Part shown: positions 1 through 64,000 of the stretch, piece after piece
Numbering within the stretch: position 1 is the first letter of the stretch
Layout of the letters: the number at the start of each line of letters is the position of its first letter
Source of the DNA: Escherichia coli
GTDB taxonomy: Bacteria > Pseudomonadota > Gammaproteobacteria > Enterobacterales > Enterobacteriaceae
Reading direction: 5' to 3' (one strand)
Assembly: GCF_050920415.1 (NCBI RefSeq)
Contig: NZ_CP169309.1
DNA length: 64,000 nucleotides
The notes under the pieces: generated by a model
The model's input: the letters and a program-made list of their open reading frames with translations, nothing else
Database searches by the model: none
What the model was told of the DNA's origin: nothing
Position numbers and translations under genes: made by a program

Positions 1-404
1 TTGCGGTATGCAACCCACCATCCGTTCCAGGCTCCGAGAAGCAGTCCCAGAACCAACGTCACAATGATGGTGAGCGGCAAAGGCCAACCTAACCAGACGT
101 CACAAATAGCCGCGACGCCACCTAATAGCCCCATCATTGAGCCGACGGAAAGGTCGATTTCAGCAGAAATTATGACGAACACCATTCCTACCGCGAGGAT
201 GCCGGTAATCGCGGTCTGGCGTAACAGGTTGGAGACGTTACGGGCGCTTAAGTAGGCACCATCGGTGGTCCAGGTAAAGAACAGCATGATTGCGATGATA
301 GCTGCAATCATCACGAAGACCTGCAAATTCAGTGACTTCAGCCCGGAAAAGCCACCGGATGTCGGTACGGCCAATTTCACTTCAGACGGATTGCTTTTCG
401 ACAT
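1..404 (-). CDS. xylH: xylose ABC transporter permease XylH, 5' part only (gene runs off the window start)
   Basis: Minus-strand translation from the ATG at 402-404 reads [32 protein letters not shown], which I recognise as the XylH N-terminus; sits directly downstream of xylG. Confidence 0.85.
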
Positions 405-1923
405 GATGTTCGCTCCTCAATGCGGCTTCCATCACCTGCTCCTGAGTCAGGTTATGATTTATCAGGTTGGCTTTTAGTTTCCCTTCATGCATCACCAGTA
501 CACGATCGCTAAGGCCGAGCACTTCAGGTAATTCGGAAGAGATGACAATAACGGCAATACCCTGCTGGACGAGTTGGTTAATTAATTTGTAGATCTCGTA
601 TTTCGCGCCAATATCGATACCCCTGGTAGGTTCATCAAGAATGAGAATGCGCGGGTTGAGTAACAGACAGCGAGCGAGGATCGCTTTTTGCTGATTGCCG
701 CCGCTCAAACGTCCAATAGCAAGGTCGGGGGACGACGTTTTAACTTTGAGTTGCTGGATTGATTCCAGAATACATTTTTGCTCTGCCGCGTCATCAAGCT
801 GGCTAATACCGCCGGTAAATTTATTGAGTGCGGCGAGGGTAATATTTTTACCAACCGCCATTACCGGAACGATGCCGTCGCGCTTTCTGTCTTCGGGTAC
901 CATCGCAATCCCCTGGGCGATGGCTTGCTGACAGTTACGAATATCTACCTGTTTGCCATCAATATAAATTTTTCCTTCCCATTGTCCGGGCCACACGCCA
1001 AACAGGCACTGAATGGTCTCGGTACGTCCGGCACCAACGAGTCCGGCAATACCCAGTATTTCGCCACGTTTCAGGGAAAACGAGACATCATTAACTCGTT
1101 TAATATGACGATTAACCGGATGCCATGCCGTCAGATGTTCAATACGTAATATTTCATCTCCGGTGGTATGTGGTTCATTAGGGTAAAGCGCGGTTAACTC
1201 TCGCCCGACCATCATGGTGATAATATCGTCTTCACTCATTCCGGCAGCATCACGCGTACCAATGTGCTGACCGTCGCGAATAACGCAAATCGTATCGGAA
1301 ATCGCTTTGACTTCGTTGAGTTTGTGCGAAATATAAATACAGGCGATACCGTGCTGTTGTAGATCGCGAATAATATCCAGTAAAACCGACGTTTCCTGCT
1401 CAGTTAATGAGGCTGTCGGTTCATCGAGAATTAACAAGCGCACCTGTTTATTAAGTGCCTTAGCAATTTCAACCAGTTGTTGTTGCCCTAGCCCTAAATC
1501 GCCAACGCGGGTATCTGGTGAAATAAGTAAACTGACCTGTGCGAGCAGCTTCTGACAGCGTAGCGTCATCAGATCATAATCCATAATGCCATTATGGGTT
1601 ATTTCGTTACCCAGGAAGATATTTTCCAGCACGGTTAATTCTTTCACCAGCGCCAATTCCTGGTGAATGATGGCGATACCTTTGCGTTCGGTATCGCGGA
1701 TGTGACTCGCCTGAATCTCTTCTCCCGCAAAAATAATGTCGCCTTCGTAGGAGCCATGGGGATAAATACCACACAGCACTTTCATCAGCGTTGATTTACC
1801 AGACCCATTTTCCCCGCAGAGTGAGACGATTTCGCCAGCATTCAACCGCAAGCTAACGTTATCAATTGCCTTCACACTGCCGAAGGTTTTGGTAATGTTT
1901 TTCATTTCAAGTAGATAAGGCAT
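382..1923 (-). CDS. xylG: xylose ABC transporter ATP-binding protein XylG
   Basis: ORF 382..1959; start chosen at [15 protein letters not shown] (513 aa); two ABC ATPase domains with Walker A motifs GENGSGKST and GLVGAGRT. Confidence 0.93.
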
Positions 1924-2000
1924 AACGACTCCACCTAAGCCAATTAATTTACACGGCATGGAGAGAAATCACGCCCCCGCTCCTCGCCGGGGCGTAACGC

Positions 2001-2993
2001 TTACAGCTCGCTCTCTTTGTGGAATCCGTCTTTAACTACCGTATCTTTGATGTTGTTTTTATTCACATCGATCGGTGTCAGCAGGCGGGAGGGAACATCT
2101 TTCAGACCATTATTCAGTGTGGTATCTGCTTTTGGTTCCTGACCATTGCCCAACTCAACGGCAATTTCTGCGGCAGTATTTGCCAACAATGTAATAGGTT
2201 TATACACCGTCATAGTTTGCGTACCGGCAGCAATACGTTTAATACCTGCGAGATCGGCATCCTGGCCGGAAATTGCTACTTTCCCTGATAAACCTTGCGC
2301 GCTTAATGCCTGAATTGCCCCGCCGGCGGTGGCATCGTTTGAGGCAACCACGGCATCAATTTTGTTATTATTGGCGGTCAGCGCGTTTTCCATAATTTTC
2401 AGTGCGTTTTCCGGTAACCAGCCATCAACCCATTGGTCACCAACGACTTTAATTTTTCCGGAATCAACGTAAGGTTTTAACACTTTCATTTGTCCGGCGC
2501 GGAACAGCTTAGCGTTGTTATCTACCGGCGAACCGCCCATCAGGAAGTAATTACCTTGCGGAACAATATCGACCAGGGCTTTTGCCTGCAGTTCACCGAC
2601 TTTTTCATTATCAAAAGAAATATAAAAATCGATATCTGCATCGTTAATCATACGGTCATAAGCTAATACTTTAATACCTTCTTGTTTGGCTTCTTTTACA
2701 ACGTTACTTAATACCTGACCGTTATACGGAATAATGACAAGAACATCGACACCCCGGTTAATCATGTTTTCAATCTGCGACATTTGTGTTTCTTCATTGC
2801 CATTTGCAGACTGTACAAATACTTTCGCGCCGAGAGACTCTGCTTTTTTCACAAAAATATCTCGATCTTTTTGCCAGCGTTCAAGACGGAGATCATCAAT
2901 CGCCATACCTATTTTGACTTCTTTGGCGTGCGCCGCAACGTTGGTAAGCAGAAGTGAGGTGCAAAGGGTGAGTAGAATGTTCTTTATTTTCAT
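2001..2993 (-). CDS. xylF: D-xylose-binding periplasmic protein XylF
   Basis: ORF 2001..3071; start chosen at MKIKNILLTLCTSLLLTNVAAHA (signal peptide), 330 aa; periplasmic sugar-binding fold. Confidence 0.93.
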   Translation of the reverse strand: MKIKNILLTLCTSLLLTNVAAHAKEVKIGMAIDDLRLERWQKDRDIFVKKAESLGAKVFVQSANGNEETQMSQIENMINRGVDVLVIIPYNGQVLSNVVKEAKQEGIKVLAYDRMINDADIDFYISFDNEKVGELQAKALVDIVPQGNYFLMGGSPVDNNAKLFRAGQMKVLKPYVDSGKIKVVGDQWVDGWLPENALKIMENALTANNNKIDAVVASNDATAGGAIQALSAQGLSGKVAISGQDADLAGIKRIAAGTQTMTVYKPITLLANTAAEIAVELGNGQEPKADTTLNNGLKDVPSRLLTPIDVNKNNIKDTVVKDGFHKESEL

Positions 2994-3071
2994 GTTGTAG
3001 GGCCTTCTGTAGTTAGAGGACAGCTTTAATAAGTAACAATCACCGCGATAAACGTAACCAATTTTTAGCAA

Positions 3072-3346
3072 CTAAACAGGGGAAAACAATTACAGATTTT
3101 TATCTTTCGATTACGATTTTTGGTTTATTTCTTGATTTATGACAGAGATCTTACTTTTGTTGCGCAATTGTACTTATTGCATTTTTCTCTTCGAGGAATT
3201 ACCCAGTTTCATCATTCCATTTTATTTTGCGAGCGAGCGCACACTTGTGAATTATCTCAATAGCAGTGTGAAATAACATAATTGAGCAACTGAAAGGGAG
3301 TGCCCAATATTACGACATCATCCATCACCCGCGGCATTACCTGATT
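3072..3346. promoter_or_regulatory. divergent xylA / xylFGH control region (expected XylR and CRP sites; not individually mapped)
   Basis: About 275 bp AT-rich intergenic region between divergently oriented xylF and xylA; individual operator positions not resolved. Confidence 0.5.
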
Positions 3347-3358
3347 ATGGAGTTCAAT

Positions 3359-4681
3359 ATGCAAGCCTATTTTGACCAGCTCGATCGCGTTCGTTATGAA
3401 GGCTCAAAATCCTCTAACCCGTTAGCATTCCATCACTATAATCCCGACGAACTGGTGTTGGGCAAGCGTATGGAAGAGCACTTGCGTTTTGCCGCCTGCT
3501 ACTGGCACACCTTCTGCTGGAACGGGGCGGACATGTTTGGTGTGGGGGCGTTTAATCGTCCGTGGCAGCAGCCTGGTGAGGCACTGGCGTTGGCGAAGCG
3601 TAAAGCAGATGTCGCATTTGAGTTTTTCCACAAGTTACATGTGCCATTTTATTGCTTCCACGACGTGGATGTTTCCCCTGAGGGCGCGTCGTTAAAAGAG
3701 TACATCAATAATTTTGCGCAAATGGTTGATGTCCTGGCAGGCAAGCAAGAAGAGAGCGGCGTGAAGCTGCTGTGGGGAACCGCTAACTGCTTTACAAACC
3801 CTCGCTACGGTGCGGGTGCGGCGACGAACCCAGATCCAGAAGTCTTTAGTTGGGCGGCGACGCAAGTTGTTACAGCGATGGAAGCAACCCATAAATTGGG
3901 CGGTGAAAACTATGTTCTGTGGGGCGGTCGTGAAGGTTACGAAACGCTGTTAAATACCGACTTGCGTCAGGAGCGTGAACAACTGGGCCGCTTTATGCAG
4001 ATGGTGGTTGAGCATAAACATAAAATCGGTTTCCAGGGTACGTTGCTTATCGAACCGAAACCGCAAGAACCGACTAAACATCAATATGATTACGATGCCG
4101 CGACGGTGTATGGCTTCCTGAAACAGTTTGGTCTGGAAAAAGAGATTAAACTGAACATTGAAGCTAACCACGCGACGCTGGCAGGTCACTCTTTCCATCA
4201 TGAAATAGCCACCGCCATTGCGCTTGGCCTGTTCGGTTCTGTCGACGCCAACCGTGGCGATGCACAACTGGGCTGGGACACCGACCAGTTCCCGAACAGT
4301 GTGGAAGAGAATGCGCTGGTGATGTATGAAATTCTCAAAGCAGGCGGTTTCACCACCGGCGGTCTGAACTTCGATGCCAAAGTCCGTCGTCAAAGTACTG
4401 ATAAATATGATCTGTTTTACGGTCATATCGGCGCGATGGATACGATGGCGTTGGCGCTGAAAATTGCAGCACGCATGATTGAAGATGGCGAGCTGGATAA
4501 ACGCATCGCGCAGCGTTATTCCGGCTGGAATAGCGAATTAGGCCAGCAAATCCTGAAAGGCCAAATGTCACTGGCAGATTTAGCCAAATATGCTCAGGAA
4601 CATAATTTGTCTCCGGTGCATCAGAGTGGTCGCCAGGAGCAACTGGAAAATCTGGTAAACCATTATCTGTTCGACAAATAA
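3359..4681 (+). CDS. xylA: xylose isomerase XylA
   Basis: ORF 3347..4681; start at [18 protein letters not shown], 440 aa; recognised as XylA. Confidence 0.95.
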
Positions 4682-4752
4682 CGGCTAACTGTGCAGTCCG
4701 TTGGCCCGGTTATCGGTAGCGATACCGGGCATTTTTTTAAGGAACGATCGAT

Positions 4753-6207
4753 ATGTATATCGGGATAGATCTTGGCACCTCGGGCGTAAAAGTTATTTTG
4801 CTCAACGAGCAGGGTGAGGTGGTTGCTTCGCAAACGGAAAAGCTGACCGTTTCGCGCCCGCATCCACTCTGGTCGGAACAAGACCCGGAACAGTGGTGGC
4901 AGGCAACTGATCGCGCAATGAAAGCTCTGGGCGATCAGCATTCTCTGCAGGACGTTAAAGCATTGGGTATTGCCGGCCAGATGCACGGTGCAACCTTACT
5001 GGATGCCCAGCAACGGGTATTACGCCCTGCCATTTTGTGGAACGACGGGCGCTGTGCGCAAGAGTGCACTTTGCTGGAAGCGCGAGTTCCGCAATCACGG
5101 GTGATTACCGGTAACCTGATGATGCCCGGATTTACTGCGCCTAAATTGCTATGGGTTCAGCGGCATGAGCCGGAGATATTCCGTCAAATCGACAAAGTAT
5201 TATTACCGAAAGATTACTTGCGTCTGCGTATGACGGGGGAGTTTGCCAGCGATATGTCTGACGCAGCTGGCACCATGTGGCTGGATGTCGCAAAGCGTGA
5301 CTGGAGTGACGTCATGCTGCAGGCTTGCCACTTATCTCGTGACCAGATGCCCGCATTATACGAAGGCAGCGAAATTACTGGTGCTTTGCTACCTGAAGTT
5401 GCGAAAGCGTGGGGTATGGCGGCAGTGCCAGTTGTCGCAGGCGGTGGTGATAATGCAGCTGGTGCGGTTGGTGTAGGAATGGTTGATGCTAATCAGGCAA
5501 TGTTATCGCTGGGGACGTCGGGGGTCTATTTTGCTGTCAGCGAAGGGTTCTTAAGCAAGCCAGAAAGCGCCGTACACAGCTTTTGCCATGCGCTACCGCA
5601 GCGTTGGCATTTAATGTCTGTGATGCTGAGTGCAGCGTCGTGTCTGGATTGGGCCGCGAAATTAACGGGCCTGAACAATGTCCCAGCTTTAATCGCGGCT
5701 GCTCAACAGGCTGATGAAAGTGCCGAGCCAGTTTGGTTTCTGCCTTATCTTTCCGGTGAACGTACGCCACACAACAATCCCCAGGCGAAGGGGGTTTTCT
5801 TTGGTTTGACCCATCAACATGGTGCTAATGAACTGGCGCGAGCAGTGCTGGAAGGCGTGGGTTATGCGCTGGCAGATGGCATGGATGTCGTGCATGCCTG
5901 CGGCATTAAACCGCAAAGTGTTACGTTGATTGGTGGCGGGGCGCGTAGTGAGTACTGGCGTCAGATGCTGGCGGATATCAGCGGTCAGCAACTCGATTAC
6001 CGCACGGGGGGGGATGTGGGGCCAGCACTGGGCGCAGCAAGGCTGGCGCAGATTGCGGCGAATCCAGAGAAATCGCTCATTGAGTTGTTGCCACAACTGC
6101 CGTTAGAACAGTCGCATTTACCAGATGCGCAGCGTTATGCCACTTATCAGCCACGACGTGAAACGTTCCGTCGCCTCTATCAGCAACTTCTGCCATTAAT
6201 GGCGTAA
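4753..6207 (+). CDS. xylB: xylulokinase XylB
   Basis: 484-aa ORF starting MYIGIDLGTSGVKVILLNEQG (FGGY sugar kinase N-terminal motif), immediately downstream of xylA. Confidence 0.95.
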   Translation: MYIGIDLGTSGVKVILLNEQGEVVASQTEKLTVSRPHPLWSEQDPEQWWQATDRAMKALGDQHSLQDVKALGIAGQMHGATLLDAQQRVLRPAILWNDGRCAQECTLLEARVPQSRVITGNLMMPGFTAPKLLWVQRHEPEIFRQIDKVLLPKDYLRLRMTGEFASDMSDAAGTMWLDVAKRDWSDVMLQACHLSRDQMPALYEGSEITGALLPEVAKAWGMAAVPVVAGGGDNAAGAVGVGMVDANQAMLSLGTSGVYFAVSEGFLSKPESAVHSFCHALPQRWHLMSVMLSAASCLDWAAKLTGLNNVPALIAAAQQADESAEPVWFLPYLSGERTPHNNPQAKGVFFGLTHQHGANELARAVLEGVGYALADGMDVVHACGIKPQSVTLIGGGARSEYWRQMLADISGQQLDYRTGGDVGPALGAARLAQIAANPEKSLIELLPQLPLEQSHLPDAQRYATYQPRRETFRRLYQQLLPLMA

Positions 6208-6374
6208 ACGTTATCCCCTGCCTGACCGGGTGGGGGATAATCCACATCTATATATATCAGTAATTAATTAATATTTAGTATGAATTTATTCTGAAATCAT
6301 TTGTTAATGGCATTTTTCAGTTTTGTCTTTCGTTGGTTACTCGTAATGTATCGCTGGTAGATATGGAGATCATT

Positions 6375-6716
6375 ATGAAAACCTCAAAGACTGTGGCAAA
6401 ACTATTATTTGTTGTCGGGGCGCTGGTTTATCTGCTTGGGCTATGGATCTCATGCCCATTGTTAAGTGGAAAAGGCTATTTTCTTGGCGTGTTAATGACG
6501 GCAACTTTTGGCAACTATGCATATCTTCGTGCTGAAAGACTCGGGCAACTGGATGATTTTTTTATCCGTGTCTGCCAGTTGGTAGCGTTAATCACAATCG
6601 GTCTCTTGTTTATCGGTGTTTTAAATGCGCCTATCAATGCTTATGAAATGGTGATTTATGCCATCGCCTTTTTTGTTTGCTTGTTTGGTCAAATGCGTTT
6701 GTTTCGCTCGGCATGA
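6375..6716 (+). CDS. yiaB: inner membrane protein YiaB
   Basis: ORF 6333..6716; start chosen at MKTSKTVAKLL (113 aa); hydrophobic, predicted membrane protein; position next to xylB. Confidence 0.65.
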   Translation: MKTSKTVAKLLFVVGALVYLLGLWISCPLLSGKGYFLGVLMTATFGNYAYLRAERLGQLDDFFIRVCQLVALITIGLLFIGVLNAPINAYEMVIYAIAFFVCLFGQMRLFRSA

Positions 6717-6761
6717 GCAACATAAAGCTCTTACACATTCAGGAATGAAAGGAATACTGTG

Positions 6762-7199
6762 ATGGACAACAAAATATCAACCTATTCTCCGGCATTTAGT
6801 ATTGTGTCATGGATAGCTCTTGTTGGTGGTATCGTTACCTATCTATTAGGGCTATGGAATGCAGAGATGCAGTTAAATGAAAAAGGATATTATTTTGCCG
6901 TGCTGGTGCTAGGACTGTTTTCTGCGGCATCTTATCAAAAGACCGTTCGTGACAAGTATGAAGGCATACCGACCACCTCCATTTATTATATGACCTGCCT
7001 GACTGTCTTTATTATCTCTGTTGCGTTATTGATGGTAGGTCTGTGGAATGCGACGTTATTACTCAGCGAAAAAGGTTTTTATGGGCTGGCTTTCTTCTTA
7101 AGCTTGTTTGGTGCAGTAGCGGTGCAGAAGAATATTCGTGATGCCGGAATAAACCCACCAAAAGAAACACAGGTTACCCAGGAAGAATACAGCGAATAA
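6762..7199 (+). CDS. yiaA: inner membrane protein YiaA
   Basis: ORF 6759..7199 (145 aa from second Met); hydrophobic, paralogous in architecture to the preceding ORF. Confidence 0.65.
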
Positions 7200-7240
7200 T
7201 TCACGTAAGCCCGGTCAGTCCAATGTAACCGGGCTTTTAC

Positions 7241-8236
7241 TTAACTCACTAGTCTGTTTCTGTCGATTCGTTGAAGCAGCACAGAAAGTAACAAACTCGC
7301 TGCCAACGTCGCGCAAAAGATCCAAATAATATCCAGTATTGGCCAGTTTTTAAGCTCAATCCCCTGGGTACGCAGCGCATGGATAATCAATGCGTGGAAC
7401 CCGTATATACCTAAAGAATGGCGTGATATCAGCCCAAGCCCGGGAACAGTATGTGTATCCAGCGTGTTTTTAACCAGAGTCAATAGTGCGATTGCGCAGA
7501 TAAAAACCATCGGCCCACAGTAAAGATACCAGGTATCGGCAAAATTTCCGCGCCACTGCAATTCATATAATGTCCCGCGAGAGATAATAAATACCCCCGC
7601 AACAAACAGTGTGGCGCTCACCCACGACAGTGCCTTATGCTGTGTGTCCATCATGCCAATGGCGCGCCCCAACATGCCATACAGGATGTAGTAAAAAGTA
7701 TCGCCATTGATATATAAGTTAATTGGCAGCCATTCAAAACTGTCGATTTTCTGCGGCACAGTATTTGGATTAGCGATGATGCCAATCACCACCATTAGCA
7801 CCAGCAACATTTTACCGCCGACGTTCTTCACCTGAATCAGCGGTGAAACCAGATAAATCACCGCAATCGCGAAGAAAAACCATAAGTGGTAAAAAACAGG
7901 CTTTTGCAGCAGGTTTTTTAGCGCCATCTCTACATTGATGGAGGTAAATAGCGCAATGTAGAGCAGCGCAACAGTGCTATAAAACAGCAGGCATAAGCCG
8001 ATGCGTAAGAAATGGCGCGGCTGGGCGCTGCGTTCGCCAAAAAAGAGATAGCCGGAAATCATGAAAAATAGCGGCACGCTGACACGAGAGGCAGAATTCA
8101 GAACATTGGCGATATCCCAGGTAGCGGGGCTAACACTATGAGCATTGGTCACATACCAGGTTGTGGTGTGAATCATTACCACCATTAAGCAAGCTATCCC
8201 TCGCAGGTTATCAATCCAGTAAATTTTGGGCTGCAT
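7241..8236 (-). CDS. wecH: acyltransferase-3 family O-acetyltransferase WecH
   Basis: 331-aa polytopic membrane ORF starting [25 protein letters not shown], typical acyltransferase-3 N-terminus. Confidence 0.8.
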
Positions 8237-8410
8237 CTGTGTCTCTGTATCTGGTTAAAAAAAGTCTGACCGATAAATCATTCGGTTGGCACACTGGAAT
8301 AATCTGAGTTTTATCACTACAGCTTATAGAGGCTTGAGGAAATTCGTAAGATATCAGCCACTATACCGATATAAATAATAAGACTCACCTGCAAACCAGA
8401 CGGTAATTTA

Positions 8411-8710
8411 ATGATGATGAACTCTTTCTTTCCGGCAATGGCGCTTGTAGTGTTAGTGGGATGCTCGACACCGCCACCCGTGCAGAAAGCACAACGGGTA
8501 AAAGTTGATCCGCTGCGTTCGTTGAATATGGAAGCGTTATGCAAGGATCAGGCGGCAAAACGTTATAACACCGGCGAGCAAAAAATCGACGTCACCGCCT
8601 TCGAACAGTTCCAGGGAAGCTACGAAATGCGTGGTTATACCTTCCGGAAAGAGCAGTTTGTCTGTTCTTTTGACGCGGATGGCCATTTTTTGCATCTTTC
8701 CATGCGTTAA
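8411..8710 (+). CDS. ysaB: putative lipoprotein YsaB
   Basis: 99-aa ORF with lipoprotein signal peptide ending LVGCSTP; synteny upstream of glyQ. Confidence 0.7.
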   Translation: MMMNSFFPAMALVVLVGCSTPPPVQKAQRVKVDPLRSLNMEALCKDQAAKRYNTGEQKIDVTAFEQFQGSYEMRGYTFRKEQFVCSFDADGHFLHLSMR

Positions 8711-8804
8711 GCCCTGCTTTTTCCCGTTTCGTACTGTATATCTTCCATCCAGCGGGTATACTGATCCCTTCCTTTAAATCCACACGTATCCAGCACGAAA
8801 TAAT

Positions 8805-9716
8805 ATGCAAAAGTTTGATACCAGGACCTTCCAGGGCTTGATCCTGACCTTACAGGATTACTGGGCTCGCCAGGGCTGCACCATTGTTCAACCATTGGAC
8901 ATGGAAGTCGGCGCGGGAACCTCTCACCCAATGACCTGTCTGCGCGCGCTGGGGCCAGAACCGATGGCGGCTGCTTATGTTCAGCCTTCTCGTCGCCCGA
9001 CCGATGGTCGCTACGGCGAAAACCCCAACCGCTTACAGCACTACTATCAGTTCCAGGTGGTCATTAAGCCATCGCCGGACAATATTCAGGAGCTGTACCT
9101 CGGTTCCCTGAAAGAGCTGGGCATGGATCCGACTATCCACGATATCCGTTTCGTGGAAGATAACTGGGAAAACCCGACTTTGGGTGCCTGGGGGCTGGGC
9201 TGGGAAGTGTGGCTGAACGGCATGGAAGTGACGCAGTTCACTTACTTCCAGCAGGTTGGTGGTCTGGAGTGTAAACCGGTTACCGGCGAGATCACCTACG
9301 GTCTGGAACGTCTGGCCATGTACATTCAGGGCGTAGACAGCGTTTACGACCTGGTCTGGAGCGACGGTCCGCTGGGTAAAACCACCTACGGCGACGTGTT
9401 CCATCAGAACGAAGTGGAGCAGTCCACTTACAACTTCGAATACGCGGATGTGGACTTCCTGTTCACCTGCTTCGAGCAATACGAGAAAGAAGCGCAGCAG
9501 CTGCTGGCGCTGGAAAATCCGCTGCCGTTGCCAGCCTACGAGCGTATTCTGAAAGCCGCCCACAGCTTCAACCTGCTGGATGCGCGTAAAGCCATCTCCG
9601 TCACTGAGCGTCAGCGCTATATTCTGCGCATTCGCACCCTGACCAAAGCAGTGGCAGAAGCATACTACGCTTCCCGTGAAGCCCTCGGCTTCCCGATGTG
9701 CAACAAAGATAAGTAA
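8805..9716 (+). CDS. glyQ: glycine--tRNA ligase alpha subunit
   Basis: 303-aa ORF starting [25 protein letters not shown]; recognised as GlyQ. Confidence 0.97.
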
Positions 9717-9725
9717 GAGGCGGCT

Positions 9726-11795
9726 ATGTCTGAGAAAACTTTTCTGGTGGAAATCGGCACTGAAGAGCTGCCACCAAAAGCACTGCGCAGCCTGGCTGAG
9801 TCCTTTGCTGCGAACTTTACTGCGGAGCTGGATAACGCTGGCCTCGCACACGGCACCGTTCAATGGTTTGCTGCTCCGCGTCGTCTGGCGCTGAAAGTAG
9901 CTAACCTGGCGGAAGCGCAACCGGATCGTGAAATCGAAAAACGCGGCCCGGCAATTGCTCAGGCGTTCGACGCTGAAGGCAAACCGAGCAAAGCGGCAGA
10001 AGGCTGGGCGCGTGGTTGCGGTATTACCGTTGACCAGGCTGAGCGTCTGACTACCGATAAAGGCGAATGGCTGCTGTATCGCGCCCACGTGAAGGGCGAA
10101 AGCACTGAAGCACTGTTGCCGAATATGGTTGCGACTTCGCTGGCGAAACTGCCGATCCCGAAACTGATGCGTTGGGGTGCAAGCGACGTGCACTTCGTGC
10201 GTCCGGTGCACACCGTGACCCTGCTGCTGGGCGACAAAGTTATTCCGGCTACCATTCTGGGCATTCAGTCCGATCGCGTGATTCGCGGCCACCGCTTTAT
10301 GGGCGAGCCGGAATTCACTATCGACAATGCTGATCAGTATCCGGAAATTCTGCGTGAGCGCGGGAAAGTCATCGCCGATTACGAAGAACGTAAGGCGAAG
10401 ATTAAAGCCGATGCCGAAGAAGCGGCGCGTAAGATTGGCGGTAACGCTGACTTAAGCGAAAGCCTGTTGGAAGAAGTCGCTTCGCTGGTGGAATGGCCGG
10501 TTGTGCTGACCGCAAAATTCGAAGAGAAATTCCTCGCGGTGCCGTCTGAAGCACTGGTTTACACCATGAAAGGTGACCAGAAATACTTCCCGGTGTATGC
10601 GAACGACGGCAAACTGCTGCCGAACTTTATCTTCGTTGCCAATATCGAATCGCAAGATCCGCAGCAAATTATCTCTGGTAACGAGAAAGTCGTTCGTCCA
10701 CGTCTGGCGGATGCCGAGTTCTTCTTCAACACCGACCGTAAAAAACGTCTGGAAGATAACCTGCCGCGCCTGCAAACCGTGTTGTTCCAGCAACAGCTGG
10801 GTACACTGCGCGACAAAACTGACCGCATCCAGGCGCTGGCTGGCTGGATTGCTGAACAGATTGGCGCTGACGTTAACCACGCAACCCGTGCGGGCCTGCT
10901 GTCCAAGTGCGACCTGATGACCAACATGGTCTTCGAGTTCACCGACACCCAGGGCGTTATGGGGATGCACTACGCGCGTCACGATGGTGAAGCGGAAGAT
11001 GTCGCAGTGGCGCTGAACGAGCAGTATCAGCCGCGTTTTGCTGGTGATGACCTGCCGTCTAACCCAGTGGCTTGTGCGCTGGCTATTGCTGACAAGATGG
11101 ATACCCTGGCGGGTATCTTCGGTATCGGCCAGCATCCGAAAGGCGACAAAGACCCGTTTGCGTTGCGTCGTGCCGCGCTGGGCGTGCTGCGCATTATCGT
11201 TGAGAAGAACCTCAACCTCGATCTGCAAACACTGACTGAAGAAGCGGCGCGTCTGTACGGTGATAAGCTGACTAACGCCAACGTGGTTGATGACGTTATC
11301 GACTTTATGCTCGGTCGCTTCCGCGCCTGGTATCAGGACGAAGGTTACACCGTTGACACCATCCAGGCGGTACTGGCGCGTCGTCCGACTCGTCCGGCTG
11401 ATTTCGATGCCCGAATGAAAGCGGTATCGCACTTCCGAACCCTGGATGCGGCGGCAGCACTGGCGGCGGCGAATAAGCGTGTATCTAACATTCTGGCGAA
11501 ATCTGACGAAGTGCTGAGCGACCGCGTGAATGCCTCTACTCTGAAAGAGCCGGAAGAAATTAAACTGGCGATGCAGGTTGTGGTGCTACGTGACAAGCTA
11601 GAGCCGTACTTTGCTGAAGGTCGTTACCAGGATGCGCTGGTCGAACTGGCTGAGCTGCGTGAACCGGTTGATGCCTTCTTCGATAAAGTGATGGTCATGG
11701 TTGATGACAAAGAATTGCGAATCAACCGTCTTACCATGCTGGAGAAACTGCGCGAATTATTCCTGCGAGTTGCGGATATTTCGCTGTTGCAGTAA
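9726..11795 (+). CDS. glyS: glycine--tRNA ligase beta subunit
   Basis: 689-aa ORF starting [20 protein letters not shown], 9 bp downstream of glyQ. Confidence 0.97.
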
Positions 11796-11811
11796 TAACG
11801 TCGTTATTAAA

Positions 11812-11838
11812 AAGCCTGCCATCTGGCAGGCTTTTTTA
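11812..11838 (+). terminator. rho-independent terminator of glyQS
   Basis: GCCTGCC-ATCT-GGCAGGC hairpin followed by a TTTTTT run directly after the glyS stop. Confidence 0.7.
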
Positions 11839-12004
11839 TCGCTAAATAATAGAGCAACCTTTAATAATCTTCTGCTGAATAAAGATTGTCTCATATATTA
11901 ATTTTATGAGATTTTTTAGGATTATATCAAAGAGAAGAAAAGAACTTATTAAGCTAGAATAGCCACAGGTGCTTGAGACTGTTTGTCTCAGGTATTCACC
12001 GAAA

Positions 12005-12065
12005 GGCAGACAGAGAAAAGCCCCACCTGACTATAAATCAAAGTGAGGCCCCTCTATGCATAGAC
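12005..12065 (-). ncRNA. sokA: putative SokA antisense RNA of the hokA type I toxin-antitoxin locus
   Basis: Minus-strand candidate promoter (TTGATT, 17-bp spacer, TAACCT) reading antisense across the upstream in-frame ATG of the hokA ORF, followed by an imperfect hairpin plus U-run; ends inferred, not measured. Confidence 0.3.
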
Positions 12066-12115
12066 ACCATAAGGTTAGCCTCTTACTCGTTGGAAATCAA
12101 CACAGGAGGCTGGGA

Positions 12116-12268
12116 ATGCCGCAGAAATATAGATTACTTTCTTTAATAGTGATTTGTTTCACGCTTTTATTTTTCACCTGGATGATAAGAGATTCACTGT
12201 GTGAATTGCATATTAAACAGGAGAATTATGAGCTGGCGGCGTTTTTAGCCTGCAAATTGAAAGAGTAA
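12116..12268 (+). CDS. hokA: Hok-family small toxic membrane peptide HokA
   Basis: 50-aa ORF MPQKYRLLSLIVICFTLLFFTWMIRDSLCELHIKQENYELAAFLACKLKE preceded by Shine-Dalgarno AGGAGG; Hok family signature. Confidence 0.85.
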   Translation: MPQKYRLLSLIVICFTLLFFTWMIRDSLCELHIKQENYELAAFLACKLKE

Positions 12269-12275
12269 GAGTCTT

Positions 12276-12302
12276 CGGCGGGAAGTTATTCCCGCCTTTC
12301 TT
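12276..12302 (+). terminator. rho-independent terminator downstream of hokA
   Basis: GGCGGGAA-GTTA-TTCCCGCC hairpin followed by TTTCTT. Confidence 0.6.
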
Positions 12303-12456
12303 ACGGCGTTGCGCATTCTCATTGCACCCAAATTTATTCTTCACAAAAATAATAATAGATTTTATTACGCGAACGATTATTTATTTCCTGAATAAACAAA
12401 TAAAAAAATCCCCGCCATTTGGCAGGGATCTTAGATTCTGTGCTTTTAAGCAGAGA

Positions 12457-12669
12457 TTACAGGCTGGTTACGTTACCAGCTGCCGGGCCTTTAGCGCCGC
12501 TTTCGATGGTGAAGGACACTTTCTGACCTTCGTCCAGAGATTTGTAACCATCGTTCTGGATAGCAGAGAAGTGTACGAACACGTCTTTAGAACCATCGTC
12601 AGGAGTGATGAAGCCGAAGCCTTTGTCAGCGTTGAACCATTTTACGATACCAGTCATTTTACCGGACAT
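12457..12669 (-). CDS. cspA: major cold-shock protein CspA
   Basis: 70-aa [73 protein letters not shown]; cold-shock domain with RNP motifs. Confidence 0.97.
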
Positions 12670-12828
12670 AGTGTATTACCTTTAATAATTAATTGTGCCT
12701 TTCGGCGATATGGCGTGCTTTACAGATTTTGAAGCGTTAAAGGAAATGCACACTACGAGGGGTATCAACGATAACTCTTGAAGGGACTTGCCTTACTACA
12801 CTGCTTTAATGGTCTGTACGTCAAACCG
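12670..12828 (-). promoter_or_regulatory. long cspA 5' untranslated leader (cold-box containing)
   Basis: About 159 nt between the cspA start codon and a sequence whose reverse complement begins ACGGTTTGACGTACAGACC, matching the known cspA transcript 5' end from memory. Confidence 0.6.
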
Positions 12829-12950
12829 TTGAAGTGCATTAAGCCACGCATTGGTGGGTGATGCAACAATTATTTTTCATATTTATGATTAATCGGTTGG
12901 AAAACGGTCCTGTCATCAGGACCGTAAACAGCAATAAAGTGGATAAAAGT

Positions 12951-13241
12951 CTATTCCATCAACTGCTTACTTAACGCTGGGTTAGCTTGAATCAGACGCA
13001 TCAATTTTAGTTCGGCACTTGAAGGCTTAACGCGTCGGGATTCCCATTCCTTTACCATGGCGACGGTAACGCCCAAAACCCGAGCGAAATCATCGATTTT
13101 TAACCCCGTACCTTTACGTAACTGCTCAATCTCGGTACAGGACGTTGTTCTATGCGTCAGAGTAATCTTCTGCGTTTCATCTTTAAAAACAATCTGTTCC
13201 AGGCTGCTCAACAGCTCATGCATGGGATCTTTATATTCCAT
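12951..13241 (-). CDS. yiaG: HTH (XRE-like) DNA-binding protein YiaG
   Basis: 96-aa ORF with a helix-turn-helix segment (LRKGTGLKIDDFARVLGVTVAMVKEWE). Confidence 0.8.
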   Translation of the reverse strand: MEYKDPMHELLSSLEQIVFKDETQKITLTHRTTSCTEIEQLRKGTGLKIDDFARVLGVTVAMVKEWESRRVKPSSAELKLMRLIQANPALSKQLME

Positions 13242-13674
13242 TGAAAACTCCTCAAATCACACTGCGGGATCGTGAATTGCATCGAAGCTCATTAAGAATA
13301 GTCGGGAAAAGCAGACACAGCGGGAGTAAGGCAGGGCATGCTCTGCCTGTGATTCGATTCAGCCTTATACTTAGCGTGACTTATAGCGACCTAACGATCT
13401 GATAAATGCCGATATATCTTTTACCACTCCGGGATTGTAAAGATTTCGAAAATATGGCGTTCTGTAAAGACGTAAATCTCTGGCTAGAAAAAAGGCAACT
13501 GCAATGTCATTTTTTAACAATGAAACAACAAATTAACCTTGTTTCGTTTTCTCCATTATTTTACCAGGAAGATTACGTAGAAAGGGTATCCTGCAAGCCT
13601 GTCCTGGACTATCCTTGTCACGTCAGACACGCGTGTGTCGTTGTGCGCTTTTTTTGGGTGAAAGGAGTAAGAAA

Positions 13675-14385
13675 ATGGCGACAGGAAAGTCCTGCTCTCG
13701 CTGGTTTGCGCCTCTTGCGGCGTTATTAATGGTAGTTAGCCTGAGTGGGTGTTTTGATAAAGAAGGCGATCAGCGTAAAGCGTTTATCGACTTCCTGCAG
13801 AATACAGTGATGCGTAGCGGTGAACGTCTACCAACCCTGACTGCCGATCAGAAAAAACAGTTTGGTCCTTTTGTCTCTGATTACGCGATTCTGTATGGTT
13901 ATTCACAGCAGGTGAATCAGGCGATGGATTCCGGTCTGCGCCCGGTTGTAGACAGCGTTAACGCAATTCGCGTACCGCAGGATTACGTTACGCAAAGCGG
14001 CCCACTGCGTGAAATGAACGGTTCTCTGGGTGTGCTGGCGCAACAGCTGCAAAATGCGAAGTTGCAGGCCGATGCTGCGCACTCTGCGCTAAAACAGAGC
14101 GATGACCTGAAACCGGTCTTTGATCAGGCATTCACCAAAGTGGTAACGACGCCAGCTGATGCTTTGCAACCGTTGATTCCGGCGGCACAAACTTTCACGC
14201 AACAACTGGTGATGGTTGGAGACTACATTGCTCAGCAAGGTACTCAGGTGAGTTTTGTCGCAAATGGCATCCAGTTCCCGACTTCGCAGCAGGCAAGTGA
14301 ATATAACAAACTGATTGCGCCATTACCGGCACAGCATCAGGCGTTTAATCAGGCCTGGACTACAGCAGTCACTGCAACCCAATAA
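13675..14385 (+). CDS. yiaF: putative lipoprotein YiaF
   Basis: ORF 13615..14385; start chosen at MATGKSCSRWFAPLAALLMVVSLSGC (lipobox), 236 aa. Confidence 0.75.
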   Translation: MATGKSCSRWFAPLAALLMVVSLSGCFDKEGDQRKAFIDFLQNTVMRSGERLPTLTADQKKQFGPFVSDYAILYGYSQQVNQAMDSGLRPVVDSVNAIRVPQDYVTQSGPLREMNGSLGVLAQQLQNAKLQADAAHSALKQSDDLKPVFDQAFTKVVTTPADALQPLIPAAQTFTQQLVMVGDYIAQQGTQVSFVANGIQFPTSQQASEYNKLIAPLPAQHQAFNQAWTTAVTATQ

Positions 14386-14433
14386 AGAGTAAAAGCCCGA
14401 GCGATTATCGGGCTTTACTTCCCGCAGTCGCGG

Positions 14434-15408
14434 TTAGTCCGCGACGTGCGGATTCACACAGTTCTTCTCAACCTTTCCTTGTAACGCATCAATCAAGTTA
14501 TCCACGGCACAGGCAGCCATGTCATAACGCGTCTCATGAGTGGCTGAACCAATATGCGGTACCGCGACGACATTTGCCATTGAGAGCAACGGCGAATCTA
14601 CAGACAGTGGCTCTTGTTCGAAGACATCCAGCCCGGCGGCGTGAATTTCCCCTTTCTGCAATGCAGCAATCAGTGCATTTTCATCTACCACCGGGCCACG
14701 TCCGGCATTAATGAAAATGGCGGAGGATTTCATTTTGGCGAAATGTTCTGCGCCAAACAGATGATGCGTTTCATCAGTTAACGGCAGGATCAGGCAAACG
14801 AAATCTGACTCTTGTAACAGTGTATCCAAATCGCAGTAGCGGGCGTTGAAGCGTTCTTCTGCTTCTTTATGGTGGCGGCGCGCGTTATAGAGGATGGGCA
14901 TATTGAAGCCAAAGTGCGCACGTTGTGCCAGCGCCATGCCGATCCGTCCCATCCCGACAATGCCCAGTGTTTTATGGTGAACGTCAGTGCCGTACCAGTC
15001 CGGGCCTATGCTCGCGGTCCATTCGCCTGCTTTTACCCGTTCTGCTACCTCCACAACCCGACGAGCGGTAGACAACACCAGCGCCATCAGCGTATCGGCG
15101 ACGGTTTCTGTTAATACGGTTGGCGTGTGCATCAGCAGAATTTTTCGGGCGGTAAGCGCATCGACATCAAAATTGTCATAGCCTACGGAGATCGTTGAAG
15201 TGGCCCGCAGTTTTGGCATTTTTTCCAGTAATGCGGCGTCAACGTTTTCATTTGAACCCAGCAAGCCTTCGGCGTCGGCAAAAATTGCTGCATTTTGTTC
15301 GACGGTTTGTGGGCTGAGGTTTGCCACCTGATGAACGGTGAAATGCTCTTGCAGGCGTTGCAGTAAATCATCAGGTAAGGCTTTGTAGAGGATAACGGAC
15401 GGCTTCAT
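14434..15408 (-). CDS. ghrB: glyoxylate/hydroxypyruvate reductase B (2-ketoaldonate reductase)
   Basis: ORF 14434..15420; start at [16 protein letters not shown] (324 aa); D-isomer 2-hydroxyacid dehydrogenase with NAD-binding motif GIVGMGRIG. Confidence 0.9.
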
Positions 15409-15511
15409 TCTTCTCTCCATTCACTGATAAGGCGATCACCTTAGCCTGAAATATGATGAAGGAAAACTGAAGAATGCCAGGTGATTTTTGCATCACCTGG
15501 CATGAAAGGGA

Positions 15512-16171
15512 TTACAGCGGGCTTAAGGTAATTTCTACACGGCGGTTTTGCGCCTTACCTTCTGCGGTGCTGTTGCTGGCGATTGGGTTAGCCGGGCCAA
15601 GGCCCTGAGTACGGATGCGGCTGGCGTCCACGCCCTGGGTGATCAACGCGCTGGCAACAGAATCCGCACGCTGCTGGGAGAGACGCATGTTCAGGTCGTG
15701 ACCACCCGTGCTGTCGGTATAACCAATCACGTTAACCGCCGTTTTCGGATACTCTTTCAGCACCATTGCCACGCCGGTTAGGGTGTTAGCGCCTGCCGGT
15801 TTCAGGGTCGCGCTGCTGCTGTCGAAGGTTACATTGTTCGGCATATTGAGGATAATGTTATCCCCGCTGCGGGTTACGCTAACACCAGTGCCGCGCATTT
15901 TGTCACGTAGCTTCGCTTCCTGCACATCCATGTAATAACCAACGCCGCCGCCCAGAGCTGCACCCGCTGCTGCGCCAATCAGCGCGCCTTTACCGCGATC
16001 TTTCTTCGAAGAAGAGAGCGCACCAATACCCGCGCCAACGAGAGAGCCCAGACCTGCACCGATAGCAGATTTACCTGCTTCGCGTTCACCTGTGTAAGGG
16101 TTAGTGGTGCAGCCAGATACCGCCAGAGCGCCACTCACTACGGCGGCAATAAGATAAACACGTTTCTTCAT
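15512..16171 (-). CDS. yiaD: OmpA-domain lipoprotein YiaD
   Basis: 219-aa ORF with lipoprotein signal peptide (LAVSGCTT), Gly-rich linker and C-terminal OmpA-like peptidoglycan-binding domain. Confidence 0.85.
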   Translation of the reverse strand: MKKRVYLIAAVVSGALAVSGCTTNPYTGEREAGKSAIGAGLGSLVGAGIGALSSSKKDRGKGALIGAAAGAALGGGVGYYMDVQEAKLRDKMRGTGVSVTRSGDNIILNMPNNVTFDSSSATLKPAGANTLTGVAMVLKEYPKTAVNVIGYTDSTGGHDLNMRLSQQRADSVASALITQGVDASRIRTQGLGPANPIASNSTAEGKAQNRRVEITLSPL

Positions 16172-16323
16172 TGTTAATCCTTAATAACCTTTTTATTCTT
16201 TGCCACGGGTTCCGTGGCGGGAGATTATGCCGCGTGAACATGAAGATTATTCCTGGGAATACTCGGAAATTTGTAAGTAATATTTAACTGCTCAATACAT
16301 CTAATCTTTCAGGAGCCTTCGGT

Positions 16324-18657
16324 TTGGCCAACTCATCCTCACGTTATTCTGTTCTTACTGCCGCTCACTGGGGGCCCATGCTGGTTGAAACCGACGGCGA
16401 AACCGTGTTTAGCTCGCGTGGCGCGTTAGTCACAGAAATGAAAAACTCCTTGCAGAGTGCGGTTCGCGACCAGGTTCACAGCAAAACACGGGTACGATTT
16501 CCAATGGTGCGCAAGGGCTTTCTCGCGTCACCGGAAAACCCGCAAGGCATTCGTGGGCAGGATGAATTTGTTCGCGTGAGTTGGGATGAGGCGCTGGATC
16601 TCATCCATCATCAACATAAACGCATTCGTGAGGCTTATGGTCCGGCATCGATTTTTGCTGGTTCCTACGGCTGGCGTTCAAACGGCGTGCTGCATAAGGC
16701 CTCGACATTATTACAACGCTATATGGCGCTGGCAGGCGGTTATACCGGGCATCTGGGGGATTATTCGACCGGTGCAGCACAGGCGATCATGCCGTATGTC
16801 GTGGGGGGCAGCGAAGTTTATCAACAGCAAACCAGTTGGCCGTTGGTATTGGAACATAGCGATGTCGTGGTGCTATGGAGTGCTAACCCACTCAATACGC
16901 TGAAAATTGCGTGGAATGCATCCGATGAGCAGGGGCTTTCTTACTTTTCCGCACTGCGTGACAGCGGGAAAAAGCTGATCTGCATTGATCCAATGCGATC
17001 GGAAACCGTCGATTTCTTTGGCGATAAAATGGAGTGGGTGGCACCGCACATGGGCACCGATGTTGCGCTGATGCTGGGGATCGCCCATACGCTGGTGGAA
17101 AATGGCTGGCACGACGAAGCGTTTCTGGCGCGTTGCACCACAGGTTATGACGTCTTCGCCTCTTATTTGCTGGGCGAGAGTGACGGAATAGCGAAAAATG
17201 CCGAATGGGCGGCAGAGATTTGTGGGATTAACGCAGAGAAAATCCGCGAACTGGCGGCTATTTTTCATCAAAATACCACCATGCTGATGGCTGGCTGGGG
17301 AATGCAGCGCCAGCAGTTTGGTGAGCAAAAACACTGGATGATCGTCACCCTGGCAGCAATGTTAGGGCAAATCGGCACGCCTGGCGGGGGCTTTGGTCTT
17401 TCTTACCATTTTGCCAATGGTGGTAACCCTACGCGCCGCGCTGCGGTGCTTTCATCTATGCATGGCAGCTTGCCAGGTGGCACCGATGCGGTAGATAAAA
17501 TCCCTGTAGCCCGTATTGTTGAAGCTCTGGAAAACCCTGGCGGTGCATACCAACACAATGGCATGAACCGTCACTTCCCGGATATTCGTTTTATCTGGTG
17601 GGCGGGCGGCGCCAACTTTACTCATCATCAGGATACCAATCGTCTGATTCGTGCCTGGCAAAAACCGGAGCTGGTGGTGATCTCCGAATGCTTCTGGACG
17701 GCAGCGGCGAAACACGCCGATATCGTCCTCCCTGCAACCACCTCGTTTGAGCGTAATGACCTCACCATGACCGGCGATTACAGTAATCAGCATCTGGTGC
17801 CGATGAAGCAAGTGGTGCCTCCACGTTATGAAGCGCGTAATGATTTTGATGTCTTTGCCGAGTTGAGTGAACGTTGGGAGAAGGGCGGCTGTGCGCGGTT
17901 TACGGAAGGAAAAAGTGAGCTGCAATGGCTGGAAACGTTTTATAACGTTGCACGGCAGCGCGGGGCAAGCCAGCAGGTTGAATTGCCGCCATTTGCTGAG
18001 TTCTGGGAAGCCAACCAGTTAATTGAGATGCCGGAAAACCCGGACAGCGAGCGGTTTATTCGCTTCGCCGATTTTCGCCGCGATCCGCAGGCGCATCCAT
18101 TAAAAACCGCCAGCGGCAAGATTGAAATCTTCTCGCAGCGTATTGCCGATTACGCTTATCCGGATTGCCCTGGGCATCCAATGTGGCTGGAGCCGGACGA
18201 ATGGCAGGGCAATGCCGAACCGGAACAGTTGCAGGTACTTTCTGCTCATCCGGCACATCGTCTGCACAGCCAGCTGAATTACAGTTCTCTGCGCGAATTG
18301 TACGCGGTGGCAAATCGTGAGCCTGTCACCATTCATCCTGACGATGCCCAGGCGCGCGGCATACAAGATGGCGATATTGTTCGGTTGTGGAACGCACGCG
18401 GGCAAATTCTTGCCGGAGCGGTCATTAGTGAGGGAATTAAACCTGGCGTGATTTGCATTCATGAAGGGGCATGGCCGGATCTGGATTTAACCGCTGACGG
18501 TATTTGTAAAAACGGCGCGGTGAACGTTCTGACCAAAGATCTCCCCAGCTCGCGGCTGGGGAATGGCTGTGCGGGTAATACGGCGCTGGCATGGCTGGAA
18601 AAATACAACGGTCCGGAACTGACACTTACAGCGTTTGAACCACCGGCCAGCTCATAA
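16324..18657 (+). CDS. bisC: biotin sulfoxide reductase (molybdopterin oxidoreductase)
   Basis: 777-aa ORF, molybdopterin-dependent oxidoreductase family; position between yiaD and yiaC. Confidence 0.88.
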
Positions 18658-19066
18658 TCCAGGTGGGTAGTTGGGTTTCATCCTGCCATGCGCAGTCGAC
18701 AATGTGAAAACCCTGCGCATGGTAAAAATCTATCGCCGGTTGATTTTTTTGATAAACCTCCAGCATCAGATGGGGATGGCGCTGCTGCACATACTGCATT
18801 AGCGCCTTACCAATACCGCGTCTGACGGCCTTCGGTGCGACAAACATTGCAGCCAGAAATCGGCCTTCCATAATGCTGACAAAACCGAGAAGCTTACCGT
18901 CTTCTTCCCAGACCCAGTTTTGCGCGTTGGCAAGATAGGCATCCCGCACCAGCGGAATGCAATCACGCCAGTAATTCGCTTTTATAAAGGGATGCCCCCA
19001 GGTTGTACTTTCCAGCCACAATTCGAGGATCGCGGGGAGTTCTGAACGTTGCGCTTCCCGAATCAT
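18626..19066 (-). CDS. yiaC: GNAT family N-acetyltransferase YiaC
   Basis: 146-aa ORF with acetyl-CoA binding motif ([11 protein letters not shown]); overlaps the bisC 3' end and tag. Confidence 0.8.
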
Positions 19067-19626
19067 GGTTTATTTCCCGGATAGCAACAGCAGCCAACCA
19101 CATGATCATTCACCAGCCCACATGCCTGCATAAAGGAGTAACAGATTGTGGTACCAACAAACTTAAAACCACGCTTTTTCAGGGCTTTAGATAGAGCGTC
19201 GGAGGCGGGCGTAGATGTAGGGATTTCGCTCAACGTTGTGGCTTGTGTCACCTGTGGTTGATGATTGACAAACGACCAAACAAAGTCGGCAAACGGTTCG
19301 CCGTTCTGTTCCATTTGCAGGTACGCCCGCGCATTACCAATAATTGCCTGAATTTTCCCGCGATGGCGGATAATCCCGGCGTCCTGTACCAGTCTTTCGA
19401 CGTCCTCTTCCTGCATTGCTGCGACTTTCATCGGATCGAACTGATGAAAGCAGGCGCGATAGTTTTCGCGTTTTTTGAGGACGGTGATCCACGATAACCC
19501 TGCTTGTTGCCCTTCAAGGCAGATCATTTCGAACAGTTTTTTACTGTCAGTTTCAGGCACGCCCCACTCATTATCATGGTAGGCAATATAAAGCGGGTCC
19601 TGACTCACCCAGCCGCAACGTTCCAT
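19063..19626 (-). CDS. tag: 3-methyladenine DNA glycosylase I
   Basis: ORF 19063..19863; start chosen at MERCGWVSQDPLYIAYHDNEWGVPE (187 aa) with C-terminal zinc-binding cysteines. Confidence 0.88.
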   Translation of the reverse strand: MERCGWVSQDPLYIAYHDNEWGVPETDSKKLFEMICLEGQQAGLSWITVLKKRENYRACFHQFDPMKVAAMQEEDVERLVQDAGIIRHRGKIQAIIGNARAYLQMEQNGEPFADFVWSFVNHQPQVTQATTLSEIPTSTPASDALSKALKKRGFKFVGTTICYSFMQACGLVNDHVVGCCCYPGNKP

Positions 19627-19777
19627 ACTTTCCCTCGCTATGTACCCGATCGTAAAAATTTCAGCCGCTTTTCTTGACGCATCGGTGAAAAAGTCAATAT
19701 TTAATACAGGGCTACTATGCCCGATATCCTTCATACAATGACAATAATATTGCCGAATTCGGCTCTTCCCTGGAGTC

Positions 19778-20482
19778 GTGTTAATGATCATAAAAAAAAG
19801 CGGTGGTCGCTGGCAGTTAAGCCTGCTGGCGAGCGTGGTAATCAGTGCCTTTTTTCTCAACACAGCTTACGCCTGGCAACAAGAATATATCGTTGATACG
19901 CAACCCGGACATTCCACAGAGCGCTACACCTGGGATAGCGATCATCAACCTGATTACAACGATATTCTGTCGCAACGTATTCAAAGTAGCCAAAGGGCGC
20001 AGGGACTGGAAGTCAATCTGGCGGAAGAAACCCCTGTGGATGTGACCAGCAGTATGAGTATGGGCTGGAATTTTCCTTTATATGAACAGGTTACAACCGG
20101 CCCGGTCGCGGCATTACATTACGATGGTACAACCACCTCGATGTATAACGAGTTTGGCGACAGTACTACTACACTGACTGATCCGTTATGGCATGCCAGC
20201 GTGAGTACCTTAGGCTGGCGTGTTGACTCCCGGCTTGGCGATCTCCGACCCTGGGCGCAAATCAGCTATAACCAGCAATTTGGCGAGAATATCTGGAAGG
20301 CGCAATCAGGCTTAAGCCGGATGACGGCGACAAACCAGAACGGCAACTGGCTGGATGTCACGGTAGGTGCTGATATGTTGCTCAATCAAAATATTGCCGC
20401 CTACGCTGCGTTATCTCAGGCAGAAAATACCACGAACAATAATGACTATCTGTATACGATGGGGGTTAGTGCCAGATTTTAA
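19778..20482 (+). CDS. yhjY: putative outer-membrane protein YhjY (autotransporter beta-domain-like)
   Basis: 234-aa ORF with N-terminal signal peptide and C-terminal aromatic residue (ends VSARF) typical of outer-membrane beta-barrels; exact start uncertain. Confidence 0.7.
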   Translation: MLMIIKKSGGRWQLSLLASVVISAFFLNTAYAWQQEYIVDTQPGHSTERYTWDSDHQPDYNDILSQRIQSSQRAQGLEVNLAEETPVDVTSSMSMGWNFPLYEQVTTGPVAALHYDGTTTSMYNEFGDSTTTLTDPLWHASVSTLGWRVDSRLGDLRPWAQISYNQQFGENIWKAQSGLSRMTATNQNGNWLDVTVGADMLLNQNIAAYAALSQAENTTNNNDYLYTMGVSARF

Positions 20483-20596
20483 CGTTATAGATACAATTGA
20501 AACCCATAAATAACAACTAATGTGGCGATAGTGGGGACTAACTTACTAAATAATAAATTTGGTGAATAATTGTCGAGTCATTCATTCCTGAACTAA

Positions 20597-20627
20597 TGCA
20601 TTTCATTCCGTTCTGATGGCATTTCAT
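20597..20627 (+). promoter_or_regulatory. direct repeat GCATTTCAT-N11-GGCATTTCAT upstream of yhjX (candidate YpdB/LytTR binding site)
   Basis: Two near-identical 9-10 bp direct repeats separated by 11 bp, about 85 bp upstream of the yhjX start codon. Confidence 0.5.
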
Positions 20628-20710
20628 GCCGTTTTTCCCCAGGCATAAAGTGCACTTCGTTATGGTTGTCGGCAGAGATTTTTCCTTTTTATTACTGCAG
20701 GAATACTGCC

Positions 20711-21919
20711 ATGACACCTTCAAATTATCAGCGTACTCGCTGGCTGACACTCATCGGTACTATCATTACCCAGTTTGCCCTGGGGTCGGTTTATACCTGG
20801 AGTCTGTTTAACGGCGCGCTTTCTGCCAAGCTGGGGGCTCCGGTAAGCCAGGTTGCTTTCTCTTTCGGCTTGTTAAGTCTGGGGCTGGCAATTTCGTCTT
20901 CTGTTGCGGGCAAATTGCAAGAACGTTTTGGTGTTAAACGCGTCACTATGGCTTCCGGCATTTTGCTGGGATTAGGTTTCTTCCTGACAGCACATTCCAA
21001 CAACCTGATGATGCTGTGGTTAAGCGCCGGTGTGTTGGTTGGTCTGGCGGATGGTGCGGGCTACCTGCTGACGCTCTCAAACTGCGTGAAGTGGTTCCCG
21101 GAGCGTAAGGGACTCATCTCTGCTTTCGCTATTGGTTCTTATGGACTTGGTAGTCTGGGTTTCAAATTTATCGATACGCAACTGTTGGAAACGGTCGGTC
21201 TGGAAAAAACCTTTGTTATTTGGGGCGCGATTGTACTGGTGATGATTGTCTTTGGCGCAACATTAATGAAAGATGCGCCGAAGCAGGAAGTGAAAACCAG
21301 CAATGGTGTGGTGGAGAAGGATTACACGCTGGCAGAGTCGATGCGTAAACCGCAGTACTGGATGTTAGCAGTTATGTTCCTGACCGCCTGCATGAGTGGC
21401 CTGTATGTGATTGGCGTGGCGAAAGATATCGCTCAAAGTCTGGCGCATCTTGATGCAATTTCCGCAGCCAATGCTGTGACGGTTATTTCCATCGCCAACC
21501 TTTCTGGTCGTCTGGTGCTGGGCATTCTGTCTGACAAAATCGCCCGTATCCGTGTTATCACCATTGGTCAGGTCATTTCGCTGGTGGGCATGGCGGCCCT
21601 GCTGTTTGCACCATTGAATGCAGTGACGTTCTTTGCAGCGATTGCCTGCGTGGCATTTAACTTCGGCGGCACTATCACGGTGTTCCCGTCACTGGTCAGT
21701 GAGTTCTTCGGCCTAAATAATCTGGCAAAAAACTACGGTGTGATTTACCTCGGTTTCGGTATCGGCAGCATTTGTGGTTCGATTATCGCTTCACTGTTTG
21801 GCGGATTCTATGTGACTTTCTACGTGATTTTCGCCCTGCTGATTCTGTCACTGGCGCTTTCTACGACGATTCGCCAGCCAGAGCAGAAAATGTTGCGTGA
21901 GGCGCATGGCTCCCTTTAA
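20711..21919 (+). CDS. yhjX: MFS transporter YhjX (oxalate/formate antiporter family)
   Basis: ORF 20666..21919; start chosen at MTPSNYQRTRWLTLIG (402 aa); 12-TM MFS profile. Confidence 0.9.
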   Translation: MTPSNYQRTRWLTLIGTIITQFALGSVYTWSLFNGALSAKLGAPVSQVAFSFGLLSLGLAISSSVAGKLQERFGVKRVTMASGILLGLGFFLTAHSNNLMMLWLSAGVLVGLADGAGYLLTLSNCVKWFPERKGLISAFAIGSYGLGSLGFKFIDTQLLETVGLEKTFVIWGAIVLVMIVFGATLMKDAPKQEVKTSNGVVEKDYTLAESMRKPQYWMLAVMFLTACMSGLYVIGVAKDIAQSLAHLDAISAANAVTVISIANLSGRLVLGILSDKIARIRVITIGQVISLVGMAALLFAPLNAVTFFAAIACVAFNFGGTITVFPSLVSEFFGLNNLAKNYGVIYLGFGIGSICGSIIASLFGGFYVTFYVIFALLILSLALSTTIRQPEQKMLREAHGSL

Positions 21920-22242
21920 TGACCTGCCGCGAGCTACTGGGCTTTAGCCTTAGTGTGAATCAAACGCTTCAACGCAATGTATAAACAATGACGCGTAAAA
22001 TTTGGGCCAGTGAACTGGCCCTTTTTACTGCTTTTTGTAACGCTAAAGTCTCTTTTCAAACTTGCATTTTTGTAAATTTGTGCTTCATGCACACTCTTTC
22101 CCCACACTTTTTCCCTTTGCTGTGGTCTACTTATTCGCGCGTGTAGATTTTACTTATCTGACTACCTCCGCACTTTTCCCCTGCCGGGCCTGAAAAGCCA
22201 CTAAGCAGGGTGTTATCACCTGTTTGTCCAGGGTTTGTTTGC

Positions 22243-23934
22243 ATGAGATACATCAAATCGATTACACAGCAGAAGCTGAGCTTTTTGCTTGCAATCTATA
22301 TTGGCCTTTTTATGAATGGCGCGGTTTTTTACCGCCGCTTCGGCAGCTATGCGCACGATTTTACCGTCTGGAAAGGCGTTTCTGCTGTTGTTGAACTGGT
22401 CGCTACCGTACTGGTGACCTTCTTTTTACTGCGTCTGCTTTCGCTGTTTGGCCGCCGCAGCTGGCGAATTCTGGCATCGCTGGTGGTGCTCTTTTCTGCA
22501 GGTGCCAGCTATTACATGACTTTCCTTAATGTGGTCATTGGTTATGGCATCATCGCATCCGTCATGACCACCGATATCGATCTGTCAAAAGAAGTTGTTG
22601 GTCTGAACTTTATTCTCTGGTTAATCGCCGTAAGCGCATTACCTCTTATCCTTATCTGGAATAACCGCTGTCGCTACACCTTGCTCCGACAACTGCGAAC
22701 CCCAGGGCAACGTATTCGGAGTCTGGCGGTCGTCGTACTGGCAGGTATTATGGTTTGGGCACCGATTCGTTTGCTGGATATCCAGCAGAAGAAAGTGGAG
22801 AGGGCGACAGGTGTTGATTTGCCGAGTTATGGTGGCGTTGTCGCGAACTCTTATCTGCCATCAAACTGGCTTTCGGCGTTAGGTCTTTATGCCTGGGCGC
22901 GGGTCGATGAATCTTCCGATAACAATTCTCTCCTTAACCCTGCGAAGAAGTTTACGTACCAGGCTCCACAAAACGTTGATGATACATATGTCGTTTTCAT
23001 TATTGGTGAAACCACGCGCTGGGATCATATGGGCATTTTCGGCTATGAACGCAATACCACACCGAAACTGGCTCAGGAGAAAAATCTGGCGGCGTTTCGT
23101 GGCTATTCTTGTGACACGGCGACCAAACTTTCTCTGCGTTGCATGTTTGTGCGTCAGGGTGGAGCAGAAGATAATCCGCAGCGCACATTAAAAGAACAGA
23201 ACATTTTCGCGGTATTGAAGCAGTTAGGATTCAGTTCTGATCTCTACGCTATGCAAAGCGAAATGTGGTTCTACAGCAACACGATGGCAGACAACATTGC
23301 TTATCGTGAGCAGATTGGTGCGGAGCCACGTAACCGTGGCAAGCCGGTAGATGATATGTTGCTGGTAGACGAAATGCAGCAATCGCTGGGGCGCAACCCG
23401 GATGGCAAGCATCTGATCATTTTGCATACCAAAGGTTCGCACTTTAACTACACCCAGCGTTACCCGCGCAGCTTTGCGCAGTGGAAGCCGGAATGTATTG
23501 GTGTTGATAGCGGCTGTACCAAAGCGCAGATGATCAACTCCTATGACAACTCGGTGACCTATGTGGATCACTTTATCTCCAGCGTGATTGATCAGGTTCG
23601 CGATAAGAAAGCGATTGTGTTCTACGCAGCTGACCACGGTGAGTCAATTAACGAACGCGAGCACCTGCACGGCACACCGCGTGAACTGGCACCGCCGGAG
23701 CAGTTCCGCGTACCGATGATGGTCTGGATGTCGGATAAATATCTGGAAAATCCAGCCAACGCGCAGGCATTTGCGCAGTTGAAAAAAGAAGCTGATATGA
23801 AAGTGCCACGCCGTCACGTAGAGCTGTACGACACCATCATGGGTTGTCTTGGCTATACTTCACCGGACGGTGGTATTAACGAAAACAACAACTGGTGTCA
23901 CATCCCGCAGGCGAAAGAGGTCGTGGCTAACTAA
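22243..23934 (+). CDS. eptB: Kdo2-lipid A phosphoethanolamine transferase EptB
   Basis: ORF 22210..23934; start chosen at [16 protein letters not shown] (563 aa); N-terminal TM helices plus sulfatase-like domain. Confidence 0.85.
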
Positions 23935-24025
23935 GAGGCCTGCTGACTTTCTCGCCGATCAAAAGGCATTTTGCTATTAAGGGATTGACGAGGGCGTATC
24001 TGCGCAGTAAGATGCGCCCCGCATT

Positions 24026-24102
<77 letters not shown>

Positions 24103-24108
24103 AATTCG

Positions 24109-24137
24109 AAAAGCCTGCTCAGCGAGCAGGCTTTTTT
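24109..24137 (+). terminator. rho-independent terminator after tRNA-Pro
   Basis: AGCCTGCTC-AGCG-AGCAGGCT hairpin followed by TTTTTT. Confidence 0.7.
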
Positions 24138-24152
24138 GCATTTGAAGCCCAT

Positions 24153-24270
24153 GAGGATGAGAACCTCCGGGGGCGGGGAGGTTCGACTCGAGCGAAGCGA
24201 GAGAACGTTGCGCCAGCAACGGCCCGCAGGGCGAGCCACGAAGTGGCGAGTAATCCTCTATCACCGACCA
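24153..24270 (+). repeat. tRNA-Pro 3'-end-containing repeat unit 1 (T-arm start, about 63-nt insert, then the last 19 nt of tRNA-Pro)
   Basis: Begins with GGAGGTTCGA (tRNA T-stem) and ends AATCCTCTATCACCGACCA, identical to the proK 3' end; followed by its own terminator at about 24277..24304. Confidence 0.6.
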
Positions 24271-24276
24271 ATTTAG

Positions 24277-24304
24277 AAAAACCAGCCTACGGGCTGGTTT
24301 TTTG
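24277..24304 (+). terminator. rho-independent terminator after repeat unit 1
   Basis: CCAGCC-TACG-GGCTGG hairpin followed by TTTTTT. Confidence 0.6.
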
Positions 24305-24320
24305 CTTTCTGCGGCCTGAA

Positions 24321-24424
24321 GAGGATGAGAACTTCCGGGGGCAGGGAGGTTCGACTCCAGCAAAGCGAGAGAACGTTGTGGCAGCAACGGCCCGCAGTGG
24401 CGAGTAATCCTCTGGCACCGACCA
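24321..24424 (+). repeat. tRNA-Pro 3'-end-containing repeat unit 2 (diverged copy of unit 1 with a 14-nt deletion)
   Basis: About 85 percent identical to unit 1; ends AATCCTCTGGCACCGACCA (two mismatches to the proK 3' end). Confidence 0.6.
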
Positions 24425-24433
24425 AATCTGAAC

Positions 24434-24519
24434 GTAGGCCTGATAAGACGCGTCAGCGCCGCATCAGGCAACGGCACCGCACTTATTGTCGGATGCGGCG
24501 TGAACGCCTTATCTGACCG
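24434..24519. repeat. REP/BIME element (two inverted REP palindromes)
   Basis: GTAGGCCTGATAAGACGCGTCAGCGCCGCATCAGGCA and CGGATGCGGCGTGAACGCCTTATC: canonical REP consensus. Confidence 0.8.
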
Positions 24520-25056
24520 ACACACCACATATTTCCCTGCCAAATTTGCGCCCCACATCTCACTATCCATTAACGGATTTGTGACAGAATCCATTGTCTT
24601 TTTTTATATTTGCTTAAATCTTTTTTTGCGTTACTTATGGCTGGCGCTGGTATTTTCCGCTGTGCGTTTTAGCGTTCATGGTATTAATCGCTCAGATATC
24701 CATCTTTTCCTCAGATTTTTTTCATTAAATGCATAAAACTTAATCACCAAATGTTGCTAAATATTAAGCTGATTGTTCTGGTTATGTTGGCGTAGCACAA
24801 ATTTCTCTGCTGCAAATAGCTGTTTGAAGTTTTTTTAATCTTTGTTTGTGGATTCTCACCGTTGGTGTAAATCCCGGTTGGCTGTATTGACGTTTTCACA
24901 TTCTGTTGACAGATTGTAGGTCACGAGGGGCATTTTATGGAGGATCCGCACTGTTACACTGATGTTAATTAGTACGGCATCCCCACCTCATAACGTTGAC
25001 CCGACCGGGTAAAAAACAAAAAAGGTCAGGCAGCGACAACCCACTGCAAAGGGTTA

Positions 25057-25073
25057 AAACAACAAACATCACA
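25057..25073 (+). promoter_or_regulatory. CA-rich element in the dppA leader (candidate GcvB sRNA pairing site)
   Basis: AACAACAAACATCACAA about 15 nt upstream of the dppA Shine-Dalgarno (GGAG); GcvB targets CA-rich sites in dppA. Confidence 0.45.
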
Positions 25074-25087
25074 ATTGGAGCAGAATA

Positions 25088-26695
25088 ATGCGTATTTCCT
25101 TGAAAAAGTCAGGGATGCTGAAGCTTGGTCTCAGCCTGGTGGCTATGACCGTCGCAGCAAGTGTTCAGGCTAAAACTCTGGTTTATTGCTCAGAAGGATC
25201 TCCTGAAGGGTTTAACCCGCAGCTGTTTACCTCCGGCACCACCTATGACGCCTCTTCCGTACCGCTTTATAACCGCCTGGTTGAATTTAAAATCGGCACC
25301 ACTGAAGTGATTCCGGGCCTCGCTGAAAAGTGGGAAGTCAGCGAAGACGGTAAAACCTATACCTTCCATCTGCGTAAAGGTGTGAAGTGGCATAACAACA
25401 AAGAATTCAAACCGACGCGCGAACTGAATGCCGATGACGTGGTGTTCTCGTTCGATCGTCAGAAAAACGCACAAAACCCGTACCATAAAGTTTCTGGCGG
25501 TAGCTACGAATACTTCGAAGGTATGGGCTTGCCGGAGCTGATCAGCGAAGTGAAAAAGGTGGACGACAACACCGTTCAGTTCGTGCTGACTCGCCCGGAA
25601 GCGCCGTTCCTTGCTGACCTGGCAATGGACTTCGCCTCTATTCTGTCAAAAGAATATGCTGACGCGATGATGAAAGCCGGTACGCCGGAAAAACTGGACC
25701 TTAACCCAATCGGCACCGGCCCGTTCCAGTTACAGCAGTATCAAAAAGATTCCCGTATCCGCTACAAAGCGTTTGATGGCTACTGGGGCACCAAACCACA
25801 GATCGATACGCTGGTCTTCTCTATTACCCCTGACGCTTCCGTGCGTTACGCTAAATTGCAGAAAAATGAATGCCAGGTGATGCCGTACCCGAACCCGGCA
25901 GACATCGCCCGCATGAAGCAGGATAAATCCATCAACCTGATGGAAATGCCGGGGCTGAACGTCGGCTATCTCTCGTATAACGTGCAGAAAAAACCACTGG
26001 ATGACGTGAAAGTTCGCCAGGCACTGACCTATGCGGTGAACAAAGACGCGATTATCAAAGCAGTGTATCAGGGCGCGGGCGTATCAGCGAAAAACCTGAT
26101 CCCGCCAACCATGTGGGGCTATAACGATGATGTTCAGGACTACACCTACGATCCTGAAAAAGCGAAAGCCTTGCTGAAAGAAGCGGGTCTGGAAAAAGGC
26201 TTCTCTATCGACCTGTGGGCAATGCCGGTACAACGTCCGTATAACCCGAACGCTCGTCGCATGGCAGAGATGATTCAGGCAGACTGGGCGAAAGTCGGCG
26301 TACAAGCGAAAATCGTTACCTACGAATGGGGTGAGTACCTCAAGCGTGCAAAAGATGGCGAGCACCAGACGGTAATGATGGGCTGGACTGGCGACAACGG
26401 GGATCCGGATAACTTCTTCGCTACCCTGTTCAGCTGCGCTGCCTCTGAACAAGGCTCCAACTACTCAAAATGGTGCTACAAACCGTTTGAAGATCTGATT
26501 CAACCGGCGCGTGCTACCGACGACCACAACAAGCGTGTTGAACTGTACAAACAAGCACAGGTCGTGATGCACGATCAGGCTCCGGCACTGATCATCGCTC
26601 ACTCCACCGTGTTTGAACCGGTACGCAAAGAAGTTAAAGGCTATGTGGTTGATCCATTAGGCAAACATCACTTCGAAAACGTCTCTATCGAATAA
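25088..26695 (+). CDS. dppA: dipeptide ABC transporter periplasmic binding protein DppA
   Basis: 535-aa ORF starting MRISLKKSGMLKLGLSLVAMTVAASVQAKTLVYCSEG; recognised as DppA. Confidence 0.97.
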   Translation: MRISLKKSGMLKLGLSLVAMTVAASVQAKTLVYCSEGSPEGFNPQLFTSGTTYDASSVPLYNRLVEFKIGTTEVIPGLAEKWEVSEDGKTYTFHLRKGVKWHNNKEFKPTRELNADDVVFSFDRQKNAQNPYHKVSGGSYEYFEGMGLPELISEVKKVDDNTVQFVLTRPEAPFLADLAMDFASILSKEYADAMMKAGTPEKLDLNPIGTGPFQLQQYQKDSRIRYKAFDGYWGTKPQIDTLVFSITPDASVRYAKLQKNECQVMPYPNPADIARMKQDKSINLMEMPGLNVGYLSYNVQKKPLDDVKVRQALTYAVNKDAIIKAVYQGAGVSAKNLIPPTMWGYNDDVQDYTYDPEKAKALLKEAGLEKGFSIDLWAMPVQRPYNPNARRMAEMIQADWAKVGVQAKIVTYEWGEYLKRAKDGEHQTVMMGWTGDNGDPDNFFATLFSCAASEQGSNYSKWCYKPFEDLIQPARATDDHNKRVELYKQAQVVMHDQAPALIIAHSTVFEPVRKEVKGYVVDPLGKHHFENVSIE

Positions 26696-26732
26696 TTAAA
26701 AGCCATACAAGGTTGATGGCAAACGCAAAACT

Positions 26733-26831
<99 letters not shown>

Positions 26832-27002
26832 TGACCAAAGCGTACTTTGTCAACAATCTGCATACCCGGTGGTGCTGTGCCTTTAAGTGCAGCGCCATCC
26901 GGCAGCAATACTTAATTCCTTGTCCTATAAGGGCGGGAATTGATTTGTGAGCAATACAGACTCGCAGTTCCAGGCTGCGGGTCACTACAGAGAATCCGGG
27001 TT

Positions 27003-28022
27003 ATGTTGCAGTTTATTCTCCGACGTTTGGGACTCGTCATCCCCACGTTTATCGGTATTACCCTTCTCACATTTGCCTTTGTCCACATGATCCCGGGCGA
27101 TCCGGTGATGATCATGGCGGGCGAACGTGGGATCTCTCCAGAGCGTCACGCGCAATTGCTGGCAGAACTCGGCTTGGATAAACCGATGTGGCAGCAGTAT
27201 CTCCATTACATTTGGGGCGTAATGCACGGTGATTTAGGCATTTCGATGAAAAGCCGAATTCCGGTATGGGAAGAGTTCGTGCCGCGCTTCCAGGCCACGC
27301 TGGAACTTGGCGTCTGCGCGATGATTTTTGCGACCGCGGTCGGTATTCCGGTTGGTGTGCTGGCTGCGGTTAAACGCGGTTCTATTTTCGATCACACGGC
27401 GGTTGGTCTGGCGCTGACCGGCTACTCCATGCCGATCTTCTGGTGGGGCATGATGTTGATCATGCTGGTTTCAGTGCACTGGAACCTGACGCCCGTCTCT
27501 GGTCGCGTGAGCGACATGGTGTTCCTCGATGACTCCAATCCGTTAACCGGTTTTATGCTGATCGACACCGCCATCTGGGGTGAAGACGGCAACTTTATTG
27601 ATGCTGTCGCCCATATGATTTTGCCCGCCATTGTGCTGGGTACTATCCCGCTGGCGGTCATTGTACGTATGACGCGCTCCTCGATGCTGGAAGTGCTGGG
27701 CGAGGATTACATCCGCACCGCGCGTGCCAAAGGGCTGACCCGCCTTAGGGTGATTATCGTCCATGCGCTGCGTAATGCCATGCTGCCGGTGGTGACCGTT
27801 ATCGGCCTGCAGGTGGGAACATTGCTGGCAGGCGCGATTCTGACCGAAACCATCTTCTCGTGGCCCGGTTTGGGGCGCTGGTTGATTGACGCGCTGCAAC
27901 GCCGCGATTATCCGGTAGTGCAGGGAGGCGTATTACTGGTGGCGACGATGATTATCCTCGTCAACCTGCTGGTCGATCTGCTGTACGGCGTGGTGAACCC
28001 GCGTATTCGTCATAAGAAGTAA
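27003..28022 (+). CDS. dppB: dipeptide ABC transporter permease DppB
   Basis: ORF 26940..28022; start chosen at MLQFILRRLGLVIPTFIGITLLTF (339 aa). Confidence 0.92.
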   Translation: MLQFILRRLGLVIPTFIGITLLTFAFVHMIPGDPVMIMAGERGISPERHAQLLAELGLDKPMWQQYLHYIWGVMHGDLGISMKSRIPVWEEFVPRFQATLELGVCAMIFATAVGIPVGVLAAVKRGSIFDHTAVGLALTGYSMPIFWWGMMLIMLVSVHWNLTPVSGRVSDMVFLDDSNPLTGFMLIDTAIWGEDGNFIDAVAHMILPAIVLGTIPLAVIVRMTRSSMLEVLGEDYIRTARAKGLTRLRVIIVHALRNAMLPVVTVIGLQVGTLLAGAILTETIFSWPGLGRWLIDALQRRDYPVVQGGVLLVATMIILVNLLVDLLYGVVNPRIRHKK

Positions 28023-28031
28023 GGGGACATC

Positions 28032-28934
28032 ATGTCACAGGTTACTGAAAATAAAGTGATTAGCGCACCGGTGCCGATGACCCCGTTACAGGAGTTCTGG
28101 CACTATTTTAAACGCAATAAAGGCGCGGTCATCGGGCTGGTTTACGTCGTCATCGTGCTGTTTATCGCGATCTTTGCCAACTGGATTGCACCCTATAACC
28201 CAGCGGAACAGTTCCGCGATGCACTGCTCGCCCCGCCAGCCTGGCAAGAAGGCGGCAGTATGGCGCACTTGCTGGGCACCGATGACGTAGGTCGTGATGT
28301 GCTGTCGCGGCTGATGTACGGCGCGCGCTTGTCGCTGCTGGTTGGCTGTCTGGTAGTGGTGTTATCGCTGATTATGGGCGTTATTCTCGGCCTGATCGCT
28401 GGTTACTTTGGCGGCCTGGTCGATAACATCATCATGCGCGTGGTCGATATCATGCTGGCGCTGCCAAGTCTACTGCTGGCGCTGGTGCTGGTGGCGATTT
28501 TCGGCCCGTCGATTGGTAACGCCGCGCTGGCGCTAACCTTCGTTGCGCTGCCGCACTATGTGCGCTTAACCCGCGCCGCCGTGCTGGTGGAGGTGAATCG
28601 CGATTACGTCACCGCGTCTCGCGTGGCAGGTGCTGGGGCGATGCGTCAGATGTTTATTAACATCTTCCCGAACTGCCTTGCGCCGCTGATTGTTCAGGCG
28701 TCGCTCGGTTTCTCTAACGCCATTCTCGATATGGCTGCTCTTGGTTTCCTTGGCATGGGAGCGCAGCCGCCAACACCGGAGTGGGGCACCATGCTCTCCG
28801 ATGTGTTGCAGTTCGCGCAAAGCGCCTGGTGGGTCGTAACCTTCCCCGGTCTGGCGATCCTGCTGACGGTGCTGGCATTTAACCTGATGGGTGACGGTCT
28901 GCGTGACGCGCTCGATCCCAAACTGAAGCAGTAA
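28032..28934 (+). CDS. dppC: dipeptide ABC transporter permease DppC
   Basis: 300-aa ORF, ABC permease. Confidence 0.95.
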
Positions 28935-28944
28935 GAGGTTCGAG

Positions 28945-29928
28945 ATGGCGTTATTAAATGTAGATAAATTATCGGTGCATTTCGGCGACGAAAGCGCACC
29001 GTTCCGCGCCGTAGACCGTATCAGCTACAGCGTGAAACAAGGCGAAGTGGTCGGAATTGTGGGTGAGTCTGGCTCCGGTAAGTCGGTCAGTTCACTGGCG
29101 ATTATGGGGCTGATTGATTATCCGGGCCGCGTGATGGCAGAAAAGCTGGAGTTTAACGGCCAGGATTTGCAGCGTATCTCGGAAAAAGAGCGCCGCAACC
29201 TGGTGGGTGCCGAAGTGGCGATGATCTTTCAGGACCCGATGACCAGCCTCAACCCGTGTTACACCGTAGGTTTCCAGATTATGGAAGCAATTAAGGTGCA
29301 TCAGGGCGGTAATAAGAGCACTCGCCGTCAGCGGGCGATTGATCTGCTGAATCAGGTCGGTATTCCCGATCCGGCATCGCGTCTGGATGTTTACCCACAT
29401 CAGCTTTCTGGCGGCATGAGCCAGCGTGTGATGATCGCCATGGCGATTGCCTGTCGGCCAAAACTGCTGATTGCTGATGAGCCGACCACCGCGCTGGACG
29501 TGACCATTCAGGCACAAATCATCGAACTGCTGCTGGAGCTGCAGCAGAAAGAGAACATGGCGCTGGTATTGATTACCCATGACCTGGCGCTGGTGGCGGA
29601 AGCGGCGCATAAAATCATCGTCATGTATGCCGGTCAGGTGGTGGAAACGGGCGATGCGCACTCTATCTTTCATGCGCCGCGTCATCCGTATACTCAGGCA
29701 TTGCTGCGTGCGCTGCCGGAATTTGCTCAGGACAAAGAACGTCTGGCGTCGTTGCCTGGCGTCGTTCCTGGCAAATACGACCGTCCGAATGGCTGCCTGC
29801 TTAACCCGCGTTGCCCCTATGCCACTGACAGATGCCGCGCTGAAGAACCGGCGCTGAATATGCTCGCTGACGGGCGTCAGTCCAAATGCCATTACCCACT
29901 TGATGATGCCGGGAGGCCGACACTATGA
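28945..29928 (+). CDS. dppD: dipeptide ABC transporter ATP-binding protein DppD
   Basis: 327-aa ORF; Walker A GESGSGKS and LSGGMSQR signature. Confidence 0.95.
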
Positions 29929-30929
29929 GTACGCATGAGGCCACCTCGCAACAACCGCTGTTGCAGGCTATCGACCTGAAAAAACATTATCCGGTGAAGA
30001 AAGGCATGTTCGCGCCGGAACGTCTGGTTAAAGCGCTGGACGGCGTTTCGTTCAACCTTGAACGTGGCAAAACGCTGGCGGTAGTAGGTGAATCTGGCTG
30101 CGGTAAATCGACCCTCGGTCGGCTGCTGACGATGATCGAAACACCTACCGGCGGCGAACTGTATTACCAGGGGCAGGATCTGCTCAAGCACGATCCGCAG
30201 GCGCAGAAGTTGCGTCGACAGAAAATCCAGATCGTCTTCCAGAATCCCTATGGCTCGCTGAATCCGCGTAAAAAAGTCGGGCAAATTCTCGAAGAGCCGC
30301 TGCTGATCAACACCGGTTTAAGCAAAGAACAGCGTCGGGAAAAAGCGTTGTCGATGATGGCGAAAGTCGGCCTGAAAACCGAGCATTACGATCGCTATCC
30401 GCACATGTTCTCCGGCGGTCAGCGTCAGCGTATCGCCATCGCCCGTGGTCTGATGCTCGACCCGGATGTGGTGATTGCCGATGAACCGGTTTCCGCGCTG
30501 GACGTTTCAGTGCGTGCGCAGGTGCTGAATCTGATGATGGATTTGCAGCAGGAGTTGGGGCTGTCTTATGTCTTTATCTCGCACGACCTGTCGGTGGTGG
30601 AGCACATTGCTGATGAAGTGATGGTGATGTACCTGGGCCGCTGCGTGGAGAAGGGAACGAAGGAGCAAATCTTCAATAACCCGCGTCATCCGTACACCCA
30701 GGCGCTACTCTCCGCGACGCCGCGCCTGAACCCGGACGATCGCCGCGAGCGCATCAAGCTCACCGGTGAACTGCCAAGCCCGCTCAATCCACCGCCGGGC
30801 TGCGCGTTTAACGCCCGCTGTCGTCGGCGCTTCGGCCCCTGCACCCAGTTGCAGCCGCAGCTAAAAGACTACGGCGGTCAACTGGTAGCTTGTTTTGCTG
30901 TTGATCAGGATGAAAATCCGCAGCGGTAA
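29925..30929 (+). CDS. dppF: dipeptide ABC transporter ATP-binding protein DppF
   Basis: 334-aa ORF; Walker [10 protein letters not shown] and FSGGQRQR signature; 4-bp overlap with dppD. Confidence 0.95.
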
Positions 30930-30958
30930 CTCACAAAACCGGGGCCATGCGCTCCGGT

Positions 30959-32230
30959 TTACTCAATCAGCTTCAACAGTGGCGACAAGCATAACAAAAT
31001 GCCGTACAGCAGAATCATCCAGGCTTTAAACCCGCGAAGTTTTTCCAGTTGTGAGACTTTATAGATCAGGAAAAATGGAATGAGGCACGACACAATGCCA
31101 TATAACGGGCTTCCCAACTGAAAGAACACCAGCACCGATACACGAAACGAAACCCAAATCGTCAACGTAATGACGATAAAAGCGCAGATCGCCAGAGTCA
31201 GCATGCGTGAGTTAATTTTCTGGGTATCAATAATTCGGCTTAACAGATTGAGAATAATGCCTTTAATGGCCTCGTGGAAACCGAGATAAATGCCAAAGAA
31301 TGCGGTCAGTACGGCAAAGATATTCAGCACCGTAGAGGTGATATGAATGATATGCCCAGGGATCACCTGCGCGGCCAGTGCCAGTGCCGAGATATTTTGT
31401 TCAAAGGCAGAAACGGCTTCTTCGTGGCTAATTGAGAAGGTAAACGAAAAGGCAAAAAACAGGATCACCGCGATGAGCGTGACATAACTAATTCGGTGGG
31501 TACGCAGCGCGAGCCGGGTTGCCAGTACTTTATCCGCTTCCCGTTTACGATAGGCAATATTCATTGGGTTAAGTACCTGAATAAATACCGCAGAAAAGAA
31601 GCAAAAGGGAATGGTAAGCAGGACATCGCGGAAAAAGACGGAGGCTTGCGGGAAGGCGGTTATATTGGCGAAATTCCAGTGCGGGATCATCGCAAAACCG
31701 AACACGACGATAATCCCTACTTTGACCACCACCATTGGCCCGGAAATCTTAAACAGTAATCGTTCACCACCAGACGCAATTGCCACCAGTACGGCGAAAA
31801 TGGCGACTTTATAAAGTAGAGATTGTGAAAGATCGGCATCGGTTAAACCGAAGGTTTTCAGGTACGAGGCGCTGTCGAAAACCACGGAGAGAGAGTAGAT
31901 AAAAATCCCGTGGATAATCATCAAAAAGTAGATAACCCCGAGGAAAATTCCCCAGTTCTTCCCCAGGTAATGACTGATAATATCGGTGTAGTCATTACAG
32001 GAATCGCTTTCAGAAAGGGTTTTTAAATAAATGTCCTGCACTACCCAGGTGGCAGGATAAGCAATGATCGCTGCGGTAATAAATACCCAAATTCCCTTCA
32101 AGCCAATTTGTACTGGCATCAGCACGGTTCCGGCACCAATCGCCATGCCTATGCATAATAAAACCCAGCCGAAGTCGTAGCGTGTAAACGGCATTTTCTG
32201 ATCGTGTTTCGGTAGTGTGTTGTGCTGCAT
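30959..32230 (-). CDS. yhjV: putative amino-acid transporter YhjV (HAAAP/serine-transporter-like)
   Basis: ORF 30959..32293; start chosen at [15 protein letters not shown] (423 aa); polytopic membrane protein. Confidence 0.8.
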
Positions 32231-32363
32231 AAAGTCCTGTCCAGAAAGAAGTCGGCCTCGCAAAAATGAATAAACCCAGTTTCTCTTGCGCAACAGGTGG
32301 AGAAGTCGAATACGCAGTATGTAAAAAATGAGGCAATAGATTCACTGGGGAGGTCGCGAGGAG

Positions 32364-32385
32364 GCGCAATTCTACAAAATTGCGC
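32364..32385. promoter_or_regulatory. perfect inverted repeat GCGCAATT-N6-AATTGCGC upstream of yhjV
   Basis: 8-bp perfect palindromic arms separated by 6 bp, about 135 bp upstream of the yhjV start; no regulator assigned. Confidence 0.3.
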
Positions 32386-32585
32386 ATTTCACTACCAGTC
32401 TGGAGTCAGCCCGGATATGAACTGCAACTATTGCAAATAAAGAAATTAAGCTGGAAGGCATCACGCAATGAGGAAGATTGCCGGGTGCTGACGGTAAAAA
32501 GCAATCGTAAAATCAGCGGCAAGCCGGAAAGGTTCCGGTGAGGCGCAATGTTGCGGGGGCTTAATCCCTGGTGGCATTGGTTGCT

Positions 32586-32654
32586 GGAGAGAGAAAACCC
32601 CCGCACGTTGCAGATATTCACCTGACAACATCACGGGGGCTAATCTTGAACCTA
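32586..32654 (-). ncRNA. rdlD: Rdl antisense RNA, copy 1 (approximate ends)
   Basis: Minus-strand reading gives a GC-stem hairpin (CCCCCG...CGGGGG) followed by UUUUCUCUC; -10-like TATTCT upstream on minus strand; ends inferred from the Rdl family. Confidence 0.45.
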
Positions 32655-32705
32655 GACCACTCAAGAATAGCCGCGAAACGTTGTCATTACAACACAGGCG
32701 GCTAT

Positions 32706-32813
32706 ATGACGCTCGCAGAACTGGGCATGGCCTTCTGGCATGATTTAGCGGCTCCGGTCATTGCTGGCATTCTTGCCAGTCTGATCGTGAACTGGCTGAA
32801 CAAGCGGAAGTAA
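32706..32813 (+). CDS. ldrD: Ldr type I toxin peptide, copy 1 (35 aa)
   Basis: MTLAELGMAFWHDLAAPVIAGILASLIVNWLNKRK; Ldr family small hydrophobic toxin. Confidence 0.85.
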   Translation: MTLAELGMAFWHDLAAPVIAGILASLIVNWLNKRK

Positions 32814-33071
32814 CGTGTCAGACGGGCGTCAGGCTGCCGTAATGGCAATTTGCGCCCGGACCAGGCCGCAGGGATAAAACTCTGCGGCCTTTTTCGTAAG
32901 AAAAATGCAACGGTTGCAAGCGGATAATATTCTGCGGAATGCGCAGCACAGAGTGAAGAAGTGATGGATTCTGGAACAGAAAAACAGTCGTAGAATCAGC
33001 GGCAAGCCGGAAGGGTTCCGGTGAGGCGCAATGTTGCGGGGGCTTTATCCCTGGTGGCATTGGTTGCTGGA

Positions 33072-33140
33072 GAGAGAAAACCCCCGCACGTTGCAGGTAT
33101 GCACCTGACAACATCACGGGGGCCATTCTTGCATCCAAAC
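33072..33140 (-). ncRNA. rdlD: Rdl antisense RNA, copy 2 (approximate ends)
   Basis: Same structure as copy 1; minus-strand promoter-like TTGTAA, 17-bp spacer, TATTCT. Confidence 0.45.
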
Positions 33141-33188
33141 AATACAAGAATAGCCGCGAAACGTTGTCATTACAACAGAGGCGGCTAT

Positions 33189-33296
33189 ATGACGCTCGCA
33201 GAACTGGGCATGGCCTTCTGGCATGATTTAGCGGCTCCGGTCATTGCTGGCATTCTTGCCAGTCTGATCGTGAACTGGCTGAACAAGCGGAAGTAA
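33189..33296 (+). CDS. ldrD: Ldr type I toxin peptide, copy 2 (35 aa)
   Basis: MTLAELGMAFWHDLAAPVIAGILASLIVNWLNKRK. Confidence 0.85.
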   Translation: MTLAELGMAFWHDLAAPVIAGILASLIVNWLNKRK

Positions 33297-33555
33297 CGTG
33301 TCAGACGGGCGTCAGGCTGCCGTAATGGCAATTTGCGCCCGGACCAGGCCGCAGGGATAAAACTCTGCGGCCTTTTTCGTAAGAAAAATGCAACGGTTGC
33401 AAGCGGATAATATTCTGCGGAATGCGCAGCACAGAGTGAAGAAGTGATGGATTTCGACGAACAAAAATGGCCGTAGAATCAGCGGCAAGCCGGAAGGGTT
33501 CCGGTGAGGCGCAATGTTGCGGGGGGCTTTATCCCTGGTGGCATTGGTTGCTGGA

Positions 33556-33624
33556 GAGAGAAAACCCCCGCACGTTGCAGGTATGCACCTGACAACACCA
33601 CGGGGGCCATTCTTGCATCTAGAC
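33556..33624 (-). ncRNA. rdlD: Rdl antisense RNA, copy 3 (approximate ends)
   Basis: Same structure as copies 1-2. Confidence 0.45.
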
Positions 33625-33672
33625 CATTCAAGAATAGCCGCGAAACGTTGTCATTACAACAGAGGCGGCTAT

Positions 33673-33780
33673 ATGACGCTCGCAGAGCTGGGCATGGCCT
33701 TCTGGCATGATTTAGCGGCTCCGGTCATTGCTGGCATTCTTGCCAGCATGATCGTGAACTGGCTGAACAAGCGGAAGTAA
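33673..33780 (+). CDS. ldrD: Ldr type I toxin peptide, copy 3 (35 aa)
   Basis: MTLAELGMAFWHDLAAPVIAGILASMIVNWLNKRK (L26M relative to copies 1-2). Confidence 0.85.
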   Translation: MTLAELGMAFWHDLAAPVIAGILASMIVNWLNKRK

Positions 33781-34038
33781 CGTGTCAGACGGGCGTCAGG
33801 CTGCCGTAATGGCAATTTGCGCCCGGATCAGGCCGCAGGGATAAAACTCTGCGGCCTTTTTCGTAAGAAAAATGCAACGGTTGCAAGCGGATAATATTCT
33901 GCGGAATGCGCAGCACAGAGTGAAGAAGTGACGGATTCCGGAACAGAAAAACAGTCGTAGAATTAGCGGCAAGCCGGAAGGGTTCCGGTGAGGCGCAATG
34001 TTGCGGGGGCTTTATCCCTGGTGGCATTGGTTGCTGGA

Positions 34039-34107
34039 GAGAGAAAACCCCCGCACGTTGCAGGTATGCACCTGACAACATCACGGGGGCTAATCTTGAA
34101 CCCAAAC
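34039..34107 (-). ncRNA. rdlD: Rdl antisense RNA, copy 4 (approximate ends)
   Basis: Same structure as copies 1-3. Confidence 0.45.
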
Positions 34108-34155
34108 AACTCAAGAATAGCCGCGAAACGTTGTCATTACAACAGAGGCGGCTAT

Positions 34156-34263
34156 ATGACGCTCGCAGAACTGGGCATGGCCTTCTGGCATGATTTAGCG
34201 GCTCCGGTCATTGCTGGCATTCTTGCCAGTCTGATCGTGAACTCGCTGAATAAGTGGAAGTAA
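34156..34263 (+). CDS. ldrD: Ldr type I toxin peptide, copy 4 (35 aa, variant C-terminus)
   Basis: MTLAELGMAFWHDLAAPVIAGILASLIVNSLNKWK (W30S and R34W relative to copies 1-2). Confidence 0.8.
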   Translation: MTLAELGMAFWHDLAAPVIAGILASLIVNSLNKWK

Positions 34264-34349
34264 CGTGTCATGCGGGCGTCAGGCTGCCGTAATGGCAATT
34301 TGCGCCCGGATCAGGCCGCAGGGGTGAAACTCTGCGGCCTTTTTCGTTC

Positions 34350-36029
34350 TTATTGCGGGTAAGGCACCCAGTCGCCGCCGTTCAGGCGAACGTACGGTTT
34401 ATCCTGGTATTGAATAACTACTGCATTTGAGTTCTCGGAGACCGGTGCTGTTTGTGGCAACCCACTGGTGAGTTTTTTCCAGTCAACATTGTCTTCGGTG
34501 AAAATCTTACCATCAAGAACGCGAACCACCAGATCGGAGATAGCCAGGAAGCTGCTCGGTTGGTTGATGACAATCGGTGCCCCCTGATGTGGTGCCTTCA
34601 TGCCGAAGAATTTCACCCCAACGGGGACGTCTGTGATAGACGGGCTAGGGATATCACGTAGGCCAGATACCTGCATTCTGTCGCCCTTCAGCGCGCCACC
34701 GTGTTCCGGCACCACTACCACCATCACTTTACGACCCGATTTCTCCAGTTCAGTAAAGAAGGCGTCCAGCTCATCAAAGAATTTCTGCGCTCGCGCTTTG
34801 TAATCCGCTGTTTTGCTGACGCCCGGATAATGGTTGCCGTCATGCAGTGGAAGCGTGTTGTAGAACGTGGCACTACGGCTGTTTTTATCTTTTTCGGTAA
34901 CGTCCAGCCAGCGGTTAAGCACGGCGGTATCGTCATAAACCGGCGAACCATCAAAGCCCAACAAAATAACCGGCAGATTTGTTTGATCCATCAATTCGGT
35001 CTGCATGCCGCCATTTTCGCGAACTTCTTTCAAAAAACCGCCGAACTGGCCGTTATGTCCCATCATCAGGTGCTGGGTAAAGCCCAGTTTCGACAGGTTA
35101 TCAAACAGATAGCAGTCGTTATTTGCCGGTTGATACAGATTAGTGTGCGAAGTCTGCCCGCAGCTGGCGCGCAGTAAACGGATCGCCGCCGGGCCACTGT
35201 AGGAGGTGGCGGAGTTAAAGTTCTTGAACTCAATATCGAAATGCGACCACAGCGGATGCGACATCAACCCGGCGGCTTCAATATCCGACCAGGAAAGCGA
35301 ACAGATATTAATCACCAGTAGTTCAAATGGCTGAGCATCAGCGGGCAGCGAAGACGGGAAGGTCGATTTACGTTTCGCCTCCGCGTTATAGAAATTATTC
35401 AGCCAGGCGTTAAGGTTCGCCGTTGTTGGCGGTGCAGTTTGTGCGGGCATATCACCCACTACCGGTGCGCCACCCGTCGCCGCAACGGTTGCCGCTGCGT
35501 TACCACCCGTCGTTGTTACAGTGGTCGTCGGTTGACCGGCAGGCCACAAGGAGAAACTTGGTCCCGCCAGGGTAAGTACGTTCAGCCATAGCAGAATGGC
35601 AACCACAAAAACGGTAATGCGAATCCATTGTGACAGGAATAACCAGGCCACTAATAAAACAAAAATGGCCCCAATCATCTGCCAGTTAATAAAGCGTGTG
35701 ACAAGGTCGATTAAATAATCGGTACTGAACCCCGCCACCTGCGAACCCTGGCTCATTATGCTTTCCGGGCCAGGCAACCAGGTGTCATGCCAGAACAAAG
35801 CAAAGCCGATCGGCAGGGCAATCCAGTGGCGTAAGCGATGCAGGCTGTAGCGCGGAATGGGCATCAGCAGAAACGCGGCAAACACCAGATTGAGGAGCGG
35901 ATGGAAGTTAAGATATCCCGCCCACAACAGGCCGAACTTAACCAGAAAATAGAAGTTCCAGCCGGAAAGGCCGCGCCAGTATTGCCAGAGGGAAGAAGGC
36001 ATGGCGGTATTTTGCGTAAATTGAGTCAT
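34350..36029 (-). CDS. bcsG: cellulose biosynthesis protein BcsG (phosphoethanolamine transferase)
   Basis: 559-aa ORF, N-terminal TM segments plus periplasmic alkaline-phosphatase-like domain; head of the bcsEFG operon. Confidence 0.9.
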
Positions 36030-36217
36030 TTTTTGGTTGCCCTGGCTTTTTCCGTGCGGCGTAACGTCCCGGCCGGTTTAACATAACGAGGTTTAGCAAA
36101 GAACAAACGTAAGGTGTCGCGAATGCGTCGCAAAGAGTGCCGCGCCAGATAGCCCAGCGGGAAAAATATCAGTGCGCAAACGACAATAATTTCAATGATA
36201 TCGCTGATGGTCATCAT
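36026..36217 (-). CDS. bcsF: cellulose biosynthesis protein BcsF
   Basis: 63-aa single-TM ORF ([26 protein letters not shown]) between bcsE and bcsG with 4-bp overlaps. Confidence 0.8.
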
Positions 36218-37785
36218 GATGAGCGCTCCACAGCATCATCTAACAGTCGCATTGGTTCTGGTATTCTTCGCCAGTGGCGACCATCGTGCTCGGCATTGAT
36301 GACCGGTTTAGAACTTTGCGTTAAAGGCAGCGGCATGCCCCATTGTTCTGGGGCAAGCAGGCGCATCTGCACCAGCTCGGCACTGATTTGATCATCTTCA
36401 AACCAGACCATACGGTTTGAGAAAATGTCGCCAGTCGGCAATGGGAAAATATGATTCAACGCGGTATCCAGATCGTTAATCCGACAGAATGAGAGAAACA
36501 GCACCAGCCGATTACCGCCAATGGTCATGATATCGCCGGTACGGTTAGGGCGACACAGCGTCAGGGCTTGCTCAACGCGGATACCCGGTACCGGACGTAG
36601 GGCAACCAGAACGCCTTTACCATGTGCAGGCAAGAGAGGGTTATTCATCATGTTGTTAACGGCATTACAGAACACATCCCACTTCTGGAAACCACGCAGT
36701 TTGAGCGGCTGGGTCATTGACAGCAAGGTAGTGATATCTTCCGGCACATAGCGACTAAACTTCTGCCCTTGCACGCTTTCGATCATCGTCAGACAGCGGG
36801 AGAGTGGCGCATTCCACGGGATAACCATATTTGCACCGCAGGCCAATAATAAACGTTCATCGGTGGCGCGCAGGCTTGCAGTATTTTCCCGTACGAGGAT
36901 TTTCATCGCACTACCGCGCTGGCGACGCAGAGTATGAATGCTGCGGGCCAGTGGCTCGATTTGCGCATTTTGCTGTAAAGAAAAGACCACCGTCGCCGCC
37001 TGAGCTGTACGGGCTTCATTGAACAGAACTTCGTTATTGTTGAACAGTTGCCAGTGTTCCGATAGGGGCGGTGCACCTTCCAGTACAGCAACATTACTCA
37101 GAATGCGTTTTTCGTCGCTGCGTGGTTGGATCTCCGCCTCTTCGCTTTGAACTAATGTCCAGATACCATTTTGTTGCTGAACGCTAAGCTGCTGACGGGC
37201 GCTGACCCCTTTTTCGTTGCACCAGAAGGCAATATCCAGCAAATGTTGGTCGCCCTGAAAACGCAAACTGGCAAGACCAAAAAGTGAACGGTATTCCTCA
37301 AGCAACAATGAAAATTGTTTATCGTTATTATTTCCGGGATTAATTACCAAAAGCGAACAATGGTTTAACCTGCTCCATTTATTCATTTTATCCAACCATG
37401 AGCGAAGCCGCTCGGCAGGAATGTTTTGCCATGCGTTATTTGCGCAAACAAGAATAAAAAGGTAATTATTGGGATCAATAGAACACTGCAAATCACGGGC
37501 CAAATAGTATAGACCTTTTTCATGATTTAGCATTGAAAATAATTTTATTTTTTCCGGCCCTTGAGAATCATCTAATTGAAAGATTTTCGCCGGATCGCTG
37601 TCCATGCTAATGACCGCGACGTGTGCGGTTTCAGCCTGGGATGCAATTGTTTGATTCGCCAGACTGATAGCATCTTCATGGCGATCGACGTTAAACCACC
37701 AGACGCCGCCTGCTGGCATATGTCGCAGCTCATCCCATAATGATGAGATACCGATAGAGAATACAGGGTCCACAATGTCCCTCAT
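36214..37785 (-). CDS. bcsE: cellulose biosynthesis c-di-GMP-binding protein BcsE
   Basis: 523-aa ORF; position and size match bcsE. Confidence 0.88.
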
Positions 37786-38056
37786 GTCATCATTTTGTCT
37801 GATTATCAGTTTACTAGCGAAAGCTAAGAAATAAACCTACCATTGAAATTAAAACTTATCAGATTTAGCATGTGAATCAATTTAGCAGGTCACAAGACGT
37901 GTGATTTTAGTCTTTTCGTTTTTAACTTTTTTTGTTGCGTAACGGAAAGTCAAAAAGTGAGCAAATTCCCGTCTCGCCGTAAACAATAAACCGGCGAAAT
38001 GCTCACGGTTAGAATTGTCTCATGAACGGTGCGGTTATTTCATAGGGATCAAGCAA

Positions 38057-38245
38057 ATGAATAACAATGAACCAGATACTCTGCCTGATCCCGCGATAGG
38101 CTATATCTTCCAGAATGATATTTTGGCGTTAAAGCAGGCATTTTCACTGCCTGATATTGATTATGCCGATATTTCCCAACGCGAACAGTTGGCCGCGGCA
38201 TTAAAACGCTGGCCGTTGCTGGCAGAGTTTGCGCAACAAAAGTAG
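38057..38245 (+). CDS. bcsR: cellulose biosynthesis protein BcsR
   Basis: ORF 38015..38245; start chosen at MNNNEPDTLPDPAIGYIFQ (62 aa). Confidence 0.8.
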   Translation: MNNNEPDTLPDPAIGYIFQNDILALKQAFSLPDIDYADISQREQLAAALKRWPLLAEFAQQK

Positions 38246-38256
38246 GGGATTGGTGA

Positions 38257-39009
38257 ATGGCCGTACTGGGATTGCAGGGGGTGCGGGGAGGCGTGGGGAC
38301 AACAACCATCACTGCCGCATTAGCCTGGTCATTACAAATGTTGGGAGAAAATGTCCTGGTGGTCGATGCCTGCCCGGACAATTTGTTGCGCCTGTCATTT
38401 AACGTTGATTTTACCCACCGTCAGGGCTGGGCCAGAGCCATGCTGGACGGTCAGGACTGGCGTGACGCCGGGTTGCGCTATACCTCGCAGCTCGATTTGC
38501 TGCCTTTTGGTCAGTTATCCATTGAAGAACAAGAAAATCCTCAGCACTGGCAAACCCGGTTGAGCGATATTTGCTCCGGCTTACAGCAACTCAAAGCTAG
38601 CGGGCGTTACCAGTGGATTTTGATCGACTTACCGCGTGATGCCTCACAGATAACCCACCAGTTGCTGAGTTTGTGCGATCACTCGCTGGCAATCGTCAAT
38701 GTGGATGCCAACTGCCATATCCGGCTGCATCAGCAGGCGCTGCCGGATGGCGCGCATATTTTGATTAATGACTTCCGTATCGGCAGTCAGGTTCAGGACG
38801 ATATTTACCAGCTTTGGTTGCAAAGCCAGCGCCGATTACTGCCAATGCTCATTCATCGTGATGAAGCGATGGCTCAATGCCTGGCGGCTAAGCAACCAGT
38901 CGGTGAATACCGCAGTGATGCGCTGGCGGCTGAAGAGATACTGACGCTGGCTAACTGGTGCCTGTTGAACTATTCCGGGCTGAAAACGCCAGTCGGGAGT
39001 GCATCATGA
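38257..39009 (+). CDS. bcsQ: cellulose synthase operon protein BcsQ (ParA/MinD-like ATPase), intact
   Basis: 250-aa uninterrupted ORF starting MAVLGLQGVRGGVGTTTITAALAWSLQ; codon 6 is TTG (Leu). Confidence 0.9.
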   Translation: MAVLGLQGVRGGVGTTTITAALAWSLQMLGENVLVVDACPDNLLRLSFNVDFTHRQGWARAMLDGQDWRDAGLRYTSQLDLLPFGQLSIEEQENPQHWQTRLSDICSGLQQLKASGRYQWILIDLPRDASQITHQLLSLCDHSLAIVNVDANCHIRLHQQALPDGAHILINDFRIGSQVQDDIYQLWLQSQRRLLPMLIHRDEAMAQCLAAKQPVGEYRSDALAAEEILTLANWCLLNYSGLKTPVGSAS

Positions 39010-41624
39010 GTATCCTGACCCGGTGGTTGCTTATCCCGCCGGTCAACGCGCGGCTTATCGGGCGTTATCGCGATTATCGTCGTCACGGCGCGTCGGCTTT
39101 CAGCGCGACGCTCGGCTGTTTTTGGTTGATCCTGGCCTGGATTTTTATTCCGCTGGAGCACCCGCGCTGGCAGCGTATTCGCGCAGAACATAAAAACCTG
39201 TATCCGCATATCAACGCCTCGCGTCCGCGTCCGCTGGACCCGGTCCGTTATCTCATTCAAACATGCTGGTTACTGATCGGTACATCGCGCAAAGAAACGC
39301 CGAAACCGCGCAGGCGGGCAATTTCAGGTCTGCAGAATATTCGTGGCCGTTACCATCAATGGATGGACGAGTTGCCTGAGCGCGTTAGCCATAAAACACA
39401 GCATCTTGATGAGAAAAAAGAACTCGGTCATTTGAGCGCCGGGGCGCGGCGGTTGATCCTCGGTATCATCGTCACCTTCTCACTGATTTTGGCATTAATC
39501 TGCGTTACCCAGCCGTTTAACCCGCTGGCGCAGTTTATCTTCCTGATGCTGCTGTGGGGTGTAGCACTGATCGTACGACGAATGCCGGGACGCTTCTCGG
39601 CGCTGATGTTGATTGTGCTGTCGCTGACTGTTTCTTGCCGTTATATCTGGTGGCGCTACACCTCTACGCTGAACTGGGACGATCCGGTAAGTCTGGTGTG
39701 CGGGCTTATACTGCTGTTCGCTGAAACGTACGCGTGGATTGTGCTGGTGCTCGGCTACTTCCAGGTGGTATGGCCGCTGAATCGTCAGCCGGTGCCATTG
39801 CCGAAAGATATGTCGCTGTGGCCGTCGGTGGATATCTTTGTCCCGACTTACAACGAAGATCTCAACGTGGTGAAAAATACGATTTACGCCTCGCTGGGTA
39901 TCGACTGGCCGAAAGACAAGCTGAACATCTGGATCCTAGATGACGGCGGCAGGGAAGAGTTTCGCCAGTTTGCACAAAACGTGGGGGTGAAATATATCGC
40001 CCGTACCACTCATGAACATGCGAAAGCAGGCAACATCAACAATGCGCTGAAATATGCCAAAGGCGAGTTCGTGTCGATTTTCGACTGCGACCACGTACCA
40101 ACGCGATCGTTCCTGCAAATGACCATGGGCTGGTTCCTGAAAGAAAAACAGTTGGCGATGATGCAGACGCCGCACCACTTCTTCTCACCGGACCCGTTTG
40201 AACGCAACCTCGGGCGTTTTCGTAAAACGCCAAACGAAGGCACGCTGTTTTATGGTCTGGTGCAGGACGGCAATGATATGTGGGATGCCACTTTCTTCTG
40301 CGGTTCCTGTGCGGTGATTCGCCGTAAGCCGCTGGATGAGATTGGCGGTATTGCCGTCGAAACGGTAACCGAAGATGCGCATACTTCTCTGCGTCTGCAC
40401 CGTCGTGGCTACACTTCAGCGTATATGCGTATTCCACAGGCGGCGGGGCTGGCGACCGAAAGTCTGTCGGCGCATATCGGCCAACGTATTCGCTGGGCGC
40501 GTGGGATGGTGCAAATCTTCCGTCTTGATAACCCGCTCACCGGAAAAGGACTGAAGTTTGCTCAGCGGCTGTGCTACGTCAACGCCATGTTCCATTTCTT
40601 GTCGGGCATTCCACGACTGATCTTTCTGACTGCGCCGCTGGCGTTCCTGCTGCTGCATGCCTACATCATCTACGCGCCAGCGTTAATGATTGCTCTGTTT
40701 GTGCTGCCGCATATGATTCACGCCAGCCTGACCAACTCGAAGATTCAGGGTAAATATCGCCACTCTTTCTGGAGCGAAATCTACGAAACGGTACTGGCGT
40801 GGTATATCGCACCACCGACGCTGGTGGCGCTGATTAACCCGCACAAAGGCAAATTTAACGTCACCGCCAAAGGTGGACTGGTGGAAGAAGAGTACGTCGA
40901 CTGGGTGATCTCACGGCCCTACATTTTCCTGGTATTGCTCAACCTGGTCGGTATTGCGGTCGGTATCTGGCGTTACTTCTACGGCCCGCCAACCGAGATG
41001 CTCACTGTCATCGTCAGTATGGTGTGGGTGTTCTACAACCTGATTATTCTCGGTGGTGCGGTAGCGGTATCGGTAGAAAGCAAACAGGTTCGCCGATCGC
41101 ACCGCGTGGAGATGACGATGCCCGCGGCAATTGCCCGCGAAGATGGTCACCTCTTCTCGTGTACCGTTCAGGATTTCTCCGACGGTGGTTTGGGGATCAA
41201 GATCAACGGTCAGGCACAGATTCTGGAAGGGCAGAAAGTGAATCTGTTGCTTAAACGCGGTCAGCAAGAATACGTCTTCCCGGCCCAGGTGGCGCGCGTG
41301 ATGGGTAATGAAGTTGGGCTGAAATTAATGCCGCTCACCACCCAGCAACATATCGATTTTGTGCAGTGTACGTTTGCCCGTGCGGATACATGGGCGCTCT
41401 GGCAGGACAGCTATCCGGAAGATAAGCCGCTGGAAAGTCTGCTGGATATTCTGAAGCTCGGCTTCCGTGGCTACCGCCATCTGGCGGAGTTTGCGCCTTC
41501 TTCGGTGAAGGGCATATTCCGTGTGCTGACTTCTCTGGTTTCCTGGGTTGTATCGTTTATTCCGCGCCGCCCGGAGCGGAGCGAAACGGCACAACCATCG
41601 GATCAGGCTTTGGCTCAACAATGA
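39006..41624 (+). CDS. bcsA: cellulose synthase catalytic subunit BcsA
   Basis: ORF 38958..41624; start at MSILTRWLLIPPVN (872 aa); GT2 motifs (QTPHHF, QRIRWARG) and C-terminal PilZ domain. Confidence 0.93.
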   Translation: MSILTRWLLIPPVNARLIGRYRDYRRHGASAFSATLGCFWLILAWIFIPLEHPRWQRIRAEHKNLYPHINASRPRPLDPVRYLIQTCWLLIGTSRKETPKPRRRAISGLQNIRGRYHQWMDELPERVSHKTQHLDEKKELGHLSAGARRLILGIIVTFSLILALICVTQPFNPLAQFIFLMLLWGVALIVRRMPGRFSALMLIVLSLTVSCRYIWWRYTSTLNWDDPVSLVCGLILLFAETYAWIVLVLGYFQVVWPLNRQPVPLPKDMSLWPSVDIFVPTYNEDLNVVKNTIYASLGIDWPKDKLNIWILDDGGREEFRQFAQNVGVKYIARTTHEHAKAGNINNALKYAKGEFVSIFDCDHVPTRSFLQMTMGWFLKEKQLAMMQTPHHFFSPDPFERNLGRFRKTPNEGTLFYGLVQDGNDMWDATFFCGSCAVIRRKPLDEIGGIAVETVTEDAHTSLRLHRRGYTSAYMRIPQAAGLATESLSAHIGQRIRWARGMVQIFRLDNPLTGKGLKFAQRLCYVNAMFHFLSGIPRLIFLTAPLAFLLLHAYIIYAPALMIALFVLPHMIHASLTNSKIQGKYRHSFWSEIYETVLAWYIAPPTLVALINPHKGKFNVTAKGGLVEEEYVDWVISRPYIFLVLLNLVGIAVGIWRYFYGPPTEMLTVIVSMVWVFYNLIILGGAVAVSVESKQVRRSHRVEMTMPAAIAREDGHLFSCTVQDFSDGGLGIKINGQAQILEGQKVNLLLKRGQQEYVFPAQVARVMGNEVGLKLMPLTTQQHIDFVQCTFARADTWALWQDSYPEDKPLESLLDILKLGFRGYRHLAEFAPSSVKGIFRVLTSLVSWVVSFIPRRPERSETAQPSDQALAQQ

Positions 41625-41634
41625 TGATAACGCG

Positions 41635-43974
41635 ATGAAAAGAAAACTATTCTGGATTTGTGCAGTGGCTATGGGGATGAGTGCGTTCCCCTCTTTCATG
41701 ACGCAGGCGACGCCAGCAACGCAACCACTGATCAATGCTGAGCCAGCTGTAGCCGCCCAGACGGAACAAAATCCGCAGGTGGGGCAAGTGATGCCGGGCG
41801 TGCAGGGCGCTGATGCCCCCATCGTGGCGCAGAACGGTCCTTCGCGTGATGTGAAGCTGACCTTTGCGCAAATTGCGCCACCGCCGGGCAGCATGGTGCT
41901 ACGTGGCATTAACCCGAACGGCAGCATTGAGTTTGGTATGCGCAGCGATGAAGTGGTGACGAAGGCGATGCTCAACCTCGAATACACGCCATCGCCATCG
42001 TTACTGCCTGTCCAGTCGCAGTTAAAGGTTTATCTCAATGATGAACTGATGGGCGTGCTGCCAGTGACCAAAGAACAGTTGGGTAAAAAAACGCTGGCAC
42101 AAATGCCAATTAACCCACTGTTTATTACCGACTTCAACCGTGTGCGGCTGGAGTTTGTCGGTCATTATCAGGACGTGTGCGAAAACCCGGCCAGCACCAC
42201 GCTTTGGCTGGATGTTGGGCGGAGCAGTGGACTGGATCTGACCTATCAGACCCTGAATGTGAAGAATGATCTGTCACACTTCCCGGTACCATTCTTTGAC
42301 CCGCGTGATAACCGCACCAACACCTTGCCGATGGTCTTTGCGGGTGCGCCGGATGTTGGGCTGCAACAAGCATCTGCCATTGTCGCCTCGTGGTTTGGTT
42401 CGCGTTCTGGCTGGCGTGGGCAGAACTTCCCGGTGCTCTATAACCAACTGCCGGATCGCAATGCCATCGTTTTTGCCACTAATGACAAACGCCCGGACTT
42501 CCTGCGCGATCATCCGGCGGTAAAAGCCCCGGTGATTGAGATGATCAACCATCCACAGAATCCTTACGTCAAACTGCTGGTGGTCTTTGGTCGTGACGAC
42601 AAAGACCTGTTGCAGGCAGCGAAAGGTATCGCTCAGGGTAACATTCTGTTCCGTGGTGAAAGCGTGGTAGTGAATGAAGTGAAACCGCTGCTACCGCGTA
42701 AGCCGTACGATGCGCCGAACTGGGTGCGTACCGATCGTCCGGTCACCTTTGGTGAACTGAAAACCTATGAAGAACAGTTACAATCCAGCGGTCTTGAGCC
42801 AGCAGCGATTAACGTTTCGCTAAACCTGCCGCCGGATCTCTACCTGATGCGCAGTACCGGCATTGATATGGATATCAACTATCGCTACACCATGCCGCCG
42901 GTGAAAGACAGTTCGCGGATGGATATCAGCCTGAATAACCAGTTCCTGCAATCCTTCAACCTGAGCAGTAAACAGGAGGCGAACCGCCTGCTGCTGCGTA
43001 TTCCGGTATTACAAGGTTTGCTGGATGGCAAAACGGATGTCTCTATTCCGGCGCTGAAACTGGGCGCGACCAACCAGTTGCGGTTCGACTTTGAGTATAT
43101 GAACCCGATGCCGGGCGGTTCGGTGGATAACTGTATTACCTTCCAGCCGGTGCAGAATCATGTGGTGATTGGTGACGACTCCACCATCGACTTCTCGAAG
43201 TATTACCACTTCATCCCGATGCCGGATCTACGCGCCTTTGCTAACGCGGGCTTCCCGTTCAGCCGGATGGCGGATCTGTCACAAACCATCACCGTGATGC
43301 CGAAAGCGCCTAACGAAGCACAGATGGAAACCTTGCTGAATACCGTTGGCTTTATCGGTGCGCAGACGGGCTTCCCGGCGATTAACCTGACGGTGACCGA
43401 TGATGGCAGCACCATTCAGGGCAAAGATGCCGACATCATGATTATCGGTGGTATCCCGGACAAACTGAAAGACGACAAGCAGATCGACCTGTTGGTGCAG
43501 GCGACCGAAAGCTGGGTGAAAACGCCGATGCGCCAGACCCCGTTCCCCGGCATTGTGCCGGACGAGAGCGATCGCGCGGCAGAAACTCAATCAACGCTGA
43601 CCTCTTCCGGTGCGATGGCAGCGGTGATTGGCTTCCAGTCGCCGTATAACGACCAGCGTAGCGTGATTGCGCTGCTGGCAGATAGCCCACGCGGTTATGA
43701 AATGCTTAACGATGCGGTGAACGATAGCGGCAAACGCGCCACCATGTTCGGCTCGGTCGCGGTGATCCGCGAGTCCGGTATCAATAGCCTGCGTGTTGGC
43801 GACGTCTATTACGTTGGCCATCTGCCGTGGTTCGAACGCTTATGGTATGCGCTGGCAAACCATCCGATTCTGCTGGCGGTGCTGGCGGCAATCAGCGTCG
43901 TGCTGCTGGCCTGGGTACTGTGGCGTTTGCTGCGTATTATCAGCCGTCGTCGTCTTAACCCGGATAACGAGTAA
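41635..43974 (+). CDS. bcsB: cellulose synthase regulatory subunit BcsB
   Basis: ORF 41548..43974; start at MKRKLFWICAVAMGMSAFPSF (signal peptide), 779 aa. Confidence 0.9.
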   Translation: MKRKLFWICAVAMGMSAFPSFMTQATPATQPLINAEPAVAAQTEQNPQVGQVMPGVQGADAPIVAQNGPSRDVKLTFAQIAPPPGSMVLRGINPNGSIEFGMRSDEVVTKAMLNLEYTPSPSLLPVQSQLKVYLNDELMGVLPVTKEQLGKKTLAQMPINPLFITDFNRVRLEFVGHYQDVCENPASTTLWLDVGRSSGLDLTYQTLNVKNDLSHFPVPFFDPRDNRTNTLPMVFAGAPDVGLQQASAIVASWFGSRSGWRGQNFPVLYNQLPDRNAIVFATNDKRPDFLRDHPAVKAPVIEMINHPQNPYVKLLVVFGRDDKDLLQAAKGIAQGNILFRGESVVVNEVKPLLPRKPYDAPNWVRTDRPVTFGELKTYEEQLQSSGLEPAAINVSLNLPPDLYLMRSTGIDMDINYRYTMPPVKDSSRMDISLNNQFLQSFNLSSKQEANRLLLRIPVLQGLLDGKTDVSIPALKLGATNQLRFDFEYMNPMPGGSVDNCITFQPVQNHVVIGDDSTIDFSKYYHFIPMPDLRAFANAGFPFSRMADLSQTITVMPKAPNEAQMETLLNTVGFIGAQTGFPAINLTVTDDGSTIQGKDADIMIIGGIPDKLKDDKQIDLLVQATESWVKTPMRQTPFPGIVPDESDRAAETQSTLTSSGAMAAVIGFQSPYNDQRSVIALLADSPRGYEMLNDAVNDSGKRATMFGSVAVIRESGINSLRVGDVYYVGHLPWFERLWYALANHPILLAVLAAISVVLLAWVLWRLLRIISRRRLNPDNE

Positions 43975-45087
43975 TTGAAGATGAATGTGTTGCGTAGTGG
44001 ACTCGTGACGATGCTGCTGCTGGCTGCCTTTAGTGTTCAGGCTGCCTGCAACTGGCCTGCCTGGGAGCAGTTCAAAAAGGATTACATCAGTCAGGAAGGG
44101 CGCGTCATCGACCCCAGCGACGCGCGCAAAATCACCACCTCCGAAGGGCAAAGTTACGGCATGTTCTTTGCCCTGGCGGCTAACGACCGTGCAGCTTTCG
44201 ATAATATTCTCGACTGGACGCAGAACAATCTCGCTCAGGGTTCTTTAAAAGAACATTTGCCCGCCTGGCTGTGGGGCAAGAAAGAGAACAGTAAGTGGGA
44301 AGTGCTGGACAGCAATTCGGCCTCTGATGGTGATGTCTGGATGGCCTGGTCGTTGCTGGAGGCGGGGCGTTTGTGGAAAGAGCAGCGTTATACCGACATC
44401 GGCAGCGCGTTGTTAAAACGTATTGCGCGGGAGGAAGTGGTGACGGTGCCTGGGCTGGGTTCCATGTTGTTGCCGGGCAAAGTGGGATTTGCAGAGGATA
44501 ACAGCTGGCGTTTTAACCCCAGCTACCTGCCGCCGACGCTGGCGCAGTATTTCACCCGCTTTGGCGCGCCGTGGACTACGCTGCGCGAAACCAATCAACG
44601 TTTATTGCTGGAAACCGCCCCGAAAGGCTTTTCGCCAGACTGGGTGCGCTATGAGAAAGACAAAGGCTGGCAGCTAAAAGCCGAAAAAACATTGATCAGC
44701 AGCTACGACGCTATCCGTGTTTACATGTGGGTAGGCATGATGCCTGACAGCGATCCGCAAAAAGCGCGGATGCTCAACCGGTTTAAACCGATGGCGACAT
44801 TCACCGAGAAAAACGGCTATCCGCCGGAAAAAGTCGATGTGGCTACGGGGAAAGCGCAGGGTAAAGGACCGGTCGGTTTTTCTGCCGCCATGCTGCCCTT
44901 TTTACAAAACCGCGATGCACAGGCCGTTCAGCGCCAGCGCGTGGCCGATAACTTTCCCGGCAGCGATGCCTATTACAACTATGTGCTGACCCTGTTTGGA
45001 CAAGGCTGGGATCAACACCGTTTCCGCTTCTCGACAAAAGGTGAGTTATTACCTGACTGGGGCCAGGAATGCGCAAATTCACACTAA
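43975..45087 (+). CDS. bcsZ: endo-1,4-beta-glucanase BcsZ (GH8)
   Basis: 370-aa ORF with signal peptide; GH8-family cellulase; start may be the second Met. Confidence 0.9.
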
Positions 45088-48000
45088 ACATATTCACGCT
45101 TTCCCTCGGTCTGGCCGTCATGCCGATGGTCGAGGCAGCACCAACCGCTCAGCAACAGTTGCTGGAGCAAGTTCGGTTAGGCGAAGCGACCCATCGTGAA
45201 GATCTGGTGCAACAGTCGTTGTATCGGCTGGAACTTATTGATCCGAATAACCCGGACGTCGTTGCCGCCCGTTTCCGTTCTCTGTTACGTCAGGGCGATA
45301 TTGATGGCGCGCAAAAACAGCTCGATCGGCTGTCGCAGTTAGCGCCGAGTTCAAATGCGTATAAATCGTCGCGGACCACAATGTTACTTTCTACGCCGGA
45401 TGGTCGTCAGGCACTGCAACAGGCAAGATTGCAGGCGACTACCGGTCATGCAGAAGAAGCTGTGGCGAGTTACAACAAGCTGTTCAACGGTGCGCCGCCG
45501 GAAGGTGACATTGCCGTCGAGTACTGGAGTACGGTGGCGAAAATTCCGGCTCGCCGTGGCGAAGCGATTAATCAGCTAAAACGCATCAATGCGGATACGC
45601 CGGGCAATACGGGCCTGCAAAACAATCTGGCGCTATTGCTGTTTAGTAGCGATCGGCGTGATGAAGGTTTTGCTGTACTGGAGCAGATGGCGAAATCGAA
45701 CGCCGGGCGCGAGGGAGCCTCTAAAATCTGGTACGGGCAGATTAAAGACATGCCTGTCAGCGATGCCAGCGTGCAGGCGCTGAAAAAATATCTCTCTATC
45801 TTTAGTGATGGCGACAGCGTAGCTGCTGCGCAATCGCAACTGGCAGAACAGCAAAAACAGCTGGCCGACCCTGCTTTCCGCGCTCGTGCGCAAGGTTTAG
45901 CGGCAGTGGACTCTGGCATGGCGGGTAAAGCCATTCCCGAACTACAACAGGCAGTGCGGGCGAACCCGAAAGACAGTGAGGCACTGGGGGCGCTGGGCCA
46001 GGCGTATTCTCAGAAAGGCGATCGCGCCAATGCGGTGGCGAATCTGGAAAAAGCCCTCGCACTGGACCCGCACAGCAGCAACAACGACAAATGGAACAGT
46101 CTGCTGAAAGTAAACCGCTACTGGCTGGCGATCCAGCAGGGTGATGCCGCGCTGAAAGCCAATAATCCTGACCGGGCAGAACGCCTGTTCCAGCAGGCGC
46201 GCAGTGTCGATAACACCGACAGCTATGCGGTGTTGGGGCTGGGCGATGTGGCGATGGCGCGAAAAGATTATTCCGCCGCCGAACGCTATTACCAGCAGAC
46301 GCTGCGCATGGACAGCGGCAATACCAACGCCGTGCGCGGGCTAGCGAATATTTACCGCCAGCAATCGCCAGAAAAAGCCGAAGCGTTTATCGCCTCGCTC
46401 TCTGCCAGCCAGCGGCGCAGCATTGATGATATCGAACGTAGCCTGCAAAACGATCGTCTGGCACAGCAGGCAGAGGCACTGGAAAAACAGGGCAAATGGG
46501 CGCAGGCAGCAGCACTTCAGCGGCAACGACTGGCACTGGACCCCGGCAGTGTATGGATTACTTACCGACTTTCGCAGGATCTCTGGCAGGCCGGACAACG
46601 CAGCCAGGCCGATACGTTAATGCGCAATCTCGTGCAGCAGAAGCCGAACGACCCGGAGCAGGTTTACGCTTACGGGCTGTACCTTTCAGGTCACGACCAG
46701 GACAGAGCGGCACTGGCGCATATCAACAGCCTGCCGCGTGCCCAGTGGAACAGCAATATTCAGGAGCTGGTTAATCGGCTGCAAAGCGACCAGGTGCTGG
46801 AAACCGCTAATCGCCTGCGAGAAAACGGTAAAGAGGCAGAAGCAGCAGCGATGCTGCGCCAGCAACCGCCTTCCTCGCGTATTGATCTGACGCTGGCTGA
46901 CTGGGCGCAACAACGACGTGATTACGCTGCTGCCCGTGCTGCATATCAGAATGTCCTGACGCGGGAGCCAACTAACGCTGATGCCATTCTTGGCCTGACG
47001 GAAGTGGATATCGCTGCCGGTGACAAAGCGGCGGCACGTAGCCAACTGGCGAAACTGCCTGCCTCCGATAACGCCTCCCTGAACACACAGCGGCGCGTGG
47101 CGCTGGCGCAGGCGCAGCTTGGCGATACCGCAGCGGCGCAGCAGACGTTTAACAAGCTGATCCCGCAGGCAAAATCTCAGCCACCGTCGATGGAAAGCGC
47201 GATGGTACTGCGCGACGGTGCGAAGTTTGAAGCACAGGCGGGCGATCCAACGCAGGCGCTGGAAACCTACAAAGACGCGATGGTTGCATCCGGTGTGACC
47301 ACGACGCGTCCGCAGGATAACGACACCTTTACCCGGCTGACTCGTAACGACGAGAAAGATGACTGGCTGAAACGCGGCGTGCGCAGCGATGCGGCAGATC
47401 TCTACCGCCAGCAGGATCTTAACGTCACCCTCGAGCACGATTACTGGGGGTCGAGCGGCACCGGTGGTTACTCCGATCTGAAAGCGCACACTACCATGTT
47501 GCAGGTGGATGCGCCGTATTCTGACGGGCGGATGTTCTTTCGCAGTGATTTCGTCAATATGAACGTCGGCAGTTTCTCCACTAATGCCGATGGCAAATGG
47601 GATGACAACTGGGGCACCTGTACATTACAGGACTGTAGCGGCAACCGCAGCCAGTCGGATTCCGGTGCCAGCGTGGCGGTCGGCTGGCGAAATGACGTCT
47701 GGAGCTGGGATATCGGCACCACGCCGATGGGCTTCAACGTGGTGGATGTGGTCGGCGGCATCAGTTACAGCGATGATATCGGGCCGCTGGGTTACACAGT
47801 TAACGCCCATCGTCGGCCCATCTCCAGTTCTTTGCTGGCCTTTGGCGGGCAAAAAGACTCCCCAGGCAATACCGGGAAAAAATGGGGCGGCGTGCGTGCC
47901 GACGGCGTGGGGCTAAGCCTGAGCTACGATAAAGGTGAAGCAAACGGCGTCTGGGCATCGCTTAGCGGCGACCAGTTAACCGGTAAAAATGTTGAAGATA

Positions 48001-48542
48001 ACTGGCGCGTGCGCTGGATGACGGGCTATTACTATAAGGTCATCAACCAGAACAATCGCCGCGTGACAATCGGCCTGAACAACATGATCTGGCATTACGA
48101 CAAAGATCTGAGTGGGTACTCACTCGGTCAGGGCGGTTACTACAGCCCGCAGGAATACCTGTCGTTTGCCATTCCGGTGATGTGGCGTGAGCGGACAGAA
48201 AACTGGTCGTGGGAGCTGGGGGCGTCTGGTTCGTGGTCGCATTCGCGCACCAAAACCATGCCGCGGTATCCGCTGATGAATCTGATCCCGACTGACTGGC
48301 AGGAAGAAGCTGCGCGGCAATCCAACGATGGCGGCAGCAGTCAGGGCTTTGGCTATACGGCGCGGGCATTACTTGAGCGTCGCGTCACATCCAACTGGTT
48401 TGTCGGTACGGCAATTGATATCCAGCAGGCGAAAGATTACGCGCCCAGCCATTTCCTGCTCTACGTACGTTATTCCGCCGCCGGATGGCAGGGTGACATG
48501 GATTTACCGCCGCAGCCGCTGATACCTTACGCCGACTGGTAA
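45069..48542 (+). CDS. bcsC: cellulose synthase outer-membrane/TPR subunit BcsC
   Basis: 1157-aa ORF, TPR-rich N-terminal region and C-terminal beta-barrel-like region. Confidence 0.93.
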
Positions 48543-48623
48543 GTTTTCAGATAGCGCCTCTCTTAATGCCGCTGCGATCGGGTATACTCGGGCGGCAATC
48601 TGGGATTTCCGGGGGGAGACAAT

Positions 48624-50612
48624 TTGCGCGTAAGTCGCTCGTTAACAATCAAGCAGATGGCAATGGTGGCAGCCGTTGTCCTGGTGTTCGTTTTTATTTT
48701 TTGCACCGTTTTGCTGTTCCATCTGGTCCAGCAGAATCGCTATAACACGGCTACGCAACTGGAAAGCATTGCTCGCTCTGTCCGCGAACCCTTATCTTCT
48801 GCCATTTTGAAAGGCGATATTCCCGAAGCGGAAGCTATTCTTGCCAGCATTAAACCGGCAGGCGTGGTCAGCCGTGCCGATGTGGTGCTGCCTAACCAGT
48901 TCCAGGCGCTGCGTAAAAGTTTTATTCCAGAGCGTCCGGTGCCGGTAATGGTTACTCGCATGTTTGAGCTACCGGTGCAAATCTCGCTGGGCGTTTACTC
49001 GCTGGAACGTCCGGCAAACCCGCAGCCAATTGCCTATCTGGTGCTACAGGCGGATTCCTTCCGCATGTATAAGTTCGTGATGAGCACCCTCTCAACGTTA
49101 GTGACCATTTACTTACTTTTGTCGTTAATATTGACGGTGGCGATTAGCTGGTGCATTAACCGCCTGATTTTGCATCCGTTACGCAATATTGCTCGTGAAC
49201 TTAACGCCATCCCAGCCCAGGAGCTTGTTGGTCACCAACTGGCATTACCACGTCTGCATCAGGACGATGAAATCGGTATGCTGGTGCGCAGTTACAACCT
49301 CAACCAGCAATTGCTGCAGCGCCATTATGAAGAACAGAACGAAAATGCGATGCGCTTCCCGGTGTCGGATTTGCCGAACAAAGCCTTGCTGATGGAGATG
49401 CTGGAGCAGGTTGTCGCGCGTAAACAAACCACCGCGCTGATGATTATCACCTGTGAAACCCTGCGTGATACTGCGGGCGTGCTGAAAGAGGCGCAACGAG
49501 AAATTCTGCTGCTGACGCTGGTGGAAAAACTCAAATCGGTACTGTCGCCACGTATGATCCTCGCGCAGATTAGTGGTTATGACTTTGCTGTCATTGCCAA
49601 CGGTGTACAGGAGCCGTGGCATGCTATTACTTTAGGTCAGCAAGTGCTCACTATCATGAGCGAGTGCCTGCCGATTGAACGTATTCAACTCCGTCCGCAC
49701 TGTAGCATTGGCGTGGCGATGTTCTACGGCGATCTCACCGCCGAACAGCTTTACAGTCGCGCTATTTCTGCGGCATTTACCGCTCGCCATAAAGGTAAGA
49801 ATCAGATTCAGTTCTTTGATCCGCAGCAGATGGAAGCCGCCCAACAGCGGTTGACGGAAGAGAGCGATATCCTTAATGCACTGGAAAATCATCAGTTTGC
49901 GATTTGGTTACAGCCACAGGTCGAGATGACCAGCGGTAAACTGGTCAGTGCGGAAGTGTTACTGCGTATCCAGCAACCGGATGGCAGTTGGGATCTGCCG
50001 GATGGCTTAATCGATCGCATTGAGTGCTGTGGGCTGATGGTTACCGTCGGTCACTGGGTGCTGGAAGAGTCCTGCCGACTGCTTGCTGCCTGGCAAGAGC
50101 GCGGCATTATGCTGCCCTTGTCGGTAAACCTCTCGGCGCTGCAACTGATGCACCCGAATATGGTGGCGGATATGCTGGAGCTGTTAACCCGCTATCGCAT
50201 TCAGCCGGGAACGCTGATTCTGGAAGTGACAGAAAGCCGACGTATTGACGACCCTCATGCAGCGGTGGCAATCCTCCGCCCGTTGCGTAATGCCGGCGTT
50301 CGGGTGGCGCTGGATGATTTCGGCATGGGCTACGCAGGGCTGCGTCAGCTGCAGCATATGAAATCGTTGCCAATCGACGTGTTAAAAATCGACAAAATGT
50401 TTGTTGAAGGCTTGCCGGAAGATAGCAGCATGATTGCTGCAATTATCATGTTGGCGCAAAGCCTGAACTTACAAATGATTGCCGAAGGCGTGGAGACTGA
50501 AGCACAACGCGACTGGCTGGCAAAAGCGGGCGTTGGTATTGCCCAGGGCTTCCTTTTTGCTCGCCCACTCCCTATTGAAATCTTCGAAGAGAGTTACCTG
50601 GGAGAAAAGTAG
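48624..50612 (+). CDS. pdeK: c-di-GMP phosphodiesterase PdeK (HAMP-GGDEF-EAL)
   Basis: 662-aa ORF with TTG start per the ORF track (alternative in-frame ATG 33 nt downstream); N-terminal TM segments, degenerate GGDEF and C-terminal EAL domain. Confidence 0.82.
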
Positions 50613-50758
50613 CTACCCCAAACTGATTACAAAACTTTAAAAAGTGCTGGTTTGTGCGAGCCAGCTCAAACTTTTTAACCTTTTTGTTTCAATTATGATC
50701 CAGGTACATTTCTGTGATGTTGTCTGGGTGTTATTTTAAGGCCGCAGGTACCCCATAA

Positions 50759-52081
<1,323 letters not shown>

Positions 52082-52095
52082 TCTCACCACTTATG

Positions 52096-52127
52096 CCCGC
52101 ACTCCCTTCCCCGAGTGCGGGTGTTTG
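52096..52127 (+). terminator. rho-independent terminator of dctA
   Basis: CCCGCACTC-CCTTCCCC-GAGTGCGGG hairpin followed by TGTTTG. Confidence 0.55.
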
Positions 52128-52300
52128 CGCATAATTGACCCCTGTGCCTGAACTTACCACCTGGGTGAGTTCAGGTTTATTTCACTTCTTCCGTGACATT
52201 TTCATGTTCTTGCGGTCTAACACGAAGTGTTTTTAATGTCATTTAGACTGACCGACAACGGGCAGTTTTTTATTACCAGGATAGTTGATCAGGGGTTCAC

Positions 52301-53797
52301 ATGCAGGGCACAAAAATTCGACTTTTAGCGGGCGGTTTGCTGATGATGGCCACTGCTGGCTATGTGCAGGCAGATGCGCTCCAGCCTGATCCAGCATGGC
52401 AACAGGGGACGCTTTCCAACGGTTTACAGTGGCAAGTGCTGACCACGCCCCAGCGTCCCAGCGATCGCGTTGAAATTCGCCTGCTGGTTAATACCGGTTC
52501 GCTCGCCGAAAGTACACAACAGAGCGGTTACAGTCACGCCATCCCTCGTATTGCGTTAACGCAAAGCGGTGGCCTTGACGCAGCACAGGCGCGTTCATTG
52601 TGGCTGCAGGGGATCGACCCTAAACGCCCGATGCCGCCGGTAATTGTCTCTTATGACACCACGCTGTTTAATCTGAGTTTGCCCAATAACCGTAACGACT
52701 TGCTGAAAGAAGCGCTCTCTTATCTGGCAAATGCCACTGGCAAACTGACCATCACACCAGAAACCATCAACCACGCGCTGCAAAGTCAGGACATGGTGGC
52801 CACCTGGCCTGCCGATACTAAAGAGGGCTGGTGGCGCTATCGTCTGAAAGGATCAACCTTGTTAGGTCACGATCCTGCCGATCCGCTGAAACAACCCGTT
52901 GAAGCGGAAAAGATTAAAGATTTCTATCAGAAATGGTACACCCCGGATGCAATGACGCTGCTGGTGGTGGGAAACGTGGATGCGCGCTCGGTTGTCGACC
53001 AAATCAACAAAACGTTTGGCGAACTGAAAGGCAAACGTGAAACACCGGCTCCGGTGCCGACGCTTTCTCCGCTGCGTCCTGAAGCGGTGAGTATTATGAC
53101 CGATGCGGTACGTCAGGACCGGTTATCTATCATGTGGGATACGCCGTGGCAGCCAATTCGTGAATCAGCCGCACTGCTGCGCTACTGGCGTGCGGACCTG
53201 GCCCGTGAGGCGCTGTTCTGGCACGTTCAGCAAGCGTTAAGCACCAGTAACAGCAAAGACATCGGTCTTGGATTTGACTGCCGTGTGCTGTATCTGCGTG
53301 CGCAGTGTGCCATCAACATCGAGTCACCAAACGACAAGCTGAACAGCAACCTTAATTTGGTAGCGCGTGAGCTAGCGAAGGTTCGCGATAAAGGTCTGCC
53401 GGAAGAAGAGTTCAATGCGTTAGTGGCGCAAAAGAAACTGGAGCTGCAGAAACTGTTTGCCGCCTATGCGCGAGCTGATACCGATATTTTGATGGGGCAG
53501 CGGATGCGTTCGTTGCAAAATCAGGTCGTTGATATCGCGCCGGAGCAATATCAGAAACTGCGCCAAGATTTCCTTAATAGTCTGACGGTAGAGATGTTAA
53601 ATCAGGATCTGCGCCAGCAGTTGTCGAACGATATGGCGTTAATTCTTCTGCAGCCGAAAGGCGAGCCAGAATTTAACATGAAAGCGTTGCAGGCGGCCTG
53701 GGATCAAATCATGGCCCCATCTACTACTGCTGCCACAACCTCTGTTGCCACGGATGACGTACATCCTGAAGTGACGGATATTCCACCCGCACAGTAA
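52301..53797 (+). CDS. yhjJ: M16-family peptidase-like periplasmic protein YhjJ
   Basis: 498-aa ORF with signal peptide; size and position match yhjJ. Confidence 0.8.
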   Translation: MQGTKIRLLAGGLLMMATAGYVQADALQPDPAWQQGTLSNGLQWQVLTTPQRPSDRVEIRLLVNTGSLAESTQQSGYSHAIPRIALTQSGGLDAAQARSLWLQGIDPKRPMPPVIVSYDTTLFNLSLPNNRNDLLKEALSYLANATGKLTITPETINHALQSQDMVATWPADTKEGWWRYRLKGSTLLGHDPADPLKQPVEAEKIKDFYQKWYTPDAMTLLVVGNVDARSVVDQINKTFGELKGKRETPAPVPTLSPLRPEAVSIMTDAVRQDRLSIMWDTPWQPIRESAALLRYWRADLAREALFWHVQQALSTSNSKDIGLGFDCRVLYLRAQCAINIESPNDKLNSNLNLVARELAKVRDKGLPEEEFNALVAQKKLELQKLFAAYARADTDILMGQRMRSLQNQVVDIAPEQYQKLRQDFLNSLTVEMLNQDLRQQLSNDMALILLQPKGEPEFNMKALQAAWDQIMAPSTTAATTSVATDDVHPEVTDIPPAQ

Positions 53798-53799
53798 TG

Positions 53800-53831
53800 C
53801 CTGATGGTGATGAGTTAGCACAACCATCAGG
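53800..53831. terminator. hairpin between convergent yhjJ and kdgK (candidate bidirectional terminator)
   Basis: CCTGATGGT...ACCATCAGG 9-bp inverted repeat followed by TATTTAT. Confidence 0.45.
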
Positions 53832-53892
53832 TATTTATGGATGAGCTGGATAGAGGGGTAACACTTTATCCAGCCTTTTGCATATGCTGCTT

Positions 53893-54822
53893 TTACGCAG
53901 GCATCGCCTCACGCGGGATAATCGCGCCGCGATACTGAATAACGGTACTTGCGGTCAGGTGCCCGCGTTTCGCCGCATTTTCCGCACTGCCGCCCGTCAA
54001 ACGTACCGCCAGATAACCGGCACTGAAAGAGTCGCCAGCTGCGGTGGTATCGATCACTTTTTCTTTCGGCAGTTTCACCGCCGGAACATCCACTAACCCT
54101 TCGCCAGCAATGGACACCAGGCAAGAATCCGCCCCGCGTTTCACCACCACTTCTTTCACGCCCGCGTTATGGGTGCGCGCAATGACGTCTTCCACCGGCT
54201 GTTGACCCCACAGCGCGTCTTCATCGTCCAGCGTCAGGAAGGCGATATCCGTGCATTCCAGCATTTGCTGGTACACCTGCTGTGTCTCTTCTTTGCTGGC
54301 CCACAGGCGCGGACGATAGTTATTGTCGAAAATTACTTTTCCGCCGTTGGCGCGGCATCCGCGCAACAAAGAAAGCAGTTTCTCGCGGCTGGTCGGGCTT
54401 AAGATCGCCAGGCTAATCCCGCTCAGGTAGAGATAATCGAAATTCGCCAGCTCTTCGCAAATCGCCGCAGATTGCTCGCTCTCCAGCCAGAATTTGGCGG
54501 CGGCTTCGTTACGCCAGTAGTAGAACGTACGTTCGCCGGTGCTGTCGGTTTCAATGTAGTAAAGGCCCGGCAGACGGTTTTCCATCCGTTGGGTCAGGGA
54601 AGTATCAACGTTCTCGCCGTGCCAGGCGTCCAGCATTTGCTGGCTAAAACTGTCCGTTCCCAGCGCCGTTACGTAATGAACGGTTAATGCCGCAGGATCG
54701 ACCTGACGGGCGATATAGACGGAAGTGTTCAGGGTATCGCCGCCGAAACCGCGCTTAACGTCCGCGCCTTTCTCGGAAAGCTCAATCATGCATTCGCCAA
54801 TCACGGCAATCTTTTTGGACAT
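53893..54822 (-). CDS. kdgK: 2-dehydro-3-deoxygluconokinase
   Basis: 309-aa ORF starting MSKKIAVIGECMIELSEKG; PfkB/ribokinase family. Confidence 0.92.
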   Translation of the reverse strand: MSKKIAVIGECMIELSEKGADVKRGFGGDTLNTSVYIARQVDPAALTVHYVTALGTDSFSQQMLDAWHGENVDTSLTQRMENRLPGLYYIETDSTGERTFYYWRNEAAAKFWLESEQSAAICEELANFDYLYLSGISLAILSPTSREKLLSLLRGCRANGGKVIFDNNYRPRLWASKEETQQVYQQMLECTDIAFLTLDDEDALWGQQPVEDVIARTHNAGVKEVVVKRGADSCLVSIAGEGLVDVPAVKLPKEKVIDTTAAGDSFSAGYLAVRLTGGSAENAAKRGHLTASTVIQYRGAIIPREAMPA

Positions 54823-54886
54823 AGTCGTGAACCTGATCTGTAAAAATTAGCGTTAGTTTGCGCTGTGGTGGTTTGCTGGTCAACCA

Positions 54887-54906
54887 TATTAAAACAGTGT
54901 TCCATT
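54887..54906. promoter_or_regulatory. KdgR-like operator upstream of kdgK
   Basis: ATTAAAACAGTGTTCCATTA resembles the KdgR box (AAATGAAACA-N-TGTTTCATTT) at about 15 of 18 positions; about 65-85 bp upstream of the kdgK start. Confidence 0.4.
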
Positions 54907-54977
54907 ATTTTTTTGAGCCAGAACGTATTCCTGAAAGATTCCGTTGTGGAGTGGGGAAATTTAACCCGGCCAGGCGG

Positions 54978-55004
54978 TAAAGTTCTGCCCTTACGCGCCG
55001 ATAA
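54978..55004 (+). promoter_or_regulatory. sigma-28 (FliA) promoter of pdeH
   Basis: TAAAG-N15-GCCGATAA, an essentially perfect match to the flagellar class 3 consensus TAAA-N15-GCCGATAA, about 50 bp upstream of the pdeH ATG. Confidence 0.75.
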
Positions 55005-55052
55005 TCTTTGTCGAGTCCGGGCAGCATCACTTTTAAACACAGGACATCTTTG

Positions 55053-55820
55053 ATGATAAGGCAGGTTATCCAGCGAATAAGCAACCCTGAAGCAAGCATC
55101 GAGAGCTTGCAGGAACGGCGTTTTTGGTTGCAGTGTGAGCGTGCTTACACCTGGCAGCCGATCTATCAAACCTGCGGACGGTTAATGGCCGTGGAGCTAT
55201 TAACGGTGGTCACGCATCCCTCGAACCCTTTACAACGTCTGCCGCCGGATCGCTATTTTACTGAAATCACCGTCAGCCATCGGATGGAGGTTGTGAAAGA
55301 GCAGATTGATTTGCTGGCGCAAAATGCCGACTTCTTTGTCGAGCACGGCCTGCTGGCATCGGTCAATATTGATGGTCCTACGCTCATCGCCCTGCGTCAG
55401 CAACCAAAAATCCTGCGCCAGATTGAGCATCTTCCCTGGCTGCGTTTCGAACTGGTAGAACACATCCGCCTGCCAAAAGACTCAACCTTTGCCTCGATGT
55501 GTGAATTTGGTCCGCTGTGGCTGGATGATTTCGGCACTGGGATGGCGAATTTCTCTGCGCTAAGTGAAGTACGTTACGACTACATCAAAATCGCCCGTGA
55601 GCTGTTTGTGATGCTGCGTCAGTCACCGGAAGGACGCACGCTCTTTTCTCAGCTTTTACATCTCATGAATCGCTATTGTCGCGGGGTGATTGTCGAAGGT
55701 GTGGAAACGCAGGAAGAGTGGCGCGATGTACAAAATTCGCCTGCATTTGCTGCACAAGGCTGGTTTCTTTCACGCCCGGCACCGATAGAAACGCTGAATT
55801 CGGCAGTTCTGGCGCTATAA
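55053..55820 (+). CDS. pdeH: c-di-GMP phosphodiesterase PdeH (EAL domain)
   Basis: ORF 55008..55820; start chosen at MIRQVIQRISNPEASIESLQ (255 aa); EAL domain protein. Confidence 0.9.
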   Translation: MIRQVIQRISNPEASIESLQERRFWLQCERAYTWQPIYQTCGRLMAVELLTVVTHPSNPLQRLPPDRYFTEITVSHRMEVVKEQIDLLAQNADFFVEHGLLASVNIDGPTLIALRQQPKILRQIEHLPWLRFELVEHIRLPKDSTFASMCEFGPLWLDDFGTGMANFSALSEVRYDYIKIARELFVMLRQSPEGRTLFSQLLHLMNRYCRGVIVEGVETQEEWRDVQNSPAFAAQGWFLSRPAPIETLNSAVLAL

Positions 55821-55875
55821 GCTGCCTCATTTTCTGCCTGGCTGGACTATCTTTAGGACTGGCACAGGAAGAAAT

Positions 55876-57951
55876 ATGAGGAAGCGAATGATGAGCAAGG
55901 CAGGCAAAATAACCGCTGCGATTTCAGGGACTTTCTTGTTGTTGATTGTCGTGGCGATCATTTTGATTGCAACATTTGACTGGAATCGACTCAAACCGAC
56001 CATCAACCAGAAAGTCTCTGCGGAGTTGAATCGTCCATTCGCTATCCGTGGCGATCTGGGCGTGGTGTGGGAGCGGCAAAAACAAGAAACCGGCTGGCGC
56101 AGCTGGGTGCCGTGGCCTCATGTGCATGCAGAAGACATCATTCTTGGCAATCCGCCGGATATTCCCGAAGTAACAATGGTGCATTTGCCGCGGGTAGAAG
56201 CGACGCTGGCCCCGCTGGCGTTGCTGACCAAAACGGTCTGGCTACCGTGGATAAAACTGGAGAAGCCCGACGCGCGTCTGATTCGTCTCTCTGAAAAGAA
56301 CAATAACTGGACCTTTAATCTCGCCAATGATGACAACAAAGACATGAATGCAAAGCCGTCTGCGTGGTCGTTTCGACTGGATAATATTCTGTTCGATCAA
56401 GGGCGGATCGCTATTGATGACAAAGTAAGCAAAGCGGATCTGGAAATTTTTGTCGATCCGTTAGGCAAGCCGCTGCCGTTCAGTGAAGTTACCGGATCGA
56501 AAGGTAAAGCGGACAAAGAAAAGGTGGGCGATTACGTTTTTGGTCTGAAGGCGCAGGGACGTTATAACGGTGAACCGCTCACGGGCAAAGGTAAAATCGG
56601 CGGTATGCTGGCACTACGCGGCGAAGGTACACCGTTTCCGGTACAGGCTGATTTCCGCTCCGGGAATACTCGCGTCGCTTTTGATGGCGTCGTGAATGAC
56701 CCAATGAAGATGGGCGGTGTCGATTTACGGCTTAAATTTTCTGGCGATTCGCTGGGTGATCTCTATGAACTGACGGGTGTTCTGCTGCCCGATACCCCGC
56801 CGTTTGAAACGGATGGTCGGCTGGTAGCGAAAATCGACACTGAAAAATCGTCGGTCTTTGATTATCGCGGTTTTAATGGGCGCATTGGCGATAGCGATAT
56901 CCACGGTTCTCTGGTCTACACCACCGGCAAGCCACGACCAAAACTGGAAGGTGATGTCGAATCGCGGCAATTGCGGCTGGCAGATTTAGGGCCATTGATT
57001 GGCGTTGATTCTGGAAAAGGTGCAGAAAAGTCGAAACGGTCTGAGCAGAAGAAAGGCGAAAAAAGCATTCAGCCTGCGGGCAAAGTGCTGCCTTATGACC
57101 GCTTCGAAACCGATAAATGGGACGTCATGGATGCCGATGTCCGCTTCAAAGGTCGGCGCATTGAACATGGTAGTAGCTTGCCGATTAGCGATCTCTCTAC
57201 CCATATCATTCTCAAAAATGCTGACCTGCGCCTGCAACCGCTGAAATTTGGCATGGCGGGAGGCAGCATTGCGGCGAATATTCATCTGGAAGGCGATAAA
57301 AAGCCGATGCAAGGGCGGGCTGATATTCAGGCCCGTCGGCTGAAACTGAAAGAACTGATGCCCGATGTAGAACTGATGCAGAAGACGCTGGGGGAAATGA
57401 ACGGTGACGCGGAACTACGCGGTAGCGGTAACTCGGTGGCGGCGCTTTTAGGCAACAGTAACGGCAACCTGAAACTGTTGATGAATGACGGGCTGGTGAG
57501 CCGCAACCTGATGGAGATTGTCGGCCTGAATGTCGGCAACTACATTGTCGGTGCGATATTTGGTGATGATGAGGTGCGGGTGAACTGCGCGGCGGCGAAT
57601 CTGGATATTGCCAACGGTGTGGCGCGTCCGCAGATTTTTGCTTTTGATACTGAGAATGCGTTGATCAATGTTACCGGCACGGCAAGTTTTGCTTCGGAGC
57701 AACTGGATTTGACTATCGATCCAGAAAGTAAAGGGATTCGGATTATCACACTGCGTTCGCCGCTGTATGTGCGTGGGACATTTAAAAATCCGCAGGCTGG
57801 GGTGAAAGCCGGACCGTTGGTTGCTCGCGGAGCCGTCGCGGCGGCACTGGCAACGCTGGTAACACCGGCGGCGGCGTTACTGGCGCTGATCTCACCTTCC
57901 GAAGGGGAGGCTAATCAGTGTCGGACGATTTTGTCGCAGATGAAGAAGTGA
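55876..57951 (+). CDS. yhjG: AsmA-family protein YhjG
   Basis: 691-aa ORF with N-terminal TM anchor; start could be the Met 5 codons downstream. Confidence 0.8.
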   Translation: MRKRMMSKAGKITAAISGTFLLLIVVAIILIATFDWNRLKPTINQKVSAELNRPFAIRGDLGVVWERQKQETGWRSWVPWPHVHAEDIILGNPPDIPEVTMVHLPRVEATLAPLALLTKTVWLPWIKLEKPDARLIRLSEKNNNWTFNLANDDNKDMNAKPSAWSFRLDNILFDQGRIAIDDKVSKADLEIFVDPLGKPLPFSEVTGSKGKADKEKVGDYVFGLKAQGRYNGEPLTGKGKIGGMLALRGEGTPFPVQADFRSGNTRVAFDGVVNDPMKMGGVDLRLKFSGDSLGDLYELTGVLLPDTPPFETDGRLVAKIDTEKSSVFDYRGFNGRIGDSDIHGSLVYTTGKPRPKLEGDVESRQLRLADLGPLIGVDSGKGAEKSKRSEQKKGEKSIQPAGKVLPYDRFETDKWDVMDADVRFKGRRIEHGSSLPISDLSTHIILKNADLRLQPLKFGMAGGSIAANIHLEGDKKPMQGRADIQARRLKLKELMPDVELMQKTLGEMNGDAELRGSGNSVAALLGNSNGNLKLLMNDGLVSRNLMEIVGLNVGNYIVGAIFGDDEVRVNCAAANLDIANGVARPQIFAFDTENALINVTGTASFASEQLDLTIDPESKGIRIITLRSPLYVRGTFKNPQAGVKAGPLVARGAVAAALATLVTPAAALLALISPSEGEANQCRTILSQMKK

Positions 57952-57957
57952 TGGAAA

Positions 57958-57993
57958 CTGCCGGATGCGGCGTGAACGCCTTATCCGGCCTAC
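57958..57993. repeat. REP element
   Basis: CTGCCGGATGCGGCGTGAACGCCTTATCCGGCCTAC, canonical REP. Confidence 0.8.
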
Positions 57994-58068
57994 AAATCCT
58001 TGCGAATTCAATATATTTTATGGAAATTCAGGCCTGATAAGCGTAGCGCATCAGGCTTTTCACTCTTA

Positions 58069-59391
58069 TTACAACGATTGATGTCGCGTCTCATGGGTCA
58101 GCAGCAGGGCGATTAAGGTCAAGCCAGCCATCGCCGCCAGATATAACCCCACCGCACCTAACCCGTAGTTAGTCTGCAACCAGGCTGCGATATATGGTGC
58201 AACGGAAGCCCCGAGAATCGACGCTACGTTGTAAGAGAACGATGCTCCGGTGTAACGCACTTCTGTCGGGAACAGCTCTGGTAACAGCGCGCCCATCGGC
58301 CCGAAGGTCAGTCCCATCAGACTTAACCCCAGCAGCAGGAAGGCAAAAACCAGAATCGGGTTGCCAGAACCGAGCAGCGGGTTAAAGGCGAACAGCGCGA
58401 ACAGGATGATCAGCGTGGTGATGATTACCATGCTTTTACGGCGACCAAAGGCATCAGCCAGTAATCCGGCGACTGGCACCATCACGCCAAAACCAATCAC
58501 TGCCATCATCAGCATCCACAACACTTCGTTACGCGGCAGGCCAAGCCCAACTGGCGCGGCGGCGGTACTAAAGGTCATTGAGTAGACCGTCATGATGTAA
58601 AACAGCGTATAGGTTGCCAGCATAATGAACGTACCCAGTACGGTTACGCGAACATGTTTGGTCAGCAGCGTACCCAGCGGGATCTTCACCTGTTTTTTCG
58701 CTTTAGCGACTTTCTCAAACACCGGCGACTCATGCAGCGACACGCGAACATACAGGCCGATAATGACCAGCACCGCCGAGAAGATAAACGGCACGCGCCA
58801 ACCCCAGCTCATAAACTGCTCGTCGGTCAGTAGCCAGGAAAGCAGTAAGAAAGTGCCGTTGGCAAAGAAGAAGCCAATCGGTGCGCCCAGCTGCGGGAAG
58901 GAGCCGTACAGCGCGCGTTTACGCGGTGGGGCGTTTTCTGTCGCCAGTAGCGCCGCACCGCCCCATTCGCCGCCTAAACCCAGACCCTGACCAAATCGAG
59001 CCAGCGCCAGCAACAGCGGGGCGAAAATACCAATCGTGGCGTAACCCGGCAGCAGACCAATCACCACGGTCGAAATCCCCATCGTTAGCAACGAGGCGAC
59101 CAGCGTCGCTTTACGCCCAACGCGATCGCCAAAATGACCAAAGACGGCAGAGCCAATAGGGCGCGCGACGAAGGCGATGGCGAAGGTGGCAAGCGACTGT
59201 AGCGTTGCTGCCGTAGGATCGCCCTGCGGGAAGAAGATATGCGGAAACACAATAACGGCCGCAGTGGCGTAAATATAAAAGTCGAAGAACTCAATGGCCG
59301 TGCCAATGAGAGAGGCGACAAGGACTTTATTACGCGAGTTGATCGGCGTGTATTCTTGCTCGTGGTCGAGTGTTGTGGCTGTTGCTTGCAT
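58069..59391 (-). CDS. yhjE: MFS metabolite:H+ symporter YhjE
   Basis: 440-aa 12-TM ORF. Confidence 0.85.
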   Translation of the reverse strand: MQATATTLDHEQEYTPINSRNKVLVASLIGTAIEFFDFYIYATAAVIVFPHIFFPQGDPTAATLQSLATFAIAFVARPIGSAVFGHFGDRVGRKATLVASLLTMGISTVVIGLLPGYATIGIFAPLLLALARFGQGLGLGGEWGGAALLATENAPPRKRALYGSFPQLGAPIGFFFANGTFLLLSWLLTDEQFMSWGWRVPFIFSAVLVIIGLYVRVSLHESPVFEKVAKAKKQVKIPLGTLLTKHVRVTVLGTFIMLATYTLFYIMTVYSMTFSTAAAPVGLGLPRNEVLWMLMMAVIGFGVMVPVAGLLADAFGRRKSMVIITTLIILFALFAFNPLLGSGNPILVFAFLLLGLSLMGLTFGPMGALLPELFPTEVRYTGASFSYNVASILGASVAPYIAAWLQTNYGLGAVGLYLAAMAGLTLIALLLTHETRHQSL

Positions 59392-59701
59392 AATCTTTTC
59401 TTATTTTTTGGCTAACGAATAGCCATATTACGCACAGCAAAAGTGATATTTCAATGTGTAACAAATCGCGGAGTTGGTCGAAAATCAGCCAAAAAGGGAA
59501 TAATGTTTAAGCTGGTGATTTTTCTTCTATGAAATGCTTCACATAATTTCATAAATGGTGGATAAAACTGGTTTTAGGTTAAATAAAAGTTACCAACTGG
59601 ATTTATATGCTGGAGTAATGAGTTGGAATGAAATTGTTTGCTCCTAAGAGATGACAGAAAAGGCTCTGGGGAAGAGTTTAAGTGGTTATGTGCGCATGAT
59701 A

Positions 59702-59794
59702 GCCGGATGCGATGCTGGCGCATTTTATCCGGCCTACGGGGAGCCAGGCCGAATAAATTCGTAGGCCGGATAAGGCGTTACGCTGCATCCGGCA
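59702..59794. repeat. REP/BIME element (two inverted REPs)
   Basis: GCCGGATGCGATGCTGGCGCATTTTATCCGGCCTAC and inverted GTAGGCCGGATAAGGCGTTACGCTGCATCCGGCA. Confidence 0.8.
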
Positions 59795-59798
59795 TATT

Positions 59799-60812
59799 TT
59801 AAGACTGCGTTTTCCCCGGCATTCTCGGGTCGTCTTTGTATTCGGCGGTGGCAATCCACGCCGCGCAAAACAGCGTCAGACGAGCGAAGAAGTAGAAAAA
59901 CGCCATCAGTCCCAGCACGGAGCCAAATGCTGCGCCAGACGGAGATTTCATCAGCGATGGCAGTGTGTAGGTCATCACGATTTTAATCACTTCAAAACCT
60001 ATAGCAGCAAGAAATGTTCCGCGAATTAGCGCTTTTTTGCGCGGACGGTGGCGCGGCAATCGCCAAAAGATCCAGAAGAAAAGCAGATAGTTGGCGAAGA
60101 TGGAAATCGCAAGACCAATCAACCGCCACGTTGGTTTCAGCCACTCAATGCTGTTCAGGTGCAGGGCGCTAATAATCATTTGCTGCGCCGAACCGGCAAC
60201 CGAGGTGATCGAAAGCGTCACAATGAGCGCAATCAACAAACCAATCAGCGAAATAAAATCACGCAGATATTTAACCCAAAATTTTTCCTGATCCTGTGGC
60301 GAACGTTCCCAGACATCGCGCGATTGAGCGCGAATCGCTTCACGCAGGTTACCCATCCAGTTGATGCCGGAATAAAGCGCCACCGCCAGGCCGACAAGCC
60401 CTACCGTCGTACGCTGTTGAACGGCGGTATTGATGGTGTTTTTCAATGTAGCTGCCAGCGTCGGATCGCTAATATTTTGCAGAATTTTGTCGAAGATATC
60501 CTGCAGCAGCATCGGATGGGAGGCCAGAACGAAACCAGCGGCGGCAAACGACACCATCAAAATCGGAATCATCGACAAAAATGAGAAATAGGTGATAGCC
60601 GCACCAAACTGATTACCCAGCCGATCGTTAAAGCGTTCAGTCGCGCGAATCAGGTGCGCAATAATCGGTTGGCGTTGGACTTTTTCGGCAGTAGTGGTGA
60701 CGGTTTCCAGCGCCTGGCTAACTTTGCCGCCTTTCTCGCTATTATCCAACTGCTTAATCGGCTCGTGCTCCAGATCCTGGGTGGGACGTTTGATCTCGTT
60801 TTCCTGCGTCAT
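59799..60812 (-). CDS. yhjD: inner membrane protein YhjD (YihY/BrkB family)
   Basis: 337-aa polytopic ORF. Confidence 0.8.
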   Translation of the reverse strand: MTQENEIKRPTQDLEHEPIKQLDNSEKGGKVSQALETVTTTAEKVQRQPIIAHLIRATERFNDRLGNQFGAAITYFSFLSMIPILMVSFAAAGFVLASHPMLLQDIFDKILQNISDPTLAATLKNTINTAVQQRTTVGLVGLAVALYSGINWMGNLREAIRAQSRDVWERSPQDQEKFWVKYLRDFISLIGLLIALIVTLSITSVAGSAQQMIISALHLNSIEWLKPTWRLIGLAISIFANYLLFFWIFWRLPRHRPRKKALIRGTFLAAIGFEVIKIVMTYTLPSLMKSPSGAAFGSVLGLMAFFYFFARLTLFCAAWIATAEYKDDPRMPGKTQS

Positions 60813-60860
60813 CCGCTCTTTTGTCCTTCTGTCGTGGTCATTCTTAAAAAGTATAGTCGG

Positions 60861-61760
60861 TCAGTCCAGGTACTCTTTCATTACGCCAGCCAGCCACTGC
60901 ATAAACAGGTTTACACGCCGGGAAAGCTCCCGACGCTGCGGATAAACCAGCGAAAGGGAGAGCGGCTCGGCACGGTAGCCAGGTAATACTTCAATAAGCC
61001 GCCCGGCACGCAGGGCTTCGCGCACGGCAATGCGCGGGATCTGAATAATCCCCAGACCGGCAAAACCGGCGGCGAGATAGTTTTCGCTACTGTTTACCGT
61101 CAACATGCCGCCAGACTTAAACCACTGGACGCCATTAACGCTGGCAACCTCAAAACCTAACGGATGTACACTCAGGTGGGGTGTGTAACGCACTATTGCG
61201 TGTGAAGTCAGATCGTCGGGGCTTTGTGGATAACCAAAGCGTGTCAGATAGTGTGGACTGGCACAGTTGACCATGGTTAGTTTGCCGAGGGGACAGGCGA
61301 TAACACCATCTTCCGATAACGCGCCAGTGCGTATCACGCAATCAAAACCATCATGAAGAATATCTACCGGACGGTTATGGCTACTCAGTTCCAGCTCAAT
61401 TCCCGGATGCTGATAGAGAAATTCCGACAGGCGCGGCAGTAACAGGCTTTTCGCGATTCCTGGTGGGATGTCGATGCGTAATTTACCGCTGATACTGGTG
61501 GCATCCTGTTGAAACAGACCGTCCAGTTCGTTGAGATTACTCAACACATCTTTTGCCCGTTGATAATAGGTCATGCCTTCTGGCGTGAGTTTGACCCGTC
61601 GCGTGGTGCGCTGGAGAAGCTGGGTGCCAAGTTGATGTTCCAGTGCCTGTATCTGGCGCGAAACACTTCCTTTTGGCAAAGCAAAGAAATCCGCTGCGCG
61701 GGAAAAACTTTCCAGCTCCGCGACTTTGATGAACAACTGCATTGCGTGAATTTTATCCAT
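60861..61760 (-). CDS. yhjC: LysR-type transcriptional regulator YhjC
   Basis: ORF 60861..61832; start chosen at MDKIHAMQLFIKVAELESFSRAADFFALPKGSVSRQIQALEHQLG (LysR HTH), 299 aa. Confidence 0.8.
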   Translation of the reverse strand: MDKIHAMQLFIKVAELESFSRAADFFALPKGSVSRQIQALEHQLGTQLLQRTTRRVKLTPEGMTYYQRAKDVLSNLNELDGLFQQDATSISGKLRIDIPPGIAKSLLLPRLSEFLYQHPGIELELSSHNRPVDILHDGFDCVIRTGALSEDGVIACPLGKLTMVNCASPHYLTRFGYPQSPDDLTSHAIVRYTPHLSVHPLGFEVASVNGVQWFKSGGMLTVNSSENYLAAGFAGLGIIQIPRIAVREALRAGRLIEVLPGYRAEPLSLSLVYPQRRELSRRVNLFMQWLAGVMKEYLD

Positions 61761-62279
61761 TTCTTTGACCGATTGTTGTTCACATCGAAACAGTAACGCG
61801 CATATCGCATTGTTTATTGTTTTTTCTAACATCTAATGCCGGGTTTCACAATGTTGTCATGACGAATGTGGCGATTTCTCAGTAGGAAAAGGGGAGAATA
61901 GCTTTATGAGAAAGGTGAATCCCCTTAAACAGAGCGTATTTTTCAGCGATTCCCTTTAAAGTGAATAGAGGACGTATTGGCTATTTGTGCTTATTTTTGT
62001 CTCATTGCCGTTTGTTATTTTGGCTTGTGGTCGCGGAATTTCATTTTTAATTGCATGCGTACTAGCCATCAATATAAGGAAATCCTCAAAATTGTTTTAA
62101 ATAGTGCCCTCGACATGTAATTTCAGGCGTTTAGCTGTAACTATTTATATCGGTAACTATTTTCTACGCGTCATCTCTGTAGAATGGCCACCGCCAAATG
62201 GCGAATTCTTATTTTTTCTCGCGGGTAATACCCTTCCACTACTTAAGTCTTTTTAACGTATTCAGGTGGAGATTCAGTT

Positions 62280-62882
62280 ATGCAAATAGTCATGTTTGAC
62301 AGGCAGTCAATATTTATTCATGGAATGAAAATCAGTTTACAGCATCGTATTCCAGGAGTGAGTATTCAGGGGGCCAGTCAGGCAGACGAGTTATGGCAAA
62401 AGCTGGAAAGTTACCCTGAAGCCTTAGTGATGCTCGATGGCGATCAGGATGGTGAGTTTTGCTACTGGTTGCTGCAAAAAACCGTGGTGCAATTTCCTGA
62501 GGTTAAGGTGTTAATTACGGCGACGGATTGCAACAAACGGTGGTTACAGGAAGTTATTCATTTTAATGTGCTGGCCATTGTGCCTCGTGATTCAACCGTC
62601 GAGACATTTGCGTTGGCGGTCAATAGTGCGGCGATGGGGATGATGTTTCTGCCTGGAGACTGGCGAACGACGCCGGAAAAGGACATTAAAGATCTCAAAT
62701 CGTTAAGCGCCCGCCAGCGGGAGATTTTAACCATGTTAGCGGCGGGCGAATCAAATAAAGAGATCGGCAGGGCGCTGAATATCAGTACCGGAACGGTGAA
62801 AGCGCATCTGGAATCACTGTATCGCCGTCTGGAAGTCAAAAATCGCACCCAGGCGGCAATGATGTTAAATATCTCCTCCTGA
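62280..62882 (+). CDS. yhjB: LuxR/FixJ-type HTH response-regulator-like protein YhjB
   Basis: 200-aa ORF with C-terminal LuxR-type HTH (LSARQREILTMLAAGESNKEIGRALNISTGTVKAHL). Confidence 0.8.
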   Translation: MQIVMFDRQSIFIHGMKISLQHRIPGVSIQGASQADELWQKLESYPEALVMLDGDQDGEFCYWLLQKTVVQFPEVKVLITATDCNKRWLQEVIHFNVLAIVPRDSTVETFALAVNSAAMGMMFLPGDWRTTPEKDIKDLKSLSARQREILTMLAAGESNKEIGRALNISTGTVKAHLESLYRRLEVKNRTQAAMMLNISS

Positions 62883-62932
62883 AGAGGATAATTTTACAGC
62901 CAGCAGGAAGTTAGCGGCTGGCTGTAAAAATA

Positions 62933-64000
<1,068 letters not shown>

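Follow-up and report, generated by a model that had tools for sequence, protein, structure and literature searches.

A variable block at the 5' end of the Rdl antisense RNAs in a four-copy Ldr/Rdl array of Escherichia coli is a candidate paralogue-discriminating element

The tandem array at the LDR-D locus

The 64,000-nucleotide stretch of Escherichia coli DNA analysed here (the window) carries four tandem LDR units between yhjV and bcsG, each consisting of an ldr toxin ORF and an antisense rdlD RNA (Rfam RF01813):

30959–32293, minus strand: yhjV, flanking gene
32497–34347, plus strand: LDR-D locus array, four tandem LDR units (from TRF, repeat families, alignment and flanking ORFs)
34350–36029, minus strand: bcsG, flanking gene

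Three of the units are full (~483 bp), and the last stops at its own terminator. TRF reports a period of 483 with 3.8 copies and 95% matches, and the units are spaced 483–484 bp apart and are 95–96% identical to each other. With its direct repeat of ~0.5 kb sitting at yhjV–bcsG, an LDR locus, the array is the known E. coli Ldr/Rdl type I toxin-antitoxin module of the LDR-D locus, and it is 100% identical to the record of E. coli N96, where RefSeq annotates four Ldr-family toxins. [quoted passage not shown] The family, the locus, the flanking genes, the 35-aa ORF, the 66-nt Rdl and the position of the Rdl 5' end are all as in K-12. Unlike K-12, where the same locus carries one ldrD/rdlD only, the array has four tandem copies, and the block haplotypes described below are different.

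The toxin ORFs and the ldr intrinsic terminators are as follows:

32706–32813, plus strand: ldr copy 1, 35-aa toxin ORF (MTLAELGMAFWHDLAAPVIAGILASLIVNWLNKRK)
33189–33296, plus strand: ldr copy 2, same peptide as copy 1
33673–33780, plus strand: ldr copy 3 (...ILASMIVNWLNKRK), the most frequent Ldr peptide at the LDR-D locus
34156–34263, plus strand: ldr copy 4, variant peptide (...IVNSLNKWK) without the conserved Trp
32863–32890, plus strand: ldr intrinsic terminator, unit 1
33346–33373, 33830–33857 and 34313–34340, plus strand: ldr intrinsic terminators of the other units

All four are short hydrophobic ORFs of 35 aa with a charged C-terminus. In copies 1–3 the peptide ends in ...NWLNKRK, with the conserved Trp ahead of the charged residues, and in copy 4 it ends in ...NSLNKWK. 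Overproduction of K-12 LdrD is toxic and is countered by the cognate RdlD, as reported for LdrD/RdlD only (PMC4147584).

Antisense RNAs and their putative promoter

Four full-length matches to RF01813, for which the gathering score is 50 bits, lie on the opposite strand:

32592–32657, minus strand: rdl copy 1, 66-nt antisense RNA (85.5 bits)
33075–33140, minus strand: rdl copy 2 (82.9 bits)
33559–33624, minus strand: rdl copy 3 (81.8 bits)
34042–34107, minus strand: rdl copy 4 (90.4 bits)
32664–32692, minus strand: putative rdl promoter, unit 1 (placed with the help of the 5' ends annotated for K-12 rdl)

Each match is found ~49 nt upstream of an ldr ATG and opposite the ldr 5' UTR, i.e., in a cis-antisense arrangement. 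Rdl is laid out as a single-stranded tail (nt 1–16, from the Rfam consensus and the fold) after which comes a terminator stem-loop. Nt 1–11 have a predicted unpaired probability of 0.79–0.94 across the copies (0.94 in copy 1), and the tail is thus, by structure prediction, accessible in the way expected of a recognition element. The putative promoter comprises a -10 element TATTCT (32664–32669) and a -35 element TTGTAA (32687–32692) separated by a 17-nt spacer; the Rdl start is 7 nt past the putative -10, and the promoter elements are invariant among the units. A consensus promoter scan returned no match at threshold, the putative promoter scoring 8/12, and its placement therefore relies on position relative to the K-12 5' ends only.

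A 21-nt variable block at the Rdl 5' end

An initial annotation of this DNA described the units as near-identical except for a block of roughly 21 nt in the ldr leader. The alignment bears this out, with the differences between the units clustered in the block (alignment columns 146–166):

32641–32661: variable block, unit 1 (TAATCTTGAACCTAGACCACT)
33124–33144: variable block, unit 2 (CATTCTTGCATCCAAACAATA)
33608–33628: variable block, unit 3 (CATTCTTGCATCTAGACCATT)
34091–34111: variable block, unit 4 (TAATCTTGAACCCAAACAACT)

Written as sub-blocks A + B, the block is TAATCTTGAACC + TAGACCACT in unit 1, CATTCTTGCATC + CAAACAATA in unit 2, CATTCTTGCATC + TAGACCATT in unit 3 and TAATCTTGAACC + CAAACAACT in unit 4, and the multiple alignment agrees with the earlier reading of the units, in order, as A1B1, A2B2, A2B1 and A1B2. 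The underlying scheme of two sub-blocks with two alleles each captures the four combinations, but is too simple, as A splits in two pieces and B has more than two alleles. The last 2 nt of the block vary (CT, TA, TT and CT in units 1–4), and B is therefore not strictly two-allelic. In unit 1 coordinates, the linkage groups in the block are a (32641 and 32643), b+d (32649–32651 and 32660–32661) and c (32653–32655 and 32658). The block of K-12 rdlD, TAA-ACT-TAGACC-ACT, is unlike the four haplotypes found here.

The block overlaps the rdl 5' end, as had been proposed: the RF01813 matches start inside it, at 32657, 33140, 33624 and 34107 on the minus strand, and the annotated 5' ends of K-12 rdlA–D are at the same position. 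It codes for Rdl nt 1–17 (the 5' tail) and takes in the 4 nt before the Rdl start. The equation of the block with the rdl 5' end holds for most of its length, the exceptions being the variable positions 32658, 32660 and 32661 and their equivalents, which are upstream of the Rdl start and outside the RNA.

Of the 29 variable columns, 9 fall inside these 21 of the 385 aligned columns (hypergeometric P = 3.5e-6), and the clustering stays significant once corrected for all window positions (P = 1.3e-3). Per-site divergence among the four units is 0.278 in the block versus 0.028 outside, and within the arrays sampled it is 0.256 versus 0.030, i.e., the block is 8.5–10 times more divergent than the rest of the unit. 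Across 60 units from 21 arrays the block forms the highest diversity peak, with a summed pi of 4.57 over 21 columns compared with 1.91 for the next window; in being the most variable region among the paralogues, it behaves as a recognition element of the TRD type does. The contrast with the flanks is sharp in individual pairs. The left flanks (126 nt) of units 2 and 4 are identical, yet 6 of the 21 block positions differ, and units 1 and 2 have one right-flank difference versus 9 of 21 positions in the block. Block pi (0.218) also exceeds that at the 73 columns diverged between the ldrABC and ldrD families (0.086; Mann-Whitney P = 0.008). Judged from these sequence comparisons, the diversity of the block is not mere relaxed constraint.

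A predicted hairpin in the ldr leader

On the ldr strand, the block takes part in a hairpin that RNAfold predicts in every unit, with energies of -10.7 to -13.7 kcal/mol:

32638–32672, plus strand: predicted ldr 5' UTR hairpin, unit 1 (GGCUAAUCUUGA, loop, UCAAGAAUAGCC)

In this predicted structure the block supplies the loop and the 5' arm. Groups b, c and d are in or beside the loop, and a fixes the place of the single stem mismatch. Of the cells in the predicted stem, 82% are paired, compared with 22–48% when the pairing is slid, and the predicted accessibility of the loop in the full ldr UTR is 0.39–0.81. Among 17 distinct haplotypes, covariation analysis gave 0 compensatory and 8 invariant pairs. 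Compensatory change is absent because the 3' arm doubles as the putative rdl -10 element, and the hairpin consequently stays a prediction. Groups b and d are completely linked across the freely assorting c, a hint of the loop-closing pairs 32650–32660 and 32651–32659 of the predicted hairpin, which this linkage would fit. A YUNR U-turn, sought by eye, was rejected as a general feature of the loop, since the TAG, TGA and TTA alleles have it (CUAG, CUGA and CUUA) and the CAUCCAAACAAUA loop does not.

For ldr, a model of leader-ORF coupling has been put forward in which ldrX takes the part of mok. An upstream ORF is open through the block, with an ATGA overlap with ldr in ABC-type units and in frame with ldr in D-type units. 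As for ldrX itself, several candidate ORFs were found, none of them convincing in both D-type and ABC-type units.

Predicted pairing between Rdl tails and ldr leaders

Predicted tail pairing is unequal across the 16 Rdl–ldr combinations, and, in keeping with the suggestion that each antisense RNA matches its own toxin mRNA, the strongest predicted pair within each row and each column of the 4x4 table is the cognate one. The cognate tail duplexes are predicted at -27 to -30 kcal/mol and pairs differing in A at -6 to -15 kcal/mol. Two of the 12 non-cognate pairs are near-cognate, Rdl2–ldr3 (-27.0 kcal/mol) and Rdl4–ldr1 (-24.8 kcal/mol). These duplexes are within 3 kcal/mol of the cognate ones and depart from perfect pairing by G.U wobbles only, so that any insulation between copies would be partial. 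Sub-block B supplies Rdl nt 3 and 5 only.

The other 48 nt of Rdl have 0–3 mismatches to every ldr copy, and full-length duplex energy was ruled out as a discriminator, all 16 combinations being predicted at -106 to -143 kcal/mol. Because the rest of Rdl pairs with every copy, discrimination would need to be kinetic. In the literature searched, we found no experiment showing discrimination by Rdl between ldr copies. An RNase III-dependent dsRNA peak has been mapped inside the rdlD/ldrD overlap of K-12 in vivo (PMC7373196). Another paper mentions 136 bp for the overlap of RdlD and ldrD (PMC7967276).

Haplotype pool and recombination

Over the 21 arrays the block resolves into a finer mosaic, made up of three linkage groups, with at least 10 haplotypes in E. 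coli and only 2 singleton haplotypes among the 60 units. In the commonest array, A and B each show a third type (CAT-AAC and TGAACA, respectively), and sub-block A consists of two independently assorting pieces, as CAT+AAC and TAA+CAT both occur. A perfect 2x2 set of combinations is accordingly no rule: among 7 four-copy arrays only that of the window shows one, and the recurrence in other strains that the initial annotation had proposed as a check is absent from the other four-copy arrays sampled. At 99% identity or better, a perfect 2x2 array is present in 1 of 5,426 genomes, and four random draws from the pool yield such a set ~1.2% of the time.

Recombination between copies, which had been invoked for the shuffling, is the likely source of the four combinations; it is parsimonious because parallel mutation needs 3–4 identical substitutions. 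It is not targeted at the block. Four-gamete violations (23/45 in the block versus 125/253 outside) are as frequent outside as inside, which makes the shuffling general to the repeat and rules out a block-specific recombination hotspot. Concerted evolution within arrays was also ruled out, as divergence outside the block is 0.0305 in the same array versus 0.0293 in different arrays. Selection for each Rdl to match its own ldr mRNA, which had been suggested as well, is not supported: Rdl is cis-encoded and the cognate match is automatic, so that selection, if any, could act only on mismatch with other copies.

The pool extends beyond E. coli. In other Escherichia lineages (E. whittamii, Escherichia sp. 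E1V33 and a divergent GTDB representative), all 5 D-type units have blocks identical to E. coli haplotypes, with flanks that are 3–7% diverged and no nearer to those of same-block units. At the flank rate ~5 differences would be expected in these five unchanged blocks, which argues that the alleles are conserved and not drifting. Four further matches of the GTDB pattern scan (L024, L032, L033 and L037) are chance matches in unrelated bacteria and were ignored. None of the literature searched describes the Rdl tail as drawing on a mosaic pool of alleles common to the species.

Each of the four haplotypes of the window occurs independently in 1,359–2,312 complete genomes. Five haplotypes, traced in 5,426 genomes, occupy 9,137 places in 8,983 genome-haplotype occurrences, i.e., ~1.7% of the places are duplicates. 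Within arrays, 1 identical-block pair was observed versus 6.3–8.5 expected (P = 0.005 to 0.0004, under a null that ignores shared ancestry). Every co-resident pair differs in the four-copy array described here, and the same holds for 15 of 16 multi-copy LDR-D arrays, the comparison for strain N96 covering its LDR-D locus. Identical blocks do coexist in K-12, where rdlB and rdlC share a tail, in one array (L019) with two identical blocks, in E. whittamii with two identical ABC-type blocks, and in one genome with 4 copies of one block haplotype. The rarity of duplicates could reflect history, in the form of recurrent deletions from an ancestral multi-copy array, instead of selection.

Proposed role of the block and alternative explanations

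On balance, we favour the interpretation that each ldr/rdl module recognises its target through the block, which would discriminate between paralogues, by analogy with the TRDs of Sib/Ibs. The minus strand of the block provides the single-stranded 5' tail of Rdl and the 4 bases before the Rdl start, and its plus strand the apical loop and 5' arm of the predicted ldr hairpin, ~50 nt before the toxin start codon. As in Sok/hok and the Sib TRDs, the Rdl tail presumably starts the pairing. A change in the block would leave the cognate pair perfect and introduce mismatches only against Rdl RNAs from other copies, and in this way the block probably keeps the tandem copies partly insulated from each other. 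Pairs differing in the a or b pieces are predicted to be well separated, and pairs differing only in c poorly, and in one direction only. The block is built from a small set of discrete alleles that are old and common to other Escherichia species. The recombination and gene conversion by which the remainder of the repeat is scrambled would reassort these alleles too, with copy number (1–4) shifting through unequal crossing-over. A1B1, A2B2, A2B1 and A1B2 would then be one draw of four common haplotypes from the pool. We further infer that selection against cross-reaction, and not history alone, keeps the blocks distinct. If the block does discriminate between paralogues, the recognition site of Rdl on ldr mRNA is identified, the persistence of tandem arrays has a reason, in that each copy is separately addictive, and the modules represent natural, nearly orthogonal antisense/target pairs differing at only 2–9 bases.

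A bolder version, which we regard as rather unlikely, would make the tail block a combinatorial specificity code, in which conserved sub-block alleles predating E. coli are reassorted by gene conversion into non-cross-reacting pairs, each tandem copy being separately addictive. Loss of a unit by unequal crossing-over would then remove the sole Rdl able to silence its stable ldr mRNA. If true, such a code would explain both the persistence of multi-copy arrays and the rarity of identical blocks, and would in effect define incompatibility groups among chromosomal repeats.

The opposite possibility, to which we give a similarly low probability, is that the block is the least constrained stretch of old paralogues that have been reshuffled with no selection for specificity, and that all Rdl RNAs cross-repress all ldr copies via the shared 48-nt stem-loop region. 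The differences would then be old paralogue differences surviving in one unconstrained patch of an otherwise scrambled repeat. Several observations speak for such a neutral mosaic: the cognate match is automatic, four-gamete violations occur outside the block as often as in it, some genomes have identical blocks side by side, good pairing is predicted for two non-cognate pairs, and distinct blocks would result from deletions in an ancestral array even if selection played no part. Variation in rdl is, moreover, nearly all at unpaired sites, namely in the tail, at 32614 and 32618 in the apical loop, and at 32631–32632 in the internal loop. Lack of constraint does not, however, account readily for a block diversity that is 2.5 times that of the columns diverged between ldrABC and ldrD (P = 0.008), for discrete haplotypes that are unchanged in 5/5 units of other Escherichia lineages, or for identical flanks around blocks that differ at 6–9 of 21 positions.

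Through positions -1 to -4 and the first transcribed bases, block alleles might also tune the rdl promoter in its strength or start site. Alternatively, or in addition, they might determine how stable the ldr 5' UTR hairpin is, so that the copies differ in toxin/antitoxin ratio or in the conditions of induction. We consider this model improbable as the main explanation, and it is compatible with a recognition block, the two not being exclusive. Three variable positions do lie between the -10 and +1 of rdl, and several features of the predicted hairpin point in this direction: sub-block a, which is TAA or CAT but not TAT or CAA, always leaves exactly one mismatch in the stem, the b–d linkage across c adds or removes two loop-closing pairs, and the predicted energy varies by allele (-13.7 versus -10.7 to -11.0 kcal/mol). 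Against this, 7 of the 10 variable positions of the window are inside the Rdl tail, and covariation does not support the hairpin. An error in assembling the tandem repeat, or a chance arrangement, is very improbable: the 2x2 pattern was spotted after the fact, is found in 1 of 5,426 genomes (99% identity or better) and arises in ~1.2% of random draws, but its four haplotypes each occur independently in 1,359–2,312 complete genomes, many independent assemblies have multi-copy arrays of distinct blocks, and the differences cluster in the block with high significance.

Comparison with other antisense systems

The closest parallel to a recognition block in Rdl is found in Sib/Ibs, where TRD1 and TRD2 are located in the most variable regions and a swap switches target specificity (Han et al. 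2010, PMC2943612). Both families are multi-copy cis-antisense/toxin modules of very high identity, with variability at the recognition element, the latter being proposed for the Rdl tail. They differ in architecture: Sib spans the ibs mRNA in full, with two independent TRDs, and the reach of Rdl is limited to the 5' UTR, with one tail block. Discrimination by Sib is experimental, whereas that by Rdl is a prediction from duplex energies; the reassortment of sub-blocks and their sharing across species, noted for Rdl, were no part of the Sib study.

In hok/sok of the R1 plasmid and its chromosomal homologues, as in ldr/rdl, a 5' tail that is single-stranded and one stem-loop make up the antisense RNA, and the target is a long 5' leader instead of the toxin ribosome-binding site. 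The two families have no shared sequence homology, and the target hairpin is only predicted in ldr. A further likeness concerns the plasmid copy-control antisense RNAs, ColE1 RNA I/RNA II and IncFII CopA/CopT, in which few changes in unpaired recognition bases alter both partners at once and create a new specificity that does not cross-react with the parent. In the Rdl tail block, likewise, few base changes alter both partners. The settings are different, since the plasmid RNAs govern replication control and incompatibility groups, and ldr/rdl are tandem chromosomal toxin modules in one genome.

The LDR-D array and its variable block

Positions 32497–34347 of the window are occupied by four tandem units of ~483 bp with mutual identities of 95–96%. 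Flanked by yhjV and bcsG, with dppF upstream, the array is at the LDR-D locus of E. coli, where K-12 has a single ldrD/rdlD unit. A 2.4-kb stretch here shows 100% identity to E. coli N96, in which RefSeq annotates four Ldr-family toxins, and by all sequence-level features of membership the system is one of the known Ldr/Rdl type I toxin–antitoxin family.

Features of the array and its flanks
30959–32293, minus strand: yhjV, one flank
32592–32657, 33075–33140, 33559–33624 and 34042–34107, minus strand: rdl, full-length matches to Rfam rdlD (RF01813), 82–90 bits (gathering score 50)
32706, 33189, 33673 and 34156, plus strand: starts of the ldr ORFs, 35 aa each
Every unit: intrinsic terminators, one for each transcript
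34350–36029, minus strand: bcsG, other flank

Each unit contains a 21-nt block (32641–32661, 33124–33144, 33608–33628 and 34091–34111), which the initial annotation divided into sub-blocks A and B, reading A1B1, A2B2, A2B1 and A1B2 in units 1–4. This description is accurate in the unit alignment: TAATCTTGAACC is followed by TAGACCACT in unit 1, CATTCTTGCATC by CAAACAATA in unit 2, CATTCTTGCATC by TAGACCATT in unit 3, and TAATCTTGAACC by CAAACAACT in unit 4. The variability of the block is real and significant, with 9 of the 29 variable columns falling within 21 of 385 aligned columns (P = 3.5e-6, corrected 1.3e-3), a clustering that is not due to chance. Per-site divergence among the window units is 0.278 in the block and 0.028 in the rest. 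Between units 2 and 4, the 126-nt left flanks are the same and 6 of the 21 block positions differ; between units 1 and 2, there is one difference to the right of the block and there are 9 among the 21 positions within it.

The block as a putative recognition tail of Rdl

Alignment to Rfam places Rdl nucleotide 1 at 32657, 33140, 33624 and 34107, in agreement with the annotated 5′ ends of K-12 rdlA–D. From this placement, the block comprises Rdl nucleotides 1–17 and the four bases that separate +1 from the rdl −10 element, so that the mapped 5′ ends lie inside it. Its variable positions within Rdl are nucleotides 3, 5, 7, 9, 15 and 17, while 32658, 32660 and 32661 are not part of the RNA. In the alignment, nucleotides 1–16 are unpaired and precede the terminator stem-loop, and the tail is predicted to be free (unpaired probability 0.79–0.94 for nucleotides 1–11). 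The probable minus-strand promoter (−35 TTGTAA, 17-nt spacer, −10 TATTCT, start 7 nt after) scores under the threshold in a consensus promoter scan.

Tail duplex energies were predicted for Rdl nucleotides 1–18 against the 18-nt target in all 16 Rdl/ldr combinations, and they are not equal. Cognate duplexes, i.e., those of Rdl and ldr from one unit, are the strongest for every Rdl and for every ldr (−27.0 to −29.9 kcal/mol), and pairs differing in sub-block A drop to −6 to −15 kcal/mol. Pairs differing in B alone are weakly separated: Rdl2–ldr3 (numbered by unit) and Rdl4–ldr1, which need just two G·U wobbles, are predicted at −27.0 and −24.8 kcal/mol, and their reverse directions at −20.8 and −18.6 kcal/mol. 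Insulation between copies is thus predicted to be partial. Because the rest of Rdl (48 nt) has 0–3 mismatches to any copy and each of the 16 full-length duplexes is predicted to be very stable, any discrimination would have to be kinetic, at the initiation step.

The closest functional precedent is Sib/Ibs, with five near-identical cis-antisense RNAs whose recognition domains, TRD1 and TRD2, coincide with their most variable regions; exchanging these domains re-targets the sRNA (PMC2943612). The best-supported reading of the block is a putative recognition tail of Rdl, which would be a new instance of a known principle within a known system. The literature search found no paper on Rdl paralogue discrimination or a mosaic Rdl tail. 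Rdl is described as overlapping the ldr 5′ UTR, not the ribosome-binding site, its mechanism is said to need more work, and one proposal includes a hok/mok-like leader ORF, ldrX (PMC4147584, PMC8167048). In K-12, the rdlD/ldrD overlap contains an RNase III-cut dsRNA peak (PMC7373196). Since Rdl is cis-encoded, the putative specificity tag would be built in, and the proposed selection for cognate matching is unsupported.

Variation within rdl falls almost wholly at positions that the Rfam structure leaves unpaired. The apical loop region of the terminator hairpin holds a second, smaller patch of variation (32614 and 32618; GAUAUUC in unit 1, GGUAUGC in the others), and its internal loop holds a further one across strains (32631–32632).

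Block alleles in other strains

Twenty further LDR-D arrays, sampled at regular intervals along the ranking of complete E. coli genomes, were analysed together with the K-12 ldrABC locus, giving 60 D-type (yhjV–bcsG) units. The block is the top diversity peak of the unit (summed π 4.57, compared with 1.91 in the next window). It resolves into pieces a (TAA/CAT), b (AAC/CAT/ACT), c (TAGACC/CAAACA/TGAACA/TTAACA/TACACA) and d (ACT/ATT/ATA), which form 10 haplotypes. As CAT+AAC and TAA+CAT are both found, sub-block A is composite, and the two-sub-block scheme, which holds in the window, gives way across strains to a finer mosaic.

The window haplotypes are four of the five commonest. The commonest four-copy array (three loci) has CAT-AAC-TGAACA-ACT as its third unit, which makes the perfect 2×2 set peculiar to N96; at ≥99% identity, the N96 array matched no other genome among 5,426 complete genomes. 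The non-random design initially proposed is unsupported, since a perfect 2×2 occurs in one of seven four-copy arrays and results in 1.2% of cases when four units are drawn at random from the haplotype pool. The arrays are highly fluid, with 18 arrangements in 21 arrays and copy numbers of 1–4. Loci L003 and L006 carry the same four haplotypes in different order.

On the ldr strand, conserved TCTTGA and TCAAGA flank the block as an inverted repeat. The hairpin, a prediction only, has arms GGCUAAUCUUGA and UCAAGAAUAGCC around the loop (−10.7 to −13.7 kcal/mol, RNAfold), with pieces b, c and d in or beside the loop, and piece a moving a single stem mismatch. The accessibility predicted for the loop within the whole UTR is not consistent (0.39–0.81). 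Covariation analysis of the hairpin gave 0 double changes, with 82% of cells paired compared with 22–48% when slid; no compensatory change is available to prove the helix, because its 3′ arm doubles as the invariant rdl −10 element. The pieces form three linkage groups (a, b+d and c), b and d being completely linked despite the freely assorting c between them, which fits the modelled loop-closing pairs 32650–32660 and 32651–32659 better than simple crossing-over.

Distinctness, constraint and recombination

Within sampled arrays, one identical-block pair was observed and 6.3–8.5 were expected from shuffling (P = 0.005 to 0.0004), a null that takes no account of shared ancestry. The same result would arise, with no need for selection, if an ancestral multi-copy array had lost units by deletion. 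Haplotypes were also counted with exact 40-nt queries in 5,426 complete genomes.

Occurrence of block haplotypes (a-b-c-d)
H1, TAA-AAC-TAGACC-ACT (unit 1): 2,312 genomes, 2,339 places
H2, CAT-AAC-TGAACA-ACT (not in window): 2,192 genomes, 2,233 places
H3, CAT-CAT-CAAACA-ATA (unit 2): 1,717 genomes, 1,735 places
H4, TAA-AAC-CAAACA-ACT (unit 4): 1,403 genomes, 1,447 places
H5, CAT-CAT-TAGACC-ATT (unit 3): 1,359 genomes, 1,383 places

Second copies make up ~1.7% of places for H1–H5, fully identical repeats possibly being collapsed in some assemblies. Identical co-resident blocks are found in K-12 (rdlB and rdlC), locus L019, E. whittamii (two ldrABC-type units) and a genome that carries a single haplotype four times. 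Three block haplotype searches each returned one copy on plasmid records, indicating that ldr/rdl units are occasionally plasmid-borne.

That the block is merely unconstrained is argued against by three observations. Block π is 0.218, compared with 0.086 at the 73 columns where the ldrABC and ldrD families have diverged (P = 0.008), presumably the least constrained ones. The haplotypes form discrete classes, only 2 of the 60 units being singletons. A scan with a single genome for each species recovered five D-type units outside E. coli, from E. whittamii, Escherichia sp. E1V33 and a divergent GTDB representative. Each has a block identical to an E. coli haplotype, where about five differences would be expected in total even at the flank rate; the flanks themselves are 3–7% from E. 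coli units and no nearer to same-block units than to others. Taken together, these observations indicate that each allele is conserved and that many coexist.

Four-gamete violations (23/45 inside the block, 125/253 outside, 182/230 between block and flanks) are evidence of recombination, as initially suggested, or gene conversion between units. Shuffling directed at the block is ruled out, since violations are as frequent outside it, units with nearest-neighbour flanks mostly differ in the block, and same-array units are no closer outside it (0.0305) than those of different arrays (0.0293); shuffling is a general property of the repeat. For the putative recognition tail, specificity tags would come from a small, old allele pool, reassorted via recombination.

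Other features of the units and loci

The ldr copy 4 peptide (34156–34263) ends in IVNSLNKWK in place of IVNWLNKRK (W30S and R34W) and is seen nowhere else among 60 sampled units; W30S alone occurs in unit 4 of L001. The Trp absent from copy 4 is a described signature of the Ldr/Fst superfamily (PMC2887945), and its toxin may be weakened or inactive.

An ORF of 80–91 codons from GTG, in frame with ldr, spans the 5′ UTR without interruption, variable block and rdl region included (32571–32813, 33021–33296 and 33988–34263), and may be the proposed ldrX. Its frame is shifted in unit 3 only, by a run of six G (33521–33526) where the others have five. In ABC-type units (L004), the upstream ORF terminates in an ATGA overlapping the ldr start, resembling translational coupling.

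The unit junctions (32965–32990, 33448–33475 and 33930–33955) form a further variable patch, e.g., GGATTCTGGAACAGAAAAACAGTCG versus GGATTTCGACGAACAAAAATGGCCG, made up of ~15 nt at the spacer end and ~10 nt at the start of the following unit, directly upstream of a TAGAAT/TAAAAT hexamer that is a candidate ldr −10 element.

In L010 and L014, the bcsG adjoining the array downstream is an annotated pseudogene with an internal stop. L014 (strain AVS0530) also carries a HipA-family type II toxin–antitoxin module beside yhjV (1–1343), in the place occupied by dppD and dppF in other strains. The best query match in strain GN25 (L022; 81.6% identity) is at the ldrABC locus, not yhjV–bcsG, and an IS200C transposase (3521–3979) lies there between the ldr units and kdsA.

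Follow-up and report, generated by a model that had tools for sequence, protein, structure and literature searches.

The 64,000-nucleotide stretch of DNA that we analysed (hereafter the window) comes from Escherichia coli and carries, between yhjV and bcsG, a tandem array of four LDR-D units. Each unit holds a 35-codon Ldr open reading frame (ORF) and, some 50 nt upstream of this ORF and on the other strand, a full-length rdlD (Rfam RF01813), and the four aligned units have a mean column identity of 97%. The array and its flanking genes are laid out as follows, with the names of the flanking genes taken from the annotation of homologous RefSeq loci and the end coordinate of yhjV derived from the RefSeq gene length of 1272 nt:

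30959-32230, minus strand: yhjV, putative transporter, 444-codon ORF, on the copy 1 side
32497-34347, plus strand: tandem array of four LDR-D units (TRF: period 483 bp, 3.8 copies, 95% matches)
32706-32813, plus strand: ldr copy 1, canonical tail ...NWLNKRK (Pfam PF13940 and ORF call), with rdlD at 32592-32657 on the minus strand
33189-33296, plus strand: ldr copy 2, canonical tail ...NWLNKRK (Pfam PF13940 and ORF call), with rdlD at 33075-33140 on the minus strand
33673-33780, plus strand: ldr copy 3, Met at residue 26, tail ...NWLNKRK (Pfam PF13940 and ORF call), with rdlD at 33559-33624 on the minus strand
34156-34263, plus strand: ldr copy 4, 35 codons and stop, tail ...IVNSLNKWK (Pfam PF13940, 77.3 bits; identical to RefSeq WP_000170737.1)
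34350-36029, minus strand: bcsG, cellulose phosphoethanolamine transferase, 559-codon ORF, on the copy 4 side

All four peptides match the Pfam model PF13940 (Ldr_toxin; cutoff 27 bits) over residues 1-35 of 35, with 90.7, 90.7, 93.2 and 77.3 bits for copies 1 to 4, and the corresponding rdlD matches to RF01813 score 85.5, 82.9, 81.8 and 90.4 bits, copy 4 being the best of the four. A search of the NCBIfam models with the Ldr peptides gave no match. The solved structure closest to the copy 4 peptide is that of LdrD (PDB 5LBJ, E = 1.5e-15), which is the NMR structure of the K-12 protein. Copy 4 shows the hallmarks of the Ldr family, namely an end-to-end profile match and a cis-encoded antisense rdlD, as well as those of an LDR-D locus, since it lies in a direct repeat unit of about 0.5 kb between yhjV and bcsG and has its own terminator. 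The system is that of ldrD/rdlD, a toxin-antitoxin system of type I, present here as the multi-copy version often found in E. coli; it is already known, reportedly from the work of Kawano et al. in 2002. When overexpressed, LdrD or LdrA from K-12 causes death or arrest of E. coli cells, an effect that is counteracted by the cognate Rdl RNA (PMC4147584, PMC8309996). Among the 11 E. coli loci that we inspected between yhjV and bcsG, the number of copies ranges from 1 (K-12) to 5 (MFDS1022581). In E. coli MS 21-1 (NZ_CP146670.1), which has a five-copy array, both flanking genes are annotated as pseudogenes, yhjV because of a truncation and bcsG because of a stop codon within the gene.

Copies 1 and 2 encode one identical peptide, MTLAELGMAFWHDLAAPVIAGILASLIVNWLNKRK, which ends in ...ASLIVNWLNKRK, and copy 3 encodes the same peptide except for Met26, ending in ...ASMIVNWLNKRK. 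Translation of copy 4 from the ATG at 34156 to the TAA at 34263 yields MTLAELGMAFWHDLAAPVIAGILASLIVNSLNKWK, which ends in ...ASLIVNSLNKWK. The initial annotation of this region had contrasted the tail NWLNKRK of copies 1 to 3 with NSLNKWK in copy 4, and our ORF translations agree; alignment and codons likewise confirm its description of a conserved Trp that is lost and a basic Arg replaced by Trp, which by our count are residues 30 and 34. The two codons concerned are:

34243-34245, plus strand: codon 30, TCG (Ser) replacing TGG (Trp), W30S, caused by 34244 G>C (alignment column 299)
34255-34257, plus strand: codon 34, TGG (Trp) replacing CGG (Arg), R34W, caused by 34255 C>T (alignment column 310)

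A third change within the ORF of copy 4, 34251 C>T, is synonymous at N32. The L26M difference ascribed to copy 3 is also present by translation, although its polarity is arbitrary because Met26 is the state of both the K-12 reference LdrD and PDB 5LBJ.

There is practically no chance that sequencing or assembly errors produced the differences in copy 4, a concern that the initial annotation had itself raised. They are substitutions rather than homopolymer indels, two complete genomes of independent origin, from Korea and Tibet, contain DNA identical to copy 4 at 403 of 403 positions, and 82 contigs from several sources carry exactly this peptide. On these grounds, together with the allele counts given below, we rejected the error reading.

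The frequency of the alleles was assessed in 5,426 complete E. coli genomes. A megablast search with the copy 4 unit as query detected LDR sequences in 5,425 of these, with 100% identity only in MFDS1022581 (five copies) and N96 (four copies); the window and N96 differ at 7 positions over about 5 kb. Alleles were counted with a 55-mer centred on the variable base, such that a genome with another base offers no 28-nt seed and gives no match, and the resulting counts for S30 and W34 are lower bounds. S30 (C at 34244) is present in at least 337 of the 5,426 genomes, at exactly one place per genome, while W34 (T at 34255) is present in at least 5. Two of the five W34 genomes have the copy 4 of the window (2 of the 337 S30 genomes in this set), and the other three have a single-copy, K-12-like ldrD with the tail ...NWLNKWK. 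When the peptides were looked up as exact sequences among about 15 billion proteins, the alleles were found on these numbers of contigs:

NSLNKRK: at least 1000 contigs
NSLNKWK (copy 4, RefSeq WP_000170737.1): 82 contigs
NWLNKWK, K-12 type: 32 contigs
NWLNKWK, L3 type: 3 contigs
GWLNKWK, in a cluster with E. ruysiae and unclassified Escherichia: 31 contigs
NWLNKQK (R34Q): 999 contigs

W30S is an established and common E. coli allele. R34W is rare and recurrent, occurring on at least four peptide backgrounds of which three have W30, and position 34 is naturally polymorphic for Arg, Gln and Trp. The copy 4 peptide is already catalogued in RefSeq as an Ldr family toxin, and a literature search that included the tail sequences brought up no paper in which the S30 or W34 alleles are discussed.

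The status of Trp30 as a conserved residue is upheld by a wider survey of Ldr C-termini. A HMMER search of the whole library yielded 64 representatives at 50% identity, and the full-length ones were compared. Nearly all divergent representatives keep Trp30, both the LdrA-D-like ones and the more distant enterobacterial ones, in tails such as ...IVNWLRNRK, ...IVSWMDNRK, ...IVAWIKRKR and ...LGWWHRRK, with the exception of one lineage that has Arg (...IVSRMDNRK); at position 34, most have Arg. Fozo et al. (PMC2887945) and Weaver (PMC7472228) describe as the signature of the Fst/Ldr superfamily a transmembrane helix with a conserved Trp behind it and then a cluster of charged residues, and a 2021 review notes two conserved cationic residues in the C-terminus of LdrD (PMC8309996). 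Judged from these alignments, copy 4 departs from its family at the two best-conserved and most characteristic positions of the tail, and its Pfam score is 13.4 bits below those of copies 1 and 2. The place of the signature Trp is taken by Ser30, with a Trp reappearing at position 34 (i+4), and the tail keeps K33 and K35 but not R34, leaving the tail with two cations instead of three and the whole peptide with a net side-chain charge of 0 instead of +1. The PxxxG transmembrane motif is unchanged (P17-V-I-A-G21). As Fst-pAD1 also lacks the signature Trp, this residue is not an obligatory feature, and because copy 4 is two substitutions away from the canonical allele, its membership of the family by descent is unaffected.

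The divergent copy occupies a particular place in the array. The nine S30 genomes that we inspected, and likewise the window, all have S30 in the copy next to bcsG, which is the last of 2 to 5 units. Moreover, seven of the eight differences private to copy 4 fall within the last 102 of 400 aligned columns, that is, at the 3' end (binomial P about 4e-4). Four of these differences, TG at 34271-34272 and G at 34324 and 34326, are found in the edge copy of all strains examined, including single-copy K-12, with GA and A..A at the same positions in internal copies. These shared bcsG-proximal markers lead us to regard the 3' end of the edge unit as an orthologous segment that is stable across strains and lacks the version of the internal copies. 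Only the edge copy would thus be divergent because its 3' segment is orthologous between strains and the internal units have their own shared 3' version. The common bcsG-proximal allele WP_000170736.1 (...IVNSLNKRK) is identical to copy 4 except at residue 34 and has both its array position and the linked synonymous N32 codon, AAT. We infer that a haplotype of S30 and synonymous N32 on the edge segment would explain the divergent last copy without special selection. Under this scheme, W30S and the linked N32 change would represent a polymorphism established on the edge copy, R34W would be a later and rare transition that arose on the S30 allele, and the last 100 or so nucleotides of the edge unit would have evolved as a stable, strain-orthologous segment while the internal units kept their shared 3' version.

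The regulatory parts of copy 4 are the following:

33998-34075, plus strand: candidate ldrX, a leader ORF of 25 codons within the ldr 5' UTR that rdlD overlaps and that encodes the same peptide as in K-12
34042-34107, minus strand: rdlD antisense antitoxin RNA (Rfam RF01813, 90.4 bits, model positions 1-66 of 66)
34147-34161, plus strand: Shine-Dalgarno (SD) and start region, predicted to pair with 34277-34289 just past the stop codon
34313-34345, plus strand: intrinsic terminator with an 11-bp stem and a T run, differing from that of the internal copies in the loop only

The rdlD of copy 4 has a terminator-like hairpin at 34064-34050, and ldrX itself is a hypothesis proposed by Gerdes and Wagner (PMC4147584). 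A 376-nt mRNA model (33970-34345) has a minimum free energy of -180.5 kcal/mol (z = -8.8 against dinucleotide shuffles) and is predicted to form one long hairpin, in which the 5' and 3' halves of the ORF pair with each other, as do the SD and start region and the sequence directly past the stop codon. Independent predictions give ldrA, ldrB and ldrC of K-12 this layout as well; the outer helix does not vary between LDR-A/B and LDR-D types, and the predicted inner helix joins codons 30-34 to codons 11-16. A consensus scan gave no sigma-70 site upstream of copy 4 and no strong -35 element in internal or edge units; a -10-like hexamer, TAGAAT, can be read by eye at 33958-33963, which we do not put forward as a promoter. 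Leader ORF, rdlD, SD and start region, terminator and mRNA fold, and hence the expression apparatus of copy 4, are intact, and since this holds for all regulatory parts, transcription and repression of copy 4 most likely proceed as for ldrD of K-12. In such a scheme, the structured mRNA of about 375 nt would sequester the SD and start codon by means of the region after the stop codon, and RdlD would pair with the 5' UTR across the leader ORF and thereby block translation.

The remaining units differ from one another in their own ways. Copy 3 (33514-33780) has a run of six G at about 33521-33526 where the other copies have five, which places the leader ATG in frame with ldr and creates an 88-codon fusion ORF of leader and toxin; copy 3 would behave differently if translation of the leader were coupled to that of the toxin. 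MFDS1022581 and N96 have the same G6 run in their equivalent copy, Z0117EC0005 has it in one of its copies, and one MFDS1022581 copy has G4 and an 87-codon fusion. The region of the RdlD 5' end, and with it the matching part of the ldr 5' UTR, is of two types, GCTAATCTTGAACC... in copies 1 and 4 and GCCATTCTTGCATC... in copies 2 and 3, so the array is a mosaic, and by sequence the antitoxin RNAs of the copies may differ in target preference. The variable regions lie at:

32641-32661: RdlD 5'-end variable region of copy 1
33124-33144: RdlD 5'-end variable region of copy 2
33608-33628: RdlD 5'-end variable region of copy 3
34091-34111: RdlD 5'-end variable region of copy 4

The -10-like hexamer that precedes the presumed start of ldr transcription (region 32505-32515 in the first unit) is TAAAAT in both copy 1 and K-12 and TAGAAT in copies 2-4, and further upstream the first unit is completely unlike the others; promoter strength may consequently differ with position in the array. 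The PxxxG motif is altered by P17S in copy 1 of N96 and by G21S in the last copy of LCP30S3_I5.

The core of the copy 4 peptide is the canonical one, comprising W11-H-D-L, P17xxxG21 and the hydrophobic stretch up to V28. Given an alignment of 20 family sequences, AlphaFold2 models the peptide as a single helix over residues 3-34 (pLDDT 88.6), in which positions 30 and 34 (i and i+4) lie about 40 degrees apart on the same face. According to this model, the double substitution in effect would shift the Trp one turn towards the C-terminus and drop one positive charge. Wimley-White interfacial sums for the tail are 1.22 kcal/mol for the canonical peptide, 3.20 for S30 and 0.54 for S30/W34; on this scale R34W restores the interfacial hydrophobicity lost with W30S, which faintly suggests compensation. 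A specific role of R34W as compensation for W30S is weakened by its presence on three W30 backgrounds as well. Because the hydrophobic core, P17xxxG21 and K33/K35 are unchanged, the copy 4 peptide would be expected to insert as a single helix with its N-terminus out and its C-terminus in, and it would do so without the interfacial signature Trp30 and with two tail cations rather than three.

How these changes bear on toxicity depends on the premise, made in the initial annotation, that the charged tail often determines toxicity or topology in small membrane toxins, and for toxicity this premise holds for some members and fails for others. Toxicity of Lpt requires its C-terminus (PMC6811638) and that of AapA1 its C-terminal cationic residues (PMC8309996). 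Conversely, truncated Fst is still toxic, Fst-pAD1 is toxic with a natural Val at the position of the Trp (PMC7472228), and LdrA with a C-terminal FLAG tag retains full toxicity (PMC12643268). Our literature search found no residue-level mutagenesis of LdrD, which according to the 2021 review remains to be done (PMC8309996). We consider the chance to be a little better than even that the toxicity of copy 4 would be quantitatively weakened or altered, yet not abolished. The counterexamples of Fst-pAD1 and LdrA-FLAG also favour a different reading, in which both substitutions are neutral and copy 4 is as toxic as canonical LdrD. This reading gains from the persistence of S30 as an intact ORF in hundreds of genomes and at least 1000 contigs, which is compatible with full function, and from the hydrophobicity that R34W would restore to the tail; in addition, natural R34Q and the occurrence of W34 on several backgrounds suggest that position 34 is tolerant. 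Against it stand the near-invariance of W30 over divergent Ldr lineages, which implies constraint, the essential C-terminus of Lpt and the essential C-terminal cationic residues of AapA1, and we regard neutrality as a serious possibility that is nevertheless rather improbable.

Other accounts appear much less probable. Copy 4 could be decaying under relaxed selection and be effectively non-toxic, as might be read from S30 edge copies elsewhere that have acquired A9S, V18I, V18I with G21S (which breaks PxxxG) or A24V, and from the five nonsynonymous changes to one synonymous change among the sampled S30 alleles. However, nonsynonymous changes are in similar excess among W30 copies (L26M, R34Q, V28M, P17S, F3L), such that the ratio is not specific to S30, and the sample is tiny and phylogenetically non-independent; we therefore discarded relaxed selection on S30 copies as unsupported. 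With no frameshift, stop or start loss in any of the nine S30 copies inspected, and with leader ORF, rdlD and terminator of copy 4 intact, decay is very unlikely. It is still more doubtful that the changes were shaped mainly by mRNA structure and not by peptide function, in such a way that pairing between the two ORF halves let only structure-compatible substitutions persist. The exceptional stability of the predicted mRNA and the like architecture predicted for ldrA, ldrB and ldrC are consistent with such an effect, as are the folding energies: 34251 and 34255 C>T turn predicted G-C pairs into G.U wobbles, and in silico a gain of about 2.2 kcal/mol with 34244 G>C is offset by a loss of about 2.4 kcal/mol with 34255 C>T, which brings the double mutant (-180.5 kcal/mol) close to the ancestral sequence (-180.9 kcal/mol). 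Yet some 2 kcal/mol is within the prediction error for a fold of -180 kcal/mol, 34244 is unpaired in the consensus structure, and covariation in the inner helix is weak (compensatory changes in 2 of 72 pairs, with a positive covariation term). We set RNA-level compensation aside, as it is suggested by the folding energies and finds no support in covariation, and consider a dominant role of mRNA structure highly unlikely. YajC neutralises both LdrA and LdrD, and LdrA's transmembrane and cytoplasmic domains are needed (PMC12643268). An S30 or S30/W34 edge allele might conceivably be functionally specialised, either by escaping YajC or by co-assembling with and modulating the canonical copies, which we think very unlikely; if co-assembly took place, the array would constitute a graded, multi-allele set of toxins. 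Overall, we favour as the probable explanation that copy 4 is the edge unit of the array carrying a natural allele, with intact regulation and a likely weakened or altered toxicity.

The closest known counterpart of copy 4 is LdrD/RdlD of K-12 (b4453/b4454), which lies at the same yhjV-bcsG locus and has 35 residues, 31 of them identical. Both share the leader peptide, the rdlD family, the terminator and the edge-specific 3' markers, whereas K-12 has one unit where the window has four, and the peptides differ by F3L, M26L, W30S and R34W. Fst-pAD1 of Enterococcus faecalis, the prototype of the superfamily, is like copy 4 a membrane toxin without the signature Trp, but it is a distant relative from a Gram-positive host, plasmid-borne, with an acidic tail and an antisense RNA that overlaps the 3' end of the gene (PMC7472228). 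The logic proposed for copy 4 also resembles that of hok/sok from plasmid R1, which likewise combines a long structured mRNA, a sequestered SD, a leader ORF (mok, to which ldrX would correspond) and an antisense RNA directed at the leader region (PMC4147584), although the hok toxin family is unrelated to Ldr and ldrX coupling is a proposed model only.

Finally, the natural alleles form a four-way series, W30/R34, S30/R34, S30/W34 and W30/W34; beyond this series, the divergence of copy 4 is allelic variation of an ordinary kind, in a gene family that is already annotated. S30, found in about 6% of the complete E. coli genomes, removes the signature Trp of the superfamily, and S30/W34 additionally removes a conserved cation of the tail. 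This allele series could therefore reveal the roles of the interfacial Trp and of the cationic tail in LdrD.

Follow-up and report, generated by a model that had tools for sequence, protein, structure and literature searches.

Cellulose secretion systems of the E. coli type (type II Bcs), whose defining subunits are BcsE and BcsG (PMC11470070), have been described in strains such as E. coli 1094, UTI89 and AR3110, and both the structure and the mechanism of the intact bcsRQABZC/bcsEFG locus are already known and extensively published. In the mechanism established for the family (PMC7840130, PMC11470070, PMC11379886, PMC7397504), c-di-GMP would be made by DgcC under the control of CsgD, and the dimeric form of this messenger would bind the PilZ domain of BcsA and open its active site. 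Polymerisation of UDP-glucose by BcsA would then proceed across the membrane into the periplasmic crown formed by BcsB. Secretion would require an essential BcsR2Q2 ATPase complex, held on the synthase by BcsE, which would act as a second c-di-GMP sensor brought to the membrane by BcsF. A BcsG trimer docked on the N-terminal domain of BcsA would move phosphoethanolamine (pEtN) from phosphatidylethanolamine to the nascent glucan, passing through a Ser278-linked intermediate. Finally, the polymer would be trimmed by BcsZ and exported across the outer membrane by BcsC.

In certain lineages, among them ST95, ST11, ST1193 and Shigella, bcs genes often carry loss-of-function lesions, and cellulose-negative genotypes (K-12, many ST95, ST11, Shigella and others) have been tied to enhanced virulence (PMC10881479). 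In the case of K-12, a TAG codon in bcsQ has a polar or null effect that renders the lineage cellulose-negative (PMC7397504), and the mutation, bcsQ 17T>A, has been placed on the branch of the K-12 common ancestor (PMC5944007). Changing codon 6 of strain W3110 from TAG to TTG produced the cellulose-proficient strain AR3110, which also proves that the other eight bcs genes of K-12 are functional (PMC7397504).

The locus described here lies in a stretch of E. coli chromosomal DNA of 64 kb, the whole of which is referred to as the window. Its nine genes, divergent two-operon layout, gene lengths and junctions are those of the type II systems of E. coli 1094, UTI89 and AR3110, from which it differs by allelic polymorphism only. 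The polar, secretion-abolishing bcsQ lesion of K-12 is absent from it, and the region can therefore be regarded, with a probability of about 0.9, as a complete wild-type locus of type II with full coding capacity for pEtN cellulose.

Layout and integrity of the bcs locus

The gene order of the window is xylHGF-xylAB ... glyQS, hokA/sok, cspA, ... bisC, tag, eptB, tRNA-Pro, dppABCDF and yhjV, followed by four ldr/rdl modules, bcsGFE on the minus strand, bcsRQABZC on the plus strand, pdeK, dctA, yhjJ, kdgK, pdeH, yhjG ... treF. The features that concern cellulose are as follows.

34350-36029, minus strand: bcsG, cellulose phosphoethanolamine transferase, 559 aa (TIGR03368, 818.3 bits against a cut-off of 410)
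36026-36217, minus strand: bcsF, 63-aa membrane peptide recruiting BcsE (TIGR03493, 116.4 bits)
36214-37785, minus strand: bcsE, secondary c-di-GMP sensor (NF011619 equivalog, 1188.8 bits, positions 1-523 of 523)
37786-38056, no strand: divergent bcsE/bcsR intergenic control region, 271 nt
38057-38245, plus strand: bcsR (yhjR), 62-aa partner of BcsQ (NF040717, 75.8 bits against a cut-off of 46)
38257-39009, plus strand: bcsQ, SIMIBI-type ATPase essential for cellulose secretion, 753 nt, 250 codons (250 aa)
39006-41624, plus strand: bcsA, c-di-GMP-activated catalytic subunit of cellulose synthase, 872 aa (NF008558 equivalog, 1792.5 bits against a cut-off of 992, positions 1-872 of 872)
41635-43974, plus strand: bcsB, periplasmic co-polymerase (crown subunit), 779 aa (NF008325 equivalog, 1386.8 bits)
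43981-45087, plus strand: bcsZ, periplasmic GH8 endoglucanase, 368 aa (NF008305 equivalog, 595.9 bits)
45069-48542, plus strand: bcsC, TPR and outer-membrane porin subunit, 1157 aa (NF008520 equivalog, 2195.2 bits against a cut-off of 858, positions 1-1157 of 1157)
48624-50612, plus strand: pdeK (annotated as hmsP), c-di-GMP phosphodiesterase, 662 aa, intact, adjoining bcsC
55053-55817: pdeH, c-di-GMP phosphodiesterase gene, intact

All nine bcs genes, bcsQ included, have the length of their MG1655 counterparts and a single terminal stop each, in agreement with a first-pass annotation of the same DNA, which had called them full length. A frameshift overlooked somewhere in the locus had been named there as one observation that would overturn this view, and neither the open reading frames nor the comparison with MG1655 revealed a frameshift or a nonsense codon in the nine genes of either operon. 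An unbroken alignment with K-12 of 22.3 kb spans the locus; it contains 6 gap openings, and since all the bcs gene lengths equal those of K-12, not one of these falls inside a bcs gene. Each of the nine proteins scores far above the curated cut-off of its NCBIfam model (equivalog models, plus the BcsR model), and the matches run from end to end except for N-terminal residues of BcsR, BcsG and BcsB.

Downstream of bcsA, the genes bcsB, bcsZ and bcsC follow contiguously on the plus strand (41635-48542), while intact bcsR and bcsQ precede it; together with the presence of bcsF, of BcsE with its RxxD I-site and of BcsG, this is the arrangement of a type II system. The first-pass annotation had also described the junctions as typically overlapping, which is true of four of the seven (bcsQ/A, bcsE/F and bcsF/G through ATGA, and bcsZ/C by 19 nt), whereas the remaining three show gaps of 11 nt (bcsR-Q), 10 nt (bcsA-B) and 6 nt (bcsB-Z). 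In both operons the arrangement of junctions is that of K-12.

BcsA is a GT2 synthase with the D,D,D,QxxRW signature and a C-terminal PilZ domain (RxxxR...DxSxxG), its motifs being present as DCD at 360, FFCGS at 430, TED at 455, QRIRW at 493 and, in the PilZ domain, RRSHR at 696 and DFSDGG at 723. None of its eight substitutions relative to K-12, all of them conservative, falls in these motifs; those of the N-terminal domain are M41L, A93T, F106I and N121D. BcsR carries one substitution (V23L), its exact protein being present on at least 1000 public contigs, BcsB carries seven and BcsC fifteen, whereas the nucleotide sequence of bcsF is that of K-12. BcsZ has Glu at position 55 and Asp at position 243, which we take to be functional residues. 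BcsG, where E489N is found relative to K-12, keeps Ser278, C243, H396, E442 and H443, the last four likewise taken to be functional. Ser278 of BcsG is the nucleophile of pEtN transfer (PMC11379886, PMC11470070). Both I-sites of BcsE, R415TGD and R306ATD, are present, and their roles have been described (PMC7840130). Overall, among the catalytic and ligand-binding residues checked, no substitution was found at a published functional position of the Bcs proteins. [quoted passage not shown]

None of the changes that define a cellulose-negative genotype (frameshift, nonsense mutation, deletion or IS insertion in any bcs gene; PMC10881479) occurs in the locus. In contrast to the lineages where such lesions have been reported, it lacks the BcsA frameshift at residue 186 of ST95, BcsA W55*, BcsQ Q178* and the BcsG frameshift at 418 (PMC10881479, PMC5944007), and its nine full-length frames likewise set it apart from the bcsE nonsense mutation of ATCC 8739 and the bcs deletion of HS (PMC10881479, PMC5944007). 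The practical value of the result is only that of a genotype call, which places the strain outside the cellulose-negative genotypes.

Compared with K-12, the control region between the divergent bcsE and bcsR genes shows 4 substitutions and, in the A-run that directly precedes the ATG of bcsR, a 1-nt indel. This last change (38050-38059) reads caagcaaATG in the window and caagcaaaATG in K-12, and changes by one base the distance from the Shine-Dalgarno sequence to the bcsR start. A consensus scan for promoters and terminators in this intergenic region and at the 3′ end of bcsC found sites no more often than in shuffled controls.

The open bcsQ allele and its distribution

The bcsQ frame starts with ATG, ends with TGA and contains no internal stop, as seen from the open reading frame and its translation, and the protein matches the NCBIfam equivalog NF007460 over its full length (positions 1-250 of 250), scoring 540.8 bits where the cut-off is 399. 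Its 5′ end reads ATG GCC GTA CTG GGA TTG CAG, so that codon 6 is TTG (Leu), whereas the same stretch of MG1655 reads ATG GCC GTA CTG GGA TAG CAG, with TAG at codon 6; the MG1655 gene (b3534) is annotated in RefSeq as a pseudogene. In the alignment of both genes, this base of codon 6 is the sole difference within the first 45 nt, and the 57-mer around codon 6 in the K-12 pseudogene allele lies one base away from that of the window, with an identical operon structure. The K-12-type null allele (TAG at codon 6, 17T>A) is therefore absent, and bcsQ, closed by a stop codon in K-12, is open here. These data uphold what the first-pass annotation had stated about the gene, namely that bcsQ is intact, as shown by its 250 codons, one terminal stop and full-length NF007460 match, and that codon 6, as can be read directly in the window, encodes leucine. 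The stop that it named for K-12 is indeed there, as shown by the TAG codon of MG1655, the pseudogene status of b3534 and two published accounts (PMC7397504, PMC5944007). The alignment of the bcsQ 5′ end with K-12, a check named beforehand, gave precisely the expected single-base difference at codon 6.

The frequency of both alleles was obtained from complete E. coli genomes. The TTG version of a 57-mer centred on codon 6 occurs exactly in 3,552 of 5,426, and the TAG version in 349 of the same 5,426, while the remaining genomes, with neither exact 57-mer, differ at other places within it. Among the 60 genomes listed of those 349, laboratory strains predominate overwhelmingly by name or source (MG1655, DH5alpha, DH1, C600, J53, HMS174). 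TTG at bcsQ codon 6 is thus the wild type, the ancestral and majority state of E. coli, and TAG is a trait peculiar to the laboratory lineage of K-12; with 3,552 genomes for one version and 349 for the other, an open bcsQ is the norm of the species and not a feature of this strain. A common nonsense mutation of BcsQ has also been reported in STs 167, 617 and 744 of the ST10 complex (PMC10881479). This mutation could be the same as the K-12 TAG allele, and the "laboratory" allele may perhaps be carried by natural isolates as well.

The BcsQ protein shares about 99% identity with the E. coli BcsQ whose crystal structure is known (6YBU/6YAR), which derives from E. coli 1094. The differences from the construct of that strain are D172, Q207 and A249 in the window as opposed to N172, E207 and K249 in the crystal. 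Residues R10, T16, T17, C39, D150, N152, R156 and N171, whose roles have been described (PMC7840130), are present, and all those of the ATP sandwich (T16, T17, N152, R156 and N171) are kept. The E207Q substitution holds relative to K-12 as well as to the crystallised protein of strain 1094. A search of the structural paper for residue 207 found no mention of a functional role for E207 (PMC7840130), and the exact protein with Q207 occurs on 559 public contigs.

From coding capacity to phenotype

The Bcs proteins of the window differ from those of K-12 by 0-15 mostly conservative substitutions each, 42 in total. The dN/dS values relative to K-12 are 0.011 for bcsQ, 0.022 for bcsA, 0.031 for bcsB, 0.063 for bcsZ, 0.032 for bcsC, 0.025 for bcsE and 0.053 for bcsG, a divergence that is almost entirely synonymous and bears the signature of purifying selection. 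Moreover, all nine proteins occur with exactly the same sequence on public contigs, 69 to at least 1000 for each of them, which indicates that they are standing natural alleles rather than private mutations. With bcsQ open, no interruption of the cellulose pathway is apparent in the window, and the intact genes suggest that the Bcs system would be expressed, assembled and able to produce its polymer, pEtN-modified cellulose, in response to c-di-GMP.

In any case, what an intact bcs locus predicts is the capacity for cellulose and not the phenotype. Cellulose production needs CsgD, DgcC and RpoS, whose genes lie outside the window, and the phenotype is therefore set in part elsewhere; csgD, dgcC, rpoS and mlrA are all located beyond the 64 kb. 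It is accordingly possible, though a minority expectation, that the locus is intact and yet silent, the strain being cellulose-negative under standard conditions through lesions in csgD, rpoS, mlrA or dgcC, or through a high activity of PdeH or PdeK. Such a situation has precedents in BL21 and H10407, calcofluor-negative in spite of their complete bcs loci (PMC5944007), and it would fit with the specific requirement for DgcC, with CsgD acting upstream of it (PMC7397504). Likewise, pdeK and pdeH, the two phosphodiesterase genes that the window contains, are both intact. PdeK, which interacts with cellulose synthase and with DgcC (PMC7397504), is encoded by a gene of the same length as that of K-12, with a dN/dS of 0.045 and the same annotation in the near-identical genome of strain N96. 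The very low dN/dS of all nine bcs genes argues in the opposite direction, since it points to a system that has been used and selected in the lineage.

A cryptic inactivation, in which one of the 42 substitutions would leave every protein full length and yet destroy the assembly or the activity of the system, appears very unlikely. Its candidates would be E207Q in BcsQ, M41L, A93T, F106I and N121D in BcsA, and E489N in BcsG, and the BcsA cluster deserves some attention because the N-terminal domain, where its four substitutions lie, is the docking site of BcsG (PMC11470070). However, this domain is weakly conserved in primary structure (PMC11470070), no substitution affects a residue reported as functional, the recurrence of every exact allele on public contigs speaks against a defect, and dN/dS values of 0.01-0.06 argue for continued constraint. 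A milder effect, by which the alleles of this lineage (BcsQ E207Q, the four substitutions in the BcsA N-terminal domain and the change in the bcsR A-run) would tune either the response threshold for c-di-GMP or how far the polymer is modified with pEtN, is highly improbable too. Finally, TTG could have arisen by secondary reversion in a K-12-derived background, or be an artefact of sequencing or assembly in such a background, an idea with a negligible chance of being right that was rejected on the basis of the 3% divergence from K-12. Over the 22.3 kb aligned with MG1655, identity reaches only 97.0%, and the window has four ldr/rdl copies at the site of the single one of K-12. Its identity to N96, a natural isolate whose BcsQ protein is the same and is annotated as intact, amounts to 99.1-99.5%. 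The complete wild-type locus thus remains the preferred reading, and biofilm formation of the rdar or pEtN-cellulose kind would be plausible for the strain, provided that its regulators are intact.

Mosaic divergence and neighbouring elements

The similarity to N96 (NZ_CM169999.1), an isolate from a Tibetan pig, is collinear over all 64 kb, and this is also the closest complete genome, with 99.3% identity over 25 kb, as compared with about 97.6-97.9% for most genomes. No genome identical to the window was found among the complete RefSeq E. coli genomes, which points to a source strain whose lineage has been sampled sparsely, or whose genome is a mosaic here. Differences from N96 are unevenly spread, with 49 in the 4 kb of the bcsQ-bcsA tract (38001-42000) and 0-3 per 2 kb at 32-38 kb and 42-50 kb. 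Similarly, dS relative to K-12 ranges from 0.135 to 0.19 for bcsQ, bcsA, bcsB and bcsC, and from 0.058 to 0.074 for bcsE, bcsG and bcsZ. Strain MFDS1022581 is 100% identical to the window over a 1.3-kb bcsR-bcsQ segment only. This mosaic pattern of divergence is consistent with recombination tracts that would cross the bcs locus. The BcsQ, BcsA and bcsR alleles considered above as candidates for tuning sit in or beside the bcsQ-bcsA tract, which looks recombinant with respect to the closest genome.

Other variable elements were observed in the window. Between yhjV and bcsG, a tandem array of four type I toxin-antitoxin modules (32497-34347), each with an Ldr toxin and its Rdl antisense RNA, shows a period of 483 nt and copies about 95% alike.

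32706-32813, 33189-33296, 33673-33780 and 34156-34263, plus strand: ldr open reading frames
32592-32657, 33075-33140, 33559-33624 and 34042-34107, minus strand: rdl RNAs

At this site K-12 has one copy (ldrD/rdlD), N96 four and MFDS1022581 five, which indicates that the number of ldr copies varies among strains. Further upstream, the region 24026-24518 contains the tRNA-Pro gene (proK) and, after it, two RtT repeats and an naRNA4 (REP-type) element. About 43 extra nt are found here relative to N96 (24427-24469), and the repeat region downstream of proK is thus variable as well. Two RNA elements lie closer to the start of the window.

11967-12118: sok antisense RNA, adjoining hokA
12402-12830, minus strand: thermoregulator in the 5′-UTR of cspA (Rfam match, 493 bits)

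The adjacent cold-shock gene bears the PGAP name "cspE" in N96, a name that was discarded, given that this Rfam match indicates cspA.

Follow-up and report, generated by a model that had tools for sequence, protein, structure and literature searches.

A probable KdgR operator next to the predicted kdgK promoter in the Escherichia coli kdgK-pdeH spacer

The short spacer between the divergent Escherichia coli genes kdgK and pdeH (yhjH) contains a sequence that resembles the operator of the repressor KdgR, raising the questions of which protein, if any, reads this sequence and which of the two genes it serves. We analyzed a 64,000-nucleotide stretch of E. coli chromosome, hereafter called the window. 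RefSeq annotation and a list of open reading frames (ORFs) gave the gene order dctA (50795-52081, plus strand), yhjJ (52301-53797, plus strand), kdgK, pdeH, and yhjG, the last lying 3' of pdeH on the plus strand. The kdgK coding sequence (CDS) extends over 53893-54822 on the minus strand, with its ATG at 54822, and encodes a 2-dehydro-3-deoxygluconokinase of 309 amino acids (ORF; RefSeq WP_000037564.1 on a 100%-identical genome stretch). pdeH encodes a c-di-GMP phosphodiesterase, and its RefSeq start is an ATG at 55053 on the plus strand. The 230-bp spacer between the two genes holds the KdgR-type box.

The 2.1 kb surrounding the box were found in 5,422 of 5,426 complete E. coli genomes and were 100% identical to strain MFDS1022581. 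This region (53800-55900) had at most 98.4% identity to all but one of the 5,422 genomes, and the kdgK-pdeH region of the strain is unusually divergent. In contrast to these divergent surroundings, the 76 bp comprising the operator and promoter core (54860-54935) were 100% identical in 4,090 E. coli genomes.

The preliminary description had placed an inverted repeat resembling a KdgR box at 54887-54906 and had put its agreement with the operator consensus at about 15 of 18 positions. The sequence concerned, ATTAAAACAGTGTTCCATTA, is real and is present in a single copy in the window, but its true location is 54888-54907, one base away. The KdgR-box consensus is given as AAATGAAACAnTGTTTCATTT, with the core AATGAAACAnTGTTTCATT, in PMC5559549, quoting Rodionov 2000/2004; an alternative rendering is RWWGAAACGNCGTTTCAKKA (PMC8222616). 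Compared with AATGAAACAnTGTTTCATT, the 19-mer at 54888-54906 agreed at 15 of the 18 specified positions, exactly the level of matching that had been proposed. It was the sole consensus match with three or fewer mismatches in the 64 kb, where 0.03 were expected from dinucleotide-preserving shuffles. The whole box has 21 bp, at 54887-54907 on the minus strand, and is centered on G54897; its sequence, given in the direction of kdgK, is TAATGGAACACTGTTTTAATA, which agrees with the consensus at 15 of 20 positions. It consists of a promoter-distal arm, TAATGGAAC (54899-54907), three central bases (54896-54898, ACT here), and a promoter-proximal arm, GTTTTAATA (54887-54895). The identical 21-mer is found in K-12 MG1655 at 3679333-3679353.

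The inverted repeat held up less well. Symmetry is present but weak: the 19-mer has 6 complementary pairs out of 9 and the 21-mer 7 out of 10, and approximately 0.4% of all 21-mers in the window equal or exceed the box in this respect. Inverted-repeat detection over the sequence did not report the box, nor did the box fold into a hairpin as single-stranded DNA (minimum free energy, 0 kcal/mol). These two results rule it out as a notable palindrome or structure-forming element. The significance of the box thus lies in its consensus match and its conservation rather than in its symmetry.

The preliminary description had called for a position weight matrix (PWM) scan, which we performed with a leave-one-out matrix rather than a curated one. 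Candidate loci (kdgT, kduI, tabA/yjgK, ygjV, yeeO, and eda) were chosen from genes named in the literature as having KdgR- or PlaR-type boxes (PMC6958661), and the matrix was built from six symmetrised E. coli K-12 MG1655 boxes (kdgT, two at kduI, tabA, ygjV, and yeeO), with kdgK left out. The best candidate for the eda P2 box (L085 4096) scored 12.2 bits; it was not confidently identified and was excluded from training. Since the training sites were the best consensus matches in those loci, the matrix retains some dependence on the consensus. The kdgK box ranked first in the window at 19.5 to 20 bits, compared with 22 to 31 bits for the training sites, and the next-best scores in the window were 14.6 and 8.9 bits. 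Its score was not low relative to background. Among 100 shuffles of the window that kept local composition, one attained it, and the exact score distribution gave P = 1.3e-7 per position, corresponding to 0.008 expected sites per 64 kb, ~3e-5 in the 230-bp spacer, and ~0.6 per genome. Assuming 60% A+T as the background raised these expectations to 0.05, 1.5e-4, and 3.4, respectively.

Across 395 kb of fetched DNA, no position outside the regulon boxes reached 16 bits. The top non-regulon score, 15.7 bits, belonged to AATTAAATCGACGTTTTGTAA inside the K-12 kdgR gene (L089 4831-4851), about 250 nt into the CDS; this match could reflect autoregulation or chance. The second PWM match of the window, AAATGAAAAAGGATATTATTT at 6875-6895 (14.6 bits), was rejected as a candidate: it lies inside a coding ORF (6759-7199), downstream of xylose genes, has no AAC/GTT core, and, being A/T-rich, probably matches by chance. 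Tandem boxes are common in the IclR family, and we searched the kdgK-pdeH spacer for a second box 18 to 22 bp away, but no other position in the spacer had a positive PWM score.

The box was also said to lie in the promoter region of kdgK, and its position bears this out: its center is 75 nt 5' of the kdgK ATG and the box is separated by 3 bp from a conserved -35 candidate. This distance of 75 nt from the start codon falls inside the zone of -20 to -80 that is usual for IclR-family sites. The putative -35 element, TTGACC, occupies 54878-54883 on the minus strand, 3 bp 3' of the box, and is followed after a 17-bp spacer by the putative -10 element, CAAACT (54855-54860, minus strand). In our own log-odds scan for sigma-70 promoters on the kdgK strand, based on hexamer frequencies, TTGACC-17-CAAACT ranked first, with 9.3 bits versus 5.7 for the next candidate. 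A stricter standard scan for promoters and terminators called nothing in the spacer; it rejected this candidate because the -10 element matches at only three of six positions. Transcription of kdgK is predicted to start near A54848. Relative to this predicted start, the box would extend from about -59 to -39, with its center at about -49, and would end 3 bp 5' of the -35 hexamer; it would thus stand upstream of the hexamer, not over it. The box overlaps an A/T-rich stretch. The start-site data of Kim 2012 contained no kdgK entry. In the PPTP-seq promoter library, kdgR was among the perturbed regulators, and kdgK was not among the supplementary entries examined.

Conservation of the locus was analyzed by scanning one genome per species, which yielded 80 Enterobacteriaceae kdgK loci from Escherichia, Salmonella, Citrobacter, Klebsiella, Enterobacter, Kluyvera, Kosakonia, Lelliottia, Leclercia, Atlantibacter, and other genera; percentages were calculated over the 78 distinct sequences. 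All 80 loci carried AATGGAAC-nnn-GTTTTAAT, with the best box 83 to 94 nt 5' of the ATG, and the distance of the box to the kdgK -35 element and ATG was fixed in all species. Mean conservation was 96% in the promoter-distal arm (100% for its TGGAAC) and 99% in the promoter-proximal arm, against 74% in the three central bases, where GTT, GAT, GTC, AGC, and others occurred elsewhere. The -35 hexamer was 100% conserved and the -10 hexamer, as CA[A/C]ACT, 97% conserved, compared with 72% for the 17 bp between them and 67% for the remaining upstream spacer. This pattern, with conserved arms on either side of a free center, is the one that a dimeric helix-turn-helix protein leaves.

Several further features of the alignment were observed. 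Box, -35, and -10 form one unit that is nearly unchanged across the Enterobacteriaceae. At G54902 (minus strand), the distal arm has TGGAAC instead of the consensus TGAAAC, and this G is invariant in all 80 species, a hint that selection maintains a half-site that is sub-optimal or has dual specificity. The TGGAAC arm also resembles the IclR/AllR half-site TGGAA. An A7 tract adjoins the box upstream (54908-54914, minus strand); it is 90 to 100% conserved at 54908-54910, with CAAAAAAA in nearly all loci, and may contribute to an extended box contact or to a UP-like element. Around the putative -10 element, the block CAGCGCA[A/C]ACTA (54854-54866, minus strand) is ~97% conserved, more than a weak -10 alone needs, and may harbor an additional signal, for example a discriminator or the site of another factor.

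Taken on all sequence-level criteria, the site belongs to the KdgR-box family, and 54887-54907 is very probably the operator at which KdgR, a repressor of the IclR family, acts to silence kdgK. The preliminary description had likewise proposed repression of kdgK by KdgR, and the rank of the box in the PWM scan, its conservation in 80 of 80 loci, its adjacency to the promoter, the presence of kdgR, and published mutant phenotypes all support that proposal. kdgR, which lies outside the window and was counted species-wide, is present in 5,424 of 5,426 complete E. coli genomes. kdgK mRNA is raised in an E. coli kdgR deletion, and kdgK is called a known KdgR target (Shimada et al. 2019, PMC6958661); kdgK is also over-expressed in a strain without kdgR (Sastry et al., PMC6892915). 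Repression of kdgT and kdgK by KdgR is attributed to Pouyssegur & Stoeber 1974, as cited in PMC6892915. In Salmonella Typhimurium, kdgK was undetectable in the wild type in minimal medium and strongly induced by 2-keto-3-deoxygluconate (KDG), and deleting kdgR made its expression constitutive (PMC4784465); the Salmonella kdgK locus has the same box. In the accessible literature we found no report, by EMSA, footprinting, or ChIP, of E. coli KdgR binding to the kdgK site sequence, and a literal full-text search for the site sequence gave zero matches.

Three further readings of the box were weighed. That it is a functionless chance match is scarcely credible. Its palindrome is weak, and about 0.6 to 3 sites of such score are expected by chance in a 4.6-Mb genome, but only 3e-5 to 1.5e-4 are expected in the 230-bp spacer, and the gene downstream of this one is a known KdgR target; retention of the box at a fixed position in 80 of 80 species excludes chance. 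The conserved block might instead be a feature of the core promoter, its likeness to a KdgR site being incidental. It would then be either a UP element or an alternative promoter with TAATAT (54891-54886) as its -10. In favor of this reading, the block is rich in A and T and occupies about -59 to -39 relative to the predicted promoter, TTTTAATAT is 95 to 100% conserved, and the A7 tract adjoins. We nevertheless consider it quite improbable. Two arms with invariant cores that contain G and C (TGGAAC and GTT) around a variable three-base center are the pattern of a dimeric factor, not of a UP element, and the PWM score of the box is far above background. TAATAT lacks a usable -35 (it would be AAAAAA), is absent from the top sigma-70 candidates, and would leave the invariant TTGACC unexplained.

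The spacer is common to two divergent genes, and the box could in principle control pdeH, linking sugar-acid sensing to motility. This is highly improbable, because the box keeps its register with the kdgK -35 element and ATG, and not with pdeH, in all species, and pdeH has a promoter of its own: a sigma-28 (FliA)-type element, TAAAGTTC-N11-GCCGATAA, at 54978-55004 on the plus strand. This element was the sole match in the window with two or fewer mismatches, versus 0.02 expected, both of its parts were ~92% conserved among the 78 Enterobacteriaceae sequences, and the box center lies ~115 bp 5' of the start predicted there. A sigma-28 promoter agrees with the status of pdeH as a flagellar class-3 gene. 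The program-made ORF for pdeH begins at a TTG at 55008 on the plus strand, rather than at the RefSeq ATG at 55053; the annotated ATG is favored, since a promoter ending at 55004 leaves almost no leader for the longer ORF.

A different question is whether the box is also, or even mainly, an operator for PlaR (YiaJ), a paralogous IclR-family repressor that acts on plant-sugar-acid genes, so that kdgK would be co-repressed in response to galacturonate or ascorbate as well as KDG. PlaR and KdgR share 34% identity, the PlaR box ATnTGAAACnnnGTTCAnTT is almost the same as the KdgR box, and kdgK is reported among the in-vitro (gSELEX) targets of PlaR, with gel shifts stated to confirm the twelve probes tested (PMC6958661). 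The kdgK site agrees equally well with the PlaR pattern ATnTGAAACnnnGTT(T)CAnTT and with the KdgR box, and sequence cannot separate the paralogues. Since the two boxes are nearly identical and kdgK is among the gSELEX targets, the identity of the binding factor rests on mutant phenotypes, and these favor KdgR. In the plaR mutant, yiaK, kduD, eda, glpA, and glpT were raised and kdgK was not listed, whereas kdgK was up in the kdgR mutant; moreover, the PlaR gel shifts needed micromolar protein (PMC6958661). In Salmonella, deletion of kdgR alone made kdgK fully constitutive (PMC4784465). ATTTGAAATCAAGTTTCGCAT, the best PlaR site in the spacer between plaR and yiaK, differs in its core and reached only 12.6 bits with the KdgR-type matrix. 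We therefore regard control by PlaR as possible but rather unlikely, and then with PlaR as a second reader of the box and not as a replacement for KdgR.

If KdgR is the repressor, a dimer, or a dimer within a tetramer, would read the TGGAAC and GTTTTA arms, leaving the three bases between them uncontacted. Because the box ends 3 bp 5' of TTGACC and overlaps the A/T-rich, UP-like stretch, bound KdgR would be expected to clash sterically with the alpha C-terminal domains and sigma region 4 and so to keep RNA polymerase from docking. The promoter blocked in this way would have a weak -10 element (CAAACT). KDG that builds up as hexuronates or pectin are broken down, or as KdgT takes it up, would bind KdgR; the repressor would then leave the DNA, and kdgK would be transcribed. 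KdgK would then phosphorylate KDG, thereby using up its own inducer. The invariant G of TGGAAC in 80 species, the single box, and its place 5' of the -35 element in a UP-like A/T stretch led us to consider a more elaborate, and doubtful, possibility: the box may be a deliberately weakened, tuned site read by both KdgR and PlaR, through which kdgK integrates KDG with galacturonate or ascorbate signals, or one of its arms may double as a contact for the RNA polymerase alpha subunit.

A KdgR operator at kdgK is already known in substance. The link between kdgK and KdgR has been known genetically since 1974, kdgK is a textbook member of the kdg regulon, and its operator has stood as a comparative-genomics prediction for two decades, so that the present finding matters little beyond confirmation of the annotation. 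Only the invariant non-consensus G in TGGAAC, the single box abutting the -35 element, and the overlap with PlaR specificity are mildly notable. This overlap makes the assignment of a regulator to KdgR-type boxes from sequence alone ambiguous.

The kdgK box can be compared with three known systems. Like the operator of IclR (TGGAAAT-N-ATTTCCA), it is an A/T-rich palindrome for an IclR-family repressor, and the TGGAA half-site of IclR resembles the distal kdgK arm. At E. coli aceBAK, IclR bound to box II, which adjoins or overlaps the -35 region, obstructs binding by RNA polymerase. The IclR system differs, however, in its regulator, regulon, and ligands (glyoxylate and pyruvate), and the kdgK arm GTTTTA does not fit the IclR motif. 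The PlaR box (Shimada et al. 2019, PMC6958661) has a near-identical consensus, and gSELEX is reported to have recovered the kdgK spacer as a PlaR target, but PlaR responds to ascorbate and galacturonate, and its main target is yiaK, where the box core is TGAAAT-CAA-GTTTCG. The third system is the gamma-proteobacterial KdgR regulon, whose boxes (Rodionov et al. 2000, 2004) include those of Dickeya/Erwinia pel, ogl, kduI, kdgT, and kdgK and of E. coli kdgT, kduID, eda P2, and yjgK/tabA. As in that regulon, an A/T-rich palindrome of ~21 bp with the form TGAAAC-N3-GTTTCA is found in the promoter of a KDG-pathway gene; the regulon is governed by an IclR-family repressor that KDG releases, and kdgK is one of its classical members. 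The kdgK copy departs from the regulon boxes in the G for A in one arm (TGGAAC) and in being a single box without a tandem partner. Compared with the other E. coli KdgR boxes, nothing about it is different in kind: it stands at the low end of their range, at ~20 bits versus 22 to 31.

Follow-up and report, generated by a model that had tools for sequence, protein, structure and literature searches.

At positions 54978-55004 of the window, that is, of the whole 64-kb stretch of E. coli DNA that was analysed, a short motif stands ahead of the pdeH gene. The question raised by this locus is whether the motif is a promoter for the flagellar sigma factor sigma-28 (FliA), and whether pdeH is transcribed from it as a member of the flagellar regulon. 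Both had been proposed in a first-pass annotation. As described below, the site is almost certainly a class 3 flagellar sigma-28 promoter of pdeH in E. coli.

Gene identity and neighbourhood

The gene positions are those of the RefSeq annotation of E. coli NZ_CP169399.1, carried over to the window. Between 34600 and 64000, the window and NZ_CP169399.1 differ at 1 base in 29.4 kb. The following genes from this annotation are relevant here.

39006-41624, + strand: bcsA
48624-50612, + strand: pdeK (annotated as hmsP)
53893-54822, - strand: kdgK
55053-55820, + strand: pdeH (yhjH), 255 amino acids
55891-57951, + strand: yhjG (AsmA family)

The motif is on the + strand, the strand of pdeH, inside the 230-bp intergenic region between the divergent kdgK and pdeH genes. 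The end of its -10 element is 48 nt from the ATG codon of pdeH (55053). Both pdeK and bcsA had been placed within 10 kb of the site. This is correct for pdeK, which is 4.4 kb from the motif, but not for bcsA, the nearest end of which is 13.4 kb away.

PdeH has a single, stand-alone EAL domain (Pfam PF00563, E = 4.9e-33, residues 26-242), with a score well over the Pfam threshold. It is identical to K-12 PdeH (b3525) in 248 of 255 residues; the substitutions, with the K-12 residue first, are L57S, S60L, K91N, I96V, R126H, P220Q, and T250S. Judged from its sequence, the gene is that of PdeH/YhjH, a stand-alone EAL c-di-GMP phosphodiesterase in the kdgK-pdeH-yhjG context.

Geometry and score of the sigma-28 motif

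The 27 nt at 54978-55004 on the + strand read TAAAGTTCTGCCCTTACGCGCCGATAA. They are divided as follows.

54978-54985, + strand: -35 element TAAAGTTC, 7 of 8 bases as in the consensus TAAAGTTT
54986-54996, + strand: spacer TGCCCTTACGC, 11 nt, between the two 8-mers
54997-55004, + strand: -10 element GCCGATAA, 8 of 8 bases as in the consensus

Overall, 15 of 16 bases agree with the sigma-28 consensus TAAAGTTT-N11-GCCGATAA. The distance of 11 bp between the 8-mers, which is equivalent to TAAA-N15-GCCGATAA, is the usual fixed spacing of class 3 promoters. The first-pass annotation gave the pattern as TAAAG-N15-GCCGATAA, for which the window contains no exact match; the correct form is TAAAG-N14-GCCGATAA. 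The 27-nt coordinates themselves were right and are consistent with the N14 spacing. The nearest matches to the N15 form carry 2 mismatches, lie elsewhere in the window, and occur at chance expectation. The N14 form has a single exact match in the 64 kb when both strands are searched, and it was absent from all 100 shuffled sequences with preserved dinucleotides.

For scoring, the FliA ChIP-seq sites listed in Table 2 of Fitzgerald 2014 (PMC4183435) were turned into a 28-column weight matrix. To avoid circularity, the yhjH site was left out, so that 51 sites remained. With this leave-one-out matrix, the pdeH site scored 23.3 bits, and the runner-up on either strand of the window 15.7 bits. The margin over any other position was 7.5 bits, and the mean of the window was -20 bits. 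Among the 52 K-12 FliA sites, the pdeH site ranks 4th, after tar, flgMN, and motA. These values bear out the description of the site as a near-consensus sigma-28 promoter.

The next-best matches to the matrix (14.5-15.7 bits) are at 4709-4736, 21758-21785, and 43441-43468, all on the - strand. In all three, the -10 half is good and the -35 half is poor. They are similar to the weak intragenic FliA sites of K-12.

Conservation across enterobacterial genera

Orthologous loci were collected by a PdeH protein scan with one genome per species. This gave 80 loci, distributed over about 25 genera of enterobacteria, including Escherichia, Citrobacter, Salmonella, Enterobacter, Lelliottia, Leclercia, Kosakonia, Atlantibacter, Siccibacter, Franconibacter, and Pseudocitrobacter. 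Two of the 80 loci were set aside as their upstream sequence was too short, and 78 were assessed. In 76 orthologous loci, kdgK is the divergent neighbour.

Both promoter blocks are kept in all 78 assessed loci, and the spacer sequence drifts. In 77 of them, the best match within 250 nt upstream of the start codon scored 19-24 bits with the leave-one-out matrix and is located 46-56 nt ahead of this codon. In the same 77 loci, no other position on either strand of the 5.7-kb locus scored as high. The apparent exception is the locus of Citrobacter amalonaticus S646 (L010), where the site, TAAAGTTCTCCGCACCAGCGCCGATAAC, is present but has been displaced by an insertion in the leader to about 234 nt upstream of the ATG.

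In alignments anchored on the motif, the information content is 1.95 bits per column in the -35 block and 2.0 bits per column in the -10 block. Outside the blocks, it is 0.59 bits on average in the spacer, 0.53 bits in the 40 nt upstream, and 0.44-0.66 bits in the following 60 nt. Positions 1-7 of the -35 element are invariant (2.0 bits) among 79 anchored sequences, of which 78 are distinct, and position 8 is either C or A. All eight columns of the -10 element are invariant (2.0 bits) in 78 distinct orthologous sequences. Furthermore, the spacer length is constant in every orthologue, and all of them fit the 28-column matrix without gaps. The combination of fixed blocks, a fixed distance, and a free spacer is the classic footprint that selection on a two-block sigma recognition site leaves.

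In L010, an insertion of about 190 bp (positions 2267-2490 of that locus) lies between the sigma-28 promoter and the ribosome-binding site, and the promoter is intact. The edges of the insertion are 19-nt inverted repeats with 84% complementarity. It resembles a short mobile or repetitive element within the leader.

It should be mentioned that one locus (L062; CACSKA010000004.1) is labelled Chryseobacterium sp. 18061. It is an enterobacterial kdgK-pdeH locus, and its promoter has the same sequence as the one in "Citrobacter sp. 18056", a genome of the same project. Mislabelling or contamination of the assembly is probable.

A second conserved block is found in the kdgK-pdeH intergenic region. 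This is a partial palindrome, TAAAACAGTGTTCCATTA, at window positions 54890-54907, which precedes the sigma-28 motif by about 88 nt. A related form, TAAAACAnnGTTCCA, is located 87-91 nt from the motif in the sampled loci, and 61 of 76 loci match it in at least 15 of 18 bases. The block at 54890-54907 resembles a KdgR operator and may serve the divergent kdgK.

Variation within E. coli

The region is present in 5,421 of 5,426 complete E. coli genomes. The exact 43-mer around the promoter in the window, which is common to K-12, is found in 2,517 of the 5,426. In five sampled strains without the exact 43-mer, the differences are at motif positions 13 and 16, both in the spacer. One of the five has a further difference at motif position 8, where variation is also seen between genera.

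Window position 54993 (motif position 16) is a common A/G polymorphism, with G in all five sampled strains without the 43-mer. The allele of the pdeH region (54600-55900) is rare: only 6 of 5,422 complete genomes reach an identity of 99% or more over 1.3 kb, and the majority lie at 95-99%. In E. coli DSM 111506 (L087), the region between kdgK and pdeH is interrupted by an IS4-like IS421 element (positions 1218-2330 of that locus). Homology restarts at window position 54954, 24 bp upstream of the -35 element, and the sigma-28 promoter is intact.

The K-12 promoter and related systems

The yhjH/pdeH promoter of K-12 (FliA motif centre at 3677273 of NC_000913.2) has the same 28-mer, TAAAGTTCTGCCCTTACGCGCCGATAAT, as the window. 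When K-12 MG1655 and the window are compared, the sequence from the -35 element through the ATG is identical and the neighbours are the same, with kdgK divergent and yhjG downstream. Further upstream than the -35 element, the two sequences differ by no more than two substitutions and a single 1-nt indel, and PdeH differs in 7 of 255 residues. This comparison indicates that the window promoter is the same element as the K-12 yhjH/pdeH promoter, in another strain.

This element is already known and has been experimentally characterised in K-12; it is not new. In the ChIP-seq study of Fitzgerald 2014, TAAAGTTCTGCCCTTACGCGCCGATAAT is the FliA site of yhjH, with a FAT (fold above threshold) value of 67, among the strongest of the genome (PMC4183435). 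The centre of the yhjH peak is 29 nt downstream of the motif centre, which fits the median offset of 25 nt found in that study for the holoenzyme at promoters (PMC4183435).

Expression in a fliA mutant had been put forward in the first-pass annotation as a check, and this experiment had already been made in K-12 by two groups, with the outcome that was predicted. The normalised yhjH RNA was 511 in motile MG1655 and 2 in delta-fliA (PMC4183435). In Zhao 2007, yhjH was down 9.6-fold in the deletion of sigma-F (fliA) and up 1.9-fold five minutes after induction, and it was cited as a previously reported sigma-F-dependent gene (PMC1935009). In addition, pdeH, "the class 3 flagellar gene", was chosen by Klauck 2018 for a reporter of sigma-FliA activity (pdeH::gfp; PMC6119863). 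According to the primer sequences, the fragment used there, from -280 to +51 relative to the ATG, corresponds to window 54773-55103 and contains the motif (PMC6119863). Together with the strand and position of the motif and its conservation in 78 of 78 loci, these K-12 data agree with the proposal that the promoter drives pdeH within the flagellar regulon.

The functional data are all from K-12 or Salmonella. FliA occupancy and dependence have been shown for the identical K-12 sequence, from which we infer that the promoter would be active in the window's strain as well.

The class 3 promoters of E. coli and Salmonella, such as those of tar, motA, tsr, fliC, and flgMN, have the same TAAAGTTT-N11-GCCGATAA architecture and comparable scores. 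A near-total dependence on FliA is common to K-12 yhjH and tar, tsr, and fliC (PMC4183435). The pdeH promoter differs from the canonical class 3 promoters in that it drives the gene of a c-di-GMP phosphodiesterase, not a structural flagellar or chemotaxis gene. It has been stated that the flagellar-related, well-characterised FliA promoters are well conserved in sequence (Fitzgerald et al., bioRxiv 10.1101/188474), and the conservation of the pdeH site across genera agrees with this statement.

The same regulatory logic is seen in Pseudomonas putida KT2440, where the phosphodiesterase gene bifA has a FliA-dependent promoter (PMC5300878): an enzyme that degrades c-di-GMP is controlled by the flagellar sigma factor, which keeps c-di-GMP low in motile cells. 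BifA is a different protein from PdeH, and the control of bifA by FliA is reported to be partial (PMC5300878), whereas that of K-12 pdeH is near-complete (PMC4183435).

The result does not change existing knowledge; it is usable as a positive control for the reading of raw sequence. What was recovered from the sequence is a textbook link, from the flagellar sigma factor to the main c-di-GMP phosphodiesterase of E. coli. The comparison of genera adds a clean illustration of recognition blocks that are absolutely constrained over about 25 genera around a free spacer.

Predicted transcription start region and leader

By the general rule that transcription starts about 6-9 nt past the -10 element, the start region and the leader are predicted as follows.

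55010-55014, + strand: predicted transcription start region of pdeH
55011-55052, + strand: predicted 5' leader, about 40 nt, with the Shine-Dalgarno sequence AGGA at 55041-55044

The pdeH transcript should therefore begin near 55010-55014, which corresponds to about 3,679,226-3,679,230 on the minus strand of K-12 NC_000913.3. A moderately conserved block in the other genera, T(T/G)GACGAGTCC, coincides with this predicted start and early leader (55008-55018). No mapped start for yhjH or at the expected coordinates was found in the supplementary files, possibly incomplete, of Ettwiller 2016, Cho 2014, and Kim 2012. The primer names of Klauck 2018 (-280 and +51) were considered as evidence for the start site and rejected; their numbering runs from the ATG.

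The sequence ACAGGAC is kept 7-9 nt ahead of the start codon in the other genera. The predicted folding energy of the leader is -6.7 kcal/mol (z = +0.84). Its structure is not unusual, in agreement with a ribosome-binding site that is accessible. When 53800-56000 was searched against Rfam at E <= 1, the only matches were two to microRNAs, both at chance level, with about 20 bits against gathering scores of more than 70.

Proposed mechanism and alternative explanations

The proposed mechanism follows what is established for the flagellar cascade. FlhDC activates fliA. The anti-sigma factor FlgM blocks FliA activity as long as the hook-basal body is unfinished, and is then exported. Free FliA with RNA polymerase recognises TAAAGTTC (-35) and GCCGATAA (-10), 11 bp apart, and initiation should occur about 6-9 nt beyond the -10 element. 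The resulting mRNA would have a short, unstructured leader of about 40 nt with a good ribosome-binding site. Under this control of FliA by FlhDC and FlgM, PdeH is produced at the same time as the late proteins of flagella and chemotaxis. The EAL domain of PdeH degrades c-di-GMP, so that the level is low in motile cells. At low c-di-GMP, the YcgR flagellar brake is off, and the production of curli and cellulose is held back in motile cells.

Three alternatives to this reading were weighed. The one that survives best is that the promoter is intact but silent in the window's strain, because FlhDC and FliA are not expressed, as in a non-motile lineage. Many isolates of E. coli express flhDC poorly or are non-motile. 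Both fliA and flhDC are located outside the 64-kb window, and the pdeH allele is the rare one described above. The promoter, the leader, and the coding sequence are, however, fully intact, with 248 of 255 residues as in K-12 and the EAL domain above the Pfam threshold. This intactness argues for continued selection, and silence of the promoter seems unlikely.

It is highly improbable that the motif is a real sigma-28 site while pdeH is transcribed mainly from another intergenic promoter, dependent on sigma-70 or sigma-S, with FliA contributing only a share. Such an arrangement is reported for bifA of P. putida (PMC5300878). A scan of 53500-56200 for the sigma-70 consensus found no site, and the sole other conserved upstream block, about 88 nt away, looks like an operator of kdgK. 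In K-12, the fall of the RNA from 511 to 2 without FliA leaves nothing to be explained by a second promoter in the conditions used (PMC4183435). What speaks for a second promoter is that the divergent kdgK promoter lies in the same intergenic region, and that some flagellar operons, such as fliLMNOPQR, flgMN, and flgKL, retain most of their expression without FliA (PMC4183435).

A chance match to the FliA consensus, free of promoter function, would be in keeping with the origin of FliA-like sequences by drift (the majority of the 52 sites in K-12 lie inside genes and lack conservation) and with the weak matches of 12-16 bits elsewhere in the window, but its probability is practically negligible, as the exact pattern is absent from all the shuffles, both blocks are invariant in every assessed locus despite the drift of the spacer, and in K-12 FliA binds the identical sequence, with yhjH RNA falling about 250-fold in delta-fliA (PMC4183435).

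Candidate control elements on the pdeH transcript

The gap between pdeH and yhjG is filled by a very stable predicted hairpin at 55816-55890 (-31.3 kcal/mol, z = -5.25), which was equalled by none of 200 shuffles. Its 3' arm overlaps the region just ahead of the yhjG start (55891). The hairpin was not called by the terminator scan because it has no U-tract. It could be a stabiliser of the mRNA 3' end, a control of read-through, or a control of yhjG translation.

There is a slight chance that the sigma-28 transcript of pdeH carries extra, undescribed control elements, namely the T(T/G)GACGAGTCC block, the pdeH-yhjG hairpin, or both. If so, either of them could set the stability of the mRNA. The hairpin could also gate read-through into yhjG or its translation, and yhjG would in this way be linked to the flagellar regulon.

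Follow-up and report, generated by a model that had tools for sequence, protein, structure and literature searches.

The long, AT-rich yhjC-yhjB spacer of Escherichia coli as a probable composite divergent regulatory region

Long, AT-rich intergenic spacers that are bound by H-NS form a familiar type of regulatory DNA in E. coli, such as the DNA between csgD and csgB or that preceding gadE. The spacer between the divergent regulator genes yhjC and yhjB resembles spacers of this type in being long, AT-rich and H-NS-bound, in lying beside poorly expressed regulator genes, and in carrying several mapped or plausible protein binding sites, including a PhoB site, a weak YqhC peak and, in Salmonella, a SoxS site. 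It differs in regulatory outcome, the PhoB site having no effect on expression in one study (PMC10294691) and conflicting effects in another (PMC3465305). A related point of reference is the set of transcriptionally inert PhoB sites reported by Fitzgerald et al. (2023, PMC10294691), in which the Pho box described below appears as the listed yhjB/yhjC site; this site is intergenic, not intragenic, and overlaps the putative -35 element of yhjC.

Two further classes of genetic element invite comparison with the spacer. E. coli small proteins and leader peptides, as detected by ribosome profiling and tagging, share with it a short open reading frame (ORF) upstream of a regulator gene, preceded by a well-spaced motif resembling a Shine-Dalgarno (SD) sequence; however, small-protein genes of E. 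coli retain both start codon and frame from strain to strain and, as a rule, from genus to genus, and the 17-codon ORF found here does neither. Rho-independent terminators and attenuators consist of an inverted repeat followed by a T-run, and such a combination is present in the spacer, but its stem is short, interrupted and weak, its broken pairs are uncompensated, and no RNA 3' end has been mapped to it.

The window analysed in this study is a stretch of 64,000 nucleotides of E. coli DNA, in which the spacer takes up positions 61761-62279, that is, the 519 bp between the yhjC ATG at 61760 and the yhjB start at 62280. On the minus strand yhjC is accompanied by yhjD, and on the plus strand yhjB is followed by treF. 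The GC content of the spacer is 38.3%, compared with 51.4% for the whole window, so that it ranks in the lowest 0.84% when every 519-nt window of the 64 kb is considered; the long, AT-rich divergent spacer described in an earlier, sequence-only reading of this DNA is borne out. Over positions 61700-62340 (641 bp), identity is 100% with strain MFDS1022581 and about 98% with the majority of other E. coli strains. No RefSeq feature is annotated inside the spacer in MG1655, in MFDS1022581 or in 30 listed genomes sharing the ATG allele discussed below, and a search of Rfam 15 returned three chance-level matches only (E above 6), every one of them outside the spacer.

The internal zones of the spacer were delimited by alignments within Escherichia and across Escherichia, Citrobacter, Salmonella and Intestinirhabdus, and strain polymorphism was counted in an alignment of nine diverse E. 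coli strains. The resulting anatomy, with a conserved zone next to each gene and a fast-evolving zone between them, is summarized in Table 1 together with the individual features.

Table 1. Positions of the genes, zones and sequence elements of the yhjC-yhjB region, numbered from the first letter of the window.
Feature	Position	Strand	Basis or remark
yhjC (rcdB), LysR-type regulator, coding sequence	60861..61760	-	ORF list; RefSeq annotation in MG1655 and in a strain identical over the 641 bp compared
Zone 1, yhjC-proximal conserved promoter zone (putative promoter)	61761..61864		Cross-genus conservation; 8 variable sites in 104 bp, 9 strains
Candidate sigma-70 promoter of yhjC	61823..61851	-	-35 TTGTGA (61851..61846), 17-nt spacer, -10 TAGAAA (61828..61823); read from sequence
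Pho box TTTCACAATGTTGTCATG, published PhoB site	61844..61861	+	Same sequence as the site given in Table 1 of PMC10294691
Zone 2, fast-evolving middle	61865..62072		Hardly alignable between Escherichia species; 30 variable sites in 208 bp, 9 strains
SD-like GGGGAG and 17-codon ORF, judged non-functional	61891..61959	+	ORF at 61906-61959, sequence MRKVNPLKQSVFFSDSL followed by a stop
Marbox-like GCACAAATAGCCAAT	61976..61990	-	Sole conserved island of zone 2 (Escherichia alignment)
Zone 3, yhjB-proximal conserved zone	62073..62279	+	Near-invariant across Escherichia; 4 variable sites in 207 bp, 9 strains
Palindrome TAAGGAAATCCTCA (TAAGG-N4-CCTTA in relatives)	62075..62088		Resembles an RcsB/LuxR-type box; conserved in 12 species
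Direct repeat TAGCTGTAACTATTT / TATCGGTAACTATTT, 16-bp spacing	62132..62162	+	Repeat search, family D1; repeat unit GTAACTATTT
63-nt core conserved across genera (to Salmonella and Citrobacter)	62178..62240	+	62% invariant columns, 11 species
33-codon upstream ORF overlapping the yhjB start, judged unlikely	62198..62299	+	ORF list
yhjB, LuxR/GerE-type regulator, coding sequence	62280..62882	+	ORF list; RefSeq annotation
yhjB codons 5-17, frozen synonymous sites	62292..62330	+	Includes the palindrome TTGAC-aggca-GTCAA (62296-62310)

Taken as a whole, the spacer is quite likely a composite divergent regulatory region bound by H-NS, with conserved promoter zones at its ends, a chance ORF in its middle and no terminator. 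In such an arrangement, zone 1 (about 105 bp) would contain a sigma-70-like promoter of yhjC overlapped by a weak PhoB site, zone 2 (about 210 bp) would evolve almost freely and carry the 17-codon ORF by chance and in a restricted set of lineages, and zone 3 (about 205 bp) would be held by strong purifying selection, with the hairpin and T-run lying inside its most conserved 63 nt. Part of this regulatory nature is already published, namely the binding of PhoB and of H-NS. Among the alternatives that the sequence-only reading had offered side by side, an H-NS-type regulatory region is supported by the H-NS-bound listing, the PhoB site and the conserved, promoter-like ends, whereas a leader peptide, small protein or small RNA (sRNA) is not supported, given the lost start codon, the empty Rfam search, the absence of compensatory changes and the absence of a 3' end. 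The spacer is most probably not a small-protein gene, a terminator or a member of a described RNA family, because each of the defining features tested for these classes is missing from it.

Zone 1 is conserved in the alignment of Escherichia, Citrobacter, Salmonella and Intestinirhabdus, and the columns of its TTGTGA and TAGAAA hexamers are invariant or nearly so among 10 species. From these two hexamers and their 17-nt spacing we infer a yhjC promoter at this position. The Pho box overlaps the putative -35 element, and outside E. coli only its first half (TTTC.CAAT) is conserved. In the published data, a PhoB peak at MG1655 position 3672318 (approximately window position 61856) has a ChIP-seq score of 2 and is H-NS-bound, and deletion of phoB led to no change in expression (PMC10294691); the same site was recovered by ChIP-chip and bound with low affinity in a gel shift, with conflicting reporter and array results (PMC3465305). 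A direct-repeat motif is indeed found under the ChIP peak, the binding itself being taken from PMC10294691 and PMC3465305, and for H-NS an AT-rich sequence (38% GC here) coincides with in vivo occupancy, the latter taken from a column of Table 1 in PMC10294691. In addition, a YqhC ChIP-exo peak flagged as 'bound by RNAP' (PMC8464067 suppl. 5) falls at approximately 61852-61890, a placement which assumes that the coordinates of that paper are, as they appear to be, those of U00096.2. No start site of yhjB or yhjC is listed in SMRT-Cappable-seq data, in the E. coli and Klebsiella transcription start site tables, or in the Salmonella D23580 tables.

The comparison with Citrobacter bears on the question of why the spacer is long. 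Between yhjC and yhjB, C. amalonaticus and C. sedlakii carry an intact 252-aa short-chain dehydrogenase (SDR) gene 120 bp from yhjC, which C. rodentium retains as a pseudogene, and a divergent spacer of 120 bp is typical of a LysR-type regulator facing the gene that it controls. In E. coli, zone 1 can be aligned with the DNA separating yhjC from the SDR gene in Citrobacter as far as the SDR start codon, which would suit a history in which the E. coli spacer is long through gene loss, zone 2 being the fully decayed remnant of the SDR gene; such a history is compatible with the regulatory explanation given above. However, tblastn found no SDR remnant in the spacers of E. coli, Salmonella or Intestinirhabdus, the best match having E = 0.58 and lying in the wrong zone, and one gain in a single Citrobacter group requires fewer events than three losses. 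With no trace of the SDR gene found in E. coli or Salmonella, descent of zone 2 from a lost gene is no more than a possibility, and an unlikely one.

The 17-codon ORF of zone 2, which had been proposed as a possible leader peptide or small protein, is present as described, GGGGAG occupying 61891-61896, nine nt upstream of the ATG at 61906. Its start is not conserved within E. coli. The counterpart in MG1655 has CTG in place of ATG and GGGCGG in place of the SD-like motif, and this CTG allele, counted by a 30-mer, occurs in 3,608 of 5,426 complete E. coli genomes (66%), including O157:H7. ATG alleles are represented among the 5,426 genomes by a GTG/TCC haplotype (440 genomes, including Nissle 1917 and ATCC 11775), a GTA/TCC haplotype (547 genomes) and the ATG 40-mer of the window itself (34 genomes), while the 40-mer with the SD variant of the window is found in 3. 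Alleles were counted by haplotype-specific 30-mers, and about 15% of the genomes have haplotypes left unclassified; exact 40-mers of the window make the ATG seem very rare, their count being low because of linked polymorphisms visible in the nine-strain alignment.

Among the nine diverse strains, the ORF region is free of indels; seven strains begin the ORF with ATG, one has CTG and one (strain 104) has CTT, and the SD position reads GGGCGG, GGGAGG or GGGGAG. The changes within the ORF are few in all, comprising three synonymous changes, approximately four replacements (P6S, PL to FP and L17F) and two start losses. Variable sites amount to 9 of 54 positions in the ORF and to 21 of the 154 zone 2 positions outside it, so that the ORF is as polymorphic as its surroundings. 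No ATG is present at the start position in five other species-level lineages of Escherichia, which have CTC, CAC or ATA there in a poor alignment. Moreover, 25% of 2,000 dinucleotide-preserving shuffles of the spacer contained at least one ATG ORF of at least 17 codons with an SD core 5-13 nt upstream. The most likely interpretation is that the 17-codon ORF is a lineage-restricted chance ORF and not a gene.

The same data can be read as traces of a genuine, lineage-restricted small protein or leader peptide that is made in ATG strains (for example of the B2 type, with the SD GGGAGG) and has disappeared from the K-12 and O157 lineages. In seven of the nine strains both the ATG and the entire frame persist without indels, three of the observed changes are synonymous, and ATG haplotypes are found in at least 1,021 genomes, with the strong SD GGGAGG nine nt upstream in some ATG strains; an ATG with this good SD occurs in at least 19% of E. 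coli genomes, Nissle 1917 and ATCC 11775 among them. Published ribosome profiling comes from K-12, where the ORF start is CTG. Against a real peptide stand the fact that 66% of genomes have lost the start, by either of two changes (to CTG or to CTT), the lack of a counterpart in other Escherichia species, the replacements listed above, a level of polymorphism equal to that of the surrounding unconstrained spacer, the 25% chance expectation of an equivalent ORF, and the fact that the ORF has no evident promoter and is unannotated in all genomes inspected, all of which makes this possibility very improbable. The proposal had been tied by its author to conservation of the ORF in close relatives, and on those terms it fails: K-12 and two thirds of the E. 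coli genomes lack the start codon, and sister species have no counterpart.

Zone 2 contains a single conserved element, the marbox-like GCACAAATAGCCAAT of Table 1. In Salmonella, a SoxS ChIP site, GCACATTTTGTTAAA, lies on the same strand and at a similar distance from yhjB (PMC10268841). The E. coli element, a candidate site, resembles the listed Salmonella sites of the MarA/SoxS/Rob type (asymmetric motif GCAY-N7-AAA), and its position and orientation match those of the SoxS site there. Salmonella yhjB is induced 7-20-fold by indole.

In zone 3, conservation extends from the zone itself into the coding sequence: positions 62170-62335, comprising the 3' half of the zone and early yhjB, are single-copy and at least 99% identical in 5,159 of 5,414 matching E. 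coli genomes. The proportion of invariant columns in the 63-nt core may be compared with 51%, 66% and 16% for the first, second and third codon positions of yhjB in the same 11 species. A pattern scan of metagenomes for copies of the core outside Escherichia yielded two true loci, both from Salmonella, among 16. The core holds a -10-like hexamer TAGAAT (62180-85), the hairpin (62181-62209), the T-run (62210-17) and a palindrome, GGGTAATACCC (62223-33).

The hexamer TAGAAT matches the -10 consensus at five of six positions and is conserved in 12 species; it has no recognizable -35 partner and is not called by a consensus promoter scan. Only its third base varies: Escherichia and two species of Citrobacter carry TAGAAT, while Salmonella, Intestinirhabdus and the remaining Citrobacter species carry TAAAAT, and the third base of the sigma-70 -10 hexamer is among its less constrained positions. 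There is a roughly even chance that the core represents the yhjB core promoter, with TA[G/A]AAT as the putative -10, together with an operator or a 5' leader. If TAGAAT served as the -10, the yhjB start would lie near 62192 and the leader would be about 88 nt long; the hexamer has no -35 element, and an activator may therefore be needed. In an in vitro transcription study, the spacer gave a signal toward yhjB with a sigma-S/sigma-70 ratio of 1.58. A sigma-54 promoter and TyrR, CpxR, EvgA and NarL boxes were also considered for the core and rejected, their spacings not fitting when compared by eye with consensus sequences.

Upstream of the core, zone 3 contains further conserved pieces. One is TGTAAT (62116-62121). 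Another is the direct repeat of Table 1, whose first copy is conserved across genera and whose second copy is found in Escherichia only. A third is the palindrome TAAGGAAATCCTCA, the counterparts of which in E. albertii and E. fergusonii are perfectly symmetrical. It shares its length, symmetry and outer bases with the RcsB box TN(G/A)GAN4TC(T/C)NA (Huesa et al. 2021, PMC7913699), and the TAAGG half-site also appears in the listed rcsA promoter site (PMC7913699). However, at the symmetric positions 5 and 10 it carries G and C where the published RcsB pattern has A and T, and it therefore misfits that pattern (PMC7913699). The TAAGG-N4-CCTTA palindrome could equally be a site for YhjB itself, although no peak is reported there by YhjB ChIP-exo.

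The small hairpin with its T-run, which the sequence-only reading had also pointed out, is present at 62181-62218. It consists of AGAAT (62181-85), CGCC (62192-95), the loop AAAT, GGCG (62200-03), a single A and ATTCT (62205-09), followed by TATTTTTT (62210-17). The existence of both hairpin and tract, the near-invariance of 62073-62218 across Escherichia, the transcription of the spacer toward yhjB in vitro and a promoter-like TTGCAT-16-TATAAG read from the sequence upstream, with TATAAG conserved, could be taken to indicate that a long yhjB leader contains an intrinsic terminator or attenuator, or that an sRNA of about 130 nt, starting near 62085 from that promoter, has its 3' end here. The structure itself, however, is weak. 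A terminator calls for a G+C-rich stem of at least five pairs directly before the U-tract, and the stem here is interrupted by an asymmetric internal loop and has four G-C pairs; its folding energy, between -7.5 and -8.0 kcal/mol with z between about -1.5 and -1.9, is not beyond chance, and a terminator scan of 61600-62400 found no site.

Comparative evidence points in the same direction. In an 11-species alignment, four of the nine hairpin pairs are broken, in one to six species each, and none of the breaks is compensated: a G-C pair becomes A·C in six species, a U-A pair becomes U·C in three, and the outer C-G pair of the inner stem is lost in three. Outside E. coli, the T-run is shortened to TTATTTT followed by AC. 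The covariation term of RNAalifold for the leader is approximately zero, the E. coli leader with early coding sequence folds no better than shuffled sequences (z = +0.16), and the energy of the duplex between leader and coding sequence is likewise no better than in shuffled controls. Conservation at the hairpin thus acts on the bases and not on their pairing. No RNA 3' end in the spacer is listed in the Term-seq tables of Adams et al. (PMC7815308 supplement), which is weak evidence because yhjB is poorly expressed (PMC10294691). With no Rfam match in addition, termination or attenuation at the hairpin, or an sRNA ending there, is very improbable, and the hairpin was rejected as a terminator on the strength of its weak stem, the failed scan, the uncompensated breaks and the lack of a listed 3' end. 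The sRNA suggested earlier is likewise not supported. Within the composite regulatory region proposed above, the hairpin and T-run would simply be part of the conserved core.

A different source of constraint on the core might be translation. An upstream ORF starting at ATG 62198 could control yhjB translation by coupling, and in 12 of 13 species its frame is uninterrupted and free of indels. The ORF has 33 codons in E. coli and 26 in Salmonella, where its stop overlaps the yhjB ATG (TAATG), and in several species it is fused in frame to yhjB; several of the cross-genus differences are synonymous (Leu TTA/CTA/CTC/TTG, Pro CCA/CCC/CCT and Tyr TAT/TAC). On the other hand, C. sedlakii and C. rodentium have AAG in place of the start codon, an early stop occurs in Intestinirhabdus, and no SD precedes ATG 62198. 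The distance to the yhjB ATG is 83, 84 or 85 nt, with a +1 shift in E. coli, and the frame relation to yhjB is therefore not conserved. The pN/pS of the frame is 0.71, compared with 0.88 and 1.00 in control frames, one of which is likewise free of stops. Translational coupling through this ORF is thus improbable as an explanation of the conserved core.

The conservation does not end at the yhjB start codon. In codons 5-17, 10 of 13 third positions are invariant among 11 species, in comparison with 8 of the other 47 among the first 60 codons (Fisher p = 1e-4), and this synonymous freeze is not accounted for by a simple promoter model. A tentative idea, and an unlikely one, is that the near-invariant block of about 150 nt that runs from the -10-like hexamer through the leader into codons 5-17 serves this orphan LuxR-type regulator as a cis-regulatory element of an undescribed kind, going beyond promoter and operator. 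Such an element could take the form of a protein- or sRNA-bound leader, a pair of CsrA-type GGA sites, an anti-SD switch (UUCCAC:GUGGAG) or a coupled upstream ORF. UUCCAC (62234-62239) can pair with the SD GUGGAG (62266-62271), and this pairing shows a compensatory change in one species and is broken in three.

The composite regulatory region thus proposed offers an account of the length of the spacer, which would consist of two conserved promoter zones with freely evolving DNA between them. The significance of the finding is small, in that a false small-gene candidate is removed. As a by-product, the analysis provides a map of constraint upstream of yhjB, a regulator of unknown function, and with it defined targets for mutagenesis in work on YhjB and RcdB, namely the 63-nt core, the TAAGG-N4-CCTTA palindrome and the frozen third positions of codons 5-17. 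The only lead worth pursuing is the conservation seen in the leader and early codons of yhjB.

The gene to which the 63-nt conserved core upstream of yhjB belongs can be judged from genomes in which yhjC, the LysR-type regulator gene on the other side of the spacer, has been lost or truncated. This is the case in Escherichia fergusonii, where a called ORF of 57 aa adjoins yhjD, and in Escherichia sp. MOD1-EC7003, where residues 184-265 alone remain. Since the core is still present in E. fergusonii despite the loss or truncation of yhjC, these comparisons of sequence assign it to yhjB and not to yhjC.

The neighborhood of yhjB also varies in Citrobacter. In C. amalonaticus and C. sedlakii, yhjC and yhjB are separated by a gene for a short-chain dehydrogenase of 252 aa; in C. 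rodentium this gene has decayed to a pseudogene, and in Escherichia, Salmonella, and Intestinirhabdus it is missing between yhjC and yhjB, with no detectable relic. At a locus labelled C. freundii, the usual upstream neighbor of yhjB gives way to a co-directional EAL-domain gene, and the 63-nt core is retained.

Coordinates of features in the window and at loci of other genomes (L-numbers, own coordinates)
Feature	Coordinates	Remark
yhjB codons 5-17	window 62292-62330	
Near-palindrome ATTCCCTTTAAAGTGAAT	window 61949-61966	across stop codon of the 17-codon spacer ORF; repeat search, family I2, 91% complementary
Other stretches with GC ≤40% over 519 nt	window 2354-3504, 6156-6815, 11641-12466, 24481-25127, 37412-37975	five; lowest 36.6%, at 11891
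Short-chain dehydrogenase gene or pseudogene, Citrobacter	L008 1360-2115; L037 384-1142; L038 about 668-1146	
yhjC lost or truncated, E. fergusonii	L035 924-1097	
yhjC lost or truncated, MOD1-EC7003	L003 2048-2287	
yhjB with EAL-domain neighbor, labelled C. freundii	L041 291-1139	

Term-seq tables place 3' ends antisense to yhjB at MG1655 3671519 and 3671289 on the + strand (about 62655 and 62885 on the - strand of the window), consistent with the treF terminator and with treF read-through into yhjB. Many E. coli YhjB entries among protein matches P0010-P0031 have 206-214 aa and 96-99% identity with only about 80-87% query coverage, and such entries suggest an end that is variant or frameshifted in some strains. 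A 241-nt scaffold in the assembly of Limosilactobacillus vaginalis DSM 5837 (L011), a member of the Lactobacillaceae, encodes YhjB residues 76-155, 100% identical to the window; this scaffold is almost certainly a contaminant from E. coli.

Within yhjB itself, 10 of the 13 third positions of codons 5-17 are invariant across 11 species of the four genera Escherichia, Citrobacter, Salmonella, and Intestinirhabdus, compared with 8 of 47 nearby (p = 1e-4), and the palindrome TTGAC-aggca-GTCAA lies inside this segment. The frozen synonymous sites suggest that the coding sequence is overlapped here by constraint at the nucleotide level.
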